From the IMG/VR virus record IMGVR_UViG_3300023184_000026, positions 1 to 64,000 of that record: 64,000 nt of DNA. One strand, given 5' to 3'. How positions within the stretch are numbered: position 1 is the first letter of the stretch; each line of letters starts with the position of its first letter. Positions 1 to 64,000 of this stretch are shown here, one piece after another. The notes beneath the pieces are model-generated. The model was not told where the DNA came from, did not search any database, and saw nothing but the letters and a program-made list of their open reading frames with translations. The position numbers and the translations under genes were made by a program.

Positions 1-1664
1 GTGGTTCTTCTGGCACAGCAGGAACAAGTGGATCTTCTGGAACAAGTGGAACGAGCGGTACTGACGGCACAAGTGGTTCGTCTGGCACAGCTGGAACGTC
101 AGGTTCAAGTGGCGCATCAGGAACAAGCGGTTCGTCTGGCACAGCCGGAACATCGGGTATAAGCGGCACAGCAGGAACAAGTGGATCTTCTGGCACAAGT
201 GGTTCTTCTGGTACAAGCGGTTCAAGTGGCGCATCAGGAACAAGTGGTTCGTCTGGCACAAGTGGTTCTTCTGGCACAGCAGGAACAAGTGGATCTTCTG
301 GAACAAGTGGAACGAGCGGTACTGACGGCACAAGTGGTTCGTCTGGCACAGCTGGAACGTCAGGTTCAAGTGGCGCATCAGGAACAAGCGGTTCGTCTGG
401 CACAGCCGGAACATCGGGTATAAGCGGCACAGCAGGAACAAGTGGTTCTTCTGGTACATCGGGTTCAAGTGGCGCATCAGGAACAAGTGGTTCGTCTGGC
501 ACAGCTGGAACATCAGGTTCAAGTGGCGCATCAGGAACAAGTGGTTCGTCTGGCACAGCTGGAACAAGTGGCTCTTCTGGTACAAGTGGAACATCTGGTA
601 TAAGTGGCTCTTCTGGTACAAGTGGAACAAGTGGATCGTCTGGAATAAGCGGTTCAAGTGGAACATCTGGTATAAGTGGAACAAGTGGATCGTCTGGAAT
701 AAGCGGCACAGCTGGAACAAGTGGTTCAAGTGGCACAAGCGGTGCCGCAGGAACAAGTGGCTCTTCTGGTACAAGTGGAACAAGTGGATCTTCCGGAATA
801 GGTTTCAATACCATAAACAATGCTGGTGCGGGCAGAGTAATTCTTTCTGATGGCTCTGTTAATGCAGCAACCGCGTCCGCAAATCTTGTATATTCAAACA
901 ATAATTTTTCAATTACTGGCAGTGTTGTTGTAACTGGTTCACTTGCTGTATCCGGAGGTTTTAGTGTTTCTGGCGACAGCGGCAGTGTAATGTTTTCTGG
1001 TAATGCCGATACATTTGAATTTACTGGATCAATGTTGGTGAATGGTAGTATTGTAGTAACAGGCAGTATCAACGGAAATGTTTCTGGTTCATTGTTTGGT
1101 ACATCCAGTTATGCTATAACCGCAGCAACAGCTTCATATGTTCTTAATGCTGTAAGTAGTTCATTTGCTACATCTGCATCATTCTCTCAAACATCAAGTT
1201 TGGCCAGAACAGCCTCTTATATAGCATGGGCAAATGTAGATGAAATAGCAACAGACATATTTGTTGGTACATCAAGTTATGCAACGCTGGCAAGAACAGC
1301 AAGTTATGTAAATAATGCTATATCAGCTTCATATGTTCTGCAATCAGTCAGTGCATCATTTGCTACTACGGCAAGTTATGCAATGAACAGTGGCGCGGGT
1401 GGTACAACTTTAATTTCGGGTTCTACCTACTATATCACCAGCAGTTGGGCACAAACAGCTTCATATGCTAATACAGCAAGTTATATTGTTTGGGCAAATG
1501 TATATGAAAATAATACAGACACATTCTTGGGTACATCAAGTTTTGCTATATCAGCATCATTTGCTATATCAGCTTCGTTTTCACAAACAGCAAGTTATGT
1601 TCTTAATGCAGTAAGTAGTTCATTTGCTATTACATCAAGTTATATTGATGGTGGGTTCTATTAA
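1..1664 (+). CDS. Tail-fibre-like protein, 5'-truncated by the window: Gly-X-Y (GSS/GTS) repeat region, then 'ASYA/TAS' repeat region
   Basis: Frame starting at nt 3 is open and continuous with the listed 990..1664 ORF. Gly every third residue to about nt 800. Nt 1-184 are duplicated at 262-445. Confidence 0.75.
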   Translation, partial: GSSGTAGTSGSSGTSGTSGTDGTSGSSGTAGTSGSSGASGTSGSSGTAGTSGISGTAGTSGSSGTSGSSGTSGSSGASGTSGSSGTSGSSGTAGTSGSSGTSGTSGTDGTSGSSGTAGTSGSSGASGTSGSSGTAGTSGISGTAGTSGSSGTSGSSGASGTSGSSGTAGTSGSSGASGTSGSSGTAGTSGSSGTSGTSGISGSSGTSGTSGSSGISGSSGTSGISGTSGSSGISGTAGTSGSSGTSGAAGTSGSSGTSGTSGSSGIGFNTINNAGAGRVILSDGSVNAATASANLVYSNNNFSITGSVVVTGSLAVSGGFSVSGDSGSVMFSGNADTFEFTGSMLVNGSIVVTGSINGNVSGSLFGTSSYAITAATASYVLNAVSSSFATSASFSQTSSLARTASYIAWANVDEIATDIFVGTSSYATLARTASYVNNAISASYVLQSVSASFATTASYAMNSGAGGTTLISGSTYYITSSWAQTASYANTASYIVWANVYENNTDTFLGTSSFAISASFAISASFSQTASYVLNAVSSSFAITSSYIDGGFY

Positions 1665-1701
1665 AAATTGTAATGAAAATAAATAACGTTACATACATTA
1701 T

Positions 1702-4272
1702 ATGCCGCTCACAATAAAAAGAACAAATCCGGTTGCTGCGGGGAATAATAATTTTCAATTTGCAAGAAGAACTTCAACGGCGGTTGGTAATAGTGTGCTT
1801 TTTAATGGAAGTACTCAATATTTGAGTGTTCCTGGTAGTGCGGCGTTTGCATTCGGAACAGGAAGTTTTACTACAGAATGGTGGCAATATATGACCAGTC
1901 AGCCATCAAACCCTCGTGTATTTTCAATAGGAAATTATCCATCTGCAACAATAGGTGTTAGTATAGAAGGTGGTACTTTTTACGTGTGGGAAAATTCTGG
2001 TGTTAGATTTAGTTATTCATTAACAGCGGACGGATATTTAAATCGCTGGTTACATTTTGCAATATCCAGAAATAACGGAACTACTTCAATTTTTAAAAAT
2101 GGAATTCAAATAGGCGCGTCATATCCTGATACTAATAATATCAATAATACTTCTACCACGTTGTCTATTGGTCAAGAAAGTACGCCGACGGCAAATAGTT
2201 ATTTTCCTGGATATATTAGTAACTTCCGTATCTTAAATGGTACTGCACTTTATACAGCATCATTTACAGTACCAACAGCTCCTCTCACGGCCATAGCAAA
2301 CACATCATTGCTTACATGTAATGCTGCTACAATATTTGATAGCAGTACAAACAATTTTACTATTACTAACAACAATGGTGCAACAGTGTCATCAGTTGTA
2401 CCATTTAATGCTATAGGTTATGGATACAAGTTTAAAAATACTAGCAATGTCGCGAGTGTTTTAGCAGGAACACAAAAAGCAATATTTGGGTATGGAAGTA
2501 CAGGAACTAATACAGCAATAACCAATCTTGTAAGTAATACGGGCGTTGTGGCAACTGATACAGCGGGCGTTGGTACAGCTAGATATCATTTAGCAGCAGC
2601 TGGGTATGGAAATGATAAAGCAATATTTGGATATGGGGTTGTTACTACTTATTCGTCGTTGACCAACCTCGTTAGCAACACGGGCGTTGTAGCAACTGAC
2701 ACAACCGGTGTAGGAACTGCGAGAGCATATCTAGCAGCGGCTGGCTATGGTATAGACAAAGCTATTTTTGGATACGGGGCCGACAATTCGAATGCTTTTT
2801 CAATAACCAATAAAGTGAGCAACACTGGCGTTGTAGCAACTGATACAAGCGGTGTTGGTACTGGTAGATATTGGCCAGCGGCGGCGGGCTATGGAATTGA
2901 TAAAGCAATATTTGGATATGGATCTAGCGGTGGTTTTGTTTCAATGACCAATAAAGTGAGCAACACCGGTGTTGTAGCCACAGACACAACGGGTGTAGGA
3001 TCGGCAAGATATAATCTAGCAGCAGCGGGATATGGCACAGACAAAGCACTATTTGGATATGGAGACGCTAATGGCGTCGCTGTTTCAATGACCAATAAAG
3101 TGAGCAACACCGGCATTGTAGCAACCGACACGACGGGGGTGGGGACTTCAAGGCACCAGTTGGCAGCGGCGGGTTATGGGTCAGACAAAGCAATTTTTGG
3201 ATATGGATATACGAGTGTGGTTCTTTCTATGACAAATCTTGTGAGCAACACGGGTGTGGTGTCAACAGACACAACCGGCGTCGGCACTTCAAGATCTGTT
3301 TTAGCGGCGGCAGGTTTTTCAATAACTACAGTACCAGCACCAAGTGGATTAAAATTTAAGAAAGTATTTGCTGATCCTATTACTGTATACTTAACACAAA
3401 AAGCTATATTTGGATATGGAAATAATGGTAGCAATTTATCAATGACCAATCTGGTTAGTAACACAGGTGTTGTAGCAACTGATACGACAGGTGTTGGTAC
3501 AGCAAGAGGATATCTTGCGGCTGCAAGTTACGGAAATGATAAAGCTGTGTTTGGATATGGAGATAATGGCGTTGGTACTTATTATTCAATGACCAATCTC
3601 GTAAGTAACACGGGTGTTGTAGCAAGTGACACAACAGGTGTTGGTACAGCAAGATCGTATCTAGCGGCAGCGGGTTATGGGTCAGACAAATCTATTTTTG
3701 GATATGGATATACGAGTGCCGCTGTTTCAATGACCAATCTTATTAGTAACACCGGCGTTGTATCCACCGATACAACGGGAGTTGGTACAGTAAGAAATAA
3801 TTTAGCAGCGGCTGGTTATGGGACAAATAAAGCTATATTTGGGTATGGAAGCACAACCGGCGGACTTGGAGGTAACGTGTCGGTGACCAATCTTGTTAGT
3901 AACACGGGTGTTGTAGCAACTGATACGACAGGTGTTGGTACAGCAAGACTAGCATTAGCCGCATCAGGTTATGGCACAGACAAAGCTATATTTGGATATG
4001 GACAACAAAGTGGCGGTTATTCATCAATGACCAATCTTGTCAGTAACACAGGTGTGGTAGCAACTGATACGACAGGTGTTGGTACAGTAAGACAAGGATT
4101 AGCCGCAGCAGGTTATGGAAGTGACAAAGCTATATTTGGATATGGAATTGGAGCCGGTGCGGTTTTATCAATGAGCAACCTCGTTAGTAATACCGGAGTT
4201 GTAGCAACAGACACAGCGGGTGTTGGCACAGCAAGACAATATCCAAAAGCAGCGGGTTATTCATTAACATAA
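1702..4272 (+). CDS. Putative receptor-binding/virion protein: LamG/ConA-like domain plus two sets of six ~47-aa Kelch-like repeats
   Basis: LamG-like motifs (FAFGTGSFTTEWW, WLHFAISR, FPGYISNFRI). 12 copies of KAIFGYG...TN(L/K)VSNTGVVATDTTGVGT.R..LAAAGYG. Confidence 0.7.
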   Translation: MPLTIKRTNPVAAGNNNFQFARRTSTAVGNSVLFNGSTQYLSVPGSAAFAFGTGSFTTEWWQYMTSQPSNPRVFSIGNYPSATIGVSIEGGTFYVWENSGVRFSYSLTADGYLNRWLHFAISRNNGTTSIFKNGIQIGASYPDTNNINNTSTTLSIGQESTPTANSYFPGYISNFRILNGTALYTASFTVPTAPLTAIANTSLLTCNAATIFDSSTNNFTITNNNGATVSSVVPFNAIGYGYKFKNTSNVASVLAGTQKAIFGYGSTGTNTAITNLVSNTGVVATDTAGVGTARYHLAAAGYGNDKAIFGYGVVTTYSSLTNLVSNTGVVATDTTGVGTARAYLAAAGYGIDKAIFGYGADNSNAFSITNKVSNTGVVATDTSGVGTGRYWPAAAGYGIDKAIFGYGSSGGFVSMTNKVSNTGVVATDTTGVGSARYNLAAAGYGTDKALFGYGDANGVAVSMTNKVSNTGIVATDTTGVGTSRHQLAAAGYGSDKAIFGYGYTSVVLSMTNLVSNTGVVSTDTTGVGTSRSVLAAAGFSITTVPAPSGLKFKKVFADPITVYLTQKAIFGYGNNGSNLSMTNLVSNTGVVATDTTGVGTARGYLAAASYGNDKAVFGYGDNGVGTYYSMTNLVSNTGVVASDTTGVGTARSYLAAAGYGSDKSIFGYGYTSAAVSMTNLISNTGVVSTDTTGVGTVRNNLAAAGYGTNKAIFGYGSTTGGLGGNVSVTNLVSNTGVVATDTTGVGTARLALAASGYGTDKAIFGYGQQSGGYSSMTNLVSNTGVVATDTTGVGTVRQGLAAAGYGSDKAIFGYGIGAGAVLSMSNLVSNTGVVATDTAGVGTARQYPKAAGYSLT

Positions 4273-4371
4273 CATATTTATGCCATATATACTATTATAC
4301 ATTATATAAAAATATATACTATATTAAAAAAAAAATAAGTTGAAACATATATTATTGAATATTTATAAACA

Positions 4372-4683
4372 ATGCCGCAGAACATAATACATTTAAGAAG
4401 TTTAGCTACAGGCTCAATACCAACCACAGCATCTCTTGGTGTGGGTCAATTTGCTATCAATGTACCAGATGGTCGTATATTTTTAAGAAAATCCGGCAGT
4501 GTAAGTGATACTATTGAAACTGTATTTACTTCAAATTCAGATAATAGTGGCAGTTTTAGATTAACAGGTAGTTTGAGTATCAGTGGTAGTATATCTGCTG
4601 ATAGCATCGCGGTAAATCTCGACGGAGGAAATCCAAGTAGTGTATATGGTGGTTCAACACCTATAGATGCTGGTCCAGTATAA
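4372..4683 (+). CDS. Small virion/tail-fibre-associated protein
   Basis: 103-aa ORF. The N-terminal 'LRS..TGSIP..ASL..GQFAIN..DGRIFL' resembles phage fibre N-terminal anchor segments. Confidence 0.5.
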   Translation: MPQNIIHLRSLATGSIPTTASLGVGQFAINVPDGRIFLRKSGSVSDTIETVFTSNSDNSGSFRLTGSLSISGSISADSIAVNLDGGNPSSVYGGSTPIDAGPV

Positions 4684-4717
4684 TATAAAAACAATTTATA
4701 GAAATAAATAAAATCGT

Positions 4718-7700
4718 ATGGCAACACAAATACAATTACGCAGAGGTACAGAAAGTCAATGGACGAACGCCAATCCAGTTTTGATGCAGGGCGAAATTGG
4801 CATTGAACTTGATACAAATAAATTCAAGATTGGTAACGGAGTCACTGCGTGGAATTCTTTATCATATGGCTCCACTTATGGTGGCACAAGTGGAACCAAC
4901 GGTAGTAGCGGTTCAAGTGGAACAAGCGGAGCCAACGGTAGTAGCGGTTCAAGTGGATCAAGCGGTACAAGTGGATCATCGGGTACAAGTGGTACAAGTG
5001 GTTCAAGTGGCACAGCTGGATCAAGTGGCAGCAGTGGTACAAGTGGTGCAGCGGGCACATCTGGTTCAAGTGGAACGTCTGGTGTAACAGGTGCGGGTGG
5101 ATCAAGTGGATCATCGGGTACAAGTGGATCAGCCGGATCAAGTGGCAGCAGTGGATCAGCTGGAACAAGTGGCAGCAGTGGCACATCAGGAACAAGTGGC
5201 ACAGCCGGATCAAGTGGTGCCGGTGGATCATCAGGTTCAAGCGGCACAAGTGGATCAGCTGGATCAAGTGGTTCTTCTGGCACAGCAGGAACATCTGGTT
5301 CAAGTGGTACATCAGGAACAAGCGGCTCTTCTGGAACAAGCGGTACAAGTGGATCATCGGGTTCAAGTGGCACATCTGGTGCAACAGGTGCGGGTGGCAC
5401 AGCTGGTACAAGTGGATCATCGGGTTCAAGTGGCACAGCAGGAACAAGTGGCAGCAGTGGCACAAGTGGCACGGCAGGAACAAGTGGCAGCAGTGGCACA
5501 GCTGGATCAAGTGGCAGCAGTGGCACAAGTGGTGCAGCAGGCGCGGGTGGATCATCGGGTTCAAGCGGTACAAGTGGATCATCGGGTTCAAGTGGCACAG
5601 CAGGAACAAGTGGCAGCAGTGGCACAGCAGGAACAAGTGGCAGCAGTGGCACAGCAGGAACAAGTGGCAGCAGTGGCACAAGTGGTGCAGCAGGTACAAG
5701 TGGCACAGCCGGATCAAGTGGATCGTCTGGTACAAGCGGAACTTCTGGTGTAACAGGTGCCGGTGGATCATCAGGTACAAGTGGTTCAAGTGGCACAAGT
5801 GGAACAAGTGGAACATCAGGCAGCAGTGGCACAAGTGGTGCCGCTGGTGCAGCTGGCACAAGTGGTTCAAGTGGCACAAGTGGAACAAGTGGAACATCAG
5901 GCAGCAGTGGCACAAGTGGTGCCGCTGGTGCAGCTGGCACAAGTGGTTCAAGTGGTGCCGCTGGTGCAGCTGGCACAAGTGGCACAAGCGGTTCAAGTGG
6001 CACAAGTGGAACATCAGGCAGCAGTGGCACAAGTGGTGCAGCTGGTACAGCTGGCACAGGTGGTTCAAGTGGCACAAGTGGAACATCAGGCAGCAGTGGC
6101 ACAAGTGGTGCAGCTGGTACAGCTGGCACAAGTGGCACAAGCGGTTCAAGTGGCACAAGTGGAACATCAGGCAGCAGTGGCACAAGTGGTGCAGCTGGTG
6201 CAGCTGGCACAAGTGGCACAAGCGGTTCAAGTGGCACAAGTGGAACATCAGGCAGCAGTGGCACAAGTGGTGCCGCTGGTGCAGCTGGCACAAGTGGCAC
6301 AAGCGGTTCAAGTGGCACAAGTGGAACATCAGGCAGCAGTGGCACAAGTGGTGCCGCTGGTGCAGCTGGTACAAGTGGCACAAGCGGTTCAAGTGGCACA
6401 AGTGGAACATCAGGCAGCAGTGGCACAAGTGGTGCCGCTGGTGCAGCTGGCACAAGTGGCACAAGCGGTTCAAGTGGCACAAGTGGAACATCAGGCAGCA
6501 GTGGCACAAGTGGTGCCGCTGGTGCAGCTGGTACAAGTGGCACAAGCGGTTCAAGTGGCACAAGTGGAACATCAGGCAGCAGTGGCACAAGTGGTGCCGC
6601 TGGTACAGCTGGCACAGGTGGTTCAAGTGGCACAAGTGGAACATCAGGCAGCAGTGGCACAAGTGGTGCAGCTGGTACAAGTGGCACAAGCGGTTCAAGT
6701 GGCACAAGTGGAACATCAGGCAGCAGTGGCACAAGTGGTGCCGCTGGTACAGCTGGCACAGGTGGTTCAAGTGGCACAAGTGGAACATCAGGCAGCAGTG
6801 GCACAAGTGGTGCAGCTGGTACAGCTGGCACAAGTGGAACATCAGGCAGCAGTGGCACAAGTGGTGCAGCTGGTACAGCTGGCACAAGTGGTTCAAGCGG
6901 CACAAGTGGTGCCGCTGGCGCAGCTGGTACAGCTGGCACATCAGGCAGCAGTGGTACAAGTGGCGCAGCGGGCAGTCCGGGTGGAAATGGTACATCAGGT
7001 TCAAGTGGTACAAGTGGTGCCGCTGGCGCAGCTGGTACAAGTGGCACATCTGGTAGCAGTGGCACAAGTGGTGCCGCTGGCGCAGCTGGTACAAGTGGCA
7101 CATCTGGTAGCAGTGGCACAAGTGGTGCCGCTGGCGCAGCTGGTACAAGTGGCACATCTGGTAGCAGTGGCACAAGCGGTGCCGCTGGCGCAGCTGGTAC
7201 AAGTGGCAGTGCCGGTAGTGCCGGTAGTGCTGGTACATCTGGCAGTGCCGGTAGTGCCGGTAGTGCTGGTAGAACTGGATCAAGTGGCACAAGCGGAGTC
7301 AACGGAGCCAACGGAACCAGTGGATCAAGTGGCACAAGTGGTGCCGCTGGCGCAGCTGGTACAAGTGGCACAAGTGGTTCAAGTGGCACAAGTGGAACAT
7401 CAGGCAGCAGTGGCACAAGTGGTGCAGCTGGTACAGCTGGCACAAGTGGTTCAAGCGGCACAAGTGGTGCCGCTGGCGCAGCTGGTACAGCTGGCACATC
7501 AGGCAGCAGTGGTACAAGTGGCGCAGCGGGCAGTCCGGGTGGAAATGGTACATCAGGTTCAAGTGGTACAAGTGGTGCCGCTGGCGCAGCTGGTACAAGT
7601 GGCACATCTGGTAGCAGTGGCACAAGTGGTGCCGCTGGCGCAGCTGGTACAAGTGGCACATCAGGTTCAAGTGGCACAAGCGGTGCCGCTGGCGCAGCTG

Positions 7701-9265
7701 GTACATCTGGCAGTGCCGGTAGTGCCGGTAGTGCCGGTAGTGCTGGTACATCTGGCAGTGCCGGTAGTGCCGGTAGTGCCGGTAGTGCTGGTAGAACTGG
7801 ATCAAGTGGCACAAGCGGAGTCAACGGAGCCAACGGAACCAGTGGAACCAGTGGATCAAGTGGCACAAGTGGTGCCGCTGGCGCAGCTGGTACAAGTGGT
7901 ACATCAGGCAGCAGTGGCACAAGTGGTGCCGCTGGCGCAGCTGGTACAAGTGGCACATCAGGTTCAAGTGGCACAAGCGGTGCCGCTGGCGCAGCTGGTA
8001 CAAGTGGCACATCAGGCAGCAGTGGTATAAGTGGCGCAGTGGGCAATCCGGGTGCAAATGGTACATCTGGCAGTGCTGGCACAAGCGGTGCCGCTGGCGC
8101 AGCTGGTACAAGTGGCAGTGCTGGCACAAGCGGTGCCGGAACCATATCTGGCGGCACAGCAAATTATGTTGCAAAATTTACCAATGCAACAACAATATCA
8201 AATAGTCAATTATATGACAACGCAACAAATGTTGGTATTAATACAACTACACCAAATGCTAAATTGGATGTATATGGAAATTTTATTGCGACAGGAAGTG
8301 TATCTGCATTTACAACCGGCGATGCCATTAAAGTGCGAGCATCTACCGGAACAACTCAAGTATACGGTACATATCAAAATACAAGTGGTAGACTTGCCGT
8401 TGGAGTTGAAAGTAGTGTAGGCGGCACTATGATAGTAGGGGCACCGGCATATGCTGGGTTTATAGGAGCCAGCGGCGGCACGAACATACTGGCCTTTGGT
8501 ACAGGTGATAATACCAGAATGATTATAGACGGTTCTGGCAATATTGGTATTGGAACAACTACACCAAATGCTAAATTGGATATAACTGGAAATACAATTA
8601 TATCAGGTTCTTCAAACGATACATTGACACTTTATAGAAGCACTGTAGCCGCAACCAGAATCGCGTGCATCAACAGTTTTGGAACGGGTTGGGCTGGTGT
8701 TAGTGGCGCTGGAATGGTGCTTGGTGGACAAGCTGGTATGGCTACCACCATATACGGCGGAGGAGTGGTCGCCGCGTACATAGATACTAGCGGAAATGTA
8801 GCTATTGGAAAAAGTACACCAATCAATGCTAAATTGGATGTAAGTGGCGATACAATAATAACAGGTTCTGCAACTATCACAACATCACTTGGTGTTGGTA
8901 CTGCTGCATCTGCTACAACAGGAGAAATTCGCGCTACAAATAATGTCACTGCTTACTATTCTGATGATCGTCTTAAAAATAATCTTGGTAATATTCCAGA
9001 TTCACTAAATAAAGTATTATCTCTTAATGGATTTTATTTTGAAGCCAATGAAACTGCACAAAATCTTGGTTATACAAAACAAAAAGAAGTGGGTGTATCT
9101 GCTCAACAAGTACAAGCAATATTGCCAGAAATTATTGCACCAGCACCAATTGATTCCAAGTATATGACAGTAAGATATGAAAAACTTATTCCACTACTTA
9201 TTGAAGCAATCAAAGAACAAAATTCTATGATAGTAGATTTGCAGAAAAAAATAAATAGATTATAA
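4718..9265 (+). CDS. Long tail fibre: Mtd/hyaluronidase-like N-terminal domain, ~360 Gly-X-Y triplets, C-terminal S74-type intramolecular chaperone
   Basis: N-terminus IQLRRGT..QW..ANPVL..GEIG.E.DT.KFKIGNG..AWNSL.Y. Gly-X-Y from about 4880 to 8140. C-terminus YYSDDRLK...YEKLIPLLIEAIKEQ. Confidence 0.85.
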   Translation: MATQIQLRRGTESQWTNANPVLMQGEIGIELDTNKFKIGNGVTAWNSLSYGSTYGGTSGTNGSSGSSGTSGANGSSGSSGSSGTSGSSGTSGTSGSSGTAGSSGSSGTSGAAGTSGSSGTSGVTGAGGSSGSSGTSGSAGSSGSSGSAGTSGSSGTSGTSGTAGSSGAGGSSGSSGTSGSAGSSGSSGTAGTSGSSGTSGTSGSSGTSGTSGSSGSSGTSGATGAGGTAGTSGSSGSSGTAGTSGSSGTSGTAGTSGSSGTAGSSGSSGTSGAAGAGGSSGSSGTSGSSGSSGTAGTSGSSGTAGTSGSSGTAGTSGSSGTSGAAGTSGTAGSSGSSGTSGTSGVTGAGGSSGTSGSSGTSGTSGTSGSSGTSGAAGAAGTSGSSGTSGTSGTSGSSGTSGAAGAAGTSGSSGAAGAAGTSGTSGSSGTSGTSGSSGTSGAAGTAGTGGSSGTSGTSGSSGTSGAAGTAGTSGTSGSSGTSGTSGSSGTSGAAGAAGTSGTSGSSGTSGTSGSSGTSGAAGAAGTSGTSGSSGTSGTSGSSGTSGAAGAAGTSGTSGSSGTSGTSGSSGTSGAAGAAGTSGTSGSSGTSGTSGSSGTSGAAGAAGTSGTSGSSGTSGTSGSSGTSGAAGTAGTGGSSGTSGTSGSSGTSGAAGTSGTSGSSGTSGTSGSSGTSGAAGTAGTGGSSGTSGTSGSSGTSGAAGTAGTSGTSGSSGTSGAAGTAGTSGSSGTSGAAGAAGTAGTSGSSGTSGAAGSPGGNGTSGSSGTSGAAGAAGTSGTSGSSGTSGAAGAAGTSGTSGSSGTSGAAGAAGTSGTSGSSGTSGAAGAAGTSGSAGSAGSAGTSGSAGSAGSAGRTGSSGTSGVNGANGTSGSSGTSGAAGAAGTSGTSGSSGTSGTSGSSGTSGAAGTAGTSGSSGTSGAAGAAGTAGTSGSSGTSGAAGSPGGNGTSGSSGTSGAAGAAGTSGTSGSSGTSGAAGAAGTSGTSGSSGTSGAAGAAGTSGSAGSAGSAGSAGTSGSAGSAGSAGSAGRTGSSGTSGVNGANGTSGTSGSSGTSGAAGAAGTSGTSGSSGTSGAAGAAGTSGTSGSSGTSGAAGAAGTSGTSGSSGISGAVGNPGANGTSGSAGTSGAAGAAGTSGSAGTSGAGTISGGTANYVAKFTNATTISNSQLYDNATNVGINTTTPNAKLDVYGNFIATGSVSAFTTGDAIKVRASTGTTQVYGTYQNTSGRLAVGVESSVGGTMIVGAPAYAGFIGASGGTNILAFGTGDNTRMIIDGSGNIGIGTTTPNAKLDITGNTIISGSSNDTLTLYRSTVAATRIACINSFGTGWAGVSGAGMVLGGQAGMATTIYGGGVVAAYIDTSGNVAIGKSTPINAKLDVSGDTIITGSATITTSLGVGTAASATTGEIRATNNVTAYYSDDRLKNNLGNIPDSLNKVLSLNGFYFEANETAQNLGYTKQKEVGVSAQQVQAILPEIIAPAPIDSKYMTVRYEKLIPLLIEAIKEQNSMIVDLQKKINRL
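4880..8140 (+). repeat. Low-complexity 9-nt-based tandem repeat encoding Gly-X-Y, with a higher-order ~520-560-nt internal duplication
   Basis: Units such as ggcacaagt, ggttcaagt, ggtgcagct. Marker GGCAGTCCGGGTGGAAAT occurs at 6971 and 7529; AGAACTGGA at 7271 and 7793. Confidence 0.95.
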
Positions 9266-9379
9266 AAATAATAGAAAAAATAAATCTACCATATATATTG
9301 TAAATTTACAAATACAAATATAGTTATATATAAACAGCAAATATTATCGGCGTTAAAAAAACAAAACAAACAAAACATC

Positions 9380-9604
9380 ATGTCAAGCATACCAGGAATT
9401 TCCGACACACCACCAACACCAGAACAAATTGCAGAAGCTCGTGCCAACGCATTAGCTGCCAGTCATCCAGCATCATGGGTATGGGACGAAACTGCTGTTA
9501 GTTTTGTGCCACCTGTGGCATGGCCAACTGATGGACTGCCTAAGTTATGGGACGAAGCTTCACAATCTTTTATACCGTTTCCGGGGTTTCCGATAACTAG
9601 CTAA
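9380..9604 (+). CDS. Small Pro/Trp-rich protein, possible fibre assembly factor
   Basis: 74-aa ORF between fibre genes with SWVWDE..W and LWDE motifs. Confidence 0.5.
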   Translation: MSSIPGISDTPPTPEQIAEARANALAASHPASWVWDETAVSFVPPVAWPTDGLPKLWDEASQSFIPFPGFPITS

Positions 9605-9654
9605 AAATATATTATAAAATAATAATATACAACACAGGTTATATATAAATATAC

Positions 9655-11979
9655 ATGGCACTACCAGCATCAGGTCCAATTTCAATGAGTATGGTAAATA
9701 CCGAACTGGGGTATTCAGCCACTGCTGTAATAACATTAAATGATGCAGCAGTAAGAACTTTATTTGGTGTAGCAAGTGGTGCAATAGCCTTGAGTGATGG
9801 ATATGGAAAAAGTGCTGCAATAGTTTATGTATATACAGGAATAATAGACACAATTGGATACAGAAAATATGGTAGATATTTTGATGGTATCAACAGTTCT
9901 ACGAGCGCAGAAGTAACAGGAACATATGGTTATGGAGAATCTTGTGATTGTTGTGGCACTGATGAGAATAGCAACTGTCAAGGCTGTAACTTTTATTCAT
10001 ACACCGGTGCTCCGATCAGCAGCTCGTTCAAAACCAACGCAACCGGTGGATATTTTGATGCAGGAACAGATTCTGCTTTTGTTGATTTTACTGTTGGCAC
10101 TGGACCAACCAAGCCATCGTTCGGTGGAGACTGTCAATCCCTCATTCCATCAATAGGCTACTACGCAGGTTCACAGTCCGGAATCAAAACCAATGGTACA
10201 TTGTGGGCATGGGGGACAAATGATTACGGCCAACTGGGAGATGGTACAACAACCACCCGCAGCAGTCCTGTTCAAATTGGTACTGGTACGAATTGGCGAT
10301 ATGTGCGAATGGGAACACTTGCGACTTTTGCAATCAAGACAGATGGCACATTGTGGTCATGGGGATATGGTGGCCAAGTGGATTTAGGAAATGGTATAAT
10401 TAGCCGCAGCAGTCCCGTTCAAATTGGTGCTGGCACAGATTGGAACTATGTGTCATCCAACGGTTGGCAAGCGGGGGTTCACGCAATAAAGACCAATGGC
10501 ACATTGTGGGGATGGGGGGGGAATGGTTACGGCACTGTGGGAGATGGTACAACAACCAGCCGCAGCAGTCCTGTTCAAATTGGTGCTGGCACAGATTGGG
10601 CAACTGTTTCTCATGGAACGTATTCGACGTTTGCCATCAAGACCAATGGCACATTGTGGGTATGGGGATACAATTATTCCGGTCAGTTAGGTGATGGCAC
10701 CATTATAAACCGCAGCAGTCCTGTTCAAATTGGTGCTGGCACAAATTGGCGATCTGTTGTTGGTACCAATGGATATCAGAACAATGCCACAAAAACGGAT
10801 GGCACATTTTGGGCATGGGGGGCTGGTTATTACGGCATTCCCACGAATGGCTATTCCTTCGCTTCTTCACCGGTTCAGGTGGGTTCCGGAACCATACACG
10901 CAGTTGTTCCGGAGAGTTCAATGAAGTCTTTCGATTATGGTGTTCCAGTAATAACCACCAATGGAAATTTGATAGAATACAACAACGGTTATAACAGCGG
11001 GACTTTTATAACTACTTATAGCGGAAGTGGTGCAACAAAAGTTTGGTATGAATCCGAAACCGAAGCATTTATTATGAAAAACGCAGTGACTGGGTCTTAC
11101 TTGTATATAACACAAAAAGCTATATTTGGATATGGAGTCGTAACAGGAGTTCTTTCAATGACCAATCTTGTAAGTAACAATGGTGTTGTATCAACAGACA
11201 CAACGGGCGTTGGTACGCAAAGAGCATATCTAGCAGCAGCAAGTTATGGGTCGGACAAAGCAATATTTGGATACGGATTTACCGGTGCCGTTTCTTCGCT
11301 GACTAATAAAGTAAGCAACACAGGCGTTGTAGCAACTGATACAACGGGAGTTGGTACGGCTAGATGGGGTCTAGCAGCCGCTGGTTATGGGTCAGACAAA
11401 GCAATTTTTGGATATGGATGGAATGGTACTAGTACTTATTACTCAATAACCAACAAAGTAAGCAACACCGGCGTTGCAGCAACAGACACAACTGGAGTTG
11501 GTACGGAAAGAAACGGTCCAGCAGCAGCCGGTTTTGGAACACAAAGAGCTATATTTGCATATGGTGGCAATAGTAGTAATTATTTATCAACGATTAATCT
11601 AGTAGGCAATACCGGAGGTGTAACAAGTGATATAACAAATGTTGGTACGGCAAAAACTGCACCGAGTGCGGCCAGTTATGGATTAGGCAAAGCTATTTTT
11701 GGATATGGATATGATGTTGTCGCTGGCAGCGTATCAACAACCAATCTTGTGAGCAACACGGGAGTTATAGCAACTGATACGACGGGTGTTGGAACAGCAA
11801 GACAGTATCTAGCAGCAGCGGGCTATGGCATAGATAAAGCTATATTTGGATATGGATATAATGGTAGTATCTTATCAATGACCAATAAAGTAAGCAACAC
11901 TGGTGTTGTGGAAGTTGACACAACGGGTGTTGGTACAGCAAGATACGGTCCAGCCGCAGCAGGTTATTCACTAAGTTAA
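9655..11979 (+). CDS. Putative receptor-binding protein: RCC1-like repeats plus a six-repeat Kelch-like propeller
   Basis: Repeated IKTNGTLW.WG.N.YGQLGDGT...RSSPVQIG (RCC1-like). Six C-terminal KAIFGYG repeats paralogous to 1702..4272. Confidence 0.8.
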   Translation: MALPASGPISMSMVNTELGYSATAVITLNDAAVRTLFGVASGAIALSDGYGKSAAIVYVYTGIIDTIGYRKYGRYFDGINSSTSAEVTGTYGYGESCDCCGTDENSNCQGCNFYSYTGAPISSSFKTNATGGYFDAGTDSAFVDFTVGTGPTKPSFGGDCQSLIPSIGYYAGSQSGIKTNGTLWAWGTNDYGQLGDGTTTTRSSPVQIGTGTNWRYVRMGTLATFAIKTDGTLWSWGYGGQVDLGNGIISRSSPVQIGAGTDWNYVSSNGWQAGVHAIKTNGTLWGWGGNGYGTVGDGTTTSRSSPVQIGAGTDWATVSHGTYSTFAIKTNGTLWVWGYNYSGQLGDGTIINRSSPVQIGAGTNWRSVVGTNGYQNNATKTDGTFWAWGAGYYGIPTNGYSFASSPVQVGSGTIHAVVPESSMKSFDYGVPVITTNGNLIEYNNGYNSGTFITTYSGSGATKVWYESETEAFIMKNAVTGSYLYITQKAIFGYGVVTGVLSMTNLVSNNGVVSTDTTGVGTQRAYLAAASYGSDKAIFGYGFTGAVSSLTNKVSNTGVVATDTTGVGTARWGLAAAGYGSDKAIFGYGWNGTSTYYSITNKVSNTGVAATDTTGVGTERNGPAAAGFGTQRAIFAYGGNSSNYLSTINLVGNTGGVTSDITNVGTAKTAPSAASYGLGKAIFGYGYDVVAGSVSTTNLVSNTGVIATDTTGVGTARQYLAAAGYGIDKAIFGYGYNGSILSMTNKVSNTGVVEVDTTGVGTARYGPAAAGYSLS

Positions 11980-12006
11980 TAATCGCCGCCACACATTAAT
12001 AATTTT

Positions 12007-12390
12007 ATGCCAAGCCCATATTATGATAGAGAAGCAGGTACACCAATTGGTGAAGTTCGCAATGAAGTTTTCAATAAATATGGAAATGCTGCATATGAAT
12101 CTTCTCAATATGGTTGGCATCATGAACATATCAGCAACACAGAAACAAAGATGTATAATCTTGTTCAAGCAGATACTGTGAAATTTTTGGTTGCTACAAT
12201 AAAATATAGGATGGTGGATATGCGACCAATAAATCCAATCACAAAAGCATTGATGTTTCCAGACACACCAGAAATATTGATTCCCGATATACAAAATCCA
12301 ATATCAATTGATCTACAATGGACAGATGCTAATATACCATTTATTGGAAAAGATGAATGTGACAAACAAGGTATAACTTATACTTTGTAA
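12007..12390 (+). CDS. Hypothetical protein (fibre locus)
   Basis: 127-aa ORF with ATG directly after the RCC1 gene. Confidence 0.55.
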   Translation: MPSPYYDREAGTPIGEVRNEVFNKYGNAAYESSQYGWHHEHISNTETKMYNLVQADTVKFLVATIKYRMVDMRPINPITKALMFPDTPEILIPDIQNPISIDLQWTDANIPFIGKDECDKQGITYTL

Positions 12391-13412
12391 TTGCTCAAAT
12401 CTTTTTTTAGCTGCTCAAAAGGAGCGTTCCAATTGTTATATTCTGTTTGGCGATATAATGTCACACTATCATACCAAGGGCTTTTGTTTCCTGGTAATAC
12501 CCACATATAATATGGTAATATTGGTACAATTATCCATGTTGGTTTGCCCATAGCAGCAGATAAATGAGCCACAGATGTACAAGATGTTATTATCAAGTCT
12601 AGTCCAGATATAATTTCAGCAGTGTCACGCCATGTTTTCATTTCATATCTCAAATCTATAAATTGTCCAGTATCCAACAAATCATCATCTCTTTGCAAAC
12701 TATAAAATGAAAATTGTTTTAGTTCAGTCAATTCAAGCATATGTTTTGTTGGAAATCGACGATGTTGTTCATGCTCAAATTTTGGACTGCCTGCCCATCG
12801 CAATCCCACTTTGATTTTGTTGTGTTTATTTGGTAAATATTTTGGTGAAAAATAATTCAAATATGGTTTGCCGCTCAAATCATTATATTCATATTTTAGA
12901 GCATATGGAGCTGACATAGCTTGTACCCAATAATCATAATGACTATGAACACAAACATTCTTGTCTAATATTGCAGATACATATGGTATGTTCTTAAATA
13001 TTGGATACAATTCTTTGTTGCAGCCCAATAATACTTTTGCACCACGTTCATGAAAATCTTTGACAAATCTCACATTGATGATTTCATCACCCAAACCTCC
13101 TTCACCATGAAACAACAAAGTTTTGTCTTTTAATGACTGACCATTGTATAATGTGCCATATGGATTTTTTGCACCACCAAATCCATCAAAAATTCTACCA
13201 GAGTTTAATCCTTCATAGCCTTTGAATAAATTACCACGTCGCATGTTGTGCCAACCCAAATTAAATCTTACTCTGGGATCATTGTCGCCAAGACTATATA
13301 GTATTTTTTCAGAACCATCTAGGTCTCCTTTGATGGACAATGCAAATGCTGCATCAAGTCCTTCATTTTGTCTTTTGAATTCTGCTTCGTCCATTTTTCT
13401 ATCATTAGACAT
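12378..13412 (-). CDS. TPR + GT-B glycosyltransferase (GT9/heptosyltransferase-like)
   Basis: Motifs EGGLGDEI..VRF, VGLRWAG, DTAEIISGLDLIITSCTSVAHLSAAMGKPTW. The ATG at 13412 is preferred over the upstream alternative start. Confidence 0.8.
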   Translation of the reverse strand: MSNDRKMDEAEFKRQNEGLDAAFALSIKGDLDGSEKILYSLGDNDPRVRFNLGWHNMRRGNLFKGYEGLNSGRIFDGFGGAKNPYGTLYNGQSLKDKTLLFHGEGGLGDEIINVRFVKDFHERGAKVLLGCNKELYPIFKNIPYVSAILDKNVCVHSHYDYWVQAMSAPYALKYEYNDLSGKPYLNYFSPKYLPNKHNKIKVGLRWAGSPKFEHEQHRRFPTKHMLELTELKQFSFYSLQRDDDLLDTGQFIDLRYEMKTWRDTAEIISGLDLIITSCTSVAHLSAAMGKPTWIIVPILPYYMWVLPGNKSPWYDSVTLYRQTEYNNWNAPFEQLKKDLSNYKV

Positions 13413-13459
13413 ATTTATGCTTGACAAGTCAATCACAATGTGATGAATTTAAAGAAATT

Positions 13460-14236
13460 ATGAAACTAGATATTATTATAAAAACATGTGATGTAAAAAA
13501 TATGCATGGTTCAACACAAGAACGTTTTTGCAAAACTGACAAACTAACTTTAATAAAAAAGTGTTTATCCAGCATTGTGATTGCATCCAACAATCGTCCA
13601 TATGAAACCAAACTGACTGTGGTTGATGATGGCAGTTCAACAGAAACAATAAATTCTATTGCAAAAATTCTACAAGCCAGTCAGCACAAAGTTGAAATGA
13701 TTTGTCGTCAAAATAACAACTATAATGATGCCACACTACAATATTTTCAATTGGCCAGAGACAGTGAAGCAACATTGGTATATCTAGTAGAAGATGATTA
13801 TTTGCATCTTCCAATGATGTTGGGAGAAATGGAGGGTTTTTATAATCTCGCGTTTGAACAACTTGGTCAGAAAAAAGACATAGTTATTCATCCATTTGAT
13901 GATCCTGCTAATTATATATCACCCAGAAACATAGCACCATGCAATGTGGTATTGGGAAAAAACAAACATTGGCGTACAAATTATTATACTACTTGTACAT
14001 TTTTTACAACACCGGGCGTAATTAGACGCGGATGGGAACATTTTGAGAATTTTGCTAACAATTATGGATCTAATCCCGAAATTAACGAAGATTCAACCAT
14101 CAATCAAGTATGGCAACAACCAAACATACAATTATTTACGCCATTAACAAGCCTTGCTTTGCATATGCAATTTGAAGAAAACAGAGATCGTTTAATAAAT
14201 TGGAAACAACTATGGGACTTGATTCCTGAACTATGA
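13460..14236 (+). CDS. GT-A fold (GT2-like) glycosyltransferase
   Basis: Motifs LTVVDDGSS and VYLVEDDYLH. ATG at 13460. Confidence 0.7.
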   Translation: MKLDIIIKTCDVKNMHGSTQERFCKTDKLTLIKKCLSSIVIASNNRPYETKLTVVDDGSSTETINSIAKILQASQHKVEMICRQNNNYNDATLQYFQLARDSEATLVYLVEDDYLHLPMMLGEMEGFYNLAFEQLGQKKDIVIHPFDDPANYISPRNIAPCNVVLGKNKHWRTNYYTTCTFFTTPGVIRRGWEHFENFANNYGSNPEINEDSTINQVWQQPNIQLFTPLTSLALHMQFEENRDRLINWKQLWDLIPEL

Positions 14237-14375
14237 GTGCAATAGAAAATCTGCGGCGCGCCGCCAACAAAAGAGAGTATACTAAACCATATATGGAATA
14301 TTATACACCGGAGTTATTAGAAAAGTACAGAAATTCTATACAGAAGATTTTACAAACTTTAATTATAACATATGA
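14233..14375 (+). pseudogene. Probable relic of a sulfotransferase-like C-terminus with a 1-nt deletion
   Basis: KREYTKPYMEYYTPELLEK continues as VQKFYTEDFTNFNYNI* if one A is restored at gaaaag. That restored stop overlaps the next ATG (ATGA, 14372-14375). Confidence 0.4.
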
Positions 14376-14635
14376 GCAATGAACCAGAAGTAAAAATGAA
14401 CAACAATCCAATCAGCCTCATGTTCAATTTGAGTGAGTCTGTATTGAAATCTTTAGAGGGTATGGCAAAAAATGGCGTACTTATGGCAACAGAAGAAAAA
14501 GCACAATCTCGTATGCAGATATGTTCAACTTGCACTTGTTTTGAAGTAGCATCAGCACGCTGCAAACTTTGTGGCTGCTTTATGACCACAAAAGTAAGAT
14601 TAGATAATAGCAAGTGTCCAGCCAATAAATGGTAA
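14372..14635 (+). CDS. Small Cys-rich protein (DUF6171-like)
   Basis: RMQICSTC...CKLCGCFM..K.RL....CP.NKW motif. Confidence 0.6.
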   Translation: MSNEPEVKMNNNPISLMFNLSESVLKSLEGMAKNGVLMATEEKAQSRMQICSTCTCFEVASARCKLCGCFMTTKVRLDNSKCPANKW

Positions 14636-14637
14636 GT

Positions 14638-14716
14638 TTTTAGTTATTATATATATTGTTTGATTATATATATCCATATATATGAATGAAACAATAAACG
14701 TTATAAAACTATATGG
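14638..14716 (+). repeat. Copy 1 of a ~80-nt duplicated upstream/leader region
   Basis: TTTTAGTTATTATATATATTGTTTGA...TATATCCATATATATGAATGAAACAAT...GTTATAAAACTATATGG, near-identical to 15358-15444. Confidence 0.9.
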
Positions 14717-15342
14717 CATCAAACTTAAATTCAGAATTCAATTATAAATACCAAGTCATTGGTTGTACTCCTTGGGAAAAACTCAAAACACTACAAGGAT
14801 TTTTGGTTGGTCGCAAACGAGCTGCTGTACTTGAAAAATGTGCTGATCTTAAATACAAAGCTAAACTGGAAGAATATAAGCATCTGCTGACAGTACCTGC
14901 ACTACCACATATATTATTGAATCTAGAGGCTGAGATACTAGAATTGGAGTCACATTTAGATGATCAAAAACATGCGTTTGAGCTTAATCGTAATGAAATT
15001 AAAATACTAGAAAATCTAATAGCAGAACTATATGAAATTTGTGAACCTACTCGTATAGCTGGTTACTCAGATGATCAAATGTTTGAAGCCAATGCCAATC
15101 TTGAATTTACTGTAAATGTTGGTCGTGAATTACAATCTGAAATTATTGCAAATGGACGACCAAGTCCAGCTAAACTATTGAATGCAATGAGCAATCCTCA
15201 AACATTAGAAATGTTAAAATCAGTGGGTTTGGTTCCAGAAGGCACAATATTACTAGAAGACAATACTCTTTTATTGGCTTTAAAAAATAAAGAAAATCTT
15301 TTAGAAAAACCAACAGATCCATTGCTGAATCTGACCAATTGA
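14713..15342 (+). CDS. Hypothetical coiled-coil protein
   Basis: 209-aa ORF with ATG inside leader copy 1. Confidence 0.7.
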   Translation: MASNLNSEFNYKYQVIGCTPWEKLKTLQGFLVGRKRAAVLEKCADLKYKAKLEEYKHLLTVPALPHILLNLEAEILELESHLDDQKHAFELNRNEIKILENLIAELYEICEPTRIAGYSDDQMFEANANLEFTVNVGRELQSEIIANGRPSPAKLLNAMSNPQTLEMLKSVGLVPEGTILLEDNTLLLALKNKENLLEKPTDPLLNLTN

Positions 15343-15357
15343 TAATAAATTAACAAC

Positions 15358-15444
15358 TTTTAGTTATTATATATATTGTTTGAATGTATATATCCATATA
15401 TATGAATGAAACAATTCAACAATAAATGTTATAAAACTATATGG
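15358..15444 (+). repeat. Copy 2 of the duplicated upstream/leader region
   Basis: Same sequence as 14638-14716 with a few substitutions and a short insertion; ends at the ATGG of the next gene. Confidence 0.9.
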
Positions 15445-15824
15445 AACTAAATCAACCAGCTCAAGCACCTCAATCAAATTTTGGAATGCCATCGCAGCCC
15501 AACACAGGAATGCAATTTCCTCAAAGCGCCGCCAATCAAAATATTCCAAATTTTAATATTCCTTCTCAAAATCTTGGACCTGTCGTATTTGATCAAAACG
15601 AACTGTCTGAAATGAATAATATTCGTGAAGTATATGATCAATTGACCATTGCACTTGGTCAAGTTGAAATGCAAAAACGCGAAATAAACAAGAACGAAAA
15701 ACGAACATTAGAAAGATTGACTGCCATTGAGGCACAAGAAAAGGTGTTTTTGGACAAGATTGTTGCCAAGTATGGAGAAGGCACTTTTGATGTTAATACA
15801 GGCATATTTACTCCAAAACGTTGA
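15441..15824 (+). CDS. Hypothetical protein (Q/N/P-rich N-terminus, coiled-coil C-terminus)
   Basis: 127-aa ORF followed by a terminator. Confidence 0.7.
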   Translation: MELNQPAQAPQSNFGMPSQPNTGMQFPQSAANQNIPNFNIPSQNLGPVVFDQNELSEMNNIREVYDQLTIALGQVEMQKREINKNEKRTLERLTAIEAQEKVFLDKIVAKYGEGTFDVNTGIFTPKR

Positions 15825-15850
15825 TATTTGTAAAAATACTATAATACTAT

Positions 15851-15878
15851 AATCCTCCATTAATTTGGAGGATTTTTT
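15851..15878 (+). terminator. Intrinsic terminator
   Basis: AATCCTCC-attaattt-GGAGGATT followed by a T run. Confidence 0.75.
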
Positions 15879-15944
15879 ATTGTTTCAATTTCTCCGGTCA
15901 TATTTATATTTGCAACTTTTATACAGGAGTAAAAAAATTAATAT

Positions 15945-18900
15945 ATGGCAATCGAACAAAATGGAAATTATAGCCCTTCAGAACGTATCGTTTCACCTGG
16001 TGTATTCACCAGAGAAATTGATCAATCGTTTCTTGCACAGGGTGTGGCAGCAATCGGCGGCGTGGTAGTCGCCCCTTTCCCAAAAGGACCGGGGTTTTCA
16101 CCAACCGTAGTTACCAGCGAGGCGGACTTAGCTAATATCTTCGGCGATACCGATGGTACATTGTATGGTCCAATTACCGCACAACAATATATTCGTCAGC
16201 AAGGTCAAGTCACCGTCGTTCGCGTCGGTGGATTGTCTGGCTACGAACAGAAAAAAGCATTGTTTGTCACTGCAATTGCTGGACAATACTCTCGTTTTCA
16301 AGAAAATTCAATTGTTTCTGGATCGTTGTTGTCCGGTACAATTTATCCAAATTCTGTTGTTAATAGTCGATTTAATATCACAGGAAGCGTAAACGCAACA
16401 TTTGAAAGTGGATATTATATGAATGAATCAAATGTTATCGGAACACTTCAACTCAGAACGTTTTTAAGTTCATCAACAAATCTTTATGGTGCGGTGACTG
16501 GTTCTGACGGATGTTTGGATTATTTCCGCGCAACTGCGTCTATCAATAATACTCCGTTCCTTGTCAGTGGATCGTCTCCTTGGAATAATACAAGACTGTC
16601 TGAATTGACAATTTCCAGAGTAAACGGAGCTTGTGATTTTGTTCTGGAAATTTCCGGAATTCTAACTGGTTCATATGGTCCGTTTAATCCAAATGGATTT
16701 CAACCAGGCGTTGGTTTGACTGAAGACGGTTGTGAAAGCTCTTCATATGCAACTGGAAGCGACAGTGTTCTTCTTGCAGTTCTTGCCAACACAGCATATG
16801 ATACAGGACAAAACTTATACGGATTCAGCGGTTCTTTGTTACACACATCGTCCGCAGAATCAATTACTGCTGATTTTTCATTGGACCTGAATACCATTTA
16901 TACAGACACCGAAGGAAACACCGCAAGTTCATCATATGGAACATATCAGTTCTCGCTTGATGGAAATTCCAACAAGTATATCACAAATGTATTTGGTACA
17001 GATCCAGTCGCCGGATATTATCCAGTAGCTGCTCTTCAAAAGAAAGAAGCGGCGTATACGTATGTAAACTTCAAACACAAAACAAAGAAAATAATAACTG
17101 AAATGTTGGAATCTGGAAGTTGGAAGATTTCCGTTAGTTTCCGCGATGCTATGGATTTCCAAGATGGTATATTACCAGCCGATGGAACATCAACATACGA
17201 CCTAACAAACGCATATACTCCTTATATTCGTTCACAGGCAATCGCTGGATATAACACCGCTGATGCGCAGGCTTATGATCTATTCAAGGTTCATACTTTG
17301 AGCGATGGCACCACATCAAACTTGATGTATAAAGTTGAAATCAGCAATGTTCGCAGTCCGGGATCAATATCAGGTACAAAGTACGGATCATTTACTCTTG
17401 GTTTACGTGGCTATGGAGACACTGATCTAAAACCAAATTATTTGGAACGTTACGATAATTTGAATATTGATCCAGACAGCCCAAACTTTGTTGCTCGTCG
17501 AATTGGTGATACATACAACTATATAGACTTCAATGGTAAAATAATTGAAAATGGAACTTTTCCACAAAAGAGTAAATATATTCGCGTTGAAACAGCAACA
17601 TCACCATGGCCAGTCGGTTCAATTCCATTTGGATTTGGTCCATATACATCACCAATCGGTGGAGATTATGCTCGTCTTGGTAAATTAGCAGCAATGCAAT
17701 ATTGCAGTGCATCTATATATACCCTACAAGTTGGTCGTTATGCATCAGGTGTGGTATTTAATCCAGCACCTGGCCAAGCAGATGCGGAATTGGCGGGATT
17801 ATATCCAAACGGATCGTCGGTTGGACCTGAACTTGACAACAAGCAATATTTTGCACCAGTTCCACAAGGCGCATCTGTTAATTCAAATGTAGCATTTGAT
17901 CTGGAAAATGACTGCGGAATATCTCCACTATATGTTGCTTCCCAAGAATCCTTAAATGTTAAGAAACGTCGTTTCATTCTTGGTTTCCAAGGTGGATTTG
18001 ATGGTCAATCTCCATCAATGCCGATTCTTATCGGAGATGATATTCTTCCAACAAATCAACAAGGACTGGATTGTTCTACATCAACAAGTCGCGGGACTTA
18101 TGCGTATAGACAAGCTATTTCTGCATTGAGCAATGCCGACGAGTTTGATTTCAATCTCGTGGTTGCACCTGGTATCAATTATGACGATCATTCATACGTC
18201 GCAACATCAATCGTTGATGTATGTGAGCGCCGTGGTGATGCGTTTTATATCATGGACATTGCACCAAATCAAACAGCTGGTGCTGCTGCTATTCAAAATG
18301 TTGTTGATTTGGCCGGTGAATTTGATACAAATTATGCAGCATCGTATTATCCTTGGGTCAAGATCAGCGAATCAAACAGCAACAAGATAATGACAGTTCC
18401 TCCGTCGGTTGTTATGATGGGCGTATATGCTTCAAACGACAAGGTAGCGGCTGAATGGTTTGCTCCTGCCGGTCTAAACCGTGGTGGTATTGCAACTGCC
18501 ATATCGGTGGCTGACAGATTGTCTCACACCGAACGTGATAGTCTATATGAAGGTCGCGTCAATCCAATTGCTGCGTTTCCAGGACAAGGTGTTGTGGCGT
18601 GGGGTCAAAAGACACTACAACGTCAGCCTTCCGCTTTGGATCGCATCAATGTACGTCGTTTGTTGATTGCATTGAAGAAGTTCATTGCGTCGTCAAGTCG
18701 CTATCTGGTGTTTGAACAAAACGTCAGTACGACACGCCAACGTTTCTTGAATATTGTAAATCCATACTTGGAGAGCGTACAACAACGTTCCGGTATCTAT
18801 TCATTCAAAGTAGTTATGGACGATAGTAACAATACTCCAGATATAGTTGATCGTGGTATATTGTATGGTCAAATATTCATCCAGCCAACACGCACTGCGG

Positions 18901-18959
18901 AATTCATTGTACTTGATTTCAATGTACTACCAACGGGTGCTACTTTTCCTGGAGCCTAA
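15945..18959 (+). CDS. Contractile tail sheath protein
   Basis: N-terminal IVSPGVFTREIDQSFL. C-terminal WFAPAGLNRG, LYEGRVNPIA.FPGQG..WGQKTLQ, ALDRINVRRLLI, IQPTRTAEFI.LDF. Confidence 0.95.
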   Translation: MAIEQNGNYSPSERIVSPGVFTREIDQSFLAQGVAAIGGVVVAPFPKGPGFSPTVVTSEADLANIFGDTDGTLYGPITAQQYIRQQGQVTVVRVGGLSGYEQKKALFVTAIAGQYSRFQENSIVSGSLLSGTIYPNSVVNSRFNITGSVNATFESGYYMNESNVIGTLQLRTFLSSSTNLYGAVTGSDGCLDYFRATASINNTPFLVSGSSPWNNTRLSELTISRVNGACDFVLEISGILTGSYGPFNPNGFQPGVGLTEDGCESSSYATGSDSVLLAVLANTAYDTGQNLYGFSGSLLHTSSAESITADFSLDLNTIYTDTEGNTASSSYGTYQFSLDGNSNKYITNVFGTDPVAGYYPVAALQKKEAAYTYVNFKHKTKKIITEMLESGSWKISVSFRDAMDFQDGILPADGTSTYDLTNAYTPYIRSQAIAGYNTADAQAYDLFKVHTLSDGTTSNLMYKVEISNVRSPGSISGTKYGSFTLGLRGYGDTDLKPNYLERYDNLNIDPDSPNFVARRIGDTYNYIDFNGKIIENGTFPQKSKYIRVETATSPWPVGSIPFGFGPYTSPIGGDYARLGKLAAMQYCSASIYTLQVGRYASGVVFNPAPGQADAELAGLYPNGSSVGPELDNKQYFAPVPQGASVNSNVAFDLENDCGISPLYVASQESLNVKKRRFILGFQGGFDGQSPSMPILIGDDILPTNQQGLDCSTSTSRGTYAYRQAISALSNADEFDFNLVVAPGINYDDHSYVATSIVDVCERRGDAFYIMDIAPNQTAGAAAIQNVVDLAGEFDTNYAASYYPWVKISESNSNKIMTVPPSVVMMGVYASNDKVAAEWFAPAGLNRGGIATAISVADRLSHTERDSLYEGRVNPIAAFPGQGVVAWGQKTLQRQPSALDRINVRRLLIALKKFIASSSRYLVFEQNVSTTRQRFLNIVNPYLESVQQRSGIYSFKVVMDDSNNTPDIVDRGILYGQIFIQPTRTAEFIVLDFNVLPTGATFPGA

Positions 18960-18981
18960 TATAGTATAAAAAGTTAAACTC

Positions 18982-19009
18982 AAAAGCCCACCGAAAGGTG
19001 GGCTTTTTT
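18982..19009 (+). terminator. Intrinsic (likely bidirectional) terminator
   Basis: AAAAGCCCACC-GAAA-GGTGGGCTTTTTT. Confidence 0.9.
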
Positions 19010-19046
19010 ATTGATATATTGAGTAGTATTGATATATTTATAAGAT

Positions 19047-19637
19047 ATGCATATATTACTGAAGAATATCTTGAAAGAAGCAGTGGCCAAAGAAGATGGT
19101 GAAAATCCATTAAAAATTCAATTATACGTGGATATGGACGGAGTTCTCGTTGATTTGGATGGTGGGTTTAAAAAAATAACAACAATGACACCAAAAGAAT
19201 ATTCGAAAAAAAATGGAAAAAATGCTTTTTGGGATGTTGTAGAAAAGAATCCAAATTTTTGGTTGGATCTGAATCCTCTACCGGACGCAAAAATTTTGTG
19301 GGACTTTATAAAAGATAATTTTAAAAATCCGTCGCCCATAATACTAAGCGCGGGACAAGGTTCCAATGTTAAAAAACAAAAAGAAGCTTGGATAAGAAAA
19401 TATATTGATTCAACGGTTGAGGTAAGAATTGCAACCTCTGGTTATTTGAAATCAAACTATGCCACAAAAATTCCGAATGTTATGAATGTGTTGTTGGATG
19501 ACACCGGTCCCGTTGACGTAGAAGACGGCAGGCCGGATAACATAACAGCATGGGAAAATGTGTCTGGCAACATTGCCATTCATCACACAGACACAGCGAG
19601 CAGTATACAAAAAATTAGAGATATACTCTCAATATGA
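19047..19637 (+). CDS. HAD-family 5'(3')-deoxyribonucleotidase-like protein
   Basis: Motif I YVDMDGVLVD, ILSA, K..W, VLLDD...NITAW...GNIAIHH. Confidence 0.8.
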   Translation: MHILLKNILKEAVAKEDGENPLKIQLYVDMDGVLVDLDGGFKKITTMTPKEYSKKNGKNAFWDVVEKNPNFWLDLNPLPDAKILWDFIKDNFKNPSPIILSAGQGSNVKKQKEAWIRKYIDSTVEVRIATSGYLKSNYATKIPNVMNVLLDDTGPVDVEDGRPDNITAWENVSGNIAIHHTDTASSIQKIRDILSI

Positions 19638-19882
19638 GCAATTTAAAACTGAAGTCTATTTTATTAAAAGAACAGTTTCATATCACCGACGTGATAGCTT
19701 TGGAAAAAGCATCCGGTGATTTCGCAAAGATGCTTATTAATAATAAAATTATTGGTTCGCATCACAAAAATATGACTGCTGCCGATACAAATATAAATCA
19801 ATATACAGAAGATATTGCAGAAGTTGTTCGCAACGAAATTATAAAATGGATGGATATGGCAAACAGACGAGGTGGAAGATGA
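19634..19882 (+). CDS. Hypothetical protein with KLKSILLKE leader
   Basis: 82-aa ORF with ATGA overlaps at both ends. Confidence 0.6.
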   Translation: MSNLKLKSILLKEQFHITDVIALEKASGDFAKMLINNKIIGSHHKNMTAADTNINQYTEDIAEVVRNEIIKWMDMANRRGGR

Positions 19883-21681
19883 AATACCCTTTATACAGAG
19901 ATACTTTATGTCCAAAACTTTGGAACATCAATGAAGATGGTGCCAAACTTGATAATATAGTGCGCAAAGGATTGTTAAAAATCGCGCAAGATTTTGTGGC
20001 CAATCTCAAGAAAGAAAATAATATACATATAAAGATATATGATATTGTTATCATTGGCAGCATCACCAATTATAATTGGACAGATTATAGTGATATTGAC
20101 TTGCATGTTGTCACAGATTTTAAAGATTTAGATATGACAGCAGATGATGCTCAAACACTATTTGATGCTATAAAAGTGGGTTGGAACAACAAACATAATA
20201 TTACCATGAAAGGGCATGATGTTGAAATATATGTTCAAGACACAGCACATATACCTACTTCAGCCAGTTCATATAGTGTGTTGAAAAATGATTGGATTCA
20301 AGAACCTATTAAAGAAAGTCCAACTTTCAACAAAGAACTTATAAAAAAGAAGTATAAAGAATACAAAAAGAAGATAACAACACTATTGTCAAAACATGAT
20401 GAAAATGCTCTAAAGAGTCTGTTGGACAAGCTTTATAAGTATCGTCAGTCTGGTTTGGACAGTGGTGGCGAATTGAGTGAAGAAAATATAGTATTCAAGA
20501 TTATTCGTGCTCATGGATATTTGGATAAAATCAAAGACAATATAGCCAAGAACTATGATGATAAAATGAGCGTCAAAGAAATGATACAAGAAGCACTAAA
20601 AGAAAATGCAGTACCAAACGACGCTGAGACAAAGGATCAAGTTCACGTGTTTGACTTTGATGATACTCTTGGCATTACCGACAATCCAAATGGAATTATG
20701 CTATACAAAGATGGACAGCCAGCGCATAAAGATATTAACACATCCATGCAATGGGTGCGTGCTGCTGGCTTAGAAAACCATCTAGTGTCGCCAAGAGGAA
20801 AATCTTCATCTATAATAATGTCTACAGATCCAAAACGTCAAGGTGCTATTTTCTATGTAGATTCTTCTGGACTGGCAAAGTTGACTACACTCAAAACCAT
20901 AGTATATGATCCATCAAAAGGAGAACCAAAGATTCCGGATAAAGGTGAAGCTGCTTTGATAGATTTTACACCATCGAGCGACGTAGATTCATCTACCACA
21001 AAACCAATCAAGTCAACCATAGACAAGCTGAAATCACTCAACTCAACTGGAGCAAAAACCGCAGTTATGACTGCCAGACAGGGTAGTGGAAGTACAACTG
21101 GACTTGATGGAAAAACGGTGAATGTGACAAACGAAAAAGATATACAAAAATTCTTGTCATCAAAAGGCGCAACTCCAAACTATGGAATAGTTGGAGTTAA
21201 GGGAAAAGACAAAGGTGATGAAATAGAAAAAAGATTTATATCTAGCCAAAAAGACAATCCTCCTAAAGAAATTCACTTTTATGACGATTCTAGGAATAAT
21301 ACTGTCAATGTATCAAAGCTTGGTGGGAAAATTCCATCCGAACTTTACATTTATGGACCCGGTCATTTTTCAGATGGAAGTGTAAATCCAAATACTCCAA
21401 ACCAATCTTTTTCAGAAAAAGATGCAGACAAGAAAAAAGATGAAAAAGAGAGAGTTTCTGAGGTCATTAGAAAGATGATACGCAAAGAAATTGCGATGAA
21501 CAAAAGCGAATATGATTCGGCGGTAGATGATGTTGTAGATGAAATATATGGTTATACAACAAAATATAAAAAATATCCAGATATAAATCCAATTTTAGAA
21601 AAACTGGCTAGTAGATTCAATTTAGATATTGAAACTGTTTATTCTGACGTTGCCAGAGGATTTCACAAACTGACGACATAA
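19879..21681 (+). CDS. Pol-beta-superfamily nucleotidyltransferase fused to a HAD-like phosphatase domain
   Basis: NTase motif IIGSITNYNW..YSDIDLH and DVEIYVQD. HAD motifs VFDFDDTL, VMTAR, FYDDS..N. ATG at 19879 overlaps the previous stop. Confidence 0.7.
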   Translation: MKYPLYRDTLCPKLWNINEDGAKLDNIVRKGLLKIAQDFVANLKKENNIHIKIYDIVIIGSITNYNWTDYSDIDLHVVTDFKDLDMTADDAQTLFDAIKVGWNNKHNITMKGHDVEIYVQDTAHIPTSASSYSVLKNDWIQEPIKESPTFNKELIKKKYKEYKKKITTLLSKHDENALKSLLDKLYKYRQSGLDSGGELSEENIVFKIIRAHGYLDKIKDNIAKNYDDKMSVKEMIQEALKENAVPNDAETKDQVHVFDFDDTLGITDNPNGIMLYKDGQPAHKDINTSMQWVRAAGLENHLVSPRGKSSSIIMSTDPKRQGAIFYVDSSGLAKLTTLKTIVYDPSKGEPKIPDKGEAALIDFTPSSDVDSSTTKPIKSTIDKLKSLNSTGAKTAVMTARQGSGSTTGLDGKTVNVTNEKDIQKFLSSKGATPNYGIVGVKGKDKGDEIEKRFISSQKDNPPKEIHFYDDSRNNTVNVSKLGGKIPSELYIYGPGHFSDGSVNPNTPNQSFSEKDADKKKDEKERVSEVIRKMIRKEIAMNKSEYDSAVDDVVDEIYGYTTKYKKYPDINPILEKLASRFNLDIETVYSDVARGFHKLTT

Positions 21682-21690
21682 TCACCTATT

Positions 21691-21723
21691 AAAAAGCCCC
21701 GATTTCTCGGGGCTTCTTTTTTT
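21691..21723. terminator. Bidirectional terminator between convergent genes
   Basis: AAAAAGCCCCGA-TTTC-TCGGGGCTT followed by a T run. Confidence 0.9.
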
Positions 21724-21746
21724 AAGTGAATTATTTCTTCACGAAC

Positions 21747-21962
21747 TTATTGCTTCTTTTTACCAGCGGGAGGAGGCGGCAACTTTGCTGCATCTTCTGG
21801 TGTAATCTTTGCTCGTTCTTCTTTGTCCAACTTACCATCCTTGTTTGTGTCATACTTTGCGACGATTGCTTTTTGCTCATCAGTCAGCGGCGGTCGTTCT
21901 TTCTTTTCTGCGGCTACAACTGACAATACTGATACCAATGCTAATAGGATATACTTCTTCAT
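21747..21962 (-). CDS. Small secreted single EF-hand protein (71 aa)
   Basis: Signal peptide MKKYILLALVSVLSVVAA. Canonical 12-residue loop DTNKDGKLDKEE. Pro/Lys-rich tail. Confidence 0.8.
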   Translation of the reverse strand: MKKYILLALVSVLSVVAAEKKERPPLTDEQKAIVAKYDTNKDGKLDKEERAKITPEDAAKLPPPPAGKKKQ

Positions 21963-22079
21963 ATTTTTCTTTTGTTGCATCAACCGTTATTGATTGACAG
22001 TATTTATTGTTATACATTTGGTTGGTATAGTCAATACTATTTGTACTATATTAAATTATTCTTTCCAAGTCATAATTGC

Positions 22080-22108
22080 ACAATGAACACTATTTATTAA
22101 TGTGTCAA
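22080..22108 (-). promoter_or_regulatory. Possible sigma70-type promoter facing the EF-hand gene
   Basis: TTGACA-N17-CATTGT on the minus strand; the -10 match is imperfect. Confidence 0.4.
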
Positions 22109-22232
22109 CACCATTCATAAAATTCCCAACACTATCTTATTATAAGATTAAATAATTTTGATAATAATCAAACTATTTTATATTTTATCGTATATTTATA
22201 ATCAAAGAACAAACAATTAAACACCCAATATT

Positions 22233-22730
22233 ATGGCAGAACTAATAGACCAAAATCAAATTTTCTTTACAGCATTTGAGCCAAAAGTGGCCAATCGTTT
22301 CATAATGAATATCGACGGTATACCCGCGTATACTATAAAAGCAGCAGGTCGTCCCAATATCAACGTTGGTGTTATAACAATGGATCATATCAATTTGAAG
22401 CGCAAGTTGAAAGGCAAGAGCGAATGGCAAGACATTAATATCACTTTGTATGATCCAATCGTTCCGTCTGCTGCTCAAGCATGCATGGAATGGGTGCGTC
22501 TGGCACATGAATCTGTCACTGGTCGCAACGGGTATGCCGACATGTACAAGAAGGACGTACAAATTCAAGTTCTTGGTCCTGTTGGAGATATTGTTGAAAA
22601 GTGGGACATCAAGGGTGCGTTTCCTTCACAAGTTGATTTCAATGCAACTGCGCTGGATTGGTCAAGTGCAGGAGATGCGTTGACAATAAGTGTCACACTG
22701 AGCATGGACTATTGTATTCTGCAATTTTAA
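22233..22730 (+). CDS. Tail tube protein (T4 gp19-like)
   Basis: FEPKVANRFIM.IDGIPAY.IK..GRP; W.DI.ITLYDPI.PS.AQA.MEWVRL.HESVTGR.GY...YKKD. Confidence 0.9.
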   Translation: MAELIDQNQIFFTAFEPKVANRFIMNIDGIPAYTIKAAGRPNINVGVITMDHINLKRKLKGKSEWQDINITLYDPIVPSAAQACMEWVRLAHESVTGRNGYADMYKKDVQIQVLGPVGDIVEKWDIKGAFPSQVDFNATALDWSSAGDALTISVTLSMDYCILQF

Positions 22731-22760
22731 TATAATAAGTCAAAGTTTGATTCTACACCT

Positions 22761-22794
22761 GAAAACCACCAAAAAATCGGTGGTTTTCTTTTTT
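22761..22794 (+). terminator. Intrinsic terminator after the tube gene
   Basis: GAAAACCACC...GGTGGTTTTC followed by a T run. Confidence 0.8.
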
Positions 22795-22833
22795 ATATAT
22801 TGTTATAAGAACTTGTCATTGAGCATTTTGTTC

Positions 22834-22863
22834 TTGACATCTGTTCATATCTGACTATACAAT
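22834..22863 (+). promoter_or_regulatory. Possible sigma70-type promoter
   Basis: TTGACA-N18-TACAAT. Confidence 0.5.
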
Positions 22864-22973
22864 CTTGATTCCAAGCCACACAAATCACACAATAAATGCA
22901 AACACTGTGTAACTTAAATACACTTTTTTTATAAACTTATTGATATTTATATATACTTAAGAATAGAAAATCT

Positions 22974-23603
22974 ATGAATAAAGATCGACTAAAACAACTG
23001 GTAAGACAAATAGTAAAAGAAGCAATTGGATTGGGAGTGGCTGAAACCAATCTACAAGAAGGAACTCCACCAAATTTTCCAGCCGCTCTTAAAAAGAAAT
23101 TGTTGAATCAATACAAAGATGTTCCACAAAAAGCTTATGCTACAATGTGGAAGATGTATAATGCTAAAAATGAAGGTAATCAGCGTGTTTGTGAAATGTG
23201 GGCTGCTTGGGAATCCAAGGGAATGAATGAAGCTGTATCTGGTATGAATGTAGCTTATATTGCTAATGTTGATAACAATGTTTGCTCATTGACTGGTGAT
23301 GAAATTGCTGAAATTGTTAAAAAACATGGTGTTAAAATGCAATGGATTGGCGATGCAGCATTTGGCACAGAAACACTTCGTAATTATAAATTTAAGATTT
23401 CAGGTCCAACTGGAGAAATTGATACTTTAGTTGATGAACTAGCAGAAGAAAATGGTATTGAATTTCAGGATTCTAAATTGGAAGAACGTGATGAAGAACA
23501 TGATGAAACAGACATGAATAATCCAGAAGAAAAGCGTGAAGTTGAATTGGCTAAAAAAGCCAAAGCCGCTGCTGAAGAAATATTAAAAATGCACGGCAAA
23601 TGA
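22974..23603 (+). CDS. Hypothetical protein, likely head-internal
   Basis: 209 aa. Leader RLKQLVRQIVKEA; many xxE/NE sites. Confidence 0.6.
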   Translation: MNKDRLKQLVRQIVKEAIGLGVAETNLQEGTPPNFPAALKKKLLNQYKDVPQKAYATMWKMYNAKNEGNQRVCEMWAAWESKGMNEAVSGMNVAYIANVDNNVCSLTGDEIAEIVKKHGVKMQWIGDAAFGTETLRNYKFKISGPTGEIDTLVDELAEENGIEFQDSKLEERDEEHDETDMNNPEEKREVELAKKAKAAAEEILKMHGK

Positions 23604-24097
23604 AAAAATTTGAACTAAGAAATCTTATCAAAGAAATTGTTCAGCGTAAACTGAATGAAAATATTGGTCAGAACGCTGATGCTGTGAATAAAATTGTTGG
23701 TGAAAATTCTATAAAAGATGTGAAGATAATGACTCATGCTGGTTCACACAATTTAGAAATTGTAGAAATTTATGAAAACAACGGTGTTTTGTATTTTAGT
23801 GTAAATACAGATTCAGTTGAACAAAATGAAACTATTCAAGAAATTGGTGAAGTTGGCGCGATGGGTATTGCTTCACCAGAATCTGGTATGAAAGACTCAG
23901 ACAAAAAATCATTGGCTACATATCAAGCCGCTTTGGATAAATTCACCAATGACATTCGAAAAATTGATGCTGATGTTGCCAAGTTACAGGCACCGGTCCA
24001 AAGAAAAATAGAAGGACTTGAACGTAAAAAAGCAAGTTTGGCAAAGAAACAAGGTCAAATCGTGGACAGAATCAACGGCATCAAAGACAAACAATAA
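23600..24097 (+). CDS. Hypothetical protein, likely head-internal
   Basis: 165 aa. Leader MKKFELRNLIKEI; C-terminal coiled coil. Confidence 0.6.
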   Translation: MKKFELRNLIKEIVQRKLNENIGQNADAVNKIVGENSIKDVKIMTHAGSHNLEIVEIYENNGVLYFSVNTDSVEQNETIQEIGEVGAMGIASPESGMKDSDKKSLATYQAALDKFTNDIRKIDADVAKLQAPVQRKIEGLERKKASLAKKQGQIVDRINGIKDKQ

Positions 24098-24100
24098 ATT

Positions 24101-25156
24101 ATGAAAAAATCTGAACTAAAAGATTTGATCAAAGAAATGCTACAAGATCAACATCCATTGCCACAAGACACGCATGCTACTGATTTGAATGAGTTGGTTG
24201 ACAATTCTGTTATGATTCAAACCAGCAAAGGACCATATAAATTTTGGGCAGATGAAGATCGTGAAGAAGACAATATCAAGTTGTTTCATTATGTCAAAGG
24301 ACCGGACGGCAAAGAATACGACGTGAACATAAGTCCATATGAAATTAATTGGAAATCCCCAGATATGATTGAAAAAGTAAAGAAGTGGATTGAATCTGAT
24401 ATGCCAAATACAAAAATCAGAGAAAATAATTTACAAGAAAACAAAACTACCATGAAAAAATCTGAACTAAAAGCACTACTAAAAGTAATTGTTCAAGAAG
24501 TTGTTGCAACAAAGCAAAAACGTATTGACGAAACCAAAAGATTATCTGGATTCAAGAAACCATCCACATCAAAAAATATGGGCAGTCTCAAAGAAGACAT
24601 CTTGAGCATGATTCGCGAAGCTATTGATGAATCGGACATTGAAGAAATTCGTGTTAAAGGTGCTGTGGGCAGCAAGTTTAAAGTGCAAGATTCAAGTTCT
24701 CCAACCGGCTGGGCAGTCAAAGGTCACAAGACCATTCCAGATGGCACACCAACCGAAGCTCCAAAAGGACCATATATTCCAAAAGGAATTGCTGGTATGG
24801 GTCGTCCAAAGAAAGTTGCACCAGTTTCAAGTGTCGGTGGATCTGACTTTGATACAGCAACTCGTGGTGCAATTGAAAATATTTTGACCGCCGCTCCCAA
24901 CACAACAGACAGCGATATTATACAACAATTGTCTTCAAGTGCAAGCGAAGAAGAAGTATCTCTCAATCTAGATCCAGCGTTTGTCAAGAAAACCGCAGAT
25001 GAATTGAGAAAAGAACTTTCTGCTGACACAGACAATCAACTAGACGACGCTCCAGAAAGTGATCTTGCTGCTATGTCATCTTCAGAAGAAAAAAGAAAAG
25101 CTGCACAGCGCGCCTTTATTATTAAGAAACTACAAGCAAAACGAGCAATCAAATAA
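24101..25156 (+). CDS. Hypothetical modular protein with two MKKSELK leaders
   Basis: 351 aa. MKKSELK at codon 1 and codon 118. Confidence 0.6.
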   Translation: MKKSELKDLIKEMLQDQHPLPQDTHATDLNELVDNSVMIQTSKGPYKFWADEDREEDNIKLFHYVKGPDGKEYDVNISPYEINWKSPDMIEKVKKWIESDMPNTKIRENNLQENKTTMKKSELKALLKVIVQEVVATKQKRIDETKRLSGFKKPSTSKNMGSLKEDILSMIREAIDESDIEEIRVKGAVGSKFKVQDSSSPTGWAVKGHKTIPDGTPTEAPKGPYIPKGIAGMGRPKKVAPVSSVGGSDFDTATRGAIENILTAAPNTTDSDIIQQLSSSASEEEVSLNLDPAFVKKTADELRKELSADTDNQLDDAPESDLAAMSSSEEKRKAAQRAFIIKKLQAKRAIK

Positions 25157-25160
25157 TATC

Positions 25161-26129
25161 ATGAAAAAACTAGTCATATCATTTCTGGCTCTGTTGCTGT
25201 TGACAGGCTGTCCAAGTATACCAAAAATGCCTAGTTTTGGAAAGAAACCGGAAAAATCCGAACAAACAGCAAAAGAGCCAGAAGTAAATGTGGCGGCAGT
25301 TGTTGCTGCACAAGCCGCAAAACAAGCAATGGAAAAAGCCGAAGCAGCAGAAAAGAAAGCAGCAGATGACAGAAAGAATATGGAGGCTGAATATGCCAAG
25401 TTAAAGGCGGAAACACAAAAGGCATATGATGAGTTGAAAAAGAAAGACCAAGACAACTTTGATCATATTGGCGAGTTGAATTATGGTATATACCATGTTA
25501 CACAAGAAAAGAAAAAGATAGACATCAACACAACCATTGCTCATTTGCGCAGCAAAGAAATAATGATGCGCACAGACAGATTGAATGACGCTGAAAAAGC
25601 TGAGATACAAAAAGAAGTTGCGGATGAAAAATCAAAAACAGTTGATCAATTGTATATCAAATACAAACAAACCATTGATTTGGCTGTGAATCAAAAAGCT
25701 CAATTGGATGATGCTGAAGCAATAATTGTTCAAAAAGAAAAAGAAAAGTCGCAACTAAAAGAATCCAATCGTATTGCAATTGAAAAAATAGAAGCCGAAA
25801 AGAAAATAGAAGTTGATCGCATTCGTGCTGATGCAGTAGATCAAGTTCGTTTATTAAAAGAAGCACAACAACAAGAACTTATGGTATGGTTGGTTAGATT
25901 GTTGGGCGGTATTGGAATATTGTTTGTGATTCTTGGTGTGTTGTTCAAGAGCTTCAATATGATATTTTCTGGCATCACATTTCTGGGTCTTGCATATATG
26001 GCAACAACAATTCCTATGTGGATTATAGGAGCAATAGCGGCTGGTTCTATATTATTGATGGGTGTTATTCAATTGATTACTGCAAACAAAAAGAAAGCAG
26101 CTGAATCGGACTCAAAGAAAAAGATATAA
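25161..26129 (+). CDS. Lipoprotein with long coiled coil and C-terminal membrane helices (spanin-like topology)
   Basis: Lipobox LLTG-C17; ~230-aa heptad-rich region; hydrophobic C-terminal segments. ATG at 25161. Confidence 0.65.
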   Translation: MKKLVISFLALLLLTGCPSIPKMPSFGKKPEKSEQTAKEPEVNVAAVVAAQAAKQAMEKAEAAEKKAADDRKNMEAEYAKLKAETQKAYDELKKKDQDNFDHIGELNYGIYHVTQEKKKIDINTTIAHLRSKEIMMRTDRLNDAEKAEIQKEVADEKSKTVDQLYIKYKQTIDLAVNQKAQLDDAEAIIVQKEKEKSQLKESNRIAIEKIEAEKKIEVDRIRADAVDQVRLLKEAQQQELMVWLVRLLGGIGILFVILGVLFKSFNMIFSGITFLGLAYMATTIPMWIIGAIAAGSILLMGVIQLITANKKKAAESDSKKKI

Positions 26130-26203
26130 ATAATATCTTAGTTTTTATATATACACAAAACTTTTTGTAGTTCATATATATAACAAACAACCGTTATATA
26201 AAT

Positions 26204-27055
26204 ATGGATAATACAATACCAGTATCAAGACAAGCAGCACCTGTTTCAACATCGGTGCATACACAAAACCAACAGGCAGTCACGCCAGCCGAAACAAAGT
26301 TGGATTTTCCAGTTGAATATATAGACATTCCATCAGAAGGCTATTTTTATCCAACATCTTCTCCATTGTCATCAGGTCGCATTCAATTGAAACACATGAC
26401 CGCAAGAGAAGAAGATATTCTTACCAACCAAAATCTTATTAAAAAGGGAGTTGTACTTGATGAATTGTTGAAAGCAATCATTGTTACTCCAAATGTTAAA
26501 CTTGATGATATTGTGGTTGGTGATAAAAATGCTATATTTGTAGCCGCTCGAAGGCTTGCATATGGTGACAAATATTCTGCAAAAATTACATGTCCAAAAT
26601 GTGGAGAAGAAAATGAAGTAGAAATTAATCTTGGAGATGTAAAGTTCAAAGAATTTGATTTTACCAAATATACAAAAGGTGAAAATGCATTTAATTTTGA
26701 ACTACCAATATCTAAAAAGAATCTTACATATAGACTTCTTACTCACAAAGATGAAAATGATATTGATGCTGAATTGAAAGGTTTGGCAAAAATATCAAAA
26801 ACAAACGCACCAGAAATGACCACGCGTTTAAAATATACCATCATAGCAATTGATGGAAACAATGATAGAGGATTGATTAAAAAGTTTGTGGATAATATGC
26901 TTGCCAAAGACAGCATATCTTTTCGCAAACACATAAAACAAAATACTCCAGACATGGACATGACATTTGATTTTACATGTACCGCGTGCGGACACAACGA
27001 GCGGATGGCATTGCCATTGGGTGTGGACTTCTTTTGGCCTTCCTCTGGAGTATAA
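26204..27055 (+). CDS. Tail assembly chaperone / baseplate hub assembly protein (T4 gp26-like)
   Basis: IDIPSEG.FYP, MTAREEDILTNQNLIKKG.VLD.LL, two CxxC motifs. Lies directly upstream of the tape measure. Confidence 0.7.
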   Translation: MDNTIPVSRQAAPVSTSVHTQNQQAVTPAETKLDFPVEYIDIPSEGYFYPTSSPLSSGRIQLKHMTAREEDILTNQNLIKKGVVLDELLKAIIVTPNVKLDDIVVGDKNAIFVAARRLAYGDKYSAKITCPKCGEENEVEINLGDVKFKEFDFTKYTKGENAFNFELPISKKNLTYRLLTHKDENDIDAELKGLAKISKTNAPEMTTRLKYTIIAIDGNNDRGLIKKFVDNMLAKDSISFRKHIKQNTPDMDMTFDFTCTACGHNERMALPLGVDFFWPSSGV

Positions 27056-27263
27056 AATAGCCCTACACGAAGAGGTATTTAACCTCTGTTATTATAGTAA
27101 TGGTGCATTCAGTCATTCTGAGGCATATGCTCTGCCTGTATATTTGCGAAGATTTTATATAAAAAAGCTGGCAGACACCAAAAAGAACGAGGCTGATCAG
27201 CACAAGTCTTCTGAGAATGTACAAAATTCTACTGGAAAAATACATCGTCCAGCTATACGATAA
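27033..27263 (+). CDS. +1-frame extension of the chaperone (lambda GT-like product), probably reached by frameshifting
   Basis: Coding-like sequence FGLPLEYKIALHEEVFNLCYY...LPVYLRRFYIKKL overlaps the chaperone 3' end with no in-frame ATG. Confidence 0.5.
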   Translation, partial: FGLPLEYKIALHEEVFNLCYYSNGAFSHSEAYALPVYLRRFYIKKLADTKKNEADQHKSSENVQNSTGKIHRPAIR

Positions 27264-27319
27264 TGGTAAAAATGTCGGTTATTATATACTTATATAGGAT
27301 ATAATAAATATCATATAAC

Positions 27320-30300
27320 ATGGCCGATGATCCAAAAAATTCGCGTTTGAGTATTGACACTGAATCAACAAGGGTTCTCGCCGATCTTCTTAAAAAGGCT
27401 GCGGAACACACCAAAGCTTTAGATGAACGATTTGAAAATATTAAAGAAACGCTGAAAGAAGAAACTCAATATCTCAGTGAAAATTATGATTTATCCAGAA
27501 AAATGGCGGGTGAATTGGGGAAACAAGAAAGAGCACACGAAAGTTTAAGAGATCTGGTAAAAGATACAAACAAGCAACTTGCAGACCAACCCAAAAAAAT
27601 ACAAGCCGCAACAACCGCTCAAACAGATGCCACGGATAATTTACAAAGAGCAACAACAGAACAACAGGCAAAACAAACCGCCGTTACTGAGTCATCTAAT
27701 CAGCTTTCAAGAAGCAGAGATGAACTTAAAATCGCAAAAGCTCATGGTTTGGATGCGGATATAATAAAAGCATTAAAAGACGAACTCAAAGAAAAACAGA
27801 AAGCACATGGTCTTGCTCAAAAAGAGTATAAATTGTCAACAGATTTGGTAAAAACTGCAAATGAAAATCTTGTTATTGCCAACACAAATTTAGCAACAGA
27901 ACAAGCCACCCTAGGGAAGTTGGGAGAACAATCAAGAATTTATACGGAACAGCTTTCTATTATCGGCGCATCAAAGGCAGCATTGTCAGATCAAGTACGA
28001 GTCCTCAATTCAATAGATAGACTGCTTGGTTCAAGTGGAGAAGAATACGGAAAAATAAAATCATTGGTAATGGATGTTGCCAAAGGTGGATTGACTGCAT
28101 GGCTGGCATTATTGCAAGCTTCATTAGAACGCTGGAAAGAATTGGATAAAGCAGCTGGAGAATTTAGAATCAAAACCGGATTTTTAGTTTCTCAAACAAG
28201 AGAGTTGAATAATTCTGCAAGAGAAGTAAATGTTGAAATGGCTCAGATTGGAGTTGGATTGGATGAAGCATATGGAGCAGCATCTGCATTAACCAATCAA
28301 TTTCAAGTAATTGGTATAGTAACCAAAGACATGATAAAAGATACTGCTCAAATGGCAGCAAATTTAGGAATATCGGTTGAAGATTCTGCCAAGATAAGAA
28401 GCATTTTTACTTCAATATCAAAATCGTCTGGAATTACTGCCACTCAAATGATGGGTGCAGCCGCACGACTTGCTGAAATGGGAGGAGTTGCTCCTGCTAT
28501 GGTAATGAAGGATATTGCAGAAGCATCCGAAGATTCTTTAAAATTCTTATCAAAAAGTCCTTTAGCTTTGATGAAAGCTGCGGTTGAAGCCAGAAGACTT
28601 GGAACAACCATCAATTCTTTATCAAAGTCATCCAGAGGATTTTTAAATTTCCAAGATTCAATAACATCTGAATTAACAGCATCAGCCATGGTTGGAAAAT
28701 CTCTAAACTTCCAAGCTGCCAGAAGAGCTGCATTTGAAAAAGACATTGTAAAATCAAGACAACTTGCATTGAAAGAAATTTCAAAACTTGGAGATTTTAA
28801 TAAGTTGGATATTCTACAACAAGAAGAAGTTGCAAAGGCAGCTCATATGACAGTTGACGAAATTATTCAACAGCAAAATCAGACAAAAATATTAGCTGCA
28901 TTAGAAAAAGAACGCCCAGAAATGTTTAAAGAATATATGGCGATGCAGAAAAAACTAAGAGAGGATGAAAAGGCTGGAACAAATGATCTTGTAAAGCAAG
29001 GAGAAGAACTTGTAAAGAGACAGATGCGTCAGACCGAATTAAACAAACTCACAAATTCTTTCAAACAAATTTGGACCGATATATCAGACGCATTGCTTCC
29101 AATTGCAAATATTATAATGCCTATTATAATAACGGCGGTTAGATTACTTATAATACCAATAAAAATTATAGCTGGATTGGTAAGAGGATTTTTGAGTGCG
29201 TTTGATGGAATAGGAAAATCACTCAGATCAGGTGAGTCCGGAGCAATGTCATTGGAAAAAGTGATGGTAAAAATAGGATCTGCAACTGAAACGGTTTCAA
29301 TTTGGATGGAAAAGATTGGTGAAACCGTTGCAAGATTGATCAATTTATTTGCTATATTTAAAATATCAATTGGAAAGGCAGCTGATGCGTTCAAGCCATT
29401 TAACGCTATCGAAAGATTTTTTAGAGGAATTTCTCTTGGATTTTTAAACATGTCAAGCGGCACAAAGACTTTTGCACAGTCATTTTCTCATTTTGCAAGA
29501 GAAGGAACAATTTTAGGAAATATTTTTAAGAACATATCGTCGTTTATTACGAAGTCAAAAATGAATATGTCTGCGTGGTTTGGGGAAGCCAGCAAAATTG
29601 GTGGCGTGTTTAAGGGCATAAAGACCCTTATGTCTGCGTGGTTTGGGGAAGCCAGCAAAATTGGTGGCGTGTTTAAGGGCATAAAGACCCTTATGTCTGC
29701 GTGGTTTGGGGAAGCCAGCAAAATTGGTGGCGTGTTTAAGGGCATAAAGACCCTTATGTCTGCGTGGTTTGGGGAAGCCAGCAAAATTGGTGGCATGCTT
29801 AAGGGCATAAAAGATATGGCGGGTAAAGTTGGTGCTTCTATCGCAAGATGGTTTTCTGGCAGAACATTTTTTTCCCGAATAAAAAATATATTTTCTACAA
29901 TAAAAAATTTATTTGGCGGAGGAAGTGCGTCAATGTTTAAACCATTGCTTAGTATATTTAGCGGTGTGGGTGGAGTGTTTGGACCAATATTTAAAGGACT
30001 GAGTACACTTTTTAAATTTGCAGGAGTGTTTGCTAAATTCCTTGGACCAATTGGACTAATAATAAACGCCGTTCAAGTATTATGGGAACTTGGATCGCAA
30101 TTGATGGACATATGGTCCGACGACAATCTTAATATAGGTCAAAAGATTTTAAAATCAATTCTTGCAATTCCTGGTGCAATCTTTGATGTATTGATTTCTC
30201 CATTTATTGATATTGGAGTATGGGTTTTAAGAAAATTCGGATTTGATATTCCCAATGAAATGGTCGTTGGTATAAAATCCGTTTCAAAAAAAATATTTCA

Positions 30301-30916
30301 AGCCATCACAATGCCTTTTGCTTGGGCACTCGATTTGCTATATGACACATTTTTGGGAAAGTCTCCTTCGCAGATAGGACTTGGTATAGTTGACGGACTT
30401 ACATCTGTTGGTTCAATGATATTTGATGCGCTATCAAGTCCGTTCAAGAAAGTTATGAATTTTGTGTCTGGAATATTTGGAAAAAACGTTGGCATAGCGC
30501 GTATGATTGTGAATGCAATAAAATCAATGGGTGGAACAATTTTCAACACGCTTTCTTCAGCATTCAAAAAAGTTATGGAATTTGTAAGTAGCATTCCATT
30601 AATTGGTAGATTTTTTGGAGGAAAAGACGCATCAAAAGCTGCTATTGAAGCAAAATCAATAGTAGAAAGTAAGATCAATCATATGGTTGAAATCGTAAAT
30701 ATGGATGAACTCAAGATGAGTATAGATAAATTAACAGATGCAATATCCTCACTTGGCGGCGCAGCCGGTGGTGCAACACCTGTAGTTAATGTTAATAATA
30801 ATTCTGATGCGATGATATCAAAGCTTGATGAGCTAATAGACCTACTGACGGGTGGCGCAGTTGCTGTACACATGGATGGAACGTTGGTGTCAAAGGCGCT
30901 TGCAAGGGTATCATAA
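27320..30916 (+). CDS. Tape measure protein
   Basis: 1198-aa helical, Ala/Gly/Leu-rich protein with aromatic-spaced C-terminal repeats, between chaperone and baseplate genes. Confidence 0.85.
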   Translation: MADDPKNSRLSIDTESTRVLADLLKKAAEHTKALDERFENIKETLKEETQYLSENYDLSRKMAGELGKQERAHESLRDLVKDTNKQLADQPKKIQAATTAQTDATDNLQRATTEQQAKQTAVTESSNQLSRSRDELKIAKAHGLDADIIKALKDELKEKQKAHGLAQKEYKLSTDLVKTANENLVIANTNLATEQATLGKLGEQSRIYTEQLSIIGASKAALSDQVRVLNSIDRLLGSSGEEYGKIKSLVMDVAKGGLTAWLALLQASLERWKELDKAAGEFRIKTGFLVSQTRELNNSAREVNVEMAQIGVGLDEAYGAASALTNQFQVIGIVTKDMIKDTAQMAANLGISVEDSAKIRSIFTSISKSSGITATQMMGAAARLAEMGGVAPAMVMKDIAEASEDSLKFLSKSPLALMKAAVEARRLGTTINSLSKSSRGFLNFQDSITSELTASAMVGKSLNFQAARRAAFEKDIVKSRQLALKEISKLGDFNKLDILQQEEVAKAAHMTVDEIIQQQNQTKILAALEKERPEMFKEYMAMQKKLREDEKAGTNDLVKQGEELVKRQMRQTELNKLTNSFKQIWTDISDALLPIANIIMPIIITAVRLLIIPIKIIAGLVRGFLSAFDGIGKSLRSGESGAMSLEKVMVKIGSATETVSIWMEKIGETVARLINLFAIFKISIGKAADAFKPFNAIERFFRGISLGFLNMSSGTKTFAQSFSHFAREGTILGNIFKNISSFITKSKMNMSAWFGEASKIGGVFKGIKTLMSAWFGEASKIGGVFKGIKTLMSAWFGEASKIGGVFKGIKTLMSAWFGEASKIGGMLKGIKDMAGKVGASIARWFSGRTFFSRIKNIFSTIKNLFGGGSASMFKPLLSIFSGVGGVFGPIFKGLSTLFKFAGVFAKFLGPIGLIINAVQVLWELGSQLMDIWSDDNLNIGQKILKSILAIPGAIFDVLISPFIDIGVWVLRKFGFDIPNEMVVGIKSVSKKIFQAITMPFAWALDLLYDTFLGKSPSQIGLGIVDGLTSVGSMIFDALSSPFKKVMNFVSGIFGKNVGIARMIVNAIKSMGGTIFNTLSSAFKKVMEFVSSIPLIGRFFGGKDASKAAIEAKSIVESKINHMVEIVNMDELKMSIDKLTDAISSLGGAAGGATPVVNVNNNSDAMISKLDELIDLLTGGAVAVHMDGTLVSKALARVS
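29567..29811 (+). repeat. 63-nt tandem repeat in the tape measure (MSAWFGEASKIGGVFKGIKTL)
   Basis: Copies start at 29567, 29630, 29693 and 29756. The first three are identical; the fourth is partial with two substitutions. Confidence 0.95.
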
Positions 30917-30928
30917 TATTTATAAAAT

Positions 30929-32938
30929 ATGTCACTCAACACCGCATTAAAGTCTATTGGAAAATTTATACTTAATGTATTAACAAATCCATCGGATGGT
31001 ATTTATCCAATAAAAAGATTAACCAATGATGATAGAACAAAAATATATTATGCAAAAGAAGATAGAATATTTAATCCAGATTATTTAACCAAGAATGATC
31101 TTCCGTCAGATTTGACTGCTCGCATTGGTCTGGATAAAAATATGATGGCTCCCAGTTTCAATTATAAGACGGCCAAACTAAGTTCTAAGGAATACATTGG
31201 ATTACAATTGGACAATGGTAAAATTCAAGGAACTGCAACTGGTCCATTTGCAAACTTTGTTTTGCTTAAAGGAGACGCCAAGTATGGTTCATTGAGATAC
31301 AAAACTGCGATGGATGGATATGTTAATTTCTCGAGAATATGGTCAGATCCAAGTTTTAATAATTATGGTACCTCCGGAACAGGTACGATCGAATGGGAAT
31401 ATAGACCGGAGTATTCTAATGGAAGTGAACGCCGGTCAAAATATTATGGAGCATATCATTTTTTTAGAGATGATAGAAACAAAAACCTCGAAGCATATGG
31501 CACAGCCAACCGTTCCAATTTATTCTATAATGACACTGCCACATTTGCAGGAAATATACCATCTACGTTGATACCGGTGTCTGCGTTCCATAAATACTAC
31601 CCAAACAGTATAGACCCAAACAAAAAAGATTCATATTACGCATCACCTGATGCAATTAAAAATCAAACTATTGGCGCTTACATTCAATTCTCCACGTCCC
31701 AGACCAATACGATACAGTCGCGAATCGTGGGAGTAGATGCAAATTCCGGAACAACAATAATGTCGTCGGTTTTCGTCCTCCCCGCCAGCGAAACAAATAT
31801 AATAAGTATTTATAAAAGAATGTTTAGAAACCCAAAACCGGGCAATGAAACAGCCGGTAGTACTGGTCAATTTAGAGCATCTGCTGAAAGATATACTACA
31901 AATCTAGACATAGGAGTTAACGAATACAACAATTATGCTGCAATATATCCAGAAAATAGCAAAGCAGATGTTGTTGAAAAATCTACTGTGTTGTCTGGTC
32001 CATTCTTGGATTATCTCAAAGAAAATGGAGGAGTTGTAGATGAGATCAAGATAGATAATCGCAGCTTTGCAAAAGCAAACACGGATATAAACGAAATAGG
32101 TGAGCAAGATGAATACAATTCACTTTTGCCAACAAAAAATAAACGAGATATGTATTTAAATGATAGCGATCAATCCAAAGATCTCATATTTTTTTATTTT
32201 TACGATTTGGTCAACGAGATATATATACCTTTCAGAGCAACAATTTCTAGTATAACAGACAACAATACAGCGGATTGGGAAACGGTAAAATATATGGGCA
32301 GAGCAGATAATCTTTATATATACAAAGGATTTTCTCGCGATGCAACTTTCACTTTCAAAGTATATGCCAATAGCATAAGAGAACTTGTTCCTATGTGGAA
32401 AAGAATAAATTATCTTGTGGGACTGACCCGACCAAGCGGTTATACAGGCAAAGCCACAGTAACCAACAAAACTCTTGAAAATATTAGAACAGCGGAAAAT
32501 GCAACACAGGCTTTATTGGACAGCTCTGGAACTGACGAGCAGAGACAAGCTTTGTCGGAAGTACTAACAAATTTGAATAACGCGATTGCAACAACTGGGG
32601 CAGAAAGTCAATTTATAGTTCCACCTATGATACGTTTTAGAATTGGAGATTTATATGATGACCAGCCAGCCATATTAAGAAACGTGGCCATATCAATACC
32701 AGATGATGCTACTTGGGAAACATTAAGAGATGATACTTATAAATATTTTTTTGGTAAAACTAAAGAACTTACAATCGACGCAACTTCCAAGCAACTTCCC
32801 AATATTATAGACGTGACTGTGCAACTTGCATTGATTGAAAGAAAACAGTCAATTACCAACGAAAATCATTTTGGTCCAAAGGAACGCGAAAATGACTGGG
32901 AAATGAAGATGGGAAGCGGAGATTTTGTAGCCAGTTGA
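30929..32938 (+). CDS. Baseplate / tail-tube initiator-like protein
   Basis: IPFRATISSITD..TADW....YMGRADN.YIYKGFSR...FTFKVYA motif; position after the tape measure. Confidence 0.6.
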   Translation: MSLNTALKSIGKFILNVLTNPSDGIYPIKRLTNDDRTKIYYAKEDRIFNPDYLTKNDLPSDLTARIGLDKNMMAPSFNYKTAKLSSKEYIGLQLDNGKIQGTATGPFANFVLLKGDAKYGSLRYKTAMDGYVNFSRIWSDPSFNNYGTSGTGTIEWEYRPEYSNGSERRSKYYGAYHFFRDDRNKNLEAYGTANRSNLFYNDTATFAGNIPSTLIPVSAFHKYYPNSIDPNKKDSYYASPDAIKNQTIGAYIQFSTSQTNTIQSRIVGVDANSGTTIMSSVFVLPASETNIISIYKRMFRNPKPGNETAGSTGQFRASAERYTTNLDIGVNEYNNYAAIYPENSKADVVEKSTVLSGPFLDYLKENGGVVDEIKIDNRSFAKANTDINEIGEQDEYNSLLPTKNKRDMYLNDSDQSKDLIFFYFYDLVNEIYIPFRATISSITDNNTADWETVKYMGRADNLYIYKGFSRDATFTFKVYANSIRELVPMWKRINYLVGLTRPSGYTGKATVTNKTLENIRTAENATQALLDSSGTDEQRQALSEVLTNLNNAIATTGAESQFIVPPMIRFRIGDLYDDQPAILRNVAISIPDDATWETLRDDTYKYFFGKTKELTIDATSKQLPNIIDVTVQLALIERKQSITNENHFGPKERENDWEMKMGSGDFVAS

Positions 32939-32953
32939 ACATAAAAAAGCAAA

Positions 32954-33253
32954 ATGAATAGATATACACAAAATAATAATATATCCAAAAGATACGATGG
33001 TAAACGCGTATACAAAACCACTCGATATCCAAAAATTCCAATAGGATTTGATGACATATATATAATAGCAAGTGATACAGATTATCTTGACAGTCTTGCA
33101 TATAAGTTTTATAAAGACAGTACGCTATGGTGGGTAATTGCTCAAGCCAATGGCATAAAGGCAACATTAAAAGCACCCACAGGCCAGCAAGTAAGAATAC
33201 CGCAGAACATAAATTTAATTGTAAATAATTTTAATAGAGAAAATAGCATATAA
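32954..33253 (+). CDS. LysM-domain baseplate protein
   Basis: DYLDSLAYKFYKDSTLWWVIAQAN......G.QVRIP. Confidence 0.85.
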   Translation: MNRYTQNNNISKRYDGKRVYKTTRYPKIPIGFDDIYIIASDTDYLDSLAYKFYKDSTLWWVIAQANGIKATLKAPTGQQVRIPQNINLIVNNFNRENSI

Positions 33254-33258
33254 TAGTT

Positions 33259-35622
33259 ATGAGCGACATTATTTCCGTAGTACCGTGGGGATTACATCCA
33301 TTACCAACTTGGGTATATGAAGAAATGCAACGCAGAGGACAAGAGTATGATATCAACATACTTGCAGACGAAGGTCCATATAGCGGACCAAGAACCGCGT
33401 GGGTGCGATTTTTTTCAAACGGAAAATCAAAATTGGAAGGTGCAAGTGAACTTGACGGATTTGTTTTGGGCGGAGTATACGACTTTGAGGAAAGTTTTGG
33501 ATTTACACCTGATAAAAAAAATACTATAGGAGTAGATGCGCGGGGTTTACCACATAAAATAAAAACCGACACGTCTGTGTCAGAAGGTAGAGATAAAAAA
33601 TTCATAAACAGATCCGATTTTTCACACCGCCCACCGCCAAGCGTGGATTCGGTCACTTGCGAGATGGCGGGATCAAACGCAGGTTTTCCAAACGCATGCA
33701 GAAAAGTAACGATTAATTGGAAGTGTCATTCGCTTGCTCAATTGAACTATCTCACACCATACTTCCTCACACCCAGAATAACATGCTTGGTTGAATGGGG
33801 GTGGAGCAATTACGATACAAATTCGCTAGTTGATCTAACAGATTTGGATTGGATAAATAAGATGTTCACCGATCCGTCATATACATTGGAATATTTAAAA
33901 TCATCAAATGGAAACTATGATGCTGGTATAGGATTTGTAGTTGATTATACAATAAAAATGAATGAAGCCGGTGGATATGATTGTTCAACGACCATAATAA
34001 ATGCAAGCCGACTTGTTGAAGGTGAACAACTCAATAATAAAACCGTGACAATCAAGGATGGAAATAACCAACTACCAATAAAAAATTTTAAGGAATTTGT
34101 TAGTCGAGATTTAAAAAATATTGATTCGGATAAACCAAAAATGGTAAACATGCGAAACAATTTAAACATCGGCGAAAAAGCATATGATGATGAAGGATAC
34201 CAAACAGATTATAGAGACAACATAAAAGAAACTATTTTTAGAATAAAAAATGACGATAGTTCATCCAACAAACCGGGAATGTGGCTAAGAATGGATTTGG
34301 TGGCAAACATTATTAATTCTTTTTTTGAAGTCACAATGTCCGACCCATGCAATGGAAAAATACGAAACTTTGACATATCCGAAACAAAAATAGCAGCAAG
34401 TCCGTTCATAAAATCCGTCGGAAAGAATATTCTTGTTCCCAATCAATACGCCCCAAGATTTATATTTAAAGATACCGCAGCAAAGACTGCAACAGTCGAA
34501 GATGCGACATATACCAATCTTTTCAAGCAAAGATCCGAAAGAATAACAGAGGAATATAAACTAGATTCAATAAAATTTGATGATTTAAAGTCAGTTATAA
34601 ATCCATATGGAAAATCTTTTCCAGTATATGAAGATGTTGATGTATATACTGATATATATGAAGATGTAGAGCCCGAATTTTCACAGGCATTAAAGTCTGG
34701 ATATTGGGGATATTTAAAAGATATATTTATAAAGTCGGACCATTTTGTATCATTGGTAGAAAAAAATGATTCGTTATTAAAATTAATTGAACAACTTTTG
34801 CAGGACATCAACGAAGCATTGTGTCAAATATGTCAGCTGAAACTTATTCCGGCTGAATATGGAAATGAAAAATATTCTGTATATGATGAAAATTTACCAG
34901 CAATATCAACTGTTAGTGACGCCGCCAGACTTCCAAGAATTTCATTGGGATCTGTAAATAACAATTCAATAAAATCTATTTCATTTGATGTTAAAGTAAG
35001 TTCTGAGATGATGAGCCAATTGGTAATGCAAAGCGCAAATCCTGGCAATGATAGAGATGGATCAACTCAGACAAAAAACGTTAAGGCCGATCCCATAGAA
35101 AGTAGATATTCCGACGGTGATCGGTTGTATGAAAAAGGAAATTTGTCAAGTGCAGTCGCATCAGATATAACACCCGGCAAGCAACAACAGCTGAATGCAC
35201 AGCAACTTCAAGAACTTGCTCAACAGCAAAAAGAAGAAGCAGCTGCGCTTAAGAAAAAGCAATTGGAAAGGTCCGAAGAGAAATTCAAAGATTGTATTTA
35301 TTACAAAAAAGATTCCTCTGGCAAACTCCAAAAATATTATATATGCGAGCCAGAAAAGCAATTCATGAATTATGTATTATCTATACCCGACACAAAAGCT
35401 GTGTATCAGAACAACGCAATAATGCCAAACACAACTTTGACTTTGGAACTTCTTGGAATATCCGGAATGAATTTTTTATCACAATTTACTATAGACCATG
35501 CACCAGAAACATATTGTTATTCCAATGCGGTGTGGCAGGTATCAGACACTAAACAATCTATAGAAGACAAGAATTGGACAACAACTATAGTGGCGCAAGT
35601 GAGACCACTCACAGTGTTATGA
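33259..35622 (+). CDS. Baseplate hub/tail protein (putative)
   Basis: 787 aa; position in the baseplate block; C-terminal LELLGISG..FL..F.ID..PE.Y. Confidence 0.5.
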   Translation: MSDIISVVPWGLHPLPTWVYEEMQRRGQEYDINILADEGPYSGPRTAWVRFFSNGKSKLEGASELDGFVLGGVYDFEESFGFTPDKKNTIGVDARGLPHKIKTDTSVSEGRDKKFINRSDFSHRPPPSVDSVTCEMAGSNAGFPNACRKVTINWKCHSLAQLNYLTPYFLTPRITCLVEWGWSNYDTNSLVDLTDLDWINKMFTDPSYTLEYLKSSNGNYDAGIGFVVDYTIKMNEAGGYDCSTTIINASRLVEGEQLNNKTVTIKDGNNQLPIKNFKEFVSRDLKNIDSDKPKMVNMRNNLNIGEKAYDDEGYQTDYRDNIKETIFRIKNDDSSSNKPGMWLRMDLVANIINSFFEVTMSDPCNGKIRNFDISETKIAASPFIKSVGKNILVPNQYAPRFIFKDTAAKTATVEDATYTNLFKQRSERITEEYKLDSIKFDDLKSVINPYGKSFPVYEDVDVYTDIYEDVEPEFSQALKSGYWGYLKDIFIKSDHFVSLVEKNDSLLKLIEQLLQDINEALCQICQLKLIPAEYGNEKYSVYDENLPAISTVSDAARLPRISLGSVNNNSIKSISFDVKVSSEMMSQLVMQSANPGNDRDGSTQTKNVKADPIESRYSDGDRLYEKGNLSSAVASDITPGKQQQLNAQQLQELAQQQKEEAAALKKKQLERSEEKFKDCIYYKKDSSGKLQKYYICEPEKQFMNYVLSIPDTKAVYQNNAIMPNTTLTLELLGISGMNFLSQFTIDHAPETYCYSNAVWQVSDTKQSIEDKNWTTTIVAQVRPLTVL

Positions 35623-36008
35623 TATACAACGATACATTGAAAAATTCATATGGAGAATTTGATGGAGTTGGCACATTGACAATAATGGCAAGATATAAAC
35701 CAGCACCAACTAGCAAAGATTATGAGAATGGATATATTGTTAGATATTTTGCCAAAAAGATAAATGAAAATTTGGTTATTGAAATAAAAAATACTACTGC
35801 ATCTCAAAACACAAGTCCGTTGTATAAAATTACAAGTATCAAATGGAAAATCTCAGGCCAGAAACATGATGTATTTTTAAACGGTATTATGAACAATGCC
35901 GGTGTGATGGATCAAAATAGATCCGAAATTGACAGAGTGATGCGAGAAGATGAAGTTGATCTATCTCGCACTTTGAACAACCTTTTGGAGTATTGGCAGG
36001 GTCGTTGA
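35619..36008 (+). CDS. Hypothetical protein
   Basis: ATG at 35619 overlaps the previous stop (ATGA). YKP.PT.KDY..GYI.RYF.KK motif. Confidence 0.6.
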   Translation: MIYNDTLKNSYGEFDGVGTLTIMARYKPAPTSKDYENGYIVRYFAKKINENLVIEIKNTTASQNTSPLYKITSIKWKISGQKHDVFLNGIMNNAGVMDQNRSEIDRVMREDEVDLSRTLNNLLEYWQGR

Positions 36009-36050
36009 TATCTGTTTGACAAACGCACAAATTTCATTCAACGTGAATAT

Positions 36051-37418
36051 GTGCAAATTGTAGAAACAGATTTTGACTTGGACTTGTTGATGTCTCATAT
36101 CACATCAGATATTATGGTGATAGATGCAGTGTATATGGACGCAGAAAAGCATATTGCAAATAATGAAGTTAGTGTTTTGTTCTTTTACTTTTTGGTATCA
36201 AAATCATATTGGTGCGTGCCAATAAAACACAATGAAGGTACAACTCCACCAGAATCTTTGTATAAAATCAAAGAAGCATTGAAAATCAGTATTCGCAACA
36301 AGTTTGTTATAGACAAAAAGAATATGGTGCAATTGATGGGTGAAGATTATGATTTTGTGGATGTTAATTTAATAAAGTATTTGAGCGAAGGTAAAATTGA
36401 TAACGCCGACTATAATACCAATGCTCACAAGTTTGTTGAAAATAATTTTAGAAATGTACCAGATGTAAACATGTGTGTGCCATTATTAAAGCATGCTCGC
36501 TCGTTCATGGAAAAAATAAAAGGTATTAATGAACTAGACACAAGTATTATACAAGAAGATGGATTCAAGTTTGTAAATAATACCACCACAAACTGCTTTG
36601 CAGAACTTGAAGCCAATGGCATATGTGTGAATGAAGATTTTACTGAAGAATTTGGCAATGAACAAACCAAGCATGTTAAAAACGGGCTTGTATATACACA
36701 GTATAACTTGTTGACTTCAACGGGCAGACCAAGCAACAGATTTGCAAGTGTAAATTATGCTGCTTTAAATAAAAGTGATGATAGCAGAACATGTTTTGTG
36801 AGCAGACATGGCAATGATGGTATGCTTGTTATGATGGATTATAATGCTTTTCATCCTCGTCTTATTGCTCATTTGGTCAACTTTCATATGGAAAAGAATG
36901 AAAATCCATATGCTTATCTATCCAAGTATTATTTTAACAAGAAAGATGCTAATGAAGAAGATATTGCAGTAGCCAAAGCATACACCTTTCCACAGATTTA
37001 TGGAGGGTTTGATAAGAAATGGCTGCACATACCATACTTTGCCAAGATTCAAGAATATATTGACCATAGATGGAAGTTCTATAATGAGAATGGATATATT
37101 GAAACTCCCAAATATAAAAGAAAAATCAAGACTTGTCATATTCCACAAGCCAATCCAAGCAAATTGTTTAATTATATATTACAAGCATTTGAAACCGAGA
37201 TGGCAGTAGATGTTTTAGGTGATCTATTAGAATACCTAAAAAACAAGAAAAGTAAGACTGTGCTATATACATATGACAGTATATTGTTTGATATGCACAA
37301 AGATGATAAGATGGATACTATAAAAAGATTAAAAAGCATCATGGAACGCGACAAGTTTCCGGTCAAAGTATATATTGGTAAAAATTACAAAGATATGAAG
37401 CATATTGATCTTGCTTGA
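36051..37418 (+). CDS. Short family-A DNA polymerase-like protein
   Basis: TSTGRPSN; motif A MMDYNAFHPRL; motif B AKAYTFPQIYG; motif C YTYDSILFD. GTG start. Confidence 0.8.
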   Translation: MQIVETDFDLDLLMSHITSDIMVIDAVYMDAEKHIANNEVSVLFFYFLVSKSYWCVPIKHNEGTTPPESLYKIKEALKISIRNKFVIDKKNMVQLMGEDYDFVDVNLIKYLSEGKIDNADYNTNAHKFVENNFRNVPDVNMCVPLLKHARSFMEKIKGINELDTSIIQEDGFKFVNNTTTNCFAELEANGICVNEDFTEEFGNEQTKHVKNGLVYTQYNLLTSTGRPSNRFASVNYAALNKSDDSRTCFVSRHGNDGMLVMMDYNAFHPRLIAHLVNFHMEKNENPYAYLSKYYFNKKDANEEDIAVAKAYTFPQIYGGFDKKWLHIPYFAKIQEYIDHRWKFYNENGYIETPKYKRKIKTCHIPQANPSKLFNYILQAFETEMAVDVLGDLLEYLKNKKSKTVLYTYDSILFDMHKDDKMDTIKRLKSIMERDKFPVKVYIGKNYKDMKHIDLA

Positions 37419-37481
37419 TATTTATAATATAGTTGTATATATCATAGACGGTTTTGTGGTATATATGAATATTTATATACC

Positions 37482-39020
37482 ATGGACAAAAACAAGATCA
37501 TAAGCGACATTTTGAATGAATGGGCAATGCGTTCACATGATGGATTGGTGTCTGGGCATGACACACCGGAGAATGCAGAAATATTTGAAGATATGCTACT
37601 TGAGTATGGATTGTCTGAATCTGAAATTGGAGAAGTCACGGCCCCAGTGTTTACCGAGGGTGAAGAACCCAAAGTATATGGTGATGACCGTGATTATATT
37701 TTTAAAGTAATTGATCCAAAAGACCGCAAAAAGATACTGCATTTTATATCAGTTGGACATCCAAACCAGGATAAATATCCAGATAAATCCATATATAAAG
37801 GTCCACGAGAATTTCCAGACAAGACTTATAAGATAGGAAATAAAGAAAATCAGAGCGATGCTTTGGTAAAAGCCGAGAAAGATGAAAAATTAAAATCGTT
37901 GAGAAATCGTAAATCGGTGTCTATAGCAAATGTACAAAAATTGAAAAGAGTATTTGAAACTTTTCCAAACCAATCTTTGGTAAAAAAATACAAATCCATG
38001 TATGATAGTATACCAACGATTGAAGAAGCCATTGAAATATACAAGGGAACTAAATACCCAGAATTTCAATCATTGATCAATGCAATTGATGATGTTAAAT
38101 TTGCTGGCGGCGGTCGCGGAGAAATACCTATTGTTTTTATTCTGAAAGGCGCAAGGTCTGGTGGCGGAACTGAAATGGATATTTTGTTTGCTGAACTTGC
38201 GGATAAACAAGGTGGGGTGGAAGTCAAAGAAGTGACGGGTGCCACAATTGCAATAAGCGCGCCGACTTTGACCGGGTTTTCAAATTCAAAGTTTAATATT
38301 GCAATACATGAACTTGCTCTTGCTGTAAACAAAACGCCAAAAATGAAAGACTTTATGCTCAAGGTATTGAACGATACGGGCGTAAGTAATGGGGGTCTGT
38401 ATCCTGATATCGGAACTGACTCGGATTTGAAAAAACACGAAACTGCAATCAATTCTTTTTTTGAAGATCCAAAAGTAGGCGAAGTTTCAAAATTTTTACT
38501 AGATTCAATTTTTTTAATATCCGAGAAGATAATTCAAAGAAAAAATAATCCAGACAACAAAGAAAAAAAATCAATTGGTTCGGTGGAAATTGACATTGGA
38601 AATAAACACCGTGAATTTAAAGTACCCGACGACAAAGTACCTGAACTAAGTGCAGCAATAGATTCCACACGAGGAGAAGAAACTACATTGAATGTGCCGA
38701 TATCTCCCAAGGATGAAGAAGGTGATGAAGCAATCGCAGACAAGGCAATGAAGCTGGCTTTTTTTAGAGAGAATTGGGATGAAAAAAGAGTACAGGACGA
38801 AGTTATAAATCTTGTAATAGGAAAGTACAAGAGAATGATCATCATTAATAAAAAGAAGGGAACCAACGACGCAGTGTTGTACGATGAGTCCAAGATCAAA
38901 ACATTGGAGTTTGTAGCACTTGGATTTGGAAAATTATACATGTATGTACCCGGAATGGGCAGAAGCAAATCACAAGCCGCAGGCGATGTGGGTGCAGCCG
39001 CAGCAACCCCAACTTCATAA
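37482..39020 (+). CDS. Hypothetical protein with a possible PD-(D/E)xK nuclease-like core
   Basis: GRGE...MDILF...GVEVKE; leader IISDILNEW. Confidence 0.45.
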   Translation: MDKNKIISDILNEWAMRSHDGLVSGHDTPENAEIFEDMLLEYGLSESEIGEVTAPVFTEGEEPKVYGDDRDYIFKVIDPKDRKKILHFISVGHPNQDKYPDKSIYKGPREFPDKTYKIGNKENQSDALVKAEKDEKLKSLRNRKSVSIANVQKLKRVFETFPNQSLVKKYKSMYDSIPTIEEAIEIYKGTKYPEFQSLINAIDDVKFAGGGRGEIPIVFILKGARSGGGTEMDILFAELADKQGGVEVKEVTGATIAISAPTLTGFSNSKFNIAIHELALAVNKTPKMKDFMLKVLNDTGVSNGGLYPDIGTDSDLKKHETAINSFFEDPKVGEVSKFLLDSIFLISEKIIQRKNNPDNKEKKSIGSVEIDIGNKHREFKVPDDKVPELSAAIDSTRGEETTLNVPISPKDEEGDEAIADKAMKLAFFRENWDEKRVQDEVINLVIGKYKRMIIINKKKGTNDAVLYDESKIKTLEFVALGFGKLYMYVPGMGRSKSQAAGDVGAAAATPTS

Positions 39021-39032
39021 AAAATAAAGACA

Positions 39033-39908
39033 ATGAATAATTTCATAAATAATATAATAACAGAAGCATCGTTGGATTGCAGAATTCCAAATGGAATGGT
39101 AAACTTGAAAAACACAGAACATATTCAAGTAGTTGCCGAGGCGATGTATGATGCTTGTGGAAATGAACAAGCGGTGAATGAGTTTGTTGAAAAATTCATG
39201 GATGAAGGTAAGTATCCAGAACGTCAGGCATACAATAAGGATGGATGGTTGGTGACATTTCCATCCGCCGAGTATAAACAAAAAGCACTAAAAAAAGGCA
39301 CACATTTTTCTTCTGATCCAACTCGCGGAAAAGGTGGAATGAATTTGTATTACAAAAAACGGGGTAAGCAAAAGAGACAAACACAGCAGGTGGCATCTAC
39401 CACACAGCAAGAAGAACCAGCAATTGCCAAATCACCAAGCAAAAAATTATCACCAATTGCAGACCCCGTCTCCACCAAACCGCAGGGTTCACCACAACCA
39501 CCGAGTTCATCTACAAGATCTGCAAGATTGGATGCACTGACAAAAAAACCCGACCTAGCGACACCAGCAAGATCGCCCACCGCGCCAACCGTCGCATCAA
39601 AAGAACCGACAGCACCTGTATCAAAAAAATCAGATTCTCCGACAGATGCGGATTTCATATCTACAAAGTCGGCAGAAACTCCTGCGATAGACGTTCCTGT
39701 GGTTACAACTCCACCCGCACAATACGCAGCGGCTTCAACAAAATTTGCAATTCAACGTGGATGGACATCTACTCCATATGGAGAATATAAAGACGGCGAA
39801 GGCAATCCGGTTGCTGTAGTAGGACTATCTGGTGAAGTTGTTCCGATACGAAATAATGATCGCGAAGAATACAAAATCTTTGCTGAAAAAATTATTCCAA
39901 AAGCATAA
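39033..39908 (+). CDS. Hypothetical protein with a Pro/Ser/Thr-rich linker
   Basis: 291 aa; N-terminus resembles that of 37482..39020. Confidence 0.55.
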   Translation: MNNFINNIITEASLDCRIPNGMVNLKNTEHIQVVAEAMYDACGNEQAVNEFVEKFMDEGKYPERQAYNKDGWLVTFPSAEYKQKALKKGTHFSSDPTRGKGGMNLYYKKRGKQKRQTQQVASTTQQEEPAIAKSPSKKLSPIADPVSTKPQGSPQPPSSSTRSARLDALTKKPDLATPARSPTAPTVASKEPTAPVSKKSDSPTDADFISTKSAETPAIDVPVVTTPPAQYAAASTKFAIQRGWTSTPYGEYKDGEGNPVAVVGLSGEVVPIRNNDREEYKIFAEKIIPKA

Positions 39909-39913
39909 CACAG

Positions 39914-40309
39914 ATGCCAGAATATAATGCACAACTGTTGTGTACGTTTGCGAAATATCAAACTTACGAAAATGAAATAACTGCATTAAGCAGCTATTAT
40001 CAAATCGTAGACAATAAAGTGTATGTATTACAAAGTGGAGACAATATTGACGATATATTTTTGACTTATAATGTAGTAAAGAATGGCAGTGAGTTTTATC
40101 CACATACCATGAGCGTGCATCGTAAAAAAGAATATAACATTATCTATAGCATAAATGCTTTGAATGAGTTGATCAAACTTGAGAATAATGGAGTAATGTC
40201 ATCTTCACATCAAATATCTTGGAACAATTATCGTAGCTGTTTTATCACATCGCGTGACGGAAAAGTAAAAATCACGCCAACAAAATTAGTCAAAATTATT
40301 AAAATATAA
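39914..40309 (+). CDS. Conserved-type hypothetical protein upstream of ssb
   Basis: LLCTF...HRKKEYN.IYSINALNELIK. Confidence 0.6.
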   Translation: MPEYNAQLLCTFAKYQTYENEITALSSYYQIVDNKVYVLQSGDNIDDIFLTYNVVKNGSEFYPHTMSVHRKKEYNIIYSINALNELIKLENNGVMSSSHQISWNNYRSCFITSRDGKVKITPTKLVKIIKI

Positions 40310-40411
40310 TTACTAAATTTTCTGGGTATTTAACCTATGAATTTATACTTATATTTGAATTAACAAATGACTAATTAACGATTAAAAAATGAGCATATTG
40401 CTTATTATAGA

Positions 40412-40479
40412 TTGACCATTGTCATTTGTTGATGCATTGTATCAACCTTGACCTAGTTGATGCATTTCAAATTGGTCAA
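40412..40479 (+). promoter_or_regulatory. Structured leader / possible promoter upstream of ssb
   Basis: TTGACC-N17-CATTGT. Hairpins at 40428-40446 and 40448-40479, both capped by GCATT. Confidence 0.45.
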
Positions 40480-40509
40480 ACAAGATTAAACATTAACAAA
40501 TAAAAAATT

Positions 40510-41328
40510 ATGGCATTAGATCTATCAAAAATTAAATCGCGTCTTGATTCTCTCAAGAGCAACACAACAAAATCCACTTCATTGTGGAAACCACAAGGTA
40601 AACAAACGATCCGTATTGTTCCTTACTCACACAATCCTGAAAATCCGTTCATTGAACTGCTTTTTCATTACAACATGAACGGTAAGACATATTTGTCTCC
40701 ATCTTCGTTTGGTCGTCCAGATCCAATCGTTGAGTTTGCCAGCAAGCTCAAGAAGACTGGCAGCAAAGAAGAATGGAAACAGGGTCGTGCATTGGAACCA
40801 AAACTTCGTACATATGTTCCTATTCTTGTTCGCGGTCAAGAATCTGAAGGTGTGAAATTCTGGGGTATGGGCAAGCAAGTATATCAAGAAATTCTTGCCA
40901 TCATTGCTGATCCTGACTATGGTGATATTACTGACCTAAAATCTGGTCGAGATATTACTGTGGAATTCAAAACCGCAGAAGAAACCGGAAAGTCATTTCC
41001 AGAAACTACAATTCGCGTCAAGCCAAACGCAACTGTTGCGTTTGATGTGAATGATGGTGCAGTCAAGGAAAAGGTCAAGAATCAGAAGAACGTCACAGAC
41101 CTGTTTCCTGAATTGACTTATGATGAACTGGCATCTGTTATGGATACTTGGCTCAATGCCTCAGAAGCAAATCCAGACGGTGATTCTGCACCAGAAACAA
41201 CCGACACTGCATCGGAAGAACCTGCTGTAAAGCCGGTTGTGAGTGCAACCGCCAAGGCTTCTGTCAAGGCTCCTGCCAACACAAAGGCAATTGCTGACGA
41301 GTTTAATGATTTGTTCAACAACGCCTAA
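40510..41328 (+). CDS. ssb: Single-stranded DNA-binding protein (T4 gp32-like)
   Basis: WKP.GKQTIRIVPY...PF.EL.FHY, LSP.SFG.PDPI.EF, DYGDITD...GRDI; acidic tail DEFNDLFNNA. Confidence 0.85.
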   Translation: MALDLSKIKSRLDSLKSNTTKSTSLWKPQGKQTIRIVPYSHNPENPFIELLFHYNMNGKTYLSPSSFGRPDPIVEFASKLKKTGSKEEWKQGRALEPKLRTYVPILVRGQESEGVKFWGMGKQVYQEILAIIADPDYGDITDLKSGRDITVEFKTAEETGKSFPETTIRVKPNATVAFDVNDGAVKEKVKNQKNVTDLFPELTYDELASVMDTWLNASEANPDGDSAPETTDTASEEPAVKPVVSATAKASVKAPANTKAIADEFNDLFNNA

Positions 41329-41360
41329 TAAGCGTTGATCAATCAATAAACTAAATTATA

Positions 41361-41398
41361 AAAGGGTGTACTGTTGTACACAATGGTACACCCTTTTT
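41361..41398 (+). terminator. Intrinsic terminator
   Basis: AAAGGGTGTAC...GTACACCCTTT followed by further Ts. Confidence 0.85.
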
Positions 41399-41421
41399 AA
41401 CTTTTAAAAATAATAATTATT

Positions 41422-42654
41422 ATGGAAAAAGAAAAAAAGAAAAAGTCCGTAGAAGTAGAAATTACATCCGGTCGAGACGAATTGGCAGAAGCATTGGCCG
41501 AGTCTATCAACAAGAACAGTGACGGTAAAGTTGCTTTCTTTCTTGACGCCGAAGATGATCCTTCTCAAATAGTTGATTGGGTTTCTAGCGGAAACAGTTT
41601 GGTTGATTTGGCTATTGCCAATCGTCCAAACGCGGGTTTGCCCGTGGGTCGAATCACTGAACTAACTGGTCTTGAAGCATCCGGAAAAAGTTTAATGGGT
41701 GCTCATTTGCTTGCAGAAACACAACGCAAGGGAGGTATGGCAGTTTTCATTGACACGGAAACATCCGTTTCAACTGAATTCTTGACTGCAATTGGAGTTG
41801 ATGTACCAAAAATGTTGTATATCAATGTTGATACTGTCGAAGATATCTTTGATAAAATCGAGGAAATCATCGGTTATGTTCGCAAGAGCAGCAAGAATCG
41901 TCTTGTTACAATTCTGGTTGATTCGGTTGCTGCTGCTTCCACAAAAAAGGAAATGGCAAGCGATCACGGTGCTGATGGTTATGCCACTGGCAAAGCCATC
42001 GCAATCAGCAAAGCAATGAGAAAGATCACAGGGCTGATTGCCAAACAGCGTATTTGTTTGGCTTTCACCAATCAACTTCGCCAAAAGGTTGGCTTTGTGG
42101 GACTGGGCGATCCATACACAACCAGTGGTGGCAAGGCTCTTGCTTTCCACGCCTCGTTGCGTTTGCGTCTAAAGAGCATCGGTCAAATCAAAAACAACGA
42201 CAAGCAAGCAATTGGTATCAAAACCAAATGCACGGTTATCAAAAACCGCATGGGACCACCAATGCGTTCTGTTGAGTTTGATATCTATTTTGACCGTGGT
42301 ATTGACAACTATGGAAATTGGTTGGAAAAATTGATTGAATGGGATGTTGTTACCAACGCCAAGAAGGTCAAAGTTGCGGGTGAGAAAAAAACCAAGAAGC
42401 AATTGGAAGAAGAAAAAGAAGAAGACAAGAAAGCAAAGAATCTTCAATTCATCATGGAGGTTGCTGGTAAAGAACCAGAAACCGTTGTGTTTGAAAAGAG
42501 AGACTTGCCAAAGTTGCTTGTTGATCGCCCCGAATGTAAAGAATACTTGTATTCTAAGATTTGCGAGCAATTCGTAATGAAATACAAGGCACCGAATAGT
42601 GAAATGGCAGATGATATTTCATATGATTCGGAAGCAGAAGGAATGGAAGATTAA
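41422..42654 (+). CDS. recA: RecA/UvsX recombinase
   Basis: GLPVGRITELTGLEASGKS, VFIDTE, VDSVAA, TNQLRQKVG, TSGGKALAFHASLRL. Confidence 0.95.
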   Translation: MEKEKKKKSVEVEITSGRDELAEALAESINKNSDGKVAFFLDAEDDPSQIVDWVSSGNSLVDLAIANRPNAGLPVGRITELTGLEASGKSLMGAHLLAETQRKGGMAVFIDTETSVSTEFLTAIGVDVPKMLYINVDTVEDIFDKIEEIIGYVRKSSKNRLVTILVDSVAAASTKKEMASDHGADGYATGKAIAISKAMRKITGLIAKQRICLAFTNQLRQKVGFVGLGDPYTTSGGKALAFHASLRLRLKSIGQIKNNDKQAIGIKTKCTVIKNRMGPPMRSVEFDIYFDRGIDNYGNWLEKLIEWDVVTNAKKVKVAGEKKTKKQLEEEKEEDKKAKNLQFIMEVAGKEPETVVFEKRDLPKLLVDRPECKEYLYSKICEQFVMKYKAPNSEMADDISYDSEAEGMED

Positions 42655-42664
42655 AGAAATTAAT

Positions 42665-42690
42665 CGTGTGGAGTGAAATACCTCCACACG
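42665..42690. other. GC-rich hairpin without a U-tract
   Basis: CGTGTGGAG-tgaaatac-CTCCACACG. Confidence 0.6.
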
Positions 42691-42708
42691 GTTCTCAAAT
42701 AAAATATT

Positions 42709-42945
42709 ATGGCTACAAAAAAAGAAAACAAGAAAAAAATTCCTCTCGAAGAATTGAGTTATGAGAGTTTTGAAAAGATGACTGAAGAAGAAGTGTTTAA
42801 AACATATTCGGCTGACATTAAAGATTATGGGCGTTGGCTTTGGAGAGAGCAAGATAAAGGTGGTCCCACATATTCTTTGCAGCAATGCATTGAACAAGCA
42901 AAGCAGGAGTTGATGGAAGGTAATTGGGGTCCAGCATCCGAATAA
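42709..42945 (+). CDS. Hypothetical protein
   Basis: 78-aa ORF with ATG. Confidence 0.55.
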   Translation: MATKKENKKKIPLEELSYESFEKMTEEEVFKTYSADIKDYGRWLWREQDKGGPTYSLQQCIEQAKQELMEGNWGPASE

Positions 42946-42949
42946 TATT

Positions 42950-43306
42950 ATGGCAACAAAAAATAGATATATTACATCAAATTTTACACCCGCTGAACCA
43001 GAAGAATTTCAGAAATGGTGCAAAGAAAAGAAGATTGAAATTCATAAAACTGGATATGGAGATAATGTATATTTGACTACAAATAAATGCAATCTTAGAT
43101 ATGATGAGCAACTTGTTCGTTTTACAAAACATGACAATGTAGCACTTCGCACTGTTATGCTTTGTGAAATACGATTCAAAGGAAATGAACTAATGGGATC
43201 AACATTCTGTAAAGTAGATGACAGTGGTATAAAAGAAGTTGGTGGATTATCATATCTACACAATATGCAAAGATTCTTCAACGCCATATTGGAACAAACA
43301 AAGTAA
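42950..43306 (+). CDS. Hypothetical protein
   Basis: 118-aa ORF abutting the exonuclease ATG. Confidence 0.55.
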   Translation: MATKNRYITSNFTPAEPEEFQKWCKEKKIEIHKTGYGDNVYLTTNKCNLRYDEQLVRFTKHDNVALRTVMLCEIRFKGNELMGSTFCKVDDSGIKEVGGLSYLHNMQRFFNAILEQTK

Positions 43307-44371
43307 ATGCAAGATCCAACAAAAAAGAAATTCGCATCAATATTCTCTCAGATAAAATCTGAACATGCTTCATTGCCTGTAAACACAAAGAAAGAAAAAA
43401 ATAGTGATATTCTTGTGGTTGATGGAACCAACAATTTTATTCGTTGTTGGACCGTAGTGCCAACTTTGAGTGATAATGGTGAGCATGTTGGTGGCGTGTC
43501 TGGGTTTTTGAGTAGTTTGGGTTATGCTATCAAACTGTTGCGTCCAACCAGAGTCATTGTTGTATTTGACGGCAAAGGTGGCAGTGAACGTCGCAGAAAG
43601 TTATATCCACAATATAAAGATGGTAGAAAGGTTATGAAACGACTCAATCGTGCATATGAAGATATGAGCGATGGAAATACTGAACAAAAATCGGTTGTAG
43701 AGCAAATGGGCAAACTTGTATCTTTTCTACAAGAACTGCCAGTGAGTATTGTATCAATTGATTATATTGAAGCAGATGACACAATTGGATATATTGCCAC
43801 ACAGATGTATAAAGATAGTAGAATCACTATCATGAGTGCTGATAAAGATTTTCTACAACTGGTAAATGATCGTGTACAAATTTGGAGTCCAATCAAGAAA
43901 AAGATTTATGGAGTACAGGATGTAATCAATGAGTATGGTATTCATCCCAGCAACTTTATTTATTATCGTATACTAGAAGGAGATTCTTCTGATAATATTG
44001 ATGGTGTAAGCGGCATTGGACTAAAAACTGCGATCAAAAGATTTCCTATGCTCGTTGAATCAACCGAGACTTCGGTAGAAAATATTCTACTTCGAGCCAA
44101 AGATTGTATCAATGAGTCTAAAGTATATGCTACGGTTATTGAAAATTCAGAAATTGTACAACGTAACTATACGCTGATGCAACTGAAAGAACCGAGTTTT
44201 GCACCATCTTTGCAAATGAAGATTGACGAATCGGTACAACGCATATATGATTTCAACAAGTTTCGGTTTATTCAGAAACTAACCACATATGGTATGCATA
44301 CAAGTATACCAAATTTTCATGTGTGGTTGCAAGAAGTGTTCTATCCTTTATCGGTGTTGGCCACTTCTTAA
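43307..44371 (+). CDS. 5'-3' exonuclease / RNase H (Pol I N-terminal, FEN-like)
   Basis: LVVDGTN.FIR, VVFDGKGGS..R..LYPQYK..R, EADD.I, SADKDFLQL, GDSSDNIDGV.GIG.KT. Confidence 0.9.
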   Translation: MQDPTKKKFASIFSQIKSEHASLPVNTKKEKNSDILVVDGTNNFIRCWTVVPTLSDNGEHVGGVSGFLSSLGYAIKLLRPTRVIVVFDGKGGSERRRKLYPQYKDGRKVMKRLNRAYEDMSDGNTEQKSVVEQMGKLVSFLQELPVSIVSIDYIEADDTIGYIATQMYKDSRITIMSADKDFLQLVNDRVQIWSPIKKKIYGVQDVINEYGIHPSNFIYYRILEGDSSDNIDGVSGIGLKTAIKRFPMLVESTETSVENILLRAKDCINESKVYATVIENSEIVQRNYTLMQLKEPSFAPSLQMKIDESVQRIYDFNKFRFIQKLTTYGMHTSIPNFHVWLQEVFYPLSVLATS

Positions 44372-44391
44372 TTTTACATTCTAATTAACAA

Positions 44392-44420
44392 TTGACTAAA
44401 TAACAAATACGAAATATCGT
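44392..44420 (+). promoter_or_regulatory. Sigma70-type promoter of the helicase locus
   Basis: TTGACT-N17-TATCGT, 17 nt before the ATG. Confidence 0.55.
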
Positions 44421-44437
44421 ATTAACAAATAACTATT

Positions 44438-45271
44438 ATGGCACCAGTAATCATCGACAATCTACATAAATTTGGCTTGGAATTCCAAGTAAAAATTGTA
44501 GCAAGTATTTTAACTGACAAAGTATTTCTTGAAAGAATATGCGACATTATTGATGTGGATGCTTTTGAAAACGAAGCCCATCAATGGATTCTCAAAGAAA
44601 TTATTCAATATCATATTCAATACAAAGACTTGCCAACACCGCAAGTATTCAAGGTTCGTATTGACACTATTGAAAACGATGCATTCAAATCATCTGTGGT
44701 ACAGCAACTAACACAAGTTTACACAAAAATCAGTGAAAAAGATTTGCAGTTTGTGCGCGAACAATTTCTTGAATTCTGTAAGAATCAAAAGTTGAAGAGT
44801 GCCATTATTGAATCAGTTGATCATCTAAAAACTGGTGAATATGATAAAATAAAGGGGCTGGTTGACAAGGCAATGAAGGCTGGCATGGAACGCAATCTTG
44901 GACACAACTACCATAAAGAAGTTGCTGGTCGTATGAGTGAAATGTGCCGCAAGACTATATCAACGGGTTGGGAAGTCATTGACAGCCTCATGGATGGTGG
45001 TCTTGGACCTGGTGAACTTGGTATTATTGTGGCTCCAGCGGGCATTGGAAAGTGCGTCGGCCCAAACACAAAAATTGATATTCAATATTATGAAACGGGT
45101 ATTCCAATAAAAGGAAATTCTGGCAAAGAATATATACTATGGTTTAAACCATTTGATAAATTTGAGTTTGATGGCAGAATGCTATTTGGTTGGCAAGTTG
45201 ACAATATTTTGTTTGAATTGGAGCAACTAAAGTTGCAGGTGCTGGATTCGGAAAAACAACATAAAAAATGA
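44438..45271 (+). CDS. dnaB: DnaB/gp41-like helicase N-extein (205 aa) + split-intein N-fragment (72 aa, from Cys at 45053)
   Basis: GLGPGELGIIVAPAGIGK followed by CVGPNTKIDIQY (intein block A), then non-helicase sequence and a stop. Confidence 0.9.
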   Translation: MAPVIIDNLHKFGLEFQVKIVASILTDKVFLERICDIIDVDAFENEAHQWILKEIIQYHIQYKDLPTPQVFKVRIDTIENDAFKSSVVQQLTQVYTKISEKDLQFVREQFLEFCKNQKLKSAIIESVDHLKTGEYDKIKGLVDKAMKAGMERNLGHNYHKEVAGRMSEMCRKTISTGWEVIDSLMDGGLGPGELGIIVAPAGIGKCVGPNTKIDIQYYETGIPIKGNSGKEYILWFKPFDKFEFDGRMLFGWQVDNILFELEQLKLQVLDSEKQHKK

Positions 45272-45304
45272 AGTTTTTGTGTTAATTGTTGATATTTATT
45301 TGGT

Positions 45305-46237
45305 ATGAACATATTAACATGCAAAATTTGCGGATTCTCCGCATCGTCATTAGTTTCTCATATACGTCATAAACATGCTACTAATGGAACCGATTACAAA
45401 ATAAAATTTGGAAACGTCCCATTGTCAGTAATGTCTGATCAACAGAAAAAAAAATTGTCAGACATAAATATAAAAAAATGTAAAGATCCCGCCCATATCA
45501 AACGTATGTCGGATGTACAAAAAATGGGCGGATCAATTTACACCAAATTATATTGGACGACACGAGGATTTTCGGATATAGAAGCCAAGAAAAAAATAAA
45601 AGAAATACAAACTTCAAATTCAAAAAAATCAGTTGCCAAAGGAAATTGGGGGAAGCGATCTTGGATGTTGGTGGAGTATTGGATTTCTAAAGGTTATACC
45701 GAAGATATGGCAAAGACGGAAATTTCTAAAAGACAAGCCAAATTGTCTGCAAAATCTTCAAAATTTTTGGGACATACGCGAACAGCTGAGTCGTGTGAGA
45801 AGATATCGTCGTCCATGCGTAAAAAAATTGATGAAATTGGAACGGGGCAATGGGCTTCTCACTTTGGAAAATTTTCCGGTAGAAGTAAAGCGGAAATAAA
45901 ATTTTATAATTATATTAAAGAAAATATAGAACCCACGGCAACGGCAAATGAACCAATCGGTGCATATATTGTCGATGTCATAGTTAATAAAAAAATAATT
46001 GAATTTTATGGGGATTTTTGGCACGCAAATCCAACTATTTATAAATCAAACGAAATATTAGCCGGTTATATGGAAACACCTCGTTCGGTCCAAGAGATTT
46101 GGAATAAGGATGCGAAAAGAGTGGACACACTTCGAACGATGGGGTATGATGTGCTAGAAGTGTGGGAATCGGATTGGAACGAGCAAAAAAATCAATCAAT
46201 CAACAAAATAAAACAATTTTTATATGGTAATTCGTAA
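45305..46237 (+). mobile_element. Free-standing Vsr-like/DUF559-type homing endonuclease gene
   Basis: C2H2 finger CKIC...HIRHKH; two YW..(R/K)G(F/Y) repeats; SKAE..FY; VDVIV...IEFYGDFWH; GYDVLEVWESDW. Sits between the split helicase halves. Confidence 0.8.
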
Positions 46238-47414
46238 ACGACTAACAACAGAAGAAATTTCTATGAAAGACCTATTTCATAAAATTGGCGTTGAAGATAA
46301 AGAATTGGCAGCATTGACTGTGCCTTTTCCACTATCCGTACATACGCCGTATGGATACAAACACATTGTGACTGCGTTTAGAACGGAGAAACAAAAAACA
46401 GTCACCACGTATTTTAAAAATAATACAACATTGAAAACATCCGATCATCACCAATTAAAAGTTAATGGCGATTGGAAAAAAGTAAAAGATATTATTGAGT
46501 CGGATGTAGTTGAGACAGAATCTGGCACAACCTCCATAAAGAAAAAGCATTATGGAAATGATGAAATATTATATGACATATCAGTTGAGGACGTACATTG
46601 CTATTACAGCAACGGAATTTTATCTCACAACTCGTGGTTACTATGTTCATTGGGTGCCAGAGCAATGAAATCGGGAAAGAATATTGCTCACTTCACACTG
46701 GAACTAAATGAAAATTATGTTGGTCTTCGTTATGATTGTTGTTTTACAGGAATTGAGTTTCAAGAAATTAAACATCGTCAATCCGACGTTGAAGAAAAAA
46801 TCAAAGACATCAAAGGAAAACTTTTTGTAAAGTATTTTCCATTGAAGACAGTAAGTGCTCAATCATTAAAGTTTCATATTGAACGCATACAAGCATTGGA
46901 AGGAATTCATATTGATGAAATGGTGGTTGATTATGCCGACATTTTGCGTCCTCTTGAAAAAGAAACCAACAGCAATAGCTATAGCGAGGCTGGTGGTATA
47001 TATGAAGAACTGCGTCAGGCTGCTGGTGAACTACAGATTCCAGTATGGACTGCTTCACAAACCAATCGCGGCGGTGGTCAAGAAGATGTTGTTCAAGCCC
47101 ATAACATCGCCGATTCATATCGTAAGATCATGACTGCCGACTTTGTGTTGAGTGTTGCCCGTAATACAACAGACAAAGCCAACAACACTGCTCGTTGTCA
47201 TGTTATCAAAAATAGATTTGGACCGGATGGTATTACCTTGTATGCCAATATGAACACCAGCACTGGTCAAATTGATTTGTATGACGCCAAATCCAAAGAA
47301 TCTATGGCAATCCAATCCACTATGGAAGGTGATGATAATAGTGTAAAGAACATGTTGAAAAATAAATGGAACAGTGGTCGCCAAAAGCAAAATGGCGAAA
47401 ACACCAATTTGTAA
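46224..47414 (+). CDS. dnaB: Split-intein C-fragment (136 aa) + helicase C-extein (260 aa)
   Basis: Block B TSDHH; block F LYDISVEDVHCYYSNGI; terminal SHN then Ser+1 at 46632; helicase motifs TLEL, VDYAD, WTASQTNR, KNRFG. Confidence 0.9.
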   Translation: MVIRKRLTTEEISMKDLFHKIGVEDKELAALTVPFPLSVHTPYGYKHIVTAFRTEKQKTVTTYFKNNTTLKTSDHHQLKVNGDWKKVKDIIESDVVETESGTTSIKKKHYGNDEILYDISVEDVHCYYSNGILSHNSWLLCSLGARAMKSGKNIAHFTLELNENYVGLRYDCCFTGIEFQEIKHRQSDVEEKIKDIKGKLFVKYFPLKTVSAQSLKFHIERIQALEGIHIDEMVVDYADILRPLEKETNSNSYSEAGGIYEELRQAAGELQIPVWTASQTNRGGGQEDVVQAHNIADSYRKIMTADFVLSVARNTTDKANNTARCHVIKNRFGPDGITLYANMNTSTGQIDLYDAKSKESMAIQSTMEGDDNSVKNMLKNKWNSGRQKQNGENTNL

Positions 47415-47500
47415 GAAAATATTCTAAAATTTTTTTACAAATTTATTTTTTATAAAATGTATTTATTCACCACACAACACCCAAACAAAAATTAACTTTT

Positions 47501-48475
47501 ATGACTATTTTCGACGAACAAATTGCACGCAAACCGAATCGCTATCCTTGGGCACAAGAATATATAGACGCAATGTGGGCAGGACATTGGACTCCAAATG
47601 AGTTCACATTTACATCTGACTTGCAACAATACAAGACTGAGATGACTCTACAAGAACAACTCATTATCAAGAACACATTGAGTGCTATTGGTCAAATTGA
47701 AATTTCTGTAAAGAAGTTTTGGACAAAGTTGGGTGACACACTTCCACATCCAGCATTATCTGATTTGGGTATTACTATGGGAAACATTGAAGTTATTCAC
47801 AACAATGCATATGAAAAACTATTGGATGTGCTACAATTGCAAGATATATTTGAAGAAAATCTAAAGTTGGATATTATTCAAGGACGAATCAAGTATTTAC
47901 GCAAGTATCTTGATAAGAACTATGAAAATGATAAAAAACAATTTGTATACTCTCTTATTCTATTCACATTGTATGTAGAGAACGTGTCATTATTTAGTCA
48001 GTTTTATATCATCAATTGGTTTAATCGCTACAAGGGTCTACTCAAAGACACTGCACAACAAGTTGCATATACAGCCAAAGAAGAAACATTGCATGGTCTT
48101 GCTGGCGTTAAGATCGTAAATACAATTCGACAAGAAATGCCGGAATTATTTGACGCCGAATTGGAAGAACGCATTCTGCACGAAGCCAAAGAATCCTACG
48201 ACGCCGAATCTAAAATCATTGATTGGATGATTGGTGACTACAAAGATTCAAGAATCAGTGCAGATATTCTCAAAGGATATGTACAAAAGAGATTAAATGA
48301 TTCACTAGAAATGATTGGATTCAAAAAGATTTTTAATGTGTCTCAAGAAATTATTGATTTGACTATGTGGATGGATGAAGATGTAATGGGCAATACTATG
48401 ACTGATTTTTTTCACAAGCGTCCTGTAGAGTACTCCAAGAAAACACAGTCTATCACATTCGACGATCTATTTTAA
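47501..48475 (+). CDS. nrdB: Ribonucleotide reductase class I beta subunit
   Basis: W..HWTPNEF; iron ligands in QIE, E..H, ENVSLFSQF, EE.LH; FF.KRPVEY. Confidence 0.9.
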   Translation: MTIFDEQIARKPNRYPWAQEYIDAMWAGHWTPNEFTFTSDLQQYKTEMTLQEQLIIKNTLSAIGQIEISVKKFWTKLGDTLPHPALSDLGITMGNIEVIHNNAYEKLLDVLQLQDIFEENLKLDIIQGRIKYLRKYLDKNYENDKKQFVYSLILFTLYVENVSLFSQFYIINWFNRYKGLLKDTAQQVAYTAKEETLHGLAGVKIVNTIRQEMPELFDAELEERILHEAKESYDAESKIIDWMIGDYKDSRISADILKGYVQKRLNDSLEMIGFKKIFNVSQEIIDLTMWMDEDVMGNTMTDFFHKRPVEYSKKTQSITFDDLF

Positions 48476-48480
48476 TATAT

Positions 48481-50130
48481 ATGAGCAAAGACATTTATTG
48501 GCTAAACAAAGACAGCGTAACATTTCTTGAAAGAGGATATCTACCCAAGGGTCAAACACCCGAAGAACGAATTATTGAAATATCAAAGGCTGCTGAAAAA
48601 ATTCTAAAGAAAAAAGGATTTGCTGAAAAGTTTGAGTCTTATATGCACAAGGGATGGTATAGTTTATCATCGCCAGTGTGGGCAAATTTTGGCAATGGGC
48701 GAGGATTGTCTATTTCATGCAATGGGTCGTATGTGTCTGACACAATGAATTCTATTCTAGAAAAGACTGCTGAAGTAGGTATGCTCACAAAGTATGGTGC
48801 TGGAACGTCTGGATATTTTGGAGAACTGCGAGCCAGAGGCACACCAATCAGCGTTGGTGGGTCCAGTTCTGGTCCTGTTCATTTTATGGAAATGTTTGAC
48901 AGCGTGACCAGAGTTGTTTCACAATCAAATGTTCGTAGAGGTTCATTTGCTGCATATTTGCCAATTGACCACCCAGATATTATGGAATTTCTCGGTATCC
49001 GTGAAGAAGGTCATGCTATTCAAGATTTGAGTATTGGTGTTTGTGTCAATAACAAGTTCATGAAGAAGATGATTGATGGAGACAAAGACGCTCGATCAAT
49101 TTGGGCAAAAGTGCTCAAAAAGCGTTTTGAAAGTGGTTATCCATATATCTTTTTCAGCGACAATGTAAACAATAACGCTCCTCAAGTATACAAAGATAAA
49201 AAGATGAAGATTTATGCTTCTAATCTTTGTAGCGAAATTTGTTTGAGTTCGTCGGCAGATGAAACATTTGTTTGCAATTTATCATCTATGAACTTGCTTC
49301 ATTATGATGATTGGAAAACAACAGACGCCGTTGAAACATTGACATACTTTCTTGATGCTGTGATGGAAGATTATATTCATGCAACTGAAAATATTCCGTT
49401 TCTCAAGGCTGCTCATAACTTTGCCAAAAATCAAAGAGCACTTGGTATTGGAGTTCTTGGTTGGCATTCATATCTGCAAAGCAAAATGATTGCGTTTGAA
49501 AGTTTAGAAGCCAAACTACTCAATACTCAAATCCATCGTGTTATTCGCGACAAGAGTATTGCTGCAAGTAAAGAAATGGCAGAAGAATATGGTGAACCAG
49601 CATTGTTGAAGGGGTATGGGTTGAGAAACGTCACCACAATGGCAATCGCACCAACCACAAGCAGTTCATTTATTTTGGGTCAAGTATCTCCTTCTGTTGA
49701 ACCGCTCAACAGCAATTATTATACAAAAGATTTGGCTAAAGGTAAGTTCACTTATCGCAATCCATATCTTGAAAATGTACTAGAAAAACATAGCAAGAAC
49801 ACTCAAGAAGTGTGGAAGAGTATTCTGCACAAGGGTGGTTCTGTGCAGCACCTTGAATTTTTGAGCGATCATGAAAAAGAAGTGTTCAAGACATTTGGTG
49901 AAATCAGTCAAAAGGAAATTGTAATACAGGCTGCTGCTCGTCAAAAGTTTATTGATCAGGGGCAAAGTATAAACTTACAGATTCATCCCAAGACTTCGGT
50001 CAAAGAAGTCAACCAATTGATTATATTCGCTTGGGAACAGGGCATAAAGTGCCTATATTATCAACGCGGCACAAACCCAGCCCAAGAACTTGGACGAAGT
50101 ATCCTTGATTGTAAGAGTTGTGAGGCTTAA
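48481..50130 (+). CDS. nrdA: Ribonucleotide reductase class I alpha subunit (short, no ATP cone)
   Basis: SSPVWAN, ISCN, SNLCSEI, VCNLSS, AIAPT.SSS, DQGQSINL, LYY, C-terminal CKSCE. Confidence 0.95.
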   Translation: MSKDIYWLNKDSVTFLERGYLPKGQTPEERIIEISKAAEKILKKKGFAEKFESYMHKGWYSLSSPVWANFGNGRGLSISCNGSYVSDTMNSILEKTAEVGMLTKYGAGTSGYFGELRARGTPISVGGSSSGPVHFMEMFDSVTRVVSQSNVRRGSFAAYLPIDHPDIMEFLGIREEGHAIQDLSIGVCVNNKFMKKMIDGDKDARSIWAKVLKKRFESGYPYIFFSDNVNNNAPQVYKDKKMKIYASNLCSEICLSSSADETFVCNLSSMNLLHYDDWKTTDAVETLTYFLDAVMEDYIHATENIPFLKAAHNFAKNQRALGIGVLGWHSYLQSKMIAFESLEAKLLNTQIHRVIRDKSIAASKEMAEEYGEPALLKGYGLRNVTTMAIAPTTSSSFILGQVSPSVEPLNSNYYTKDLAKGKFTYRNPYLENVLEKHSKNTQEVWKSILHKGGSVQHLEFLSDHEKEVFKTFGEISQKEIVIQAAARQKFIDQGQSINLQIHPKTSVKEVNQLIIFAWEQGIKCLYYQRGTNPAQELGRSILDCKSCEA

Positions 50131-50148
50131 ATATTATAAAAACAACAC

Positions 50149-50177
50149 AAACCGCCAATAACATGGCGGTTTTTTTG
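50149..50177 (+). terminator. Intrinsic terminator
   Basis: AAACCGCCA-ataaca-TGGCGGTTT followed by a T run. Confidence 0.85.
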
Positions 50178-50216
50178 TGCACCTAACTATTTATATACTA
50201 AACGCATATATACACT

Positions 50217-50927
50217 ATGAACAACAGAGATCTTATCAAAAAAGCCATCAAGAAATTAGTATTACAAGAAATTGCCAACAATCAATTTGGCACACCAATT
50301 CAATATGACAAAAAAGATATAGTGGGCATAGACGCATTGAATAAATCACTGGGTAAAGAATCAACAGTTATGCAAATTCGTGGTACAGGCAAAACGATGG
50401 GAGCAACAAAAAATCAAGAAGTTCAATTGAATAAAAATTGCGATGCTTGTTATGATGTTGTATCAGTTACCAATGAATCTGAACGCAAGATTGCTCGTGG
50501 CGTATCGCTTGAAGCTGCTATGGAACTTGTAAAGAAACATGCCGGTGATTCTGAAAAGACATATGTTCAAAAAGCATATGACAAAAGTCTAAAAGGATTT
50601 GGACTGAAGACAGCCGAAAGAGATGCAGACATGAAGTTGGAAGATACTATGGATGATGCTGATGAAGAATTGCAGATTGATATTGCAGATGACAATACTG
50701 AAAAAGCAGATGTTAAAGCAGACAAAGAAAATGGTCCAATCAACAAAGATGTATCTGCATCAATGGGTGGAGAAATGGTAGATAAGATTGAAAAGATTAT
50801 TGATCGTATCTTAAAGAACAAAGCTGATGCGAAAACAGCTCACTTAAAAACTGATAAAGACATGGAAAGTTCAGACAAACTGACCACAAAGCTAAAAGAT
50901 ACTCCTGCTCTCAAAGAAAAGAAATAA
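50217..50927 (+). CDS. Hypothetical protein with LIKKAIKKLVLQEI leader
   Basis: 236-aa ORF, acidic C-terminal half. Confidence 0.6.
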   Translation: MNNRDLIKKAIKKLVLQEIANNQFGTPIQYDKKDIVGIDALNKSLGKESTVMQIRGTGKTMGATKNQEVQLNKNCDACYDVVSVTNESERKIARGVSLEAAMELVKKHAGDSEKTYVQKAYDKSLKGFGLKTAERDADMKLEDTMDDADEELQIDIADDNTEKADVKADKENGPINKDVSASMGGEMVDKIEKIIDRILKNKADAKTAHLKTDKDMESSDKLTTKLKDTPALKEKK

Positions 50928-50930
50928 TCT

Positions 50931-52307
50931 ATGTACGATAAGATTGAACAAGAACTCACCGAACTTGATGAAAATCTTCATAAATGGTTCAAAGAGAAAT
51001 GGGTAAGATTTGGACCTGATGGCAAGATCCGAGGCGATTGTGCCAGAGAAAAGTCAAGCGAAGGCAAGCCAAAATGCCGTCCATTAAAATCTGCACAAGG
51101 TATGGGTAAAAAAGCCAGAGCAACTGCTGCACGCAGAAAACGCCGTGAAGATCCAAACCCAGACCGTAAAGGTAAAGCAAAGAATGTAAAAACCGAAGAA
51201 ATCACCCCGAAAAATTTTGACAATTTAAATTATATTGGCAACTGCAAGGACGATGATGTGATTGAGCATATTTTTGGTGATGCCACTAATTTTGCCCAAG
51301 CAGTGGAAAAATATGGAAATGAATTTACAGTCAAGGATTTGGTGGTAAAGTATGATCCAGAAGCAGATATTCATAGTTTCTATTACAAGAATAATGAAAT
51401 GAACGAGCACAAATGCCCAATCTGCGGAGGTGAACTTGTATCAGAAGCACTAATGAACGAAAAGAAAGATGCTTGTTATTATAAGGTCAAATCACGCTAC
51501 AAAGTGTGGCCAAGTGCATATGCATCTGGTGCGCTCGTAAAGTGTCGTAAGAAAGGTGCCAAAAACTGGGGTAATAAATCAGAAGGATTTGAAAAAGTTG
51601 ATGAAGCATGTTGGAAAGGCTATCACAAAGATGGTATGAAAACTATGTTTGGTAAAAAATATCCAAACTGCGTTAAAAACGAAGCCGAACAACAACAAGA
51701 AGAACTAGAGGAAAAATGGAGCGAAAAATACAAGAGTAGTATAGATTGCAGTCATCCAAAAGGATTTAGTCAAAAAGCACATTGCCAAGGTCGCAAAAAA
51801 ACTAATGAATCTATTATGAAAAAAGAACAACTAAAAAACCTGATAAGAGAAATGATAGAAGAAATGTATAATGAACAATCCAAGATGCAAGATGAATGCT
51901 TGGAATGTTATGAATCTGCAATGCAAGAAGGAACAAACGAAATTTGGGAAGATTGTTATCGCAAAACTAATTTAGATATGATTCCAGAAGGTGATGAACA
52001 TACATGCGAAGGTGATGAATTTTATGAAATATATGGAGATATGAAATACGACCCGGAAAAAATAGAAGAAGCAGAATATCATGGTCGTAAAGTTAAACTT
52101 GGTGTTCCTATGAAGGGTGATGTAAAAAAATCAAAAGTTTATGTCAAGAACCCAAAAGGTAATGTTGTAAAAGTTAATTTTGGTGATCCAAACATGCGTA
52201 TAAAAAAGAGCAATCCAAAGCGTAGAAAGAGTTTTAGAGCAAGACATAATTGTTCTACGGCAAAAGATAGAACATCGGCAAGATATTGGAGTTGCAGAGC
52301 ATGGTAA
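50931..52307 (+). CDS. Mosaic protein of small basic Cys-containing modules; C-terminal DUF6321-like module
   Basis: Modules CYYKVKSRYKVWPSAYAS, CWKGY...NCVK, KWSEKYK.SIDC..PKGFSQKAHC, VNFGDPNM.IK.SNP.RRKSFRARHNC. Confidence 0.65.
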   Translation: MYDKIEQELTELDENLHKWFKEKWVRFGPDGKIRGDCAREKSSEGKPKCRPLKSAQGMGKKARATAARRKRREDPNPDRKGKAKNVKTEEITPKNFDNLNYIGNCKDDDVIEHIFGDATNFAQAVEKYGNEFTVKDLVVKYDPEADIHSFYYKNNEMNEHKCPICGGELVSEALMNEKKDACYYKVKSRYKVWPSAYASGALVKCRKKGAKNWGNKSEGFEKVDEACWKGYHKDGMKTMFGKKYPNCVKNEAEQQQEELEEKWSEKYKSSIDCSHPKGFSQKAHCQGRKKTNESIMKKEQLKNLIREMIEEMYNEQSKMQDECLECYESAMQEGTNEIWEDCYRKTNLDMIPEGDEHTCEGDEFYEIYGDMKYDPEKIEEAEYHGRKVKLGVPMKGDVKKSKVYVKNPKGNVVKVNFGDPNMRIKKSNPKRRKSFRARHNCSTAKDRTSARYWSCRAW

Positions 52308-52340
52308 AAATTTAAATAACATTTGTTTATACCCAAAAAT

Positions 52341-52367
52341 CCCCACCATATAAAAGTGGGGTTTTTT
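52341..52367 (+). terminator. Intrinsic terminator
   Basis: CCCCAC...GTGGGG followed by TTTTTT. Confidence 0.7.
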
Positions 52368-52379
52368 ATGATATGGTAC

Positions 52380-52407
52380 TTGACTTTCTATAAAATGTGT
52401 GCATAGT
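52380..52407 (+). promoter_or_regulatory. Possible sigma70-type promoter of the AAA locus
   Basis: TTGACT-N16-CATAGT; same pattern as 56317. Confidence 0.4.
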
Positions 52408-52414
52408 TATGCAC

Positions 52415-52714
52415 ATGAGTAAAACAAAGAAATATTCAATCAACGAAGTCAAAGACATCATTGATACTTGCTATTCACTCAAGCCCGAAAAGCTATTTAT
52501 GGGCGAATTGAAATGGAAGTATCTTGTACGCAGTGCTTTGCGTGGCAAAAATATTCTGTTGCTTGGACCGGCTGGTCAAGGCAAAACATTGGCAGTTCAA
52601 TGCTTGGTTGATGCGATGGAGGAAGTTATTGAGGAAGAAGTTACGGAAGAACAACTGAATGTGTTTAAAACCGAACCGTCCGTGGTTATTGTAAAAATAG
52701 AAGAAATCAAATGA
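52415..52714 (+). CDS. MoxR-like AAA+ ATPase N-fragment with a 31-aa acidic appendage
   Basis: KNILLLGPAGQGKT (Walker A), then LAVQCLVDAM, then EEVIEEEVTEEQLNVFKTEPSVVIVKIEEIK and a stop. Confidence 0.85.
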   Translation: MSKTKKYSINEVKDIIDTCYSLKPEKLFMGELKWKYLVRSALRGKNILLLGPAGQGKTLAVQCLVDAMEEVIEEEVTEEQLNVFKTEPSVVIVKIEEIK

Positions 52715-53456
52715 TCTCTAATTTGAAATTGGATCTGTTATTATGTAACAGTTTATATCTGGTCAATTCTGGATACATAGACAACAAAAATTCATCAACC
52801 CTTTTTGTTCCAACCAATATAATCGTCTCTCCGAACACATTCGTAAATTTATACCGGTTGGCATCTTTTCTTGGGGTAGCCAATTTTATTCCTTGATGAG
52901 ATTCACTCAATCTTTTTTTCATTTTCATGTCCCATAAAATTCCGCGTCTAGATGGCATTATGATTTCTCCCAATTTCAATTTACTTTTCAGCGTGTCAGA
53001 TAGTTTTTTTACTCTAATATCTGTGTCTTTTGTTTTTCCCTTATTCCAGACGGTTGGCCTGTTTCTCAACTTTTTTATTATATTTTCTTTATTTGGATTA
53101 TTGTTATATGTGTCTCCACCTTCTCCACCGATAGTTATATTATAAAGAGGACCATCGTTGGAAATTTTTCTACCTATGACACGTATCAACTCAATTTCCA
53201 ATCTTGATGACTCATCCTTTGTTAAATTTTCATATAATACTTTTACTATTGGGGTGTTCTTACTATCAATAAGTTGTTTTATTTTTGCTCTTATGCAGGT
53301 CCGCGTATCACCCCGTCTCGCTTTTATAAAATGACTATTCCATCTATTATAATTACCCTTTCCTATATAAATTGGCGTTGCTGAAAATTCATGTTCTCCA
53401 TATTTTATATTACAGGGGATTGTTATATCTAATATCACATACACATATTTATTCAT
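52707..53456 (-). mobile_element. Free-standing GIY-YIG-type homing endonuclease gene, antisense, splitting the AAA gene
   Basis: YVYVI...IYIGKG...R.NSH...E..LIR.IGR....GPLYNIT.GGEG; NUMOD3-like VWNKGKT and KRLSESH. ATG at 53456. Confidence 0.8.
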
Positions 53457-53517
53457 TTTAGTTCCCAAGTTGATGTAAAAATAAATATAAAACGATTATA
53501 CCAAAACATTAAATTTT

Positions 53518-54285
53518 ATGAAAAAATACAAGATAAAATATAAAAAAAGAAGACCTTTTTGTCCAATAAATTTGGGGAGTTCTCAGGACGCCCGCGCAAT
53601 TTTAATTGGAAACACTCAGTTCTCCAAAGAGACGGGAACATTTTTTCAGGAGTCTCCATTTGTGAAAGCCATTTTAACTCCAAATTCGATCATCATGCTT
53701 GACGAGTTAAGCCGTGCAAATCCAGACGCCGTGAATATATTGATGCCCGTCCTTGATAACCAGAGATACTTGAGATTGGATGAGTGGGGCGGGAAGATCG
53801 TAAAGGTAGCAGAAGGCGTCTGTTTCATTGCCACGGCAAATATTGGCAATGATTATACCGCTACACGAGTCATGGACAAAGCTTTGACCGATCGTTTCAC
53901 GGTTAAGATTGAAGTTGATATTCTTTCTTCTGAAGAAGAACTGAAGTTGATAAAGGTGGTTTGTCCTGATGCCGATATTCATCTCATGGACAAGATTGCA
54001 CAAATTGCTGCTACAACTCGTGAGTTTACAAAGCAAGGAAAGTTGAGTCGTTTTGTTTCTACTCGTTCTGTTGTAGAAATGGCCGAACTTACCGTGGATG
54101 GATTTAGCTTGGTAGAGTTGGCTGAAATGGTCATTTACCCCGACTATCCAGACGATGGTGGTTTGGACAGTGAACGCACAATGGTCAAACAAGTTGTACA
54201 AAAACATGTTGCGGTCAAAGCCGATCCATTGAACAAAGTGTTCAACACAAACAAACAGAATAAAGACGATTTGCCCCCGTTTTGA
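53518..54285 (+). CDS. MoxR-like AAA+ ATPase C-fragment with an 11-aa basic head
   Basis: MKKYKIKYKKR, then RPFCPINLGSSQD.RA.LIGN; Walker B IIMLDELSRA; ATANIG; MDKALTDRF. Confidence 0.85.
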   Translation: MKKYKIKYKKRRPFCPINLGSSQDARAILIGNTQFSKETGTFFQESPFVKAILTPNSIIMLDELSRANPDAVNILMPVLDNQRYLRLDEWGGKIVKVAEGVCFIATANIGNDYTATRVMDKALTDRFTVKIEVDILSSEEELKLIKVVCPDADIHLMDKIAQIAATTREFTKQGKLSRFVSTRSVVEMAELTVDGFSLVELAEMVIYPDYPDDGGLDSERTMVKQVVQKHVAVKADPLNKVFNTNKQNKDDLPPF

Positions 54286-56297
54286 TGAAAACAAAAATTT
54301 TAGCAGATCATTCCAAGTTTTGGCTTGGCGACGATTTCAATACTCAAAAGTTTGATGCCAGTTCCACAATGGCGTTGCTGAAACTTTCGGCATATCGCCG
54401 TGCTATTGGCAACTTTGTATATATTCTTACTGGAAAGAACATTCCTGTTCGTTTCGCCGAGAACTCAACATCCATGACTGATGGTAAAGTTATTTACATT
54501 GGTGGTGAATTGACCAAGGGTGAATTTGATCCAACGGTTGGATTGTCGTTGCACGAAGCCATGCATATTGTCAAAAGCGACTTTGACTTGATCAAGACCA
54601 TGTGGGGAAAAATTCCTCGCAGTTTGACTGCTGCTGCAAAAGGTCATTTTGATCAAAACTATATTAGTGAATTGGCGAAATATATTCTCAATGTAGTTGA
54701 AGATAGATATATTGATGCATGTGCATATGAAAGTGCACCGGGCTATCGTGGATATTATCAAGCATTATATGACCGTTATTTCAATCTGCCCGAAATTGGT
54801 GAAGCATTGAAGTCCGATGCTTATAGAAATGCTACTGTCAAAAACTATAAGTTTCGTTTCACCAATATCACCAATGTTAATACCGACTTGGATGCCTTAC
54901 CAGCTTTGCGTAAGATTGGTGAACTATTGGATTTAAATAATATTCTGAGGACTGAACTTGAGAATCCAAAGAACCGCTTAGAACTTGCGTATGAAATCAC
55001 AGAAGAAATACTCAAGAGTGTTGTAGAAGAAACAGAAAATCCCAAGCAACAAGACAAAAATAAAGACAATCAAGATAAGCAATCTGGCGGTGATGAACCA
55101 TCCGATGATAAATCAGAACAGTCAGATTCCAACGATGATGTTGATGATGTATTGGGAGGTACGCCTTCTTCTGCCAATCCTATTCAAGACGATGCTGATG
55201 AAACACCGGATGAAAATCCGTCTAAAGATTTGTCCAACGCCGAAAAGAAAAAGGTCGATAAACTCATTGAGAAACAAGAACAAATTGTTACACGCGAAGT
55301 CAAGCAATCTGCATTTGATAAAGATACAATCAAAAAACTTCAAATCCTTGAACAAAGCTCCGTTGATATTGTACAGGTGGGAGATGAAACTGTTCCAAAG
55401 GTTGATTGTATTGTGGTAAAAAACATGACTCGTGAACTCATGATGACATCGGAATTTCCTTACACCAGCAAGTTTTCTCGCGAAACTGGAAATCCCGCTT
55501 CTACGCGAGGAGTACAGCAGGGAATTATTATCGGAACCATGCTTGGTAGAAAATTGCAAATTCGCAGTGAAGTAAAAACCACAAAATTTACTCGCCTACA
55601 AAAAGGTAAGATTGATAAACGTTTGTTGGCATCTATTGGATTTCAAGGAGAAAATTTGTTTTACCAAACCACCACAGACAAATATAAGAATGCTCATTTG
55701 CATGTAACTGTGGATGCTTCTTCTTCAATGGAAACAAAGTGGGAAAAAACAATGACAACACTTGTTGCAATTGCGAAGGCTGTTAGTATGATCAGTAATG
55801 TAAATTTGAGTATTTCATTTAGAAGTGGAGTTTCTAAAGATCGTGGTGGATATGAAACTCCTTATATTGTTTTGGCATATGATTCGCGTAAAGACAAGTT
55901 CAATAAGATTGTTCAATTATTTCCATTGTTATTTCCACATGGTTCTACTCCAGAAGGACTTGCATTTCAGGCAATTATCAAGCATATTCCTGCTTCTACA
56001 CATGAAATGGATAGTTATTTTGTAAATCTGTCTGATGGCGAACCTGCATTTGGTGTGAGTTATTATGGAAACGTCGCAGCAGAACACACAAAGAAGCAAA
56101 TAAATAAAATTCGTGAAATTGGCGTATCTGTTTTGAGCTATTTTGTTGAATGTAATAATACAAACAGCAAACTTTCTGAGAAAAATTCCAACTTGTTTCG
56201 TACCATGTATGGCAAAGATGCACAATTCGTTGATGTTCAGAATGTTGTGCAGATTGCTCATACATTGAATAAAATGTTTCTTTCTAAAGAAAGTTGA
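54285..56297 (+). CDS. vWA-domain protein with N-terminal HExxH (MoxR partner)
   Basis: LHEAMH; VEDRYID; MIDAS-like VDASSSM, STPEG, NLSDGEP. TGATG coupling to the AAA C-fragment. Confidence 0.8.
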   Translation: MKTKILADHSKFWLGDDFNTQKFDASSTMALLKLSAYRRAIGNFVYILTGKNIPVRFAENSTSMTDGKVIYIGGELTKGEFDPTVGLSLHEAMHIVKSDFDLIKTMWGKIPRSLTAAAKGHFDQNYISELAKYILNVVEDRYIDACAYESAPGYRGYYQALYDRYFNLPEIGEALKSDAYRNATVKNYKFRFTNITNVNTDLDALPALRKIGELLDLNNILRTELENPKNRLELAYEITEEILKSVVEETENPKQQDKNKDNQDKQSGGDEPSDDKSEQSDSNDDVDDVLGGTPSSANPIQDDADETPDENPSKDLSNAEKKKVDKLIEKQEQIVTREVKQSAFDKDTIKKLQILEQSSVDIVQVGDETVPKVDCIVVKNMTRELMMTSEFPYTSKFSRETGNPASTRGVQQGIIIGTMLGRKLQIRSEVKTTKFTRLQKGKIDKRLLASIGFQGENLFYQTTTDKYKNAHLHVTVDASSSMETKWEKTMTTLVAIAKAVSMISNVNLSISFRSGVSKDRGGYETPYIVLAYDSRKDKFNKIVQLFPLLFPHGSTPEGLAFQAIIKHIPASTHEMDSYFVNLSDGEPAFGVSYYGNVAAEHTKKQINKIREIGVSVLSYFVECNNTNSKLSEKNSNLFRTMYGKDAQFVDVQNVVQIAHTLNKMFLSKES

Positions 56298-56316
56298 TAT
56301 TTTTTATCAAAACGTC

Positions 56317-56344
56317 TTGACTTTATATATTATGTCGGCATACT
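56317..56344 (+). promoter_or_regulatory. Possible sigma70-type promoter of rIIA
   Basis: TTGACT-N16-CATACT. Confidence 0.45.
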
Positions 56345-56367
56345 AATAGCATAGTAATAAAAAACAC

Positions 56368-58587
56368 ATGATTATCACACAAGAAAAATCCTCACCAGTC
56401 ATCAGCAATATTCTTTCTGCGCCGACTCGTTTCAAGATCAAGGCGTCTGCCAAGGCGTTCAAGATTTTGTCTGGTTTTTATAGCGAACCAATTCTCGCCA
56501 TTCCACGTGAACTTGGTGCCAATGCGTGGGACAGTCATGTCAAGGCCAAGAACACCGACAAGATGTTTGAGGTTCATGCACCCAACACACTGGAGCCCTG
56601 GTTCAGTGTTCGTGACTTTGGCACTGGTTTGACCCCAGAAGCTATTGACACTATCTATACTACATATTTTGAGTCCACAAAGACTGCTGATAATGATAGT
56701 GATGGTTGCATGGGACTGGGTAGCAAGACTCCGTTCAATTATACCGACAATTTCAATGTAACTTCTTTCTATAAGGGTAAGAAGCATGTTTACAACTGCT
56801 TTATTGATGAGTCTGGTTCGCCCAGCATTCTGCATGTTGTTACACAAGATTCTAATGAACATAATGGTGTAGAAATCAAGTTTGGTGTTAAGATTGGTGA
56901 TATTAGTATGTGGGTAGACAAGATTGTTCGTGCATATGAACCGTTTCGTTATCGTCCAACCATTGTTGGTGCCAATCTTGAATATAAGCCGCGTGAATAT
57001 ATCTATACTGGAAAGAGTTGGTCTATGCGCAAGAATGATGGCGGCTATTATAACCGTGGATGCAATGCGTTCATGGGCAACTATTGCTATCCTATCAACA
57101 CCAGTGCTTTGCGCAATGCTTTGCGCAATGTTCCCAATAACGATGCTTACAATATTGAACAAGCGTTGAACTATGGCAACTTTGACTTTTTCTTTGATAT
57201 TGGTGAACTGGAAGTTGCGCCCAATAAAGAACAGCTTCAGTATGAAGACAACAATGCTACTACGCTTGCTATTATTTCTGTACTACGAACTGCTGTGGCT
57301 GAACTAAAAGATATGGTTTATAAGAGCATTGAAACTCCCAAGAGTCGTTGGGAAGCTATGCATCTATACGCCAAATATAATGGCTACCAAAGTCAATATA
57401 GCCATATTCGTAATATCATTGGTGATATTCCAATCAAGTATAATGGATTGAATGTAACTCATGGCAGTGAAAATATCAATACTGTTCATAAAGCAACTGG
57501 AGCATTTGACTCAACAACCAATGTTGTTAGTGTATTTACGGTGTATATGCTTGATAGCGTCACTGGTCGTTTCAAGCGCACTTCAAATTATAGTACGTAT
57601 TCTGAAAACCGTGGTGTAGATATTTTTTATACAAATCTTTCCGCAATCAAGAGTGCTCGGCTGCGATATCACTTGCGTACAAAGTATGCTACTGGAGTAT
57701 TTCCGACTTGCTATATCATCACCGATGAATCCAAGAACAATGATACATTCAATAAGCATATGAATTATTTTGGTTGGAACAAAAATATTGTCACCAATAT
57801 TGAGTCTCTGCCCAAACCTCCGCCAACACCGCGTCAAAAAAAGACCGCTGGTACTGACGAAATTTTCTATGCAGATATCAGTGAGTTTATCAAGCCAACA
57901 AAGAAGCACCATAATGGAGCATATGTTTATTTTGGTAAAAAAGCCGCTACATTTGATTCTGCTGGTACATATTATTATGTTGATTTCTTTTATGCCGATC
58001 CTGTTTGGAACAATGGTAAGAATATTGAAGATCATATGTCTGAAGCTGTAAAATTGTTTGTAGACAACAAGCTCAATGGTTCTGAAACCATTATTTATGG
58101 CATCAATGTAAAGAACAAAAACTTGCTCAAGATTGGCAAATGGATCAATATTTTTGATGTTGTAAAGAAAGTTGTGCATGCTGACAAAGCCAAACATGAA
58201 CAAGATTTGTATCGCATGCAAAGTCGTGCTAAGTTTGAAACAGTCAGCGGTATTTATAACAAACTTACTCGCTGCCCGCAAATCGTGAGCAATATTACAA
58301 ACATTGACACTCGCAAAAAGTTCCAAACATTTGTAAAATCTTATAGCGAACTGCTCAAAGATAGTTCCAACAATGTCAAGTTTTTAGAATTGTTTGACAT
58401 CAGAGCAAATAAACATACCGAGTTGGATATTGATCCAACTGAGTTCAAGAAAATGTTGACTGAAAAGTATCTTGGTGTGTTCGATATTGGAGAACACTAC
58501 TCCACAGTTTCTGCACCGATTTATAAAATCATCAACTTTATTGACGAAAATTTTATTGACGAAAATTTTATTGACGAAAATAGCTAA
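56368..58587 (+). CDS. rIIA: rIIA-like protein (GHKL/Hsp90-like N-terminal ATPase fold)
   Basis: FKIKASAKAFKIL..FYS..ILAIPREL..NAWDSH, VRDFGTGL, GLGSKTPF.Y. Confidence 0.8.
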   Translation: MIITQEKSSPVISNILSAPTRFKIKASAKAFKILSGFYSEPILAIPRELGANAWDSHVKAKNTDKMFEVHAPNTLEPWFSVRDFGTGLTPEAIDTIYTTYFESTKTADNDSDGCMGLGSKTPFNYTDNFNVTSFYKGKKHVYNCFIDESGSPSILHVVTQDSNEHNGVEIKFGVKIGDISMWVDKIVRAYEPFRYRPTIVGANLEYKPREYIYTGKSWSMRKNDGGYYNRGCNAFMGNYCYPINTSALRNALRNVPNNDAYNIEQALNYGNFDFFFDIGELEVAPNKEQLQYEDNNATTLAIISVLRTAVAELKDMVYKSIETPKSRWEAMHLYAKYNGYQSQYSHIRNIIGDIPIKYNGLNVTHGSENINTVHKATGAFDSTTNVVSVFTVYMLDSVTGRFKRTSNYSTYSENRGVDIFYTNLSAIKSARLRYHLRTKYATGVFPTCYIITDESKNNDTFNKHMNYFGWNKNIVTNIESLPKPPPTPRQKKTAGTDEIFYADISEFIKPTKKHHNGAYVYFGKKAATFDSAGTYYYVDFFYADPVWNNGKNIEDHMSEAVKLFVDNKLNGSETIIYGINVKNKNLLKIGKWINIFDVVKKVVHADKAKHEQDLYRMQSRAKFETVSGIYNKLTRCPQIVSNITNIDTRKKFQTFVKSYSELLKDSSNNVKFLELFDIRANKHTELDIDPTEFKKMLTEKYLGVFDIGEHYSTVSAPIYKIINFIDENFIDENFIDENS
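58537..58581 (+). repeat. 15-nt perfect tandem repeat x3 encoding FIDEN at the rIIA C-terminus
   Basis: TTTATTGACGAAAAT x3. Confidence 0.95.
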
Positions 58588-58593
58588 AATATA

Positions 58594-58622
58594 TTGACAT
58601 TAATAAATAATCCACATAATAT
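58594..58622 (+). promoter_or_regulatory. Sigma70-type promoter of rIIB
   Basis: TTGACA-N17-TAATAT. Confidence 0.6.
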
Positions 58623-58657
58623 AGCATCATTGAATAGATTAACTAATAAAAAATAAT

Positions 58658-59881
58658 ATGAGTAACACACAAAACAGCATTCCGTATGTCATCAAGACCA
58701 ACGGCTCCGTCACGCTCTATCTAAAGAACGAGTGTTTGACTGTGGCACCAGACCACCCCAACTATAATAAAATCATTGACAGCATCAAAGCAGGAGATTT
58801 CAACAAAATTGAAAATCTTGTCAATGTTGCCAAGGCTGTATCTCAATACACTGGCAATCGTGTAAAGATTGAGAATGGTCAAATCTTGTATGGTGGTTTT
58901 GTTGTTCATAATACCCTAACCGACCGCATCATCAAAATGATGAGCGAAGGTTTCAAGTTTGATCATATGGTCAAGTTCCTTGAAAATCTTATGCAGAATC
59001 CTTCTGCTCGCGGCGTGAGTGAAACCTATTGGTTCCTTGAGAACTATGGTCTTCCTATCACAGACGATGGTTGCTTTTTGGCATATAAAGCGGTTCGCAG
59101 CGATTATACCGATATTTACTCCGGTAAGTTCTTGAATAGCGTTGGTTCGGTTGTTTCTATGCCTCGCAATATGGTTGATGACAACTATGGTATTGATTGC
59201 AGCAAGGGTCTGCATGTTGGTGCTCTTGATTATGTCGTTGGTTATGGTCACTTTGTCAAGGGCGAAGTCCGTTCTGCGAACGGAAACCGTTTGTTGATCG
59301 TCAAGGTCAACCCCAAGGATGTTGTGAGCGTTCCGAAATACGAGGGTCACACCAAGATGCGTGTGTGTGAATATACCGTTGCATCCGAAATCCTTGATGT
59401 TGTCAAGGAGTTGGACAAGGTTGTTTATACAAGCAACGCCGAAGAGATCAATACCGATTGGGATTATAATCAAGAACCCACCGATGGTGCATGTGAAGAT
59501 GATTACTCTTGTGACAGCAAATCTTCAACCACATCAAAGGTTGACACAACCTCGCCATGGAATGCGGAAGCTTATAGCGAAGGTTATGAACTTGGTGAGT
59601 CTGACCTCAACGGCGACATGCAATATGGAACCAGTCGTGATTATAGCCGAGAAAACTCTTATCGTATTGGTTATAATGACGGTTATAATCAACGTACAAA
59701 CCAAGCCGATTCGGATATTCCGGACGACGAACATGCAGACGATGATGAATATACTGATGGTTATATTCAAGGAGAACACGATGCCAGATATGATCTTCCA
59801 TATCAGACCAATCTAACCACCGATGCCAGCGATGAGCATCGTGATGGTTATTCGGATGGATTCAACGATCACGTGCGATAA
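58658..59881 (+). CDS. rIIB: rIIB-like protein with an acidic YxxGY repeat tail
   Basis: FLENL..NPS, ITDDGCFLAYKAV..DY.D, CSKGLHVG..DY, VKVNPKDVVSVP, KMRVCEY.V. Follows rIIA. Confidence 0.85.
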   Translation: MSNTQNSIPYVIKTNGSVTLYLKNECLTVAPDHPNYNKIIDSIKAGDFNKIENLVNVAKAVSQYTGNRVKIENGQILYGGFVVHNTLTDRIIKMMSEGFKFDHMVKFLENLMQNPSARGVSETYWFLENYGLPITDDGCFLAYKAVRSDYTDIYSGKFLNSVGSVVSMPRNMVDDNYGIDCSKGLHVGALDYVVGYGHFVKGEVRSANGNRLLIVKVNPKDVVSVPKYEGHTKMRVCEYTVASEILDVVKELDKVVYTSNAEEINTDWDYNQEPTDGACEDDYSCDSKSSTTSKVDTTSPWNAEAYSEGYELGESDLNGDMQYGTSRDYSRENSYRIGYNDGYNQRTNQADSDIPDDEHADDDEYTDGYIQGEHDARYDLPYQTNLTTDASDEHRDGYSDGFNDHVR

Positions 59882-59929
59882 AAAGTTTGCCAGAAATAAA
59901 ATAAATAAATCAACTAACTAATAAAATAT

Positions 59930-60301
59930 ATGTCAAATAAAACAAATAAGACAAGTAAGAAAAACTCGTTCATCATTGAATGGCCCACAAGCCACTTTAC
60001 AATCGAGGACATTCAAGGTAAGTATCCAGATGCAGTCAATATCACCCTTCGCTTTCGTGTAAAGCAGGCTGTTGAAAACAAAGATGTTATGGTCATTGGC
60101 AAAATCAAACCCGCCATTGGTCGCCCAAAGCTTGTATTCTCTCGTGCAAATCCCAGCAAGGAATTGCTTGAATCCGCAAAAGCTGCTGGTGTTATTGCCG
60201 CCAGCGATACGCTGACAACGGTTTCGGTTGCTGAAGTGACGACCGACAATAAGAACAAATCTGTGGTTCAACCCGCGAGCGAAACTGCCCACGTGAGTTA
60301 A
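59930..60301 (+). CDS. Hypothetical protein, possible winged-helix DNA-binding protein
   Basis: IEWP.SHFTI.D...ITLRFRV...IG......GRPKLVF. Confidence 0.55.
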   Translation: MSNKTNKTSKKNSFIIEWPTSHFTIEDIQGKYPDAVNITLRFRVKQAVENKDVMVIGKIKPAIGRPKLVFSRANPSKELLESAKAAGVIAASDTLTTVSVAEVTTDNKNKSVVQPASETAHVS

Positions 60302-60322
60302 TAGATCAACGACGATCGTGTG

Positions 60323-60357
60323 AAAAATCCGCCGAGTTAAAAGCTCGGCGGATTTTC
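60323..60357. terminator. Bidirectional intrinsic terminator
   Basis: AAAAATCCGCCGAG-ttaaaag-CTCGGCGGATTTT. Confidence 0.85.
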
Positions 60358-60368
60358 TATTTATATAT

Positions 60369-61025
60369 ATGAGCGCAAAAATATTAAGATTCAAACAGCC
60401 TACTTCTATAAATGATACTGTATTTTTCATTTTTGAAGTAATAAAAAATACTACATTTGCAATGTATGACTCTGGTATGGGAGATCCTATAAAGTACGGC
60501 AGTATCGCGATAATTTTGGGAAAATTGAATGAAGAAATAAAAAAAGTAAAAGAGAATAAACGAAAAAAATTTAAAGTGTATTGGATGATAAAAGATGCAT
60601 CCAACGGTTGGAAAGAACATATGCAGCCACCAGCCGGATATTTGCGCGGAGGTATTGTAGATGCAATAAATAATTCCGACGACAACTCGGTCCATGTAAA
60701 ATTATCAGCCCCAAGAGGATTCCCAAAATCGGCTATGGATCAAATTTATTGGTTCTCTCTTGGACCAACCGGAAAAAATCTGCATTTTTTGTATGATTCA
60801 CACATGGGATCTTCTTTATGGGGAGAAAATAGGCAAAAGATATTTGCATTTTTAAGAGAAATGGATGAACAAGTTAGATCCAACAAACGTGAAAAATATA
60901 TATTATGGTGTTTTGATAGAAAAAATGAAAATGAAATTTGGAAAAAAACAGCATTAAAATATCTTCCAAAATTTGATATAGACTCCACAAAAAAAACCAA
61001 GATCGTTGAAGAAAGTAAAAAATAA
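60369..61025 (+). CDS. Hypothetical protein
   Basis: 218-aa ORF with ATG, preceded by TATTTATA. Confidence 0.55.
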   Translation: MSAKILRFKQPTSINDTVFFIFEVIKNTTFAMYDSGMGDPIKYGSIAIILGKLNEEIKKVKENKRKKFKVYWMIKDASNGWKEHMQPPAGYLRGGIVDAINNSDDNSVHVKLSAPRGFPKSAMDQIYWFSLGPTGKNLHFLYDSHMGSSLWGENRQKIFAFLREMDEQVRSNKREKYILWCFDRKNENEIWKKTALKYLPKFDIDSTKKTKIVEESKK

Positions 61026-61085
61026 CACATCAAAACGAAAAAGGCTGGCCAATATACATTTTAAGCATATAATTGTTTCAGAATT

Positions 61086-61295
61086 ATGTATACCGATATT
61101 GTGGAAATTATCAAAAGCTGGTCAACAATTGTTCAGTTTATTTTCTTTTCAATTGTTGTATTTGCAATTTTGGCAATCGTGGGGATGATTGTTCATTCAT
61201 TGGCCGAGTTTTTTAATAAAACATTAATTGAACTTGTGAATAACAGACAATCTAACAAAATTCAAAAAACGAAGATTTTCAAAAGTTATGATTAA
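61086..61295 (+). CDS. Small membrane protein
   Basis: One long hydrophobic segment (IVQFIFFSIVVFAILAIVGMIV). Confidence 0.5.
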   Translation: MYTDIVEIIKSWSTIVQFIFFSIVVFAILAIVGMIVHSLAEFFNKTLIELVNNRQSNKIQKTKIFKSYD

Positions 61296-61551
61296 GATAT
61301 ATGTCAATCATGATGAAATATGTATGGGAAGATATTTCTCTGGGTCAGACCATAAACCAAGTATTCTTTGTGGAAACTGCAATCTATCATTTAGAATTGA
61401 GCATTTATTCAAAACTTCAAATGAAAAGCGTAGAGCCATAAATTGTCCACATTGTGGTAAATGGAACAAATTGACACAACTATATCAGTTTGATGGTGAT
61501 ATATACGAATTTTTTGATGACAAAGTGATAATTATAAGCACGCACATATGA
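61288..61551 (+). CDS. Small Zn-ribbon protein
   Basis: Two CxxC pairs (CGNC, CPHC). Confidence 0.55.
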   Translation: MIKIYVNHDEICMGRYFSGSDHKPSILCGNCNLSFRIEHLFKTSNEKRRAINCPHCGKWNKLTQLYQFDGDIYEFFDDKVIIISTHI

Positions 61552-62198
61552 GTCTTATAATAAACAAAGCACCCCCACCAGACGGAAATCCAGAAGGTAT
61601 ATTAAATGCTCCATTAAATGCGTTATTCTTTAAAACTGGTTCTTTTTATAAGATTAACAATTCTGGCTCAGATGCTATTGGATGGGACGACGTTTATTTC
61701 TCCTATTTTTATGGACCATTTTCAATGCGCACAGCACAAGATATTGAATTGCTGGAAAACATAGAGTTGGGAACATACTTGTATGTAAAGACCACAGAGC
61801 AAGTTTATAATACAGGATGGAAACTATTGAGTAAAAAAAGCCCATTTTATCCTCAATTTAGTCCAACTCCAACAACAACGCCCACGGCAACTGTTACTCC
61901 AACTGTTACTCCAACTGTTACTGCAACATTCGTACTAACGCAAACACCAACTACGTCTCCTTCATTAACAGTAACAACGTCCATTACGCCAACAAATACT
62001 CCTACGCACACGCCTACCAGGACAATGACGGCAACCCCGACGACAACTTCGACTCAACTAAATCTATACACCGCCACTCCCACTCCAACCGCATTTCCTA
62101 CCAGAACTCCGACTCAAACAATTACAAAAACGCCAACAATAACCCCAACCAAATCCATCACGCCAACAGTCACGCCGACAATCACGGGGTCTGTATAA
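61548..62198 (+). CDS. Protein with a C-terminal Thr/Pro-rich (mucin-like) stalk
   Basis: About 100 C-terminal residues of PTPTTTPTATVTPT-type sequence. Confidence 0.65.
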   Translation: MSLIINKAPPPDGNPEGILNAPLNALFFKTGSFYKINNSGSDAIGWDDVYFSYFYGPFSMRTAQDIELLENIELGTYLYVKTTEQVYNTGWKLLSKKSPFYPQFSPTPTTTPTATVTPTVTPTVTATFVLTQTPTTSPSLTVTTSITPTNTPTHTPTRTMTATPTTTSTQLNLYTATPTPTAFPTRTPTQTITKTPTITPTKSITPTVTPTITGSV

Positions 62199-62209
62199 TT
62201 TTTAAATAT

Positions 62210-62974
62210 ATGATAAAATGGTTACAACAGATATCTGATGATATATCACATGAAGTTTCTATATTGATTCCAACATATAATAATGTGCAATTTTTGGAAG
62301 AGTGCATACATTCAATAGTTTCATCATCAAACAAATGTTGCAAATATGAAATATTACTTGGTATAGACAACTGCTACAAAACTCTTCAGCTAATTGATGC
62401 AAACACATTGTTTAAAAATAAGAATATAAAAATATATTATTTTCCAAAGAATGTTGGACCTTATATAATTCGTAATTCTCTTGCCAACAAAGCAAAACAT
62501 GATAATCTTCTATTTTTCGATTCTGATGATATCATGATGGCCAATACAATACAAACATTGATGGAAAATTTTGAGGGCAAAGAATTGCTTAAATTCAAAT
62601 TTTATAATTTTGAAAATAAGAATGGATATAAAACTCAAGATAAACTATCATTATCCGAGATATATGCCCACGCATCATTCTTGATAAAAAAGAATAAGTT
62701 TTACAAAATGAATGGATTTTTTGGATGGAAATGTGGAGCAGATGCCGAGTTTGCAGAAAGATACGAAGGGCAAGGCAATAATATCCAACATATGGATGTT
62801 CCACTCTTTTATAGAAGATATCATAATAATAATATTACAAGACTGCCAGAAACAGGACTAAATTCCAAGTTGAGAAGCAGATATGGAAAAATCATAATTG
62901 AAAACCGAATAAACCAGAAATGGAAAAACCCAAACAAACCAGAATTATTTGCTTCAAATTTAATAATTGTATGA
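62210..62974 (+). CDS. GT2-family glycosyltransferase
   Basis: VSILIPTYN...FLEECI.SI, GIDN, RN.L...A, LLFFDSDD, CGADAEF. Confidence 0.85.
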   Translation: MIKWLQQISDDISHEVSILIPTYNNVQFLEECIHSIVSSSNKCCKYEILLGIDNCYKTLQLIDANTLFKNKNIKIYYFPKNVGPYIIRNSLANKAKHDNLLFFDSDDIMMANTIQTLMENFEGKELLKFKFYNFENKNGYKTQDKLSLSEIYAHASFLIKKNKFYKMNGFFGWKCGADAEFAERYEGQGNNIQHMDVPLFYRRYHNNNITRLPETGLNSKLRSRYGKIIIENRINQKWKNPNKPELFASNLIIV

Positions 62975-64000
62975 ATGATTACGAATTGAATGAAGATATG
63001 CATCAATATCCTATTCGACCAAATTTGGAATTGGATTTGTGCAGTCAAATCTCTGAAGAGGATATCACTGTAATTTTACCAACAATGAACCCACCGACGG
63101 ATAATATTCACAGTTTTAGTAAAGAAAAAGATATGGCGATCATTACATGTTATTTTAATTGGTGTGGATTTATGAATCCAACGAGAAATTTTCACCGATT
63201 TTTGCGAGAAATGAAAAAGAATGATATACCAGTGTTTGGAGTGGAATTGTCAATAACAGACAATTTTGAAACAACCGGAATGTGCGGATGGTCACAACTC
63301 AAAGTTAAGAGAGAGAATGTGTGTTTTCAAAAAGAAGCATGTCTAAATTTGGTTGAAAAGAAAGTACCTGAACAATATACAAAAATTGCTTGGATTGATT
63401 GCGACTTGATATTCTTGAATGACAATTGGTATCACCAAGCATCCAAAAAATTGGATAAACACAAGCTAATACAATTATATACCCATGGATATAATACAGA
63501 CAAGTATGGTAGAACAGTGTTAGAATTTCCAAGTATCATGTATATGCGTGATAGAGTTCCGCACAGCGAGTGGGTAAAACATTCTGGTTATCCCGGTGGT
63601 GCATGGGCAGCAAGAAGAGAGTTGTGGAAACATGGTGGGTTATATCCATACGCTGTTATGGGAGGAGGAGACACTGTGTTTATATACTCAATGTATGATC
63701 ACAGTTTTGAAAAAAGTGCACATGAAAACATCGGAATAAAAAAGAACGCGGAGTCCAGTATCTATACGAGTTGGAAGAAGTCGGTTAATTCTTACGTTGG
63801 GAGAGATATTTCTTACATAGAAAACAAGTTTTTGCACGAATGGCACGGTGACAAGAAAAATCGTAATTATATAGATCGACACACAATTCTAAAGAATATT
63901 GATATAAAAAAGCAAGTTAAACTCAATGCTCGTGGTATAATAGAATTTTATAACATTACCGATTCCACTATTTACGATGAAATTTATAATTATTTTCTGG
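62971..64000 (+). CDS. GT-A fold glycosyltransferase-like protein, 3'-truncated by the window
   Basis: Open frame from ATG 62971 (ATGA overlap) to the window end. FQKEACLN, IAWIDCDL.F.N.NW, GGAWAARRE, MGGGD, LHEWHG. Confidence 0.65.
   Translation, partial: MNDYELNEDMHQYPIRPNLELDLCSQISEEDITVILPTMNPPTDNIHSFSKEKDMAIITCYFNWCGFMNPTRNFHRFLREMKKNDIPVFGVELSITDNFETTGMCGWSQLKVKRENVCFQKEACLNLVEKKVPEQYTKIAWIDCDLIFLNDNWYHQASKKLDKHKLIQLYTHGYNTDKYGRTVLEFPSIMYMRDRVPHSEWVKHSGYPGGAWAARRELWKHGGLYPYAVMGGGDTVFIYSMYDHSFEKSAHENIGIKKNAESSIYTSWKKSVNSYVGRDISYIENKFLHEWHGDKKNRNYIDRHTILKNIDIKKQVKLNARGIIEFYNITDSTIYDEIYNYFL

Follow-up and report, generated by a model that had tools for sequence, protein, structure and literature searches.

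Among examples of recoding in phages, frameshifting in the gene for the tail assembly chaperone is the textbook one. It is exemplified by gpG and gpGT of phage lambda, and a frameshift in the tail chaperone gene is conserved among tailed phages (Levin, 1993; Xu, Hendrix and Duda, 2004; reviewed in PMC5009743). The shift is nearly always of the -1 type, with T4 cited as the exception (PMC5009743). In T4, gp26 has been listed as a hub assembly chaperone (PMC3004832), and, as cited in PMC10274946 and PMC12846349, Vladimirov, Gautam and Davidson (2022) named gp26 and gp51 T4-like tail assembly chaperones. A +1 chaperone frameshift at TTT-CGC has been proposed for haloarchaeal myoviruses of the HF1 group and for HSTV-2, as a prediction only (PMC7230728; PMC5009743). 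In bacteria, the tetranucleotides known to be prone to +1 shifts are UUU_Y and CUU_U (PMC5009743), occurring as UUU_Ynn sites and as the CUU_U of the RF2 gene prfB, and UUU-UGG has been proposed for yopN-tyeA of Yersinia (PMC5009743; PMC3789692). The last precedent is itself uncertain, as mutation of UUU-UGG in Yersinia pseudotuberculosis did not abolish the hybrid protein (PMC5009743; PMC3789692). Here we describe a locus with a gp26-type chaperone gene whose long form, judging from sequence comparison, is probably made by a +1 ribosomal slip at UUU_U (27032-35).

The locus comes from a lake-water phage with a complete 297-kb genome, and "the window" denotes the whole stretch of 64,000 nucleotides that was analysed (Table 1). 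[quoted passage not shown] The zero-frame ORF closes with L-G-V-D-F-F-W-P-S-S-G-V and its stop, its codons at the site being TTC (27029-31), TTT (27032-34), TGG (27035-37) and CCT (27038-40). In the +1 frame no stop occurs between 26964 and the TAA at 27261-63; this frame contains no ATG, its only possible start codons being TTG 26967 and GTG 27021, and from GGC 27036 it reads GLPLEYKIALHEEVF... for 75 codons. The coordinates and peptides of the original prediction, namely a zero-frame end in DFFWPSSGV and a +1 frame of ~76 codons with no ATG, agree with the sequence. Taken from the window alone, the open frame is weak evidence, since the chance of 75 open codons at a stop triplet frequency of 0.047 is ~0.03 and other genes of the window have 54-67 open codons past their own stops; it is the data from relatives that make it more than chance. 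No alternative genetic code is needed to read the locus.

Table 1. Coordinates of the chaperone locus and of neighbouring tail genes in the window.
Feature	Position	Strand	Basis or remark
TAC-N gene	26204..27055	+	Predicted PF12322 (gp26/gp51-family) tail assembly chaperone; zero-frame product 283 aa
Shift site TTC TTT TGG CCT	27029..27040	+	TTT + pyrimidine conserved in relatives
+1-frame extension (TAC-C)	27036..27263	+	75 codons + TAA; protein-level conservation
Zero-frame stop TAA of TAC-N	27053..27055	+	Sequence
Tape measure protein gene, 1198 aa	27320..30916	+	phrog_167 E 2e-13, phrog_58 E 2.7e-8
Tail tube protein gene, 165 aa	22233..22730	+	phrog_4542 E 9.7e-26
Tail sheath gene, 1004 aa	15945..18959	+	phrog_23 E 3.3e-81

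We propose that a gp26-type tail assembly chaperone is produced in a short form, TAC-N, from the first gene, and that a fraction of the ribosomes, having decoded Phe-277 (UUU 27032-34), would slip one base forward. The peptidyl-tRNA-Phe would re-pair with the overlapping UUU at 27033-35, and GGC 27036 would be read next in place of UGG. Slipped ribosomes would no longer stop at the TAA at 27053 but append 75 residues to residues 1-277, giving a predicted long form, TAC-NC, of 352 aa with the junction D-F-F-G-L-P-L-E-Y-K. By analogy with lambda gpG/gpGT, the N part common to both forms would cover the tape measure protein, whose gene lies just downstream, and recruitment of the tail tube subunit would fall to the helical C-terminal extension. 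On the lambda precedent, tails would reach their proper length only with both forms present. The slip of tRNA-Phe on UUU_U is a reading well supported by comparison with relatives, and we infer that the event is ribosomal and +1 rather than -2, as we also infer its efficiency and the binding partners of both domains. In-frame fusions found elsewhere lend indirect support to the view that short and fused long proteins are both made.

TAC-N matches the Pfam family PF12322 (T4_baseplate) with E 1.2e-18 and 68.1 bits (cut-off 24.5), the match spanning its residues 55-278 and profile positions 9-219; it also belongs to phrog_150, "baseplate hub", and carries two CxxC knuckles, C130/C133 and C259/C262. 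The family and the position directly upstream of the tape measure gene fit a tail chaperone, the role first proposed for this gene. The accompanying picture of a lambda G-type protein has to be given up, for the sequence is that of PF12322/phrog_150, and no sequence similarity to lambda G or T was found. An AF2 model of TAC-N reached a pLDDT of 87.7, and a structure search of 48,161 chains returned 3klu (YqbN, Z 5.3), 3fgx (Z 4.6) and 2ob9 (Z 4.3) as the top three, with Z below the reliable level. One of these, 2ob9, is the HK97 tail assembly chaperone, aligned over 95 residues (3klu: 79), and all three alignments fall at about TAC-N residues 154-257; the same top chains recur with the fused homologue, the rank being specific and the Z weak. 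No PDB match was returned by Foldseek at E <= 0.001; phmmer against PDB sequences gave nothing relevant, a Pfam scan of sub-domains at E <= 10 nothing, and blastn of the locus against cultured phages no match. A search of the complete 297-kb genome found one PF12322 gene and one extension, and this single copy of each domain leaves the shift as the only route to a long form. Public records label the gene "baseplate hub subunit" and the adjoining ORF a small "hypothetical protein"; both labels are misleading, and protein databases lack the long product.

Protein-level conservation of the extension sets in at once, with the first two residues, Gly-Leu, which lie inside the overlap, upstream of the zero-frame stop, and the zero-frame residues after Trp-Pro vary in number and sequence among relatives. 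In an alignment of extensions L2, Y31, P34 and R38 are invariant, nucleotide differences fall mostly at third positions of the +1 frame (e.g., 8, 7, 31), and purifying selection acts on the +1-frame extension. A model of a natural in-frame homologue shows the extension as helical (pLDDT >90), and a complex prediction of the extension with the tube protein, which scored 0.00 in both runs, gives neither support nor contrary evidence.

It could be argued that the +1 ORF is a separate small gene, with a start of its own at GTG 27021 or TTG 26967 or reached by reinitiation after the TAA at 27053, and encodes a protein of 70-98 aa. Both start codons do fall in the +1 frame, gene callers report ORFs of this kind as separate hypothetical proteins in Microcystis phage Mel-JY01, immuto, the Bacillus phages SP-15 and HSE3, and BRock, the Atlas holds clusters of 73-84 aa, an ATG stands 8 nt ahead of the site in the 484-kb phage LR756508, and a Shine-Dalgarno sequence is not expected anyway if the host belongs to Bacteroidota. 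However, ATG, GTG and TTG are all absent upstream of the extension in 13 of 37 loci, L003, L018 and L053 also having no ATG anywhere within it, and no start position is conserved across the family. Initiation at GTG 27021, which the original prediction had named as the competing explanation, is contradicted by the relatives with 98% identity (L003-5) and by three independent read sets (X7, X19, X20), in which position 27025 is A and a TAG therefore follows that GTG directly in the +1 frame. Homologues with their own ATG and no slippery site, the other finding that would have spoken for a separate gene, are likewise not what the family shows, given the startless loci and the presence of the site in all 36 single-gene loci. 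Protein conservation that begins at Gly-Leu, before the zero-frame stop, speaks against a separate gene too, and where the shift is absent the extension domain is only found fused in frame to a PF12322 domain. We therefore regard a separate gene as highly improbable and retain the +1 slip as the preferred reading.

The site was compared in 57 related loci, at 98-28% identity, and in cultured phages. Nearly all related loci combine an FF motif with a stop 1-6 codons on and an out-of-frame ORF of 39-88 codons, and in all 36 distinct single-gene loci tabulated for the shift codon, which extend down to about 27% protein identity, it is TTT followed by T or C, which supports the programmed +1 shift on UUC UUU UGG that had been predicted. 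As for the conservation of TT(T/C)TTTTGG, the TTY TTT + T/C part is kept, but the A-site codon is not always UGG and may also be CGN, UAC or CAC, with TTT CGN in HSE3, GXN1, BRock and the L055 clade. Firmicute phages keep TTT at the site though the gene otherwise favours TTC (TTT:TTC 2:7, 1:9, 0:5), and the Flavobacterium phage immuto has the variant CTT_T. All relatives with the extension carry UUU_U, UUU_C or CUU_U, which allows full P-site re-pairing one base forward, and stops in the +1 frame and the zero frame limit the shift to 20-26 nt (L003, L012, L018, L023-32, L034). An 86-codon -1-frame ORF after seven T in Xanthomonas phage XacN1 is at most a candidate for the same domain, as neither the extension HMM (-0.7 bits) nor BLASTP identified it as such.

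No stimulatory element was found around the site: none of the relatives has an A-site stop codon, there is no conserved purine tract of Shine-Dalgarno type upstream, where synonymous sites vary among relatives, and the RNA fold of 27020-27140 has z = -0.09. Shift efficiency may for this reason be low. The phage encodes tRNA-Trp(CCA) and tRNA-Gly(GCC) but no tRNA-Phe, and given its own tRNA-Trp(CCA) and a TGG usage of 12 per 1000 codons, UGG does not stand out as a slow codon. That TGG CCT is conserved is partly accounted for by dual coding (Trp-Pro/Gly-Leu) and is by itself no proof of a signal.

The same frame would result if the ribosome slipped by -2, giving FFF-GL, or if RNA polymerase slipped and lost one U. 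Many relatives have a run of seven T (TTT TTT TGG) that permits either event, and Mu-type phage chaperones are said, in the original prediction, to use -2. On the other hand, the window clade has only TTCTTTT, and others read TTTCTTT (immuto), TTCTTTC (HSE3 and GXN1) or CTGTTTC (BRock), the sole feature common to all being UUU or CUU followed by a pyrimidine. Four T are too short for polymerase slippage as known, and contigs from two RNA libraries match the genomic T count, though contigs are blind to minor variants; a -2 slip would place tRNA-Phe on UCU in the window, and the in-frame paralogue of L014 has FF-GL at its junction with no extra Phe, as the +1 shift predicts. Hence we consider these two routes to the long product improbable beside a +1 ribosomal slip.

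Still more remote is the idea that there is no recoding, and that the frame break reflects an assembly error, a recent pseudogenising mutation or a chance open frame. The modest P of ~0.03 obtained from the window would leave room for chance, and one relative, L020, has both parts in one frame. Against this, the same frame relation is preserved in dozens of diverged loci and in four independent read sets, and the extension is under selection. Contigs from two independent DNA runs and two metatranscriptome libraries cross the site with no indel, so assembly error does not account for the break. With its one missing T, L020 might pass for a natural in-frame fusion, but this reading was rejected: its contig contains further one-base indels in homopolymers, including one that disrupts the same gene, and the error lies in L020. 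The absence of recoding is thus hardly credible, and the +1 slip is the reading carried forward here.

Lineages with two genes offer a natural control. In L014 and the L015 clade the +1 ORF is absent and the site reads TTC TTC TGG CC(A/G); TTC TTC is found in all six two-gene loci, even though the genes of L014 and the L015 clade otherwise favour TTT (12:0 and 9:1). In these lineages the extension is joined in frame to a second PF12322 paralogue, the junctions being SFF-GLTPNYK and EIF-GIGPESK, so that lineages not using +1 have, with FF-GL in one of them, an in-frame fused paralogue and have lost the slippery codons. Altogether 72 protein clusters are of the in-frame fused kind. An alignment that mixed short and fused forms with extension-only rows came out misaligned and is left out of the results. 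T4 has gp26, with PF12322 only, and gp51, with PF12322 and a 48-aa tail. It is tempting to suppose, though we hold this only tentatively and as somewhat less probable than its opposite, that a +1 shift on UUU_Y at the Phe-Phe motif was the ancestral, family-wide route to long gp26-type chaperones in phages of Bacteroidota, Cyanobacteria, Firmicutes and Actinobacteria, and that duplication and in-frame fusion took its place on at least three occasions (T4, the L014 lineage and the L015 clade), the slippery codons being lost each time. Such a replacement in T4 would explain why T4 is the exception to the conserved chaperone frameshift, and the family would offer a minimal +1 site that lacks a stimulator and comes with its own natural control; this would be new only if Vladimirov et al. 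(2022) had not already described frameshifting relatives. More generally, the family shows evolution arriving at one pair of products either by recoding, as proposed here, or by duplicating the gene, and changing from one to the other.

Frameshifting in the tail chaperone is the known part, and its proposed +1 form in a gp26-type family the new one, though a prior description in Vladimirov et al. (2022) may exist. The locus shares with lambda gpG/gpGT two overlapping ORFs directly upstream of the tape measure gene, a second ORF without its own start, a short slippery site near where the first ORF ends, and predicted products consisting of a short form and a C-terminally extended form. It differs in its predicted +1 shift on the tetranucleotide UUU_U, where lambda shifts -1 on the heptamer G_GGA_AAG (X_XXY_YYZ), and in its N part, a 283-aa zinc-ribbon PF12322 protein in place of the small G-like protein of lambda. 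With T4 gp26/gp51 it shares the PF12322 family, the logic of a short and a long form, and the FF motif at the domain end (T4 gp26 ends in EFFELL); unlike T4, where the long form is a separate gene with no out-of-frame extension, the window has a single gene and a +1 ORF. Three gp51-tail relatives were retrieved for comparison of the tails, and hhalign of the extension alignment against gp51 alone and against four gp51-like tails gave no match that would support homology to Pfam Gp51_C (PF28602); the extension HMM found nothing in the T4 locus. In a precomputed table the fused relatives have PF12322 only and no PF28602, which gp51-like proteins carry, and an Atlas feature score of 0.89 between the extension and the gp51 C-terminal domain is only a lead.

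The HF1-group viruses and HSTV-2 likewise need the +1 frame for fusion and have a conserved TTT and pyrimidine lying a few codons short of the first ORF's stop, the HF2 site being AAG TTT CGC AGA TAG. A family link to the haloviruses is unsupported, the motif alone being common to both, since the HF2 chaperone (156 aa) has no match to PF12322. Unlike RF2, the site shows neither an A-site stop codon nor a Shine-Dalgarno-like stimulator, and it would provide a compact test case for UUU_Y +1 slippage with neither helper. As at RF2 and UUU_Ynn sites, the P-site tRNA-Phe (or tRNA-Leu) would re-pair one base forward, the hexamer UUU UGG is exactly that proposed for yopN-tyeA, and, as in RF2 genes without frameshifting, lineages that do not use the shift have not kept its codon. 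Through such a four-base +1 site, the locus and its relatives tie the T4 gp26/gp51 family to the rule of chaperone frameshifting.

TAC-N (P0001), the short form of the putative chaperone, lies in a 297,258-bp virus whose source record is rated complete. The gene ends GAC TTC TTT TGG CCT TCC TCT GGA GTA TAA, encoding D F F W P S S G V before the stop, and the +1 frame read from GGC at 27036 specifies 75 residues beginning GLPLEYKIALHEEVF. Throughout 26964-27263 this frame is devoid of ATG, leaving TTG 26967 and GTG 27021 as the sole possible starts. The original prediction, a programmed +1 frameshift ahead of the tape measure gene, had described the ORF end, the site and the +1 frame accurately. 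By itself, an open +1 frame in a single window is weak evidence: its chance from the stop-triplet frequency is P ~0.03, and past-stop open runs of 54-67 codons are also seen for some other window genes.

Positions of the chaperone locus and associated tail genes in the window
Feature	Position	Length	Remarks
Sheath gene	15945-18959		upstream of TAC-N
Tube gene	22233-22730		upstream of TAC-N
TAC-N ORF (P0001)	26204-27055	283 aa	
+1 frame	26964 to 27261-63		open to TAA
Shift-site codon TTC	27029-31		
Shift-site codon TTT	27032-34		
Shift-site codon TGG	27035-37		
Tape measure gene	starts 27320	1198 aa	phrog_167, E 2e-13

Just 5′ of the chaperone are two ORFs of about 350 aa without family match (24101-25156 and 25059-26129), which share 98 nt in a +1 relation if GTG 25059 is the start. 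Elsewhere in the window, a 1515-aa protein (4718-9265) that combines an Mtd_N domain, some 20 collagen triple-helix repeats and, at its C-terminus, a Peptidase_S74 chaperone domain is probably a tail fibre; through its collagen repeats, both strands stay open over very long stretches (e.g., 4876-8157, minus strand). A 774-aa protein at 9655-11979 matches phage "regulator of chromosome condensation" (RCC1-like) repeat families.

P0001 scores 68 bits (E 1.2e-18; cut-off 24.5) against Pfam PF12322 "T4_baseplate", the family containing T4 gp26 and gp51, and also matches phrog_150 "baseplate hub". T4 gp26 has been listed as a hub assembly chaperone (PMC3004832), and Vladimirov, Gautam and Davidson (2022), as cited in later papers, reportedly assigned T4-like tail assembly chaperones to this family and described a short gene plus a long fused gene in place of a frameshift in T4-like phages (PMC10274946; PMC12846349). 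Gene order in Microcystis phage Mel-JY01, Flavobacterium phage immuto, Bacillus phages SP-15 and HSE3, and Streptomyces phage BRock is sheath, tube, PF12322 gene, small "hypothetical protein" and tape measure, and the PF12322 gene of these cultured relatives occupies the canonical chaperone position. The chaperone role predicted for the upstream gene is favored by position and family; P0001 itself is not lambda-G-like. The chaperone is entered as "baseplate hub subunit" or "hypothetical protein" in five GenBank records (PP395634, MW353176, KT624200, MF418016, and KX925554; our loci L001, L060, L061, L062, and L065), which annotate the extension only from an internal start onward, as a hypothetical protein of 36-78 aa; the joined chaperone-extension product is annotated in none of them.

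A scan of viral contigs yielded 57 loci related to the window locus, with identities from 98% to 28%. In nearly all of them the gene ends F-F-(W-P), with a stop 1-6 codons on, and an out-of-frame ORF adds 39-88 codons, almost always in the +1 frame. The site is TT(C/T) TTT TGG CCT in most loci, TTT TTT TAC in one clade and TTT TTT CGC in another, and among cultured phages it is TTT TTT CAC in SP-15, TTC TTT CGT in HSE3 and Streptococcus phage GXN1, CTG TTT CGC in BRock, and TTT CTT TGG in immuto. What these sites share is UUU (CUU once) with a pyrimidine after it, which allows the decoding tRNA full re-pairing one base further on. All 36 tabulated single-gene loci, which carry one PF12322 gene and an out-of-frame extension, have TTT as their second Phe codon, and three Firmicute phages keep TTT there despite a TTC-preferring gene (TTT:TTC 2:7, 1:9, and 0:5). 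In several loci, upstream +1-frame stops and the downstream zero-frame stop leave 20-26 nt around the motif for any shift. Two loci show other arrangements. In Xanthomonas phage XacN1 (AP018399; L063:3247-3495), a gp26-like gene reads GCT TTT TTT ATT and an ORF of 86 codons continues in the -1 frame, which may be a -1 version on U_UUU_UUU; similarity of this ORF to the extension family is not significant. The uncultured 484-kb phage LR756508 (L002:2989-3276) has a variant site, TTT CTA TTC CCT, with UUU_C one codon earlier and a +1-frame ATG 8 nt upstream, and this lineage might use either the shift or its own start.

The extension itself is a genuine protein domain. In an alignment of 23 extension sequences (A1), L2, Y31, P34, and R38 are invariant and the consensus is GL..EY....YE.IF.L.Y..GGFSF.EAYNLP..LR.WF..RL. 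Conservation begins within the overlap, at +1-frame residues 1-2 (Gly-Leu), and what follows Trp-Pro in the zero frame varies in both sequence and length. Pairwise nucleotide differences fall mostly at +1-frame third positions (e.g., 8, 7, 31 and 10, 6, 21). An HMM built from metagenomic members and searched with Z set to 1000 matched the extensions of Mel-JY01 (E 5e-25), immuto (E 2e-15), HSE3 and GXN1 (E 4e-5), and SP-15 (E 9e-4).

Independent initiation, in which the extension is translated from its own start, fails as a general explanation, since the +1 frame of 13 of 37 loci offers no start codon (ATG, GTG or TTG) ahead of the zero-frame stop, and three of these lack ATG throughout the extension as well. 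GTG 27021, the rival start named in the original prediction, is affected by a G/A polymorphism at 27025: A, the base of L003-5 (98% identical) and of contigs from the read sets X7, X19, and X20 (three of four public runs), creates a +1-frame TAG immediately after this GTG and leaves the zero-frame Val unchanged. The frame break is genuine and no artefact. No indel occurs across 27029-27055 in contigs assembled from two independent DNA runs and from two metatranscriptome libraries of lake water, evidence that says nothing of translation or of minority transcripts with another T count. An in-frame chaperone-extension gene in one related locus (L020:2900-4200) was discounted, as this contig contains several one-base homopolymer indels relative to close relatives, one of which makes the parts appear in one frame.

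A natural control is provided by two lineages without the +1 ORF, L014 and L015/16 with its relatives L072, L076, L077, and L079. Their site reads TTC TTC TGG CC(A/G), though their genes strongly favor TTT (12:0 and 9:1), and downstream is a second PF12322 gene whose C-terminus is the same extension, in-frame (extension HMM E 6e-22 and 6e-23; Pfam E 2e-15 and 3e-7). The point of fusion reads ...SFF-GLTPNYKITLHKEIF... in the first lineage and ...EIF-GIGPESKLAIHSEIF... in the second, the former exactly as a +1 shift would predict for the window (DFF-GLPLEYK). L014 shares the zero-frame tail FFWPDAEL with its putatively frameshifting sister L017, and nearly every synonymous site across the tail differs. 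Likewise, shift codons of RF2 genes are not conserved where frameshifting is unused (PMC5009743). In L014 a 282-aa DUF7487 gene (3866-4714) lies between the short and long chaperone genes. A word search found fused proteins of ~304 aa in 72 protein clusters. T4 also has a two-gene layout, gp26 consisting of PF12322 only and ending EFFELL*, with no out-of-frame ORF after it, and gp51 of PF12322 plus a 48-residue tail; the two-gene loci represent two independent lineages and T4, not six independent events. Comparisons of the gp51 tail (Pfam PF28602) with the extension gave no established similarity, an Atlas feature score of 0.89 being a lead only.

The best reading of these comparisons is a +1 ribosomal slip of peptidyl-tRNA-Phe on UUU_U, in which the tRNA would move from UUU 27032-34 to UUU 27033-35 and GGC would be decoded next. 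UUU_Ynn has been described as especially +1-prone in bacteria even where no stop follows, RF2 uses CUU_U, and UUU-UGG was proposed earlier for the Yersinia yopN-tyeA hybrid (PMC5009743), which in Y. pseudotuberculosis persisted after UUU-UGG mutation (PMC3789692). UUU_CGN is the motif of influenza PA-X and amalgavirus and has also been put forward for the HF1-group halovirus chaperone (PMC7230728); the HF2 halovirus gene similarly ends AAG TTT CGC AGA TAG, but encodes a chaperone outside PF12322. Where seven T occur, entry into the extension frame by a -2 slip or by polymerase slippage is conceivable, but neither suits the window TTCTTTT or the TTTC sites. Around the +1 site, RNA folding gave no stimulatory structure (z = -0.09), and no upstream purine tract is conserved across relatives. 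Outside the window, the genome has 36 tRNA genes (G000:C1:85822-100280 and 196133-198156) that cover 18 amino acids. Among them are Trp(CCA), reader of the zero-frame A-site codon, and Gly(GCC), reader of the +1-frame one; none is for Phe, the slipping tRNA, or Asp. The role of UGG as a "waiting Trp codon" is unproven.

Structure models were obtained for the fused homologue L015:3831-4742 (alignment A3; pLDDT 91.2, pTM 0.85), with extension helices at 232-248, 255-259, and 263-289, and for TAC-N of the window (alignment A5; pLDDT 87.7). Foldseek gave no match in the PDB. An exhaustive structural aligner over 48,161 chains ranked YqbN 3klu (Z 5.3), 3fgx (Z 4.6), and the HK97 tail assembly chaperone 2ob9 (Z 4.3) first to third for TAC-N, values below the level the aligner calls reliable. 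YqbN is an XkdN-type tail chaperone. All three align to residues ~154-257, between two CxxC knuckles, and the fused-homologue model retrieves the same chains, a consistent lead, not proof, of a tail chaperone fold.

Taken together, the frameshift interpretation has strong comparative support at the sequence level, and a second fused gene appears to have replaced the shift in relatives, T4 included. Part of these points may already be contained in Vladimirov et al. (2022). The locus would join the tail chaperone frameshifts already known, from which it differs in its +1 direction, in the minimal UUU_Y tetranucleotide serving as the site, and in a chaperone drawn from the T4 gp26/gp51 family.

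Follow-up and report, generated by a model that had tools for sequence, protein, structure and literature searches.

A phage replicative helicase gene fractured at its P-loop by an intein with a predicted S1-type split and an unusually long N-terminal fragment

Results

Anatomy of the fractured helicase gene

The helicase gene at 44438–47414 of the window (the whole 64,000-nt stretch of DNA analysed) is a "fractured gene" in the sense of Dassa et al. (2009), broken at the DnaB P-loop (GK/S). The 1,579-bp segment at 45053–46631, composed of an intein N-fragment (IntN), a homing endonuclease gene and an intein C-fragment (IntC), is very probably a selfish cassette: trans-splicing would restore the split helicase, the endonuclease would spread the cassette, and an insert in IntN would pack on IntC. 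The fractured-gene arrangement as such was already known; what is new is an S1-type split with an unusually long IntN caused by a family-specific insert.

The locus contained three ORFs, all on the plus strand. The first (44438–45271, 277 aa) comprised residues 1–205 of a DnaB-like replicative helicase (N-extein, 44438–45052), ending in the Walker A sequence APAGIGK, and a 72-aa IntN, consisting of CVGPNTKIDIQY, 60 further residues and the stop codon. The second ORF (45305–46237) encoded a 310-aa endonuclease. The third ORF (46224–47414, 396 aa) began with MVIRKR, and its start codon overlapped the end of the endonuclease ORF by 14 nt; it contained a 136-aa IntC with TSDHH at residues 72–76 and passed through YYSNGILSHN/SWLLC into helicase residues 206–465 (C-extein, 46632–47414), whose first residue, the +1 Ser, completes Walker A. 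The two exteins summed to 465 aa (205 + 260). Every feature that a preliminary description of this DNA had given was found at the positions named there.

The PHROG_19 DnaB profile broke at 366/367, matching the N-ORF over 161–366 (E 9e-25) and the C-ORF over 367–615 (E 1e-39); the C-extein also matched DnaB_C (E 6e-12). The joined exteins were 100% identical at the protein level to the intein-free 465-aa helicase of the sibling phages L008–L013, a match that cannot be due to chance, and the intein-free helicase of L014 differed from them at a few residues. The sibling phages lacked exactly 45053–46631, and the DNA of L009 was 96.8% identical right up to 45051 and 94.8% identical from 46629. 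The cassette was thereby placed precisely and in frame in a host motif that is conserved, Walker A, where it separates the Lys codon from the Ser codon. As proposed earlier, splicing would restore GIGKS.

The stretch was covered by independent assemblies (contigs from two studies) with 0 differences, which contradicted the alternative of one continuous ORF. The same three-ORF layout was found in 36 further IMG/VR loci. The source was a lake jumbo phage with a genome of 297 kb. No match to cultured phages was obtained for the locus by blastn, and the nearest cultured helicases were only 39–43% identical. For the individual ORFs, no promoter or ribosome-binding signal rose above chance, a sigma-70 promoter scan performing no better than on shuffles; an Rfam scan of the locus returned no intron or other RNA family.

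Splicing residues and fold of the intein

All of 20 N-fragments and 12 contiguous precursors examined had Cys as the intein nucleophile (residue 1, Cys206 of the N-ORF). IntC carried an invariant S73-x-x-H76 in block B, preceded by a 90% conserved T72; the Ser stands at a block B position usually held by Thr, which is uncommon. Block G showed no variation at H135, N136 or the +1 residue S137. Cys1, the block B His, the terminal His-Asn and the +1 Ser were constant in a set of about 100 family members. The intein C-terminus model TIGR01443 scored 25.2 bits (cut-off 15.6), and the Pfam intein scores of the window's own sequence were below the gathering cut-offs. The family profile matched gp41-1 and VidaL at E ~1e-9. 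IntN alone as the query gave no sequence match in the PDB and none in the Atlas, and a pattern scan of 185,579 cellular genomes found no relatives of the intein family.

A natural contiguous homologue, 54–71% identical to the window's chains and used in their place, was modelled with AF2 at pLDDT 89.7 and was predicted to adopt the HINT fold. Its model gave 61 intein matches in the PDB at E <= 1e-3, led by VidaL (E 1.5e-7, TM 0.82). The contiguous intein P0026 was tiled by both fragments, IntN 1–69 aligning to 1–69 and IntC 3–136 to 73–206.

Position of the split

The break lay inside block A/N1: the beta2 strand was in IntN (residues 1–12, 45053–45088) and the beta3-alpha1 element in IntC (residues ~11–21, EISMKDLFHKI). 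IntN residues 1–12, CVGPNTKIDIQY, contained invariant C, G, T, I and Y in 20 homologues, had a pN/pS of 0.1 and corresponded to strand 12–25 in the AF2 model of the contiguous relative. IntC residues 11–136 (46254–46631) ran from beta3-alpha1 through block B (TSDHH, 46437–46451) to blocks F and G, ending in HN with the Asn codon at 46629–46631. The break was therefore N-terminal of block B, as had been described, but within block A, between beta2 and beta3-alpha1, rather than right after it. On the model, the split is assigned to the S1 type known from VidaL and PolB16, with the break in the block A hairpin formed by beta2 and beta3. An S2-type reading, with the IntN helix as the canonical alpha1, was ruled out by the insert-less relatives and the model: P0096 joins ...EIEYEQ straight to RLKQEKIKISDLF, and the model places alpha1 after the split.

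Atypically split inteins described so far have an IntN of 15–37 aa (PMC13014065). Here IntN was 72 aa, and it was 45–74 aa across all split loci sampled, because a family-specific insert, beta-rich and helical, sits just before the break. The intein also fell outside the canonical gp41-1 type, with block B in an IntC of 136 aa. In a side observation, the ORF of the relative P0017 read through the atypical split and terminated near the canonical split site, which may reflect either a frameshift or a genuine split of another type.

The IntN insert and association of the halves

IntN residues 13–62 (45089–45238) formed the insert, a beta-rich piece (13–45) followed by a long helix (46–62, GWQVDNILFELEQLK). 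Its length was 45–55 aa, and it also occurred inside contiguous relatives; it is therefore not a split-specific appendage in origin. Four contiguous inteins (P0096, P0103, P0111 and P0112) lacked it, so it is not required for the HINT fold; P0096 was 80% identical elsewhere to an insert-bearing sister. In close pairs, 0 of 240 nonsynonymous and 12 of 57 synonymous changes were counted in the insert, indicating purifying selection, and its conserved W, P and W fell in the predicted IntN-IntC interface. Every split locus with upstream sequence kept the insert (none of about 46 split loci lacked it, counted without correction for phylogeny). A search of 1.84 billion representatives returned only 17 matching clusters, nearly all at the helicase intein site. 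Borderline matches to Listeria-Bacteroides repeat proteins were judged to be chance motif similarity.

Prediction of the IntN-IntC complex gave a score of 0.89, against 0.02 for the best of 3 controls. Of 80 solved complexes 58 scored at or above the mark applied, as did 2 of 110 mismatched pairs, a calibration that holds only roughly because our own alignments were used; since split-intein complexes have already been solved, the pass may also reflect likeness ("memory"). IntN was acidic in 32 of 32 pairs, and the IntC head was net positive in 24 of 32 and never negative. The head (residues 1–10, MVIRKRLTTE; 46224–46253) drifted almost neutrally in sequence, with pN about equal to pS, and IntC residues 1–15 were in the predicted interface. 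The IntN tail (residues 63–72 and stop codon, 45239–45271) was a variable linker, with pN likewise about equal to pS, matching the lower-confidence linker 68–76 of the contiguous model.

The preliminary description had suggested that both the IntN extension and the basic MVIRKR head might be association modules. For the extension, a special origin in split forms did not hold, given the contiguous relatives with it and the four without; conservation, retention in the split loci and the Trp and Pro residues in the predicted interface nevertheless make a role in association plausible. For the head, the sequence itself was hardly constrained, but its positive charge was conserved opposite an always acidic IntN.

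The homing endonuclease

The endonuclease comprised a Ros/MucR-type zinc finger (~4–57), a helical NUMOD-like linker and an EDxHD/Vsr-like nuclease domain (~195–310). Its profile matched Ros (2jsp, E 1.4e-4) and Vsr (1vsr/1cw0, E ~1.5e-4) in the PDB. The AF2 model had a pLDDT of 86.3, and the best Foldseek match of the nuclease domain was I-Bth0305I (3r3p, E 6e-4, TM 0.73–0.75), followed by Vsr (1cw0, 1vsr; TM ~0.6). Among 28 endonuclease homologues, D224, E233, D237 and H240 were invariant and D269 was present in at least 90%; H240 and D269 aligned with the FWH and ERD motifs of Vsr. The pN/pS of the gene was 0.17. Endonucleases of the same family were present in 36 of about 46 split loci. 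The earlier reading of the locus was supported: the helicase is fractured, the intein responsible is atypically split, and a gene for a Vsr-like endonuclease separates the two parts.

The 5' leader of the endonuclease ORF contained an inverted repeat (AACATAAAAA / TTTTTGTGTT, 45258–45283) whose loop includes the IntN stop codon; it is a candidate for the hairpin or control element that fractured genes have at this place. The motif was conserved in divergent loci, with 82.6% of cells paired versus 42–54% when slid; folding z-scores were weak, and covariation within the repeat was no higher than in shuffles.

Mobility of the cassette and diversity at the homing site

Split forms made up about 70 clusters of the family and contiguous forms 16, and four clusters lacked the insert. 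At the helicase site, relatives were empty, contiguous, split with the endonuclease, split with an endonuclease remnant, or split without it. The cassette as a whole has been transferred horizontally: identity stepped from 65–77% to 85–97% exactly at the intein ends, and synonymous divergence was 0.2–0.45 in the cassette versus 0.75 in the exteins. The exteins were under purifying selection (pN 0.13–0.14, pS 0.75).

Silent diversity was highest exactly at the homing site, where a 30-nt window reached a pi of 0.287 (mean 0.058, z 6.2). This hotspot included 45047–45052 on the 5' side and the codons S-W-L-L-C-S-L-G at 46632–46655 on the 3' side. Six-fold codons on the 3' side differed by 1.3 nt per codon versus 0.22 elsewhere (p 4e-5), and within the helicase gene AGY/TCN serine switches occurred only in this 3' stretch. 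Plain co-conversion of a tract travelling along with the intein was unsupported as such, because intein-free alleles varied among themselves in the same patch.

Discussion

Proposed mechanism and alternatives

In the proposed cycle, three proteins would be made: the 277-aa N-fragment, the 310-aa endonuclease and the 396-aa C-fragment. The acidic IntN and basic-headed IntC would associate, the CVGPNTKIDIQY strand pairing with beta3-alpha1 at the start of IntC and completing the HINT fold. Class-1 trans-splicing, using Cys1, the block B His, the terminal His-Asn and the +1 Ser, would join ...GIGK to SWLL... and yield a 465-aa helicase identical to that of the intein-free sibling phages. The zinc-finger EDxHD/Vsr-like endonuclease would presumably cut intein-free helicase alleles of co-infecting relatives, and repair would then copy in the whole cassette; indirect signs of such cleavage are the presence/absence polymorphism, the identity step at the cassette ends and the silent hotspot at the site.

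Fragmented phage enzymes assembled through interaction domains derived from mobile elements have been described (PMC3045599), and the two helicase pieces might similarly form a non-covalent two-subunit enzyme, with intein halves that only dock and splicing lost. This is very unlikely, given the invariance of the splicing residues and the place of the break: a 208-residue bulge between K and S of the Walker A loop would block ATP binding, and the contiguous family members could function only if spliced. That the locus is a decaying pseudogene is very improbable. The gene is indeed interrupted, and a phage of this genome size might use another helicase; against this, the exteins were under purifying selection and gave exactly the protein of the intein-free siblings, and all three ORFs were intact across dozens of divergent loci. 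An assembly or sequencing artefact, masking a contiguous intein with an in-frame endonuclease domain, has a negligible probability, even though the sequence was assembled from a metagenome and the odd ORF break of P0017 may be a frameshift. The three ORFs used different frames, each having a start and a stop of its own, the contigs of two studies agreed completely, and the layout recurred, diverged in sequence, in L004–L007, L056 and more than 30 other loci.

As to the insert, it may assist an otherwise very short IntN strand in locating and retaining IntC. A bolder version, which we put forward tentatively, is that it is a naturally evolved capture module giving an S1 split intein, with a catalytic IntN strand of ~12 residues, enough affinity in vivo, and that the silent hotspot at the junction reflects an ongoing arms race in lake phages, with the endonuclease on one side and recoded helicase alleles that resist cleavage on the other. 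It is also possible, if similarly doubtful, that the insert is no association module, being structural baggage or serving another purpose (for instance, to slow or regulate splicing or to stabilise the precursor), and was kept in the split forms only because the endonuclease gene by chance landed adjacent to it. The insert occurs in contiguous inteins, so it did not evolve specifically for the split; four of these do without it, among them the close relative P0096; its presence in all split forms is a pattern uncorrected for phylogeny; and VidaL and PolB16 function with an IntN of 15–16 aa and no such module. Standing against the baggage reading are the absence of nonsynonymous changes in close pairs, the invariant Trp/Pro/Trp in the predicted interface, and the lack of any insert-less locus among the split ones.

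Atypically split inteins are rare and sought as protein-ligation tools, and this family adds a populous natural set. With an IntN of 72 aa, the practical advantage of short-IntN inteins is lost unless the insert is dispensable; if it is a capture module, atypical split inteins could be tuned by transplanting or trimming it. The family also offers a natural experiment on how an extra module affects the association of fragments split at S1. Related phages show every stage of the homing cycle at one site, which gives direct comparative support for two ideas: that invasion by a free-standing endonuclease creates split inteins, and that the split can outlive the endonuclease. The silent-diversity peak, a signature at the level of populations, could serve to find the targets of endonucleases in metagenomes.

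Comparison with known systems

Near-identity to a characterised split intein, which the preliminary description had said would lower the novelty, was not found. Identity was 14% to VidaL (single-sequence E 0.065) and about 23% to gp41-1. Of the AceL-TerL, GOS-TerL and VidaL types to which a likeness had been suggested, the break has the S1 position of VidaL, also found in PolB16, and not the AceL/GOS-TerL position after alpha1.

VidaL (PDB 6vgv, IntN 16 aa) and PolB16 OarG (IntN 15 aa) share the same S1 break, after the first block A strand and before beta3-alpha1, but have a far shorter IntN than the 72 aa found here. VidaL, the best structural match, also has the +1 Ser in common. Its host gene is presumably a "T4-like helicase".

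AceL-TerL, GOS-TerL and Cat-TerL (S2, IntN 25–37 aa) share the phage origin, the short-N/long-C division and block B in IntC, and CatC matched the family profile (E 1.3e-6); contiguous TerL inteins of Campylobacter phages matched IntC with 36% identity. However, these split inteins lie in a different host gene and break after helix alpha1, whereas in the present intein IntC contains alpha1 (MKDLFHK) and the IntN helix is that of the insert.

In the gp41-1 to gp41-9 systems (Dassa et al. 2009, PMC2677866), fractured genes are likewise combined with split inteins and endonucleases of the Vsr-like kind. They share with the present locus a phage replicative helicase gene in two same-strand ORFs with an intein half on each, a separate ORF for a free-standing Vsr-like endonuclease in the middle, endonuclease-less alleles in some cases (like gp41-7) and an inverted repeat in the endonuclease leader. 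The described gp41 inteins differ in having a canonical split (IntN 88–105 aa, IntC 33–54 aa) and other insertion sites, whereas the present intein is inserted at the P-loop and has blocks B, F and G and half of block A in its IntC, and its endonuclease begins with a zinc finger of the Ros type. Some relatives carried, as a second intein, a canonical split intein resembling gp41-1.

The ATP-binding P-loop of DnaB-family helicases is a known intein hotspot (insertion point b), as in mycobacterial DnaBi1 (Novikova et al. 2016, PMC4760082). The target is of the same kind, but those inteins are contiguous and cellular, unlike the split phage intein here. I-Bth0305I, the prototype of EDxHD homing endonucleases (PMC3239194, PDB 3r3p), shares with the present endonuclease the predicted nuclease fold, the conserved E, D, H and D residues and a multidomain architecture. 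It is intron-encoded in recA and 17–18% identical; the present enzyme has a Ros/MucR-type zinc finger with NUMOD-like helices as its N-terminal DNA-binding part.

Layout of the fractured helicase gene and its splice junction

The virus record holding the window was 297,258 bp long with a completeness of 100% (CheckV estimate), and the stretch was present in sequencing runs from lake and freshwater metagenomes. Three ORFs were found on the + strand: the N-terminal part of a DnaB-like helicase with the intein half IntN (44438–45271, 277 aa), an endonuclease (45305–46237, 310 aa), and the intein half IntC with the remaining helicase (46224–47414, 396 aa), which overlapped the endonuclease ORF by 14 nt. 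In the first of these, the match to PHROG_19, a profile of DnaB-like helicases, extended to position 366 and was followed by CVGPNTKIDIQY and 60 further residues; the third matched from position 367, downstream of 136 residues ending in SHN. The joined exteins (205 and 260 aa) gave a 465-aa helicase with the Walker A motif APAGIGK-S. The preliminary description of a helicase split by intein halves with an ORF between them was therefore right in every detail. The nearest cultured helicases (39–43% identical) were those of an uncultured jumbo phage, a Microcystis phage and Flavobacterium phages.

An IMG/VR scan with the C-fragment as query gave 80 loci, with classes assigned by tblastn. Six of them (L008–L013) encoded an uninterrupted 465-aa helicase 100% identical to the window exteins joined at K|S, and one more (L014) differed at a few residues. 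In the DNA of L009, the 6 kb ending at window position 45051 matched at 96.8% identity and the part starting at 46629 at 94.8%, and the segment missing from it was exactly 45053–46631. These natural intein-free alleles proved the junction of the exteins.

Reads with one continuous ORF were the outcome that the preliminary description had set against itself; instead, contigs of two independent studies spanned 44000–47900 with zero differences, so the fractured layout did not arise from faulty assembly. In a dozen or so other runs, the word content was approximately the extein share. In a lake metatranscriptome contig (RNA run X16, window 44230–46676), 45053 was joined to 46642 with 9 replaced letters. 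Since the intein-free form also exists as DNA, this contig is not evidence of removal at the RNA level; it represents a sibling phage's intein-free allele. An Rfam scan found no intron.

Intein fold, split position and insertion

The catalytic residues Cys1, S73-x-x-H76 of block B (Ser at a position usually Thr), His-Asn and +1 Ser were invariant in the family. When a relative's intein region served as query, natural contiguous precursors were found; L084/P0024 was a 669-aa helicase whose cis-intein of 204 aa occupied the same site. The window halves tiled the contiguous intein P0026 (IntN 1–69 on 1–69; IntC 3–136 on 73–206); the window's gene is thus a ~206-aa mini-intein cleanly broken near residue 70–72. 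In a relative's protein from an ENA contig (P0017), the reading frame ran through the atypical split and stopped ~30 residues short of the intein end, with a 287-aa DnaB_C ORF 24 nt downstream; this break was either a frameshift or a canonical-site split.

The AlphaFold2 model of a contiguous relative's intein (pLDDT 89.7, pTM 0.85) began with Cys1 and the strand of block A, continued with a beta-rich piece, a 17-residue helix and a lower-confidence linker at the window's split position, and ended with the canonical strand and helix alpha1 (IKI..LF) and the remaining HINT fold. The best solved structure match was VidaL (E 1.5e-7, TM 0.82 by VidaL's length, 14% identity). The family profile matched gp41-1 and VidaL (E ~1e-9) and Cat-TerL (1e-6), and none was near-identical.

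Four contiguous inteins of the same site (P0096, 146 aa; P0111; P0112; P0103) passed from the first strand to the IKI..LF element without the intervening segment, and P0096 was 80% identical to its sister P0052 apart from 49 missing residues. The supposed extension of IntN is therefore a true insertion into the block A beta2/beta3 hairpin, with the break at its C-terminal edge. The known position S1 is that of VidaL and PolB16, and S2, after alpha1, is that of AceL-TerL and GOS-TerL (PMC13014065). Taking the IntN helix for alpha1 would give S2; this reading was rejected on the evidence of the insert-less relatives and the model. The window split is at S1. The break is N-terminal of block B, as originally proposed, but it lies inside the block A hairpin and not right after block A; likewise, the proposed kinship to atypical splits held for the VidaL type (S1, best fold match) but not for the AceL-TerL/GOS-TerL position.

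Conservation and possible role of the insert

In close pairs, the beta-rich part of the insert had nonsynonymous changes at 0 of 240 sites versus synonymous changes at 12 of 57. The insert helix was also constrained, whereas near-neutral drift was seen in the tail of IntN and in IntC residues 1–10. An IMG/VR sample seeded with IntC only (55 loci) contained 47 split and 7 contiguous loci, and the insert lay inside a 45–74-aa IntN at every split locus with upstream sequence. An exhaustive IntN search of 1.84 billion representatives gave no more than 17 clusters, nearly all of them at this helicase site. Among 32 non-redundant pairs, IntN was acidic in all 32, while the IntC head was basic in 24 and acidic in none.

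The predicted IntN–IntC complex scored 0.89 (best control 0.02), with the insert's invariant Trp, Pro and Trp and IntC residues 1–15 at the interface. Among solved complexes, 58 of 80 attained the pass mark, and among mismatched pairs 2 of 110 (rough counts, own alignments used); the pass may reflect likeness to solved split inteins. Against a necessary role, cis-inteins without the insert exist, and the split/insert pattern was counted regardless of shared ancestry. That the insert is a capture module is a tentative and somewhat doubtful reading. The helix region (45188–45238) carried F-G-W-Q-x-D-N-x-x-F-E, resembling the Listeria-Bacteroides repeat (Flg_new; P0205, E ~5e-4, 4 stretches); this likeness was judged probable chance.

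The endonuclease

Single-sequence family scores were weak. A profile of 28 members matched the Ros zinc finger (2jsp) at residues 4–57 (E 1.4e-4) and Vsr (1vsr, 1cw0, 1odg) at residues 226–289 (E ~1.5e-4); PF18741 was found in 25, ROS_MUCR in 13 and NUMOD3 in 7 members. The AlphaFold2 model (pLDDT 86.3) contained a beta-beta-alpha finger, a helical middle and an alpha-beta-beta-beta-alpha-beta core, and its top fold match was the catalytic domain of I-Bth0305I (E 6e-4, TM 0.73–0.75), followed by Vsr, in agreement with the Vsr-like assignment made earlier. I-Bth0305I is the EDxHD prototype (PMC3239194). D224, E233, D237 and H240 were invariant and pN/pS was 0.17, a pattern suggestive of an active enzyme.

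The stop codon of IntN lay in the loop of an inverted repeat (AACATAAAAA/TTTTTGTGTT, 45258–45283). This repeat was kept at the DNA level in divergent loci, among them one without the endonuclease gene; covariation gave it no support.

A second, distant Vsr-like endonuclease gene lay in the same genome outside the window (G000:C1 ~135.9–136.9 kb, minus strand; L147:1450-2457). It was free-standing, encoded 335 aa with NUMOD3-like repeats and a nuclease core, and was flanked by dUTPase-like and IMPDH/GMP-reductase-like ORFs; no further intein was detected in this virus genome. In five intein-free relatives (L033:3347-4285, L034, L035, L037, L041), a free-standing 312-aa Vsr-like/NUMOD3 endonuclease ORF lay directly upstream of the 5'-3' exonuclease gene preceding the helicase, a position empty in the window (42950–43307).

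Mobility and evolution of the cassette

Nucleotide identity between the window and L006 rose from 65–77% in the exteins to 85–97% exactly from the Cys1 codon to the terminal Asn codon, and synonymous divergence (window, L005, L006) was 0.2–0.45 in the cassette versus 0.75 in the exteins. IntN, endonuclease gene and IntC have thus spread jointly and recently between diverged phages.

Endonuclease-sized gaps in the IntC-seeded sample all held the window's endonuclease family. In ten split loci just -4 to 241 nt separated the halves, and two of these (L106, L120) kept 3' remnants of the endonuclease ORF; in such lineages the endonuclease was lost after the split, which persisted. In a tree of 98 intein cores, contiguous forms were scattered among split forms and well-supported branches required at least seven state changes, whose directions are not readable from 126 columns with a midpoint root.

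A canonically split gp41-1-like intein occurred at a second site (SQxNR|C) in the same helicase of some relatives (L058:6394-8708, L073:6409-7844, P0035, P0045, P0070); its IntC matched PDB 6qaz (E 2.8e-6). In L058 it had its own 350-aa endonuclease ORF, so that this helicase was in three pieces. The window helicase was uninterrupted there (ASQTNR|GGG).

Among seven distinct DNA alleles whose encoded helicases were identical or nearly so, a small sample, silent diversity peaked at 45047–45052 and 46632–46655, exactly the intein insertion point (0.287 versus a mean of 0.058 in 30-nt windows, z 6.2). The peak in intein-free alleles alone (0.223) was reached by 0 of 2000 codon shuffles. With degeneracy controlled, six-fold codons differed by 1.3 nt/codon at the junction versus 0.22 elsewhere (p 4e-5), and AGY/TCN switches occurred at only 2 of 27 serine codons, +1 Ser and residue 211. 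I-Bth0305I is most specific over ~14 bp spanning its cut site, where single but not triple substitutions are tolerated (PMC3239194), so multi-site recoding to escape cleavage could reasonably explain the hotspot. Scars of repeated homing gain and loss could also be a reasonable reading.

Comparison with known systems

The locus is of the fractured-gene kind (Dassa 2009) with an EDxHD/Vsr-like endonuclease, and the intein sits at DnaB insertion point b in the P-loop, a known intein hotspot (PMC4760082). Every described gp41 fractured gene has a canonical split (IntN 88–105 aa, IntC 33–54 aa), and a terminase locus is the only fractured gene split after motif N1 (Dassa 2009); the window locus, in contrast, has an S1-type split. 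Natural atypical splits have an IntN of 15–37 aa (PMC13014065), whereas that of the window has 72 aa. Trans-splicing of IntN and IntC and endonuclease cleavage are predicted functions, and an association role of the insert is a candidate one. By its sequence, the window intein is not close to any characterised split intein. VidaL presumably originates from a T4-like helicase; if so, it may be a counterpart that lacks the insert and occupies a similar site, and the novelty would be somewhat lower. The window locus differs from the described systems checked in its S1-type split with a long, insert-bearing IntN, in the Ros-type finger of its endonuclease, and in that every evolutionary stage can be seen at a single site.

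What the first reader, a model, noticed from the sequence alone, without database searches (positions are those of the whole stretch)
52415..54285. Intein-less fractured AAA+ ATPase whose halves carry charge-complementary docking peptides
Seen: a MoxR-like ATPase is cut just after Walker A (GPAGQGKTLAVQCLVDAM / RPFCPINLGSSQD) by an antisense GIY-YIG endonuclease gene. The N-half gains a 31-aa tail, EEVIEEEVTEEQLNVFKTEPSVVIVKIEEIK (10 Glu, 3 Lys, net -7). The C-half gains an 11-aa head, MKKYKIKYKKR (net +7, alternating beta-strand pattern). There is no His-Asn + nucleophile end and no room for a group I ribozyme core. Known: endonuclease-fractured genes usually rejoin through split inteins; Aeh1 nrdA split by mobE reassembles non-covalently. 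Inference: head + tail read together like one small beta-beta-alpha-beta domain. Opening its first hairpin would put the two ATPase break points side by side, giving a portable non-covalent 'zipper' that lets a homing endonuclease sit in an essential gene without splicing.
Basis: partly seen in the sequence, partly recalled or inferred. Interest (0 to 1): 0.9.

Follow-up and report, generated by a model that had tools for sequence, protein, structure and literature searches.

The report
Endonuclease-split phage ATPase with docking tails
A phage ATPase gene has been cut in two by a selfish endonuclease gene, and each half carries a short, conserved, oppositely charged extension that most likely holds the two proteins together without any splicing; this trick was shown once before, in phage Aeh1 ribonucleotide reductase, and is seen here across a whole gene family.

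Summary
An AAA_5/MoxR-CobS-like ATPase is split exactly in the short loop after the Walker A helix (DAM | RRPF). The insert is about 925 nt and carries an antisense GIY-YIG homing endonuclease gene (HEG). Close relatives have the uninterrupted gene.

The 31-aa acidic tail and 8-11-aa basic head are not accidental read-through:
- More than 35 split N-halves, down to about 40% identity, end in the same tail at the same stop.
- Split C-halves share a [YF]-x-[VI]-x-Y head.
- Tail dN/dS is 0.26-0.51.
- The module persists with two unrelated GIY-YIG lineages (sense or antisense) and with no HEG at all (95-128 nt spacers).
- Tail and head net charges co-vary with opposite sign in 11 pairs (rho -0.98), including charge-swapped pairs.
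- Among the 150 best matches from 1.84 billion representative proteins, no uninterrupted protein aligns into the tail.

I found no intron or intein signature. A mosaic (co-conversion-like) tract, a scattered distribution on the tree and a natural deletion revertant all point to a mobile cassette.

Non-covalent reassembly through element-derived charged tails was already demonstrated for Aeh1 NrdA/mobE (Crona et al. 2011). This is therefore a new, much richer member of a known kind. Physical docking is inferred, not shown. I found no portability to other genes.

The parts
52341..52361 (.). G+C-rich hairpin followed by a T-run, between the upstream gene and the N-half; likely terminator, so the N-half starts its own transcription unit
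   Evidence: terminator-like site; sequence
52409..52618 (+). N-fragment core: N-terminal helices, strand beta1, Walker A (GPAGQGKT) and helix alpha1 up to DAM. Start at ATG 52409 (MHM..., as in relatives) or at 52415.
   Evidence: AF2 helices 9-22, 31-43 and 57-67
52619..52714 (+). 31-aa acidic C-terminal tail plus stop codon. Extended segment A (residues 69-76), helix (78-86), extended segment B (87-99). Its last 8 nt overlap the 3' end of the HEG, the two genes converging.
   Evidence: conserved in more than 35 split N-halves with the same stop; dN/dS 0.26-0.51; tail-only HMM finds distant tails; AF2
52707..53468 (-). Free-standing GIY-YIG homing endonuclease gene (253 aa from TTG, 249 aa from ATG at 53456), antisense to the ATPase
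   Evidence: Pfam LEM-3_GIY-YIG 5e-6 (26.9 bits, cut-off 27); phrog_314 homing endonuclease 3e-13; 48% identical over 139 aa to the antisense HEG at the same site in L141; absent from close relatives L008-L011
53495..53524 (-). Sigma-70-like promoter match (TTTTCA, 18 nt, TG-TATAAT) upstream of the HEG; it overlaps the C-half start codon on the other strand
   Evidence: consensus match only
53518..53550 (+). Basic N-terminal head of the C-fragment (MKKYKIKYKKR). M1-Y8 are certainly extra; K9-R11 align with native KRR of the closest unsplit relatives.
   Evidence: head motif [YF]-x-[VI]-x-Y shared by all split C-halves
53551..54285 (+). C-fragment core: strand beta2 (RPFCPINLG), Walker B (LDE), sensor 1 (TAN) and the CbbQ_C-type lid domain
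   Evidence: Pfam AAA_5 2.7e-11 and CbbQ_C 1.2e-5; invariant catalytic columns; PDB relatives are midasin AAA, CobS, NorQ and CbbQ; AF2
52595..53830 (+). Approximate imported (co-conversion-like) tract: the cassette plus about 24 nt upstream and about 290 nt downstream. Here identity to the unsplit relative L009 drops to 53-76%, against 96-100% and 89-100% outside it.
54282..56297 (+). Downstream 671-aa partner with a C-terminal vWA-like region (DASSS metal-site motif read by eye). Its start overlaps the ATPase stop. Synteny is kept in unsplit relatives.
   Evidence: synteny; no Pfam or PHROG hit, so the vWA assignment is by motif only

Best explanation
This is a homing-endonuclease-fractured AAA+ ATPase (AAA_5 / MoxR-CobS-like, paired with a vWA-type partner) in a T4-related jumbo myovirus. 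A cassette of about 925 nt sits in the 2-3-residue loop between the Walker A helix (alpha1) and strand beta2.

The two halves are translated separately. The N-fragment ends in a 31-aa tail (extended, helix, extended). The C-fragment begins with an 8-11-aa alternating strand-like head. The tail and head form a conserved module under protein-level selection. Most likely they pair with each other: the segment leaving alpha1 runs antiparallel to the head strand entering beta2, stabilised by cross-strand ion pairs and a Y/V/Y hydrophobic face, with the tail helix and last strand packing on top. This would clamp the beta1/P-loop/alpha1 piece to the rest of the fold, so the ATPase reassembles non-covalently. 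That is the solution demonstrated for Aeh1 NrdA-a/NrdA-b.

The cassette (tail, HEG, head and about 300 nt of flank) spreads among alleles of this gene by endonuclease-driven gene conversion. Once the gene is split, the spacer between the tail stop and the head start acts as a safe harbour in which HEGs are swapped or lost.

Shown: architecture, break point, conservation, terminal position, independence from the HEG, charge covariation, mosaicism, scattered distribution on the tree, and a deletion revertant.
Inferred: physical tail-head contact, requirement for activity, HEG activity and its target.
For: 1. Clean break with empty-site relatives: adjacent codons in Mel-JY01 and LR756508, and 319-aa uninterrupted genes in L008-L011.
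2. Tail conserved. 21 near relatives (59-98% identical) share E-x-[IV]-x-EE-[VM]-TEE-[QR]-LN...IIKTEE and the same stop, with 7 invariant tail residues. 17 more, at 37-46% identity, keep the pattern. A tail-only HMM finds distant tails at E from 5e-6 to 6e-3, and no unsplit protein scores below E=1.
3. Always terminal. In a profile search of 1.84e9 representatives, every listed hit aligned through the tail ends there. No listed protein of 300 aa or more aligns past profile position about 75.
4. Protein-level selection. Tail dN/dS is 0.26-0.51, against 0.18-0.24 for the N core, with dS up to 1.7.
5. Head conserved in all split C-halves.
6. Independent of the HEG. The same tail and head occur with antisense GIY-YIG genes (window, L046, L051, L141, L142, L049), with sense SegE-like GIY-YIG genes (L004-7, L018, L052, L053, L140), and with none (L045 95 nt, L050 128 nt).
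7. Charge covariation. 11 tail/head pairs run from -7/+8 through 0/+1 to +6/-7. Spearman rho is -0.98, and none of 100,000 random re-pairings of heads with tails was as extreme. Tail segments A and B carry the signal; the helix does not.
8. No splicing signals. There are no Rfam intron hits in the window or in HEG-less loci and no intein domain or motifs.
9. Mobility. The identity profile is mosaic. The split state needs at least 6 changes on the C-part tree. A fused revertant (P0030) arose by a 908-nt deletion at a 5-nt microhomology and was seen in two independent samples.
10. Precedent. Element-derived, oppositely charged tails are essential in Aeh1 NrdA (PMC3045599).
Against: - There is no direct structural or biochemical evidence. 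The halves could be folded only separately, and in those models the tail and head strands are unpaired coils.
- In the Aeh1 precedent the tails were not needed for heterodimer formation but for the next assembly step. 'Docking of the two halves' may therefore be the wrong level.
- The charge correlation is not corrected for phylogeny. The pairs represent perhaps 3-5 independent charge states.
- Some C-half start codons are uncertain (L004, L018).
- Part of the head's positive charge (KRR) is native.
- Activity of the HEG and of the split ATPase is assumed.
Confidence: 0.72

Rival explanations
1. The tail and head are functional but act at a higher assembly level: hexamer formation, contact between neighbouring protomers, or binding of the vWA partner. 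They would not clamp the two fragments of one protomer. This is what was found for the Aeh1 NrdA tails.
For: In Crona et al. 2011 the tail-less mutants still formed the heterodimer but failed at dimerisation and holoenzyme assembly. The split AAA+ core might co-fold through its own beta-sheet. The conservation and charge covariation fit any tail-head contact, whether within a protomer or between protomers.
Against: The two peptides emerge from points that are 2-3 residues apart in the intact fold, so contact within one protomer is the simplest geometry. The fused revertant P0030 keeps only 7 tail residues and no head. The module is therefore dispensable once the chain is continuous, which argues against an added oligomerisation role.
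Confidence: 0.15
2. The tail plus head is an ancestral small insertion domain of an uninterrupted ATPase that a HEG later cut at its hairpin turn. The peptides would be inherited host sequence, not element-derived.
For: The tail end and head start would be adjacent, as in a cut hairpin. The module is older than any single HEG lineage. Origin from the element is not demonstrated.
Against: Among the best 150 hits in 1.84e9 representatives, no uninterrupted protein aligns past profile position about 75. Of the 59 listed full-length proteins, the 39 with a recognisable loop motif have a short alpha1-beta2 loop, mostly AL-x-RP-x-FYFNLG. None of the 120 best C-half hits is longer than 323 aa.
Confidence: 0.12
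3. The extensions are incidental: simple read-through to the first stop and read-in from the first ATG of inserted AT-rich DNA, tolerated but without function. The halves would associate on their own, or the gene would be dead.
For: 31 stop-free codons have about 10% chance at this composition (my estimate). A-rich DNA translates to lysine. The loop tolerates a 7-aa scar.
Against: The tail has the same stop position and invariant residues across more than 35 sequences down to about 40% identity. Its dN/dS is below 1 with saturated dS. Conservation is kept with different HEGs or none. Compensatory charge swaps occur. Both halves keep all catalytic motifs.
Confidence: 0.03
4. The interruption is removed by splicing: a group I/II intron carrying an antisense HEG, or protein trans-splicing by a degenerate split intein.
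For: HEGs usually reside in introns or inteins. Fractured genes with split inteins exist (Dassa et al. 2009, PMC2677866). The same ATPase family has N-fragments that look like short split-intein pieces at a different site, the Walker A loop (P0268, P0288).
Against: No Rfam intron match up to E=10 in the window, or up to E=1 in HEG-less loci. Only about 88 + 79 nt of the insert lie outside the HEG ORF, and HEG-less spacers are 95-128 nt. The in-frame stop and start are conserved, and the tail is conserved as protein. The tail starts with E/K/S/N, not C/S. The head does not end in HN, and the next residue is R/P, not C/S/T. The total of 31+11 aa is far too small for an intein.
Confidence: 0.02

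Closest known systems
Phage Aeh1 nrdA-a / mobE / nrdA-b (Friedrich et al. 2007; Crona et al. 2011, PMC3045599)
   Same: A free-standing homing endonuclease gene splits a conserved enzyme gene between two secondary-structure elements. Both fragments carry unique terminal tails absent from contiguous homologues. The tails have opposite charge. There is no RNA or protein splicing, and function is restored non-covalently. The authors predicted further overlooked cases.
   Different: The HEG is GIY-YIG, not HNH, and here lies antisense. The host protein is an AAA+ ATPase cut after Walker A. Charge polarity is reversed in this window (acidic C-tail, basic N-head). Aeh1 is a single case. Here the tail/head module is conserved over a whole family, survives HEG replacement and HEG loss, and shows charge-swapped variants and a natural fused revertant. 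The biochemistry was done for Aeh1 and not for this case.
Fractured genes with split inteins and an intervening HEG (Dassa et al. 2009, PMC2677866)
   Same: The gene order is N-fragment, free-standing HEG, C-fragment, in environmental phage-like DNA. The fragments carry extensions that associate, in part electrostatically.
   Different: There are no intein blocks, no nucleophiles, and 42 aa in total instead of about 130 or more. No ligation is expected. Possible true split-intein versions of this same ATPase exist at another site (P0268, P0288), which makes the contrast direct.
T4 topoisomerase gp39 / mobA / gp60 and intronless homing by Seg/Mob endonucleases (Belle et al. 2002; Edgell et al. 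2010, PMC2988022)
   Same: A free-standing HEG lies between two pieces of a gene that is contiguous elsewhere. Flanking markers are co-converted. gp39 and gp60 have charged tail-like ends.
   Different: The function of the gp39/gp60 tails is untested. No ribosomal bypass element is present here.
Engineered split-protein complementation with charged or coiled-coil peptides
   Same: Short oppositely charged peptides rescue the assembly of protein fragments (cited).
   Different: This one is natural, apparently beta-strand based, and evolutionarily maintained.

Membership tests
HEG-fragmented gene reassembled by element-associated tails (Aeh1 NrdA/mobE type) | Gene contiguous in relatives, but two separate ORFs here, broken at one point with no residues lost | tested here: met
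HEG-fragmented gene reassembled by element-associated tails (Aeh1 NrdA/mobE type) | Free-standing homing endonuclease gene between the fragments, with presence/absence polymorphism among close relatives | tested here: met
   (GIY-YIG HEG); L008-L011 lack it
HEG-fragmented gene reassembled by element-associated tails (Aeh1 NrdA/mobE type) | Terminal extensions on both fragments that are absent from contiguous homologues | tested here: met
HEG-fragmented gene reassembled by element-associated tails (Aeh1 NrdA/mobE type) | Extensions of opposite net charge | tested here: met
   -7/+8 in the window; anticorrelated across 11 pairs, rho -0.98
HEG-fragmented gene reassembled by element-associated tails (Aeh1 NrdA/mobE type) | Extensions required for assembly or activity of the split enzyme | not testable with these tools
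   Needs co-expression and assays; only evolutionary proxies were obtained here
HEG-fragmented gene reassembled by element-associated tails (Aeh1 NrdA/mobE type) | No RNA or protein splicing | tested here: inconclusive
   In silico there is no intron or intein signal, and HEG-less spacers are 95-128 nt. RT-PCR and intact mass are not available.
Split-intein fractured gene | N-fragment extension begins with Cys/Ser and carries intein blocks A/B; C-fragment extension ends in His-Asn followed by Cys/Ser/Thr | tested here: not met
   The tail starts with E (K/S/N/G/D/Q/V in relatives). The head ends ...KKR followed by RP. No Hint or intein Pfam hit.
Group I/II intron carrying a HEG | Recognisable ribozyme core in the insert | tested here: not met
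   Rfam E-value scans show no intron family. Only about 167 nt of the insert lie outside the HEG ORF.
GIY-YIG homing endonuclease | GIY-YIG catalytic domain | tested here: met
   Pfam PF22945 at 5.4e-6, but 26.9 bits against a cut-off of 27. phrog_314 at 3.4e-13. YVYV...IYIGKG motif and 48% identity to the L141 HEG catalytic half.
GIY-YIG homing endonuclease | Site-specific cleavage of the HEG-less allele and gene conversion | tested here: inconclusive
   A co-conversion-like mosaic tract and a scattered distribution on the tree fit homing. Cleavage itself is not testable here.
AAA+ ATPase, AAA_5 / MoxR-CobS-NorQ-CbbQ group | Walker A, Walker B, sensor 1 and lid domain all present (here spread over two polypeptides) | tested here: met

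The most novel reading that the evidence does not exclude
The tail and head together form a dedicated, self-complementing mini-domain of about 40 residues (beta-alpha-beta plus beta). On this reading it evolved as the 'antidote' part of a mobile cassette. It makes one loop of an AAA+ ATPase a permanent landing pad in which unrelated GIY-YIG endonucleases come and go. It keeps working after the endonuclease is lost. Its electrostatics have been re-tuned, even inverted, by compensatory evolution. That would make it a natural, transferable split-protein zipper and a third route, beside introns and inteins, by which selfish nucleases neutralise insertion into coding sequence, here with family-wide evolutionary proof.
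Probability: 0.5. Interest if true: 0.7.

Novelty: new member of a known kind. Interest (0 to 1): 0.6.

Why it matters
Crona et al. proposed that tail-mediated reassembly might be a general way to neutralise gene fragmentation by mobile elements. They had one case, and they noted that such tails would be hard to recognise.

This locus supplies a second, independent case in a different fold with a different endonuclease family. For the first time it also comes with comparative depth:
- dozens of split alleles;
- two HEG lineages in both orientations;
- HEG-less survivors;
- a fused revertant;
- charge-swapped tail/head pairs.

That turns a single-case observation into something testable by evolution and by simple biochemistry. 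It also offers natural orthogonal peptide pairs (acidic/basic and basic/acidic) for split-protein engineering. Finally, it warns annotators that 100-aa 'ATPase fragments' beside HEGs in phage genomes are functional half-genes, not pseudogenes.

Tried and rejected
- Intron. Rfam E-value scans of window 52200-54400 and of the HEG-less loci L045 and L050 gave only weak, irrelevant hits.
- Intein. No Pfam Hint or intein domain, and the boundary residues are wrong.
- Tail on other genes. The degenerate DNA pattern for EE[VIM]TEE[QRH][LF]N was scanned in IMG/VR (30 stretches) and in metagenome contigs (85 stretches). Only this ATPase carries it as a terminal tail. The rest are internal chance matches, for example in proteins that by eye look like ribonucleotide reductases (not checked).
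- More antisense-clade HEGs. A scan for W[VI]KDPNW in IMG/VR gave 3 stretches, none related.
- Other copies of these HEGs in the window: none.
- Uninterrupted homologue containing the tail: none among the best 150 of 262 profile hits, and none of the 120 best C-half hits exceeds 323 aa.
- Context of the possible split-intein N-fragments P0268 and P0288. The IMG/VR scans found only unsplit relatives or nothing.
- Co-folding the halves was not possible. The separate folds give secondary structure only.
- Literature. No description of this split ATPase was found.
- Misassembly was rejected because the arrangement recurs on independent contigs and samples.
Full report
**What is there.** The window comes from a 297-kb contig (IMGVR_UViG_3300023184_000026 / Ga0214919_10000013). 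It is a T4-related jumbo myovirus, with a tail sheath, a DnaB-like helicase, nrdA/B and rIIA.

At 52409/52415-52714 (+) lies a 99-101-aa ORF with the N-terminal helices, Walker A loop and following helix of an AAA+ ATPase. At 53518-54285 (+) lies a 255-aa ORF with the rest of the fold: AAA_5 at 2.7e-11 and the CbbQ_C lid. Between them, on the minus strand, is a 249/253-aa GIY-YIG ORF. It scores Pfam 5e-6 (just under the cut-off) and PHROG 'homing endonuclease' 3e-13. The closest solved relatives of the ATPase are the midasin AAA domains, CobS, NorQ and CbbQ. A 671-aa partner with a DxSxS-type motif follows, as it does in unsplit relatives.

**The break.** In Microcystis phage Mel-JY01 and in LR756508, N-half residue 68 and C-half residue 11 fall on adjacent codons. 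Four IMG/VR contigs (L008-L011) carry an uninterrupted 319-aa gene. It is 93-96% identical to the N core and reads ...DAL-KRRENYF-YLNMG... at the junction. Of 59 more distant full-length homologues, the 39 with a recognisable loop motif have a short loop, mostly AL-x-RP-x-FYFNLG.

The tail (31 aa, net -7) and head (MKKYKIKYKKR, net +7) are as described. K9-R11 of the head may be native.

**Not splicing.** Rfam found no intron family in the region or in HEG-less relatives. Only about 167 nt of the insert lie outside the HEG ORF. No intein domain or boundary residues are present.

**The extensions are a conserved module.**
- A search restricted to short proteins returned 21 further N-halves of 94-106 aa (59-98% identical). 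All end in the same tail at the same stop, with 7 invariant and 6 near-invariant tail positions. The native first 22 residues have none.
- A profile search of 1.84 billion representatives added about 18 more N-halves at 37-46% identity, some with a 90-aa N-extension. They all terminate at the end of the tail. No listed protein of 300 aa or more aligned beyond profile position about 75.
- A tail-only HMM recovers the distant tails (E from 5e-6 to 6e-3) and nothing else.
- Between three DNA alleles, tail dN/dS is 0.26-0.51 with dS up to 1.7, close to the N core at 0.18-0.24.
- Split C-halves (234-285 aa) all begin with a strand-like head built on [YF]-x-[VI]-x-Y.

**Independent of the resident endonuclease.**
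- In L004-L007 (C-half 88-90% identical) the same tail and head, homologous at DNA level right up to the tail's end and from the head's second codon, flank a different, sense-strand SegE-like GIY-YIG gene. L018-type loci, L052, L053 and L140 have relatives of that sense HEG.
- L046, L049, L051, L141 and L142 have antisense HEGs whose 3' ends overlap the tail stop, as in the window. The HEGs form two clades. The window's catalytic half is 48% identical to that of L141.
- L045 and L050 have no HEG at all, only 95- and 128-nt spacers, yet keep the stop, the start, the tail and the head.

**Charge covariation.** For 11 N/C pairs on the same contig, tail/head net charges are:

| Locus | Tail | Head |
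|---|---|---|
| window | -7 | +8 |
| L004 | -6 | +6 |
| L018 | -6 | +6 |
| L051 | -5 | +6 |
| L053 | -5 | +6 |
| L052 | -4 | +5 |
| L142 | -3 | +1 |
| L046 | 0 | +1 |
| L141 | +1 | -2 |
| L050 | +4 | -6 |
| L045 | +6 | -7 |

Spearman rho is -0.98, and none of 100,000 random re-pairings of heads with tails was as extreme. The test is not corrected for phylogeny. In the swapped pairs the hydrophobic positions of the head are kept (MFEVEY against KYKIKY) while the charged positions flip. The two extended tail segments carry the signal (rho -0.86 and -0.81); the helix does not.

Single-chain AF2 predicts alpha1 (57-67), an extended segment (69-77), a helix (78-86) and an extended end for the N-half (pLDDT 84). 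For the C-half it predicts an extended head running into beta2 at 14-18. The two extended segments leave and re-enter the core at points that are neighbours in the intact fold. An antiparallel ribbon is therefore the natural geometry. That is inference; no co-fold could be run.

**Mobility.**
- Against the unsplit L009, the window's gene is 96-100% identical for nt 1-180. It is 53-76% identical from about 24 nt before the insertion point to about 290 nt after it, and 89-100% thereafter. This is the signature of a cassette imported with flanking sequence by gene conversion.
- On a tree of the C-parts, the split state needs at least 6 changes. Split/unsplit sister pairs such as L141/P0179, L053/P0205 and L052/P0240 are well supported.
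- P0030, found in two independent metagenomes, is a fused 320-aa gene that is 97.6% identical to the window's C-half. A 908-nt deletion at a 5-nt microhomology removed most of the tail, the HEG and the head, leaving DAM-EEVIEEE-RRPF. The loop tolerates a scar, and the module is dispensable once the chain is continuous.

**Comparison with what is known.** The principle is published. [quoted passage not shown] The authors suggested a general mechanism and pointed to gp39/gp60 (PMC3045599). Fractured genes with split inteins share the gene order but not the chemistry (PMC2677866). I found no description of this ATPase case.

It is therefore a new member of a known kind, but with evidence the precedent lacks: family-wide conservation, HEG turnover, HEG-less survivors, a revertant and compensatory charge swaps. 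The tail was not found on any other gene, so 'portable' applies only within this gene family.

**Verdict.** It is unproven physically and overstated in novelty and portability. Interest 0.6.

Noticed in passing
P0268 and P0288 (proteins; no locus recovered): N-fragments of the same ATPase family that stop about 31 aa after the Walker A lysine and continue GSGK-C-L-[YE]-K-D-T-x-[LV]... This looks like the short N-piece of an atypical split intein inserted in the P-loop. If so, the family is fractured in two different ways at two sites 13 residues apart.
   Followed up: partly
L013 and L014 (protein P0030); corresponds to window 52640-53547 deleted: A natural fused revertant of the split gene, seen in two independent metagenomes. 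It arose by a 908-nt deletion at a 5-nt microhomology and leaves a 7-aa scar (EEVIEEE) in the loop.
   Followed up: yes
window 52595-53830 (approx.): Sharp drop of identity to the unsplit relative L009 (53-76% against 96-100% and 89-100% outside). The tract extends about 24 nt upstream but about 290 nt downstream of the insertion. This asymmetric co-conversion-like tract hints that the HEG cuts downstream of its insertion site.
   Followed up: partly
window 56368-58587: rIIA-like protein (phrog_612, 3e-96) whose C-terminus ends in a short tandem peptide repeat (IDENF-IDENF-IDENS).
   Followed up: no
window 12378-13436 (-) and 59933-60685 (-): Besides the HEG, these are the only sizeable non-overlapping minus-strand ORFs in an otherwise plus-strand window. 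Neither has a Pfam or PHROG hit. They could be further inserted or mobile genes.
   Followed up: partly
window 47501-50130: A ribonucleotide reductase small-subunit gene lies directly upstream of a large-subunit-like gene of only 549 aa. Its barrel domain matches in 3 stretches, and it is short for a class I NrdA.
   Followed up: no
window 4718-9265: A 1515-aa plus-strand ORF is overlapped by very long ORFs on the opposite strand (816 and 1093 aa) and in another plus frame (757 aa). This suggests strongly biased or repetitive composition in this gene.
   Followed up: no
window 50931-52307: A 458-aa lysine- and cysteine-rich protein of unknown function (phrog_727, 4e-48) lies immediately upstream. 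It is followed by a hairpin and T-run at 52341-52361.
   Followed up: no
L015-L044 and L055-L134 (non-ATPase matches): The motif EE[IV]TEEQFN recurs internally in a family of phage proteins (context ...GGTYQQAP[FY]EEITEEQFN...). By eye these look like ribonucleotide reductases, but that was not checked. It is a chance resemblance to the tail, not a tail.
   Followed up: partly
L046 4693-4860: In a distant split relative, the spacer between the antisense HEG and the C-half contains an exact T4 late-promoter-like TATAAATA. The C-half may therefore have its own promoter in some lineages.
   Followed up: no
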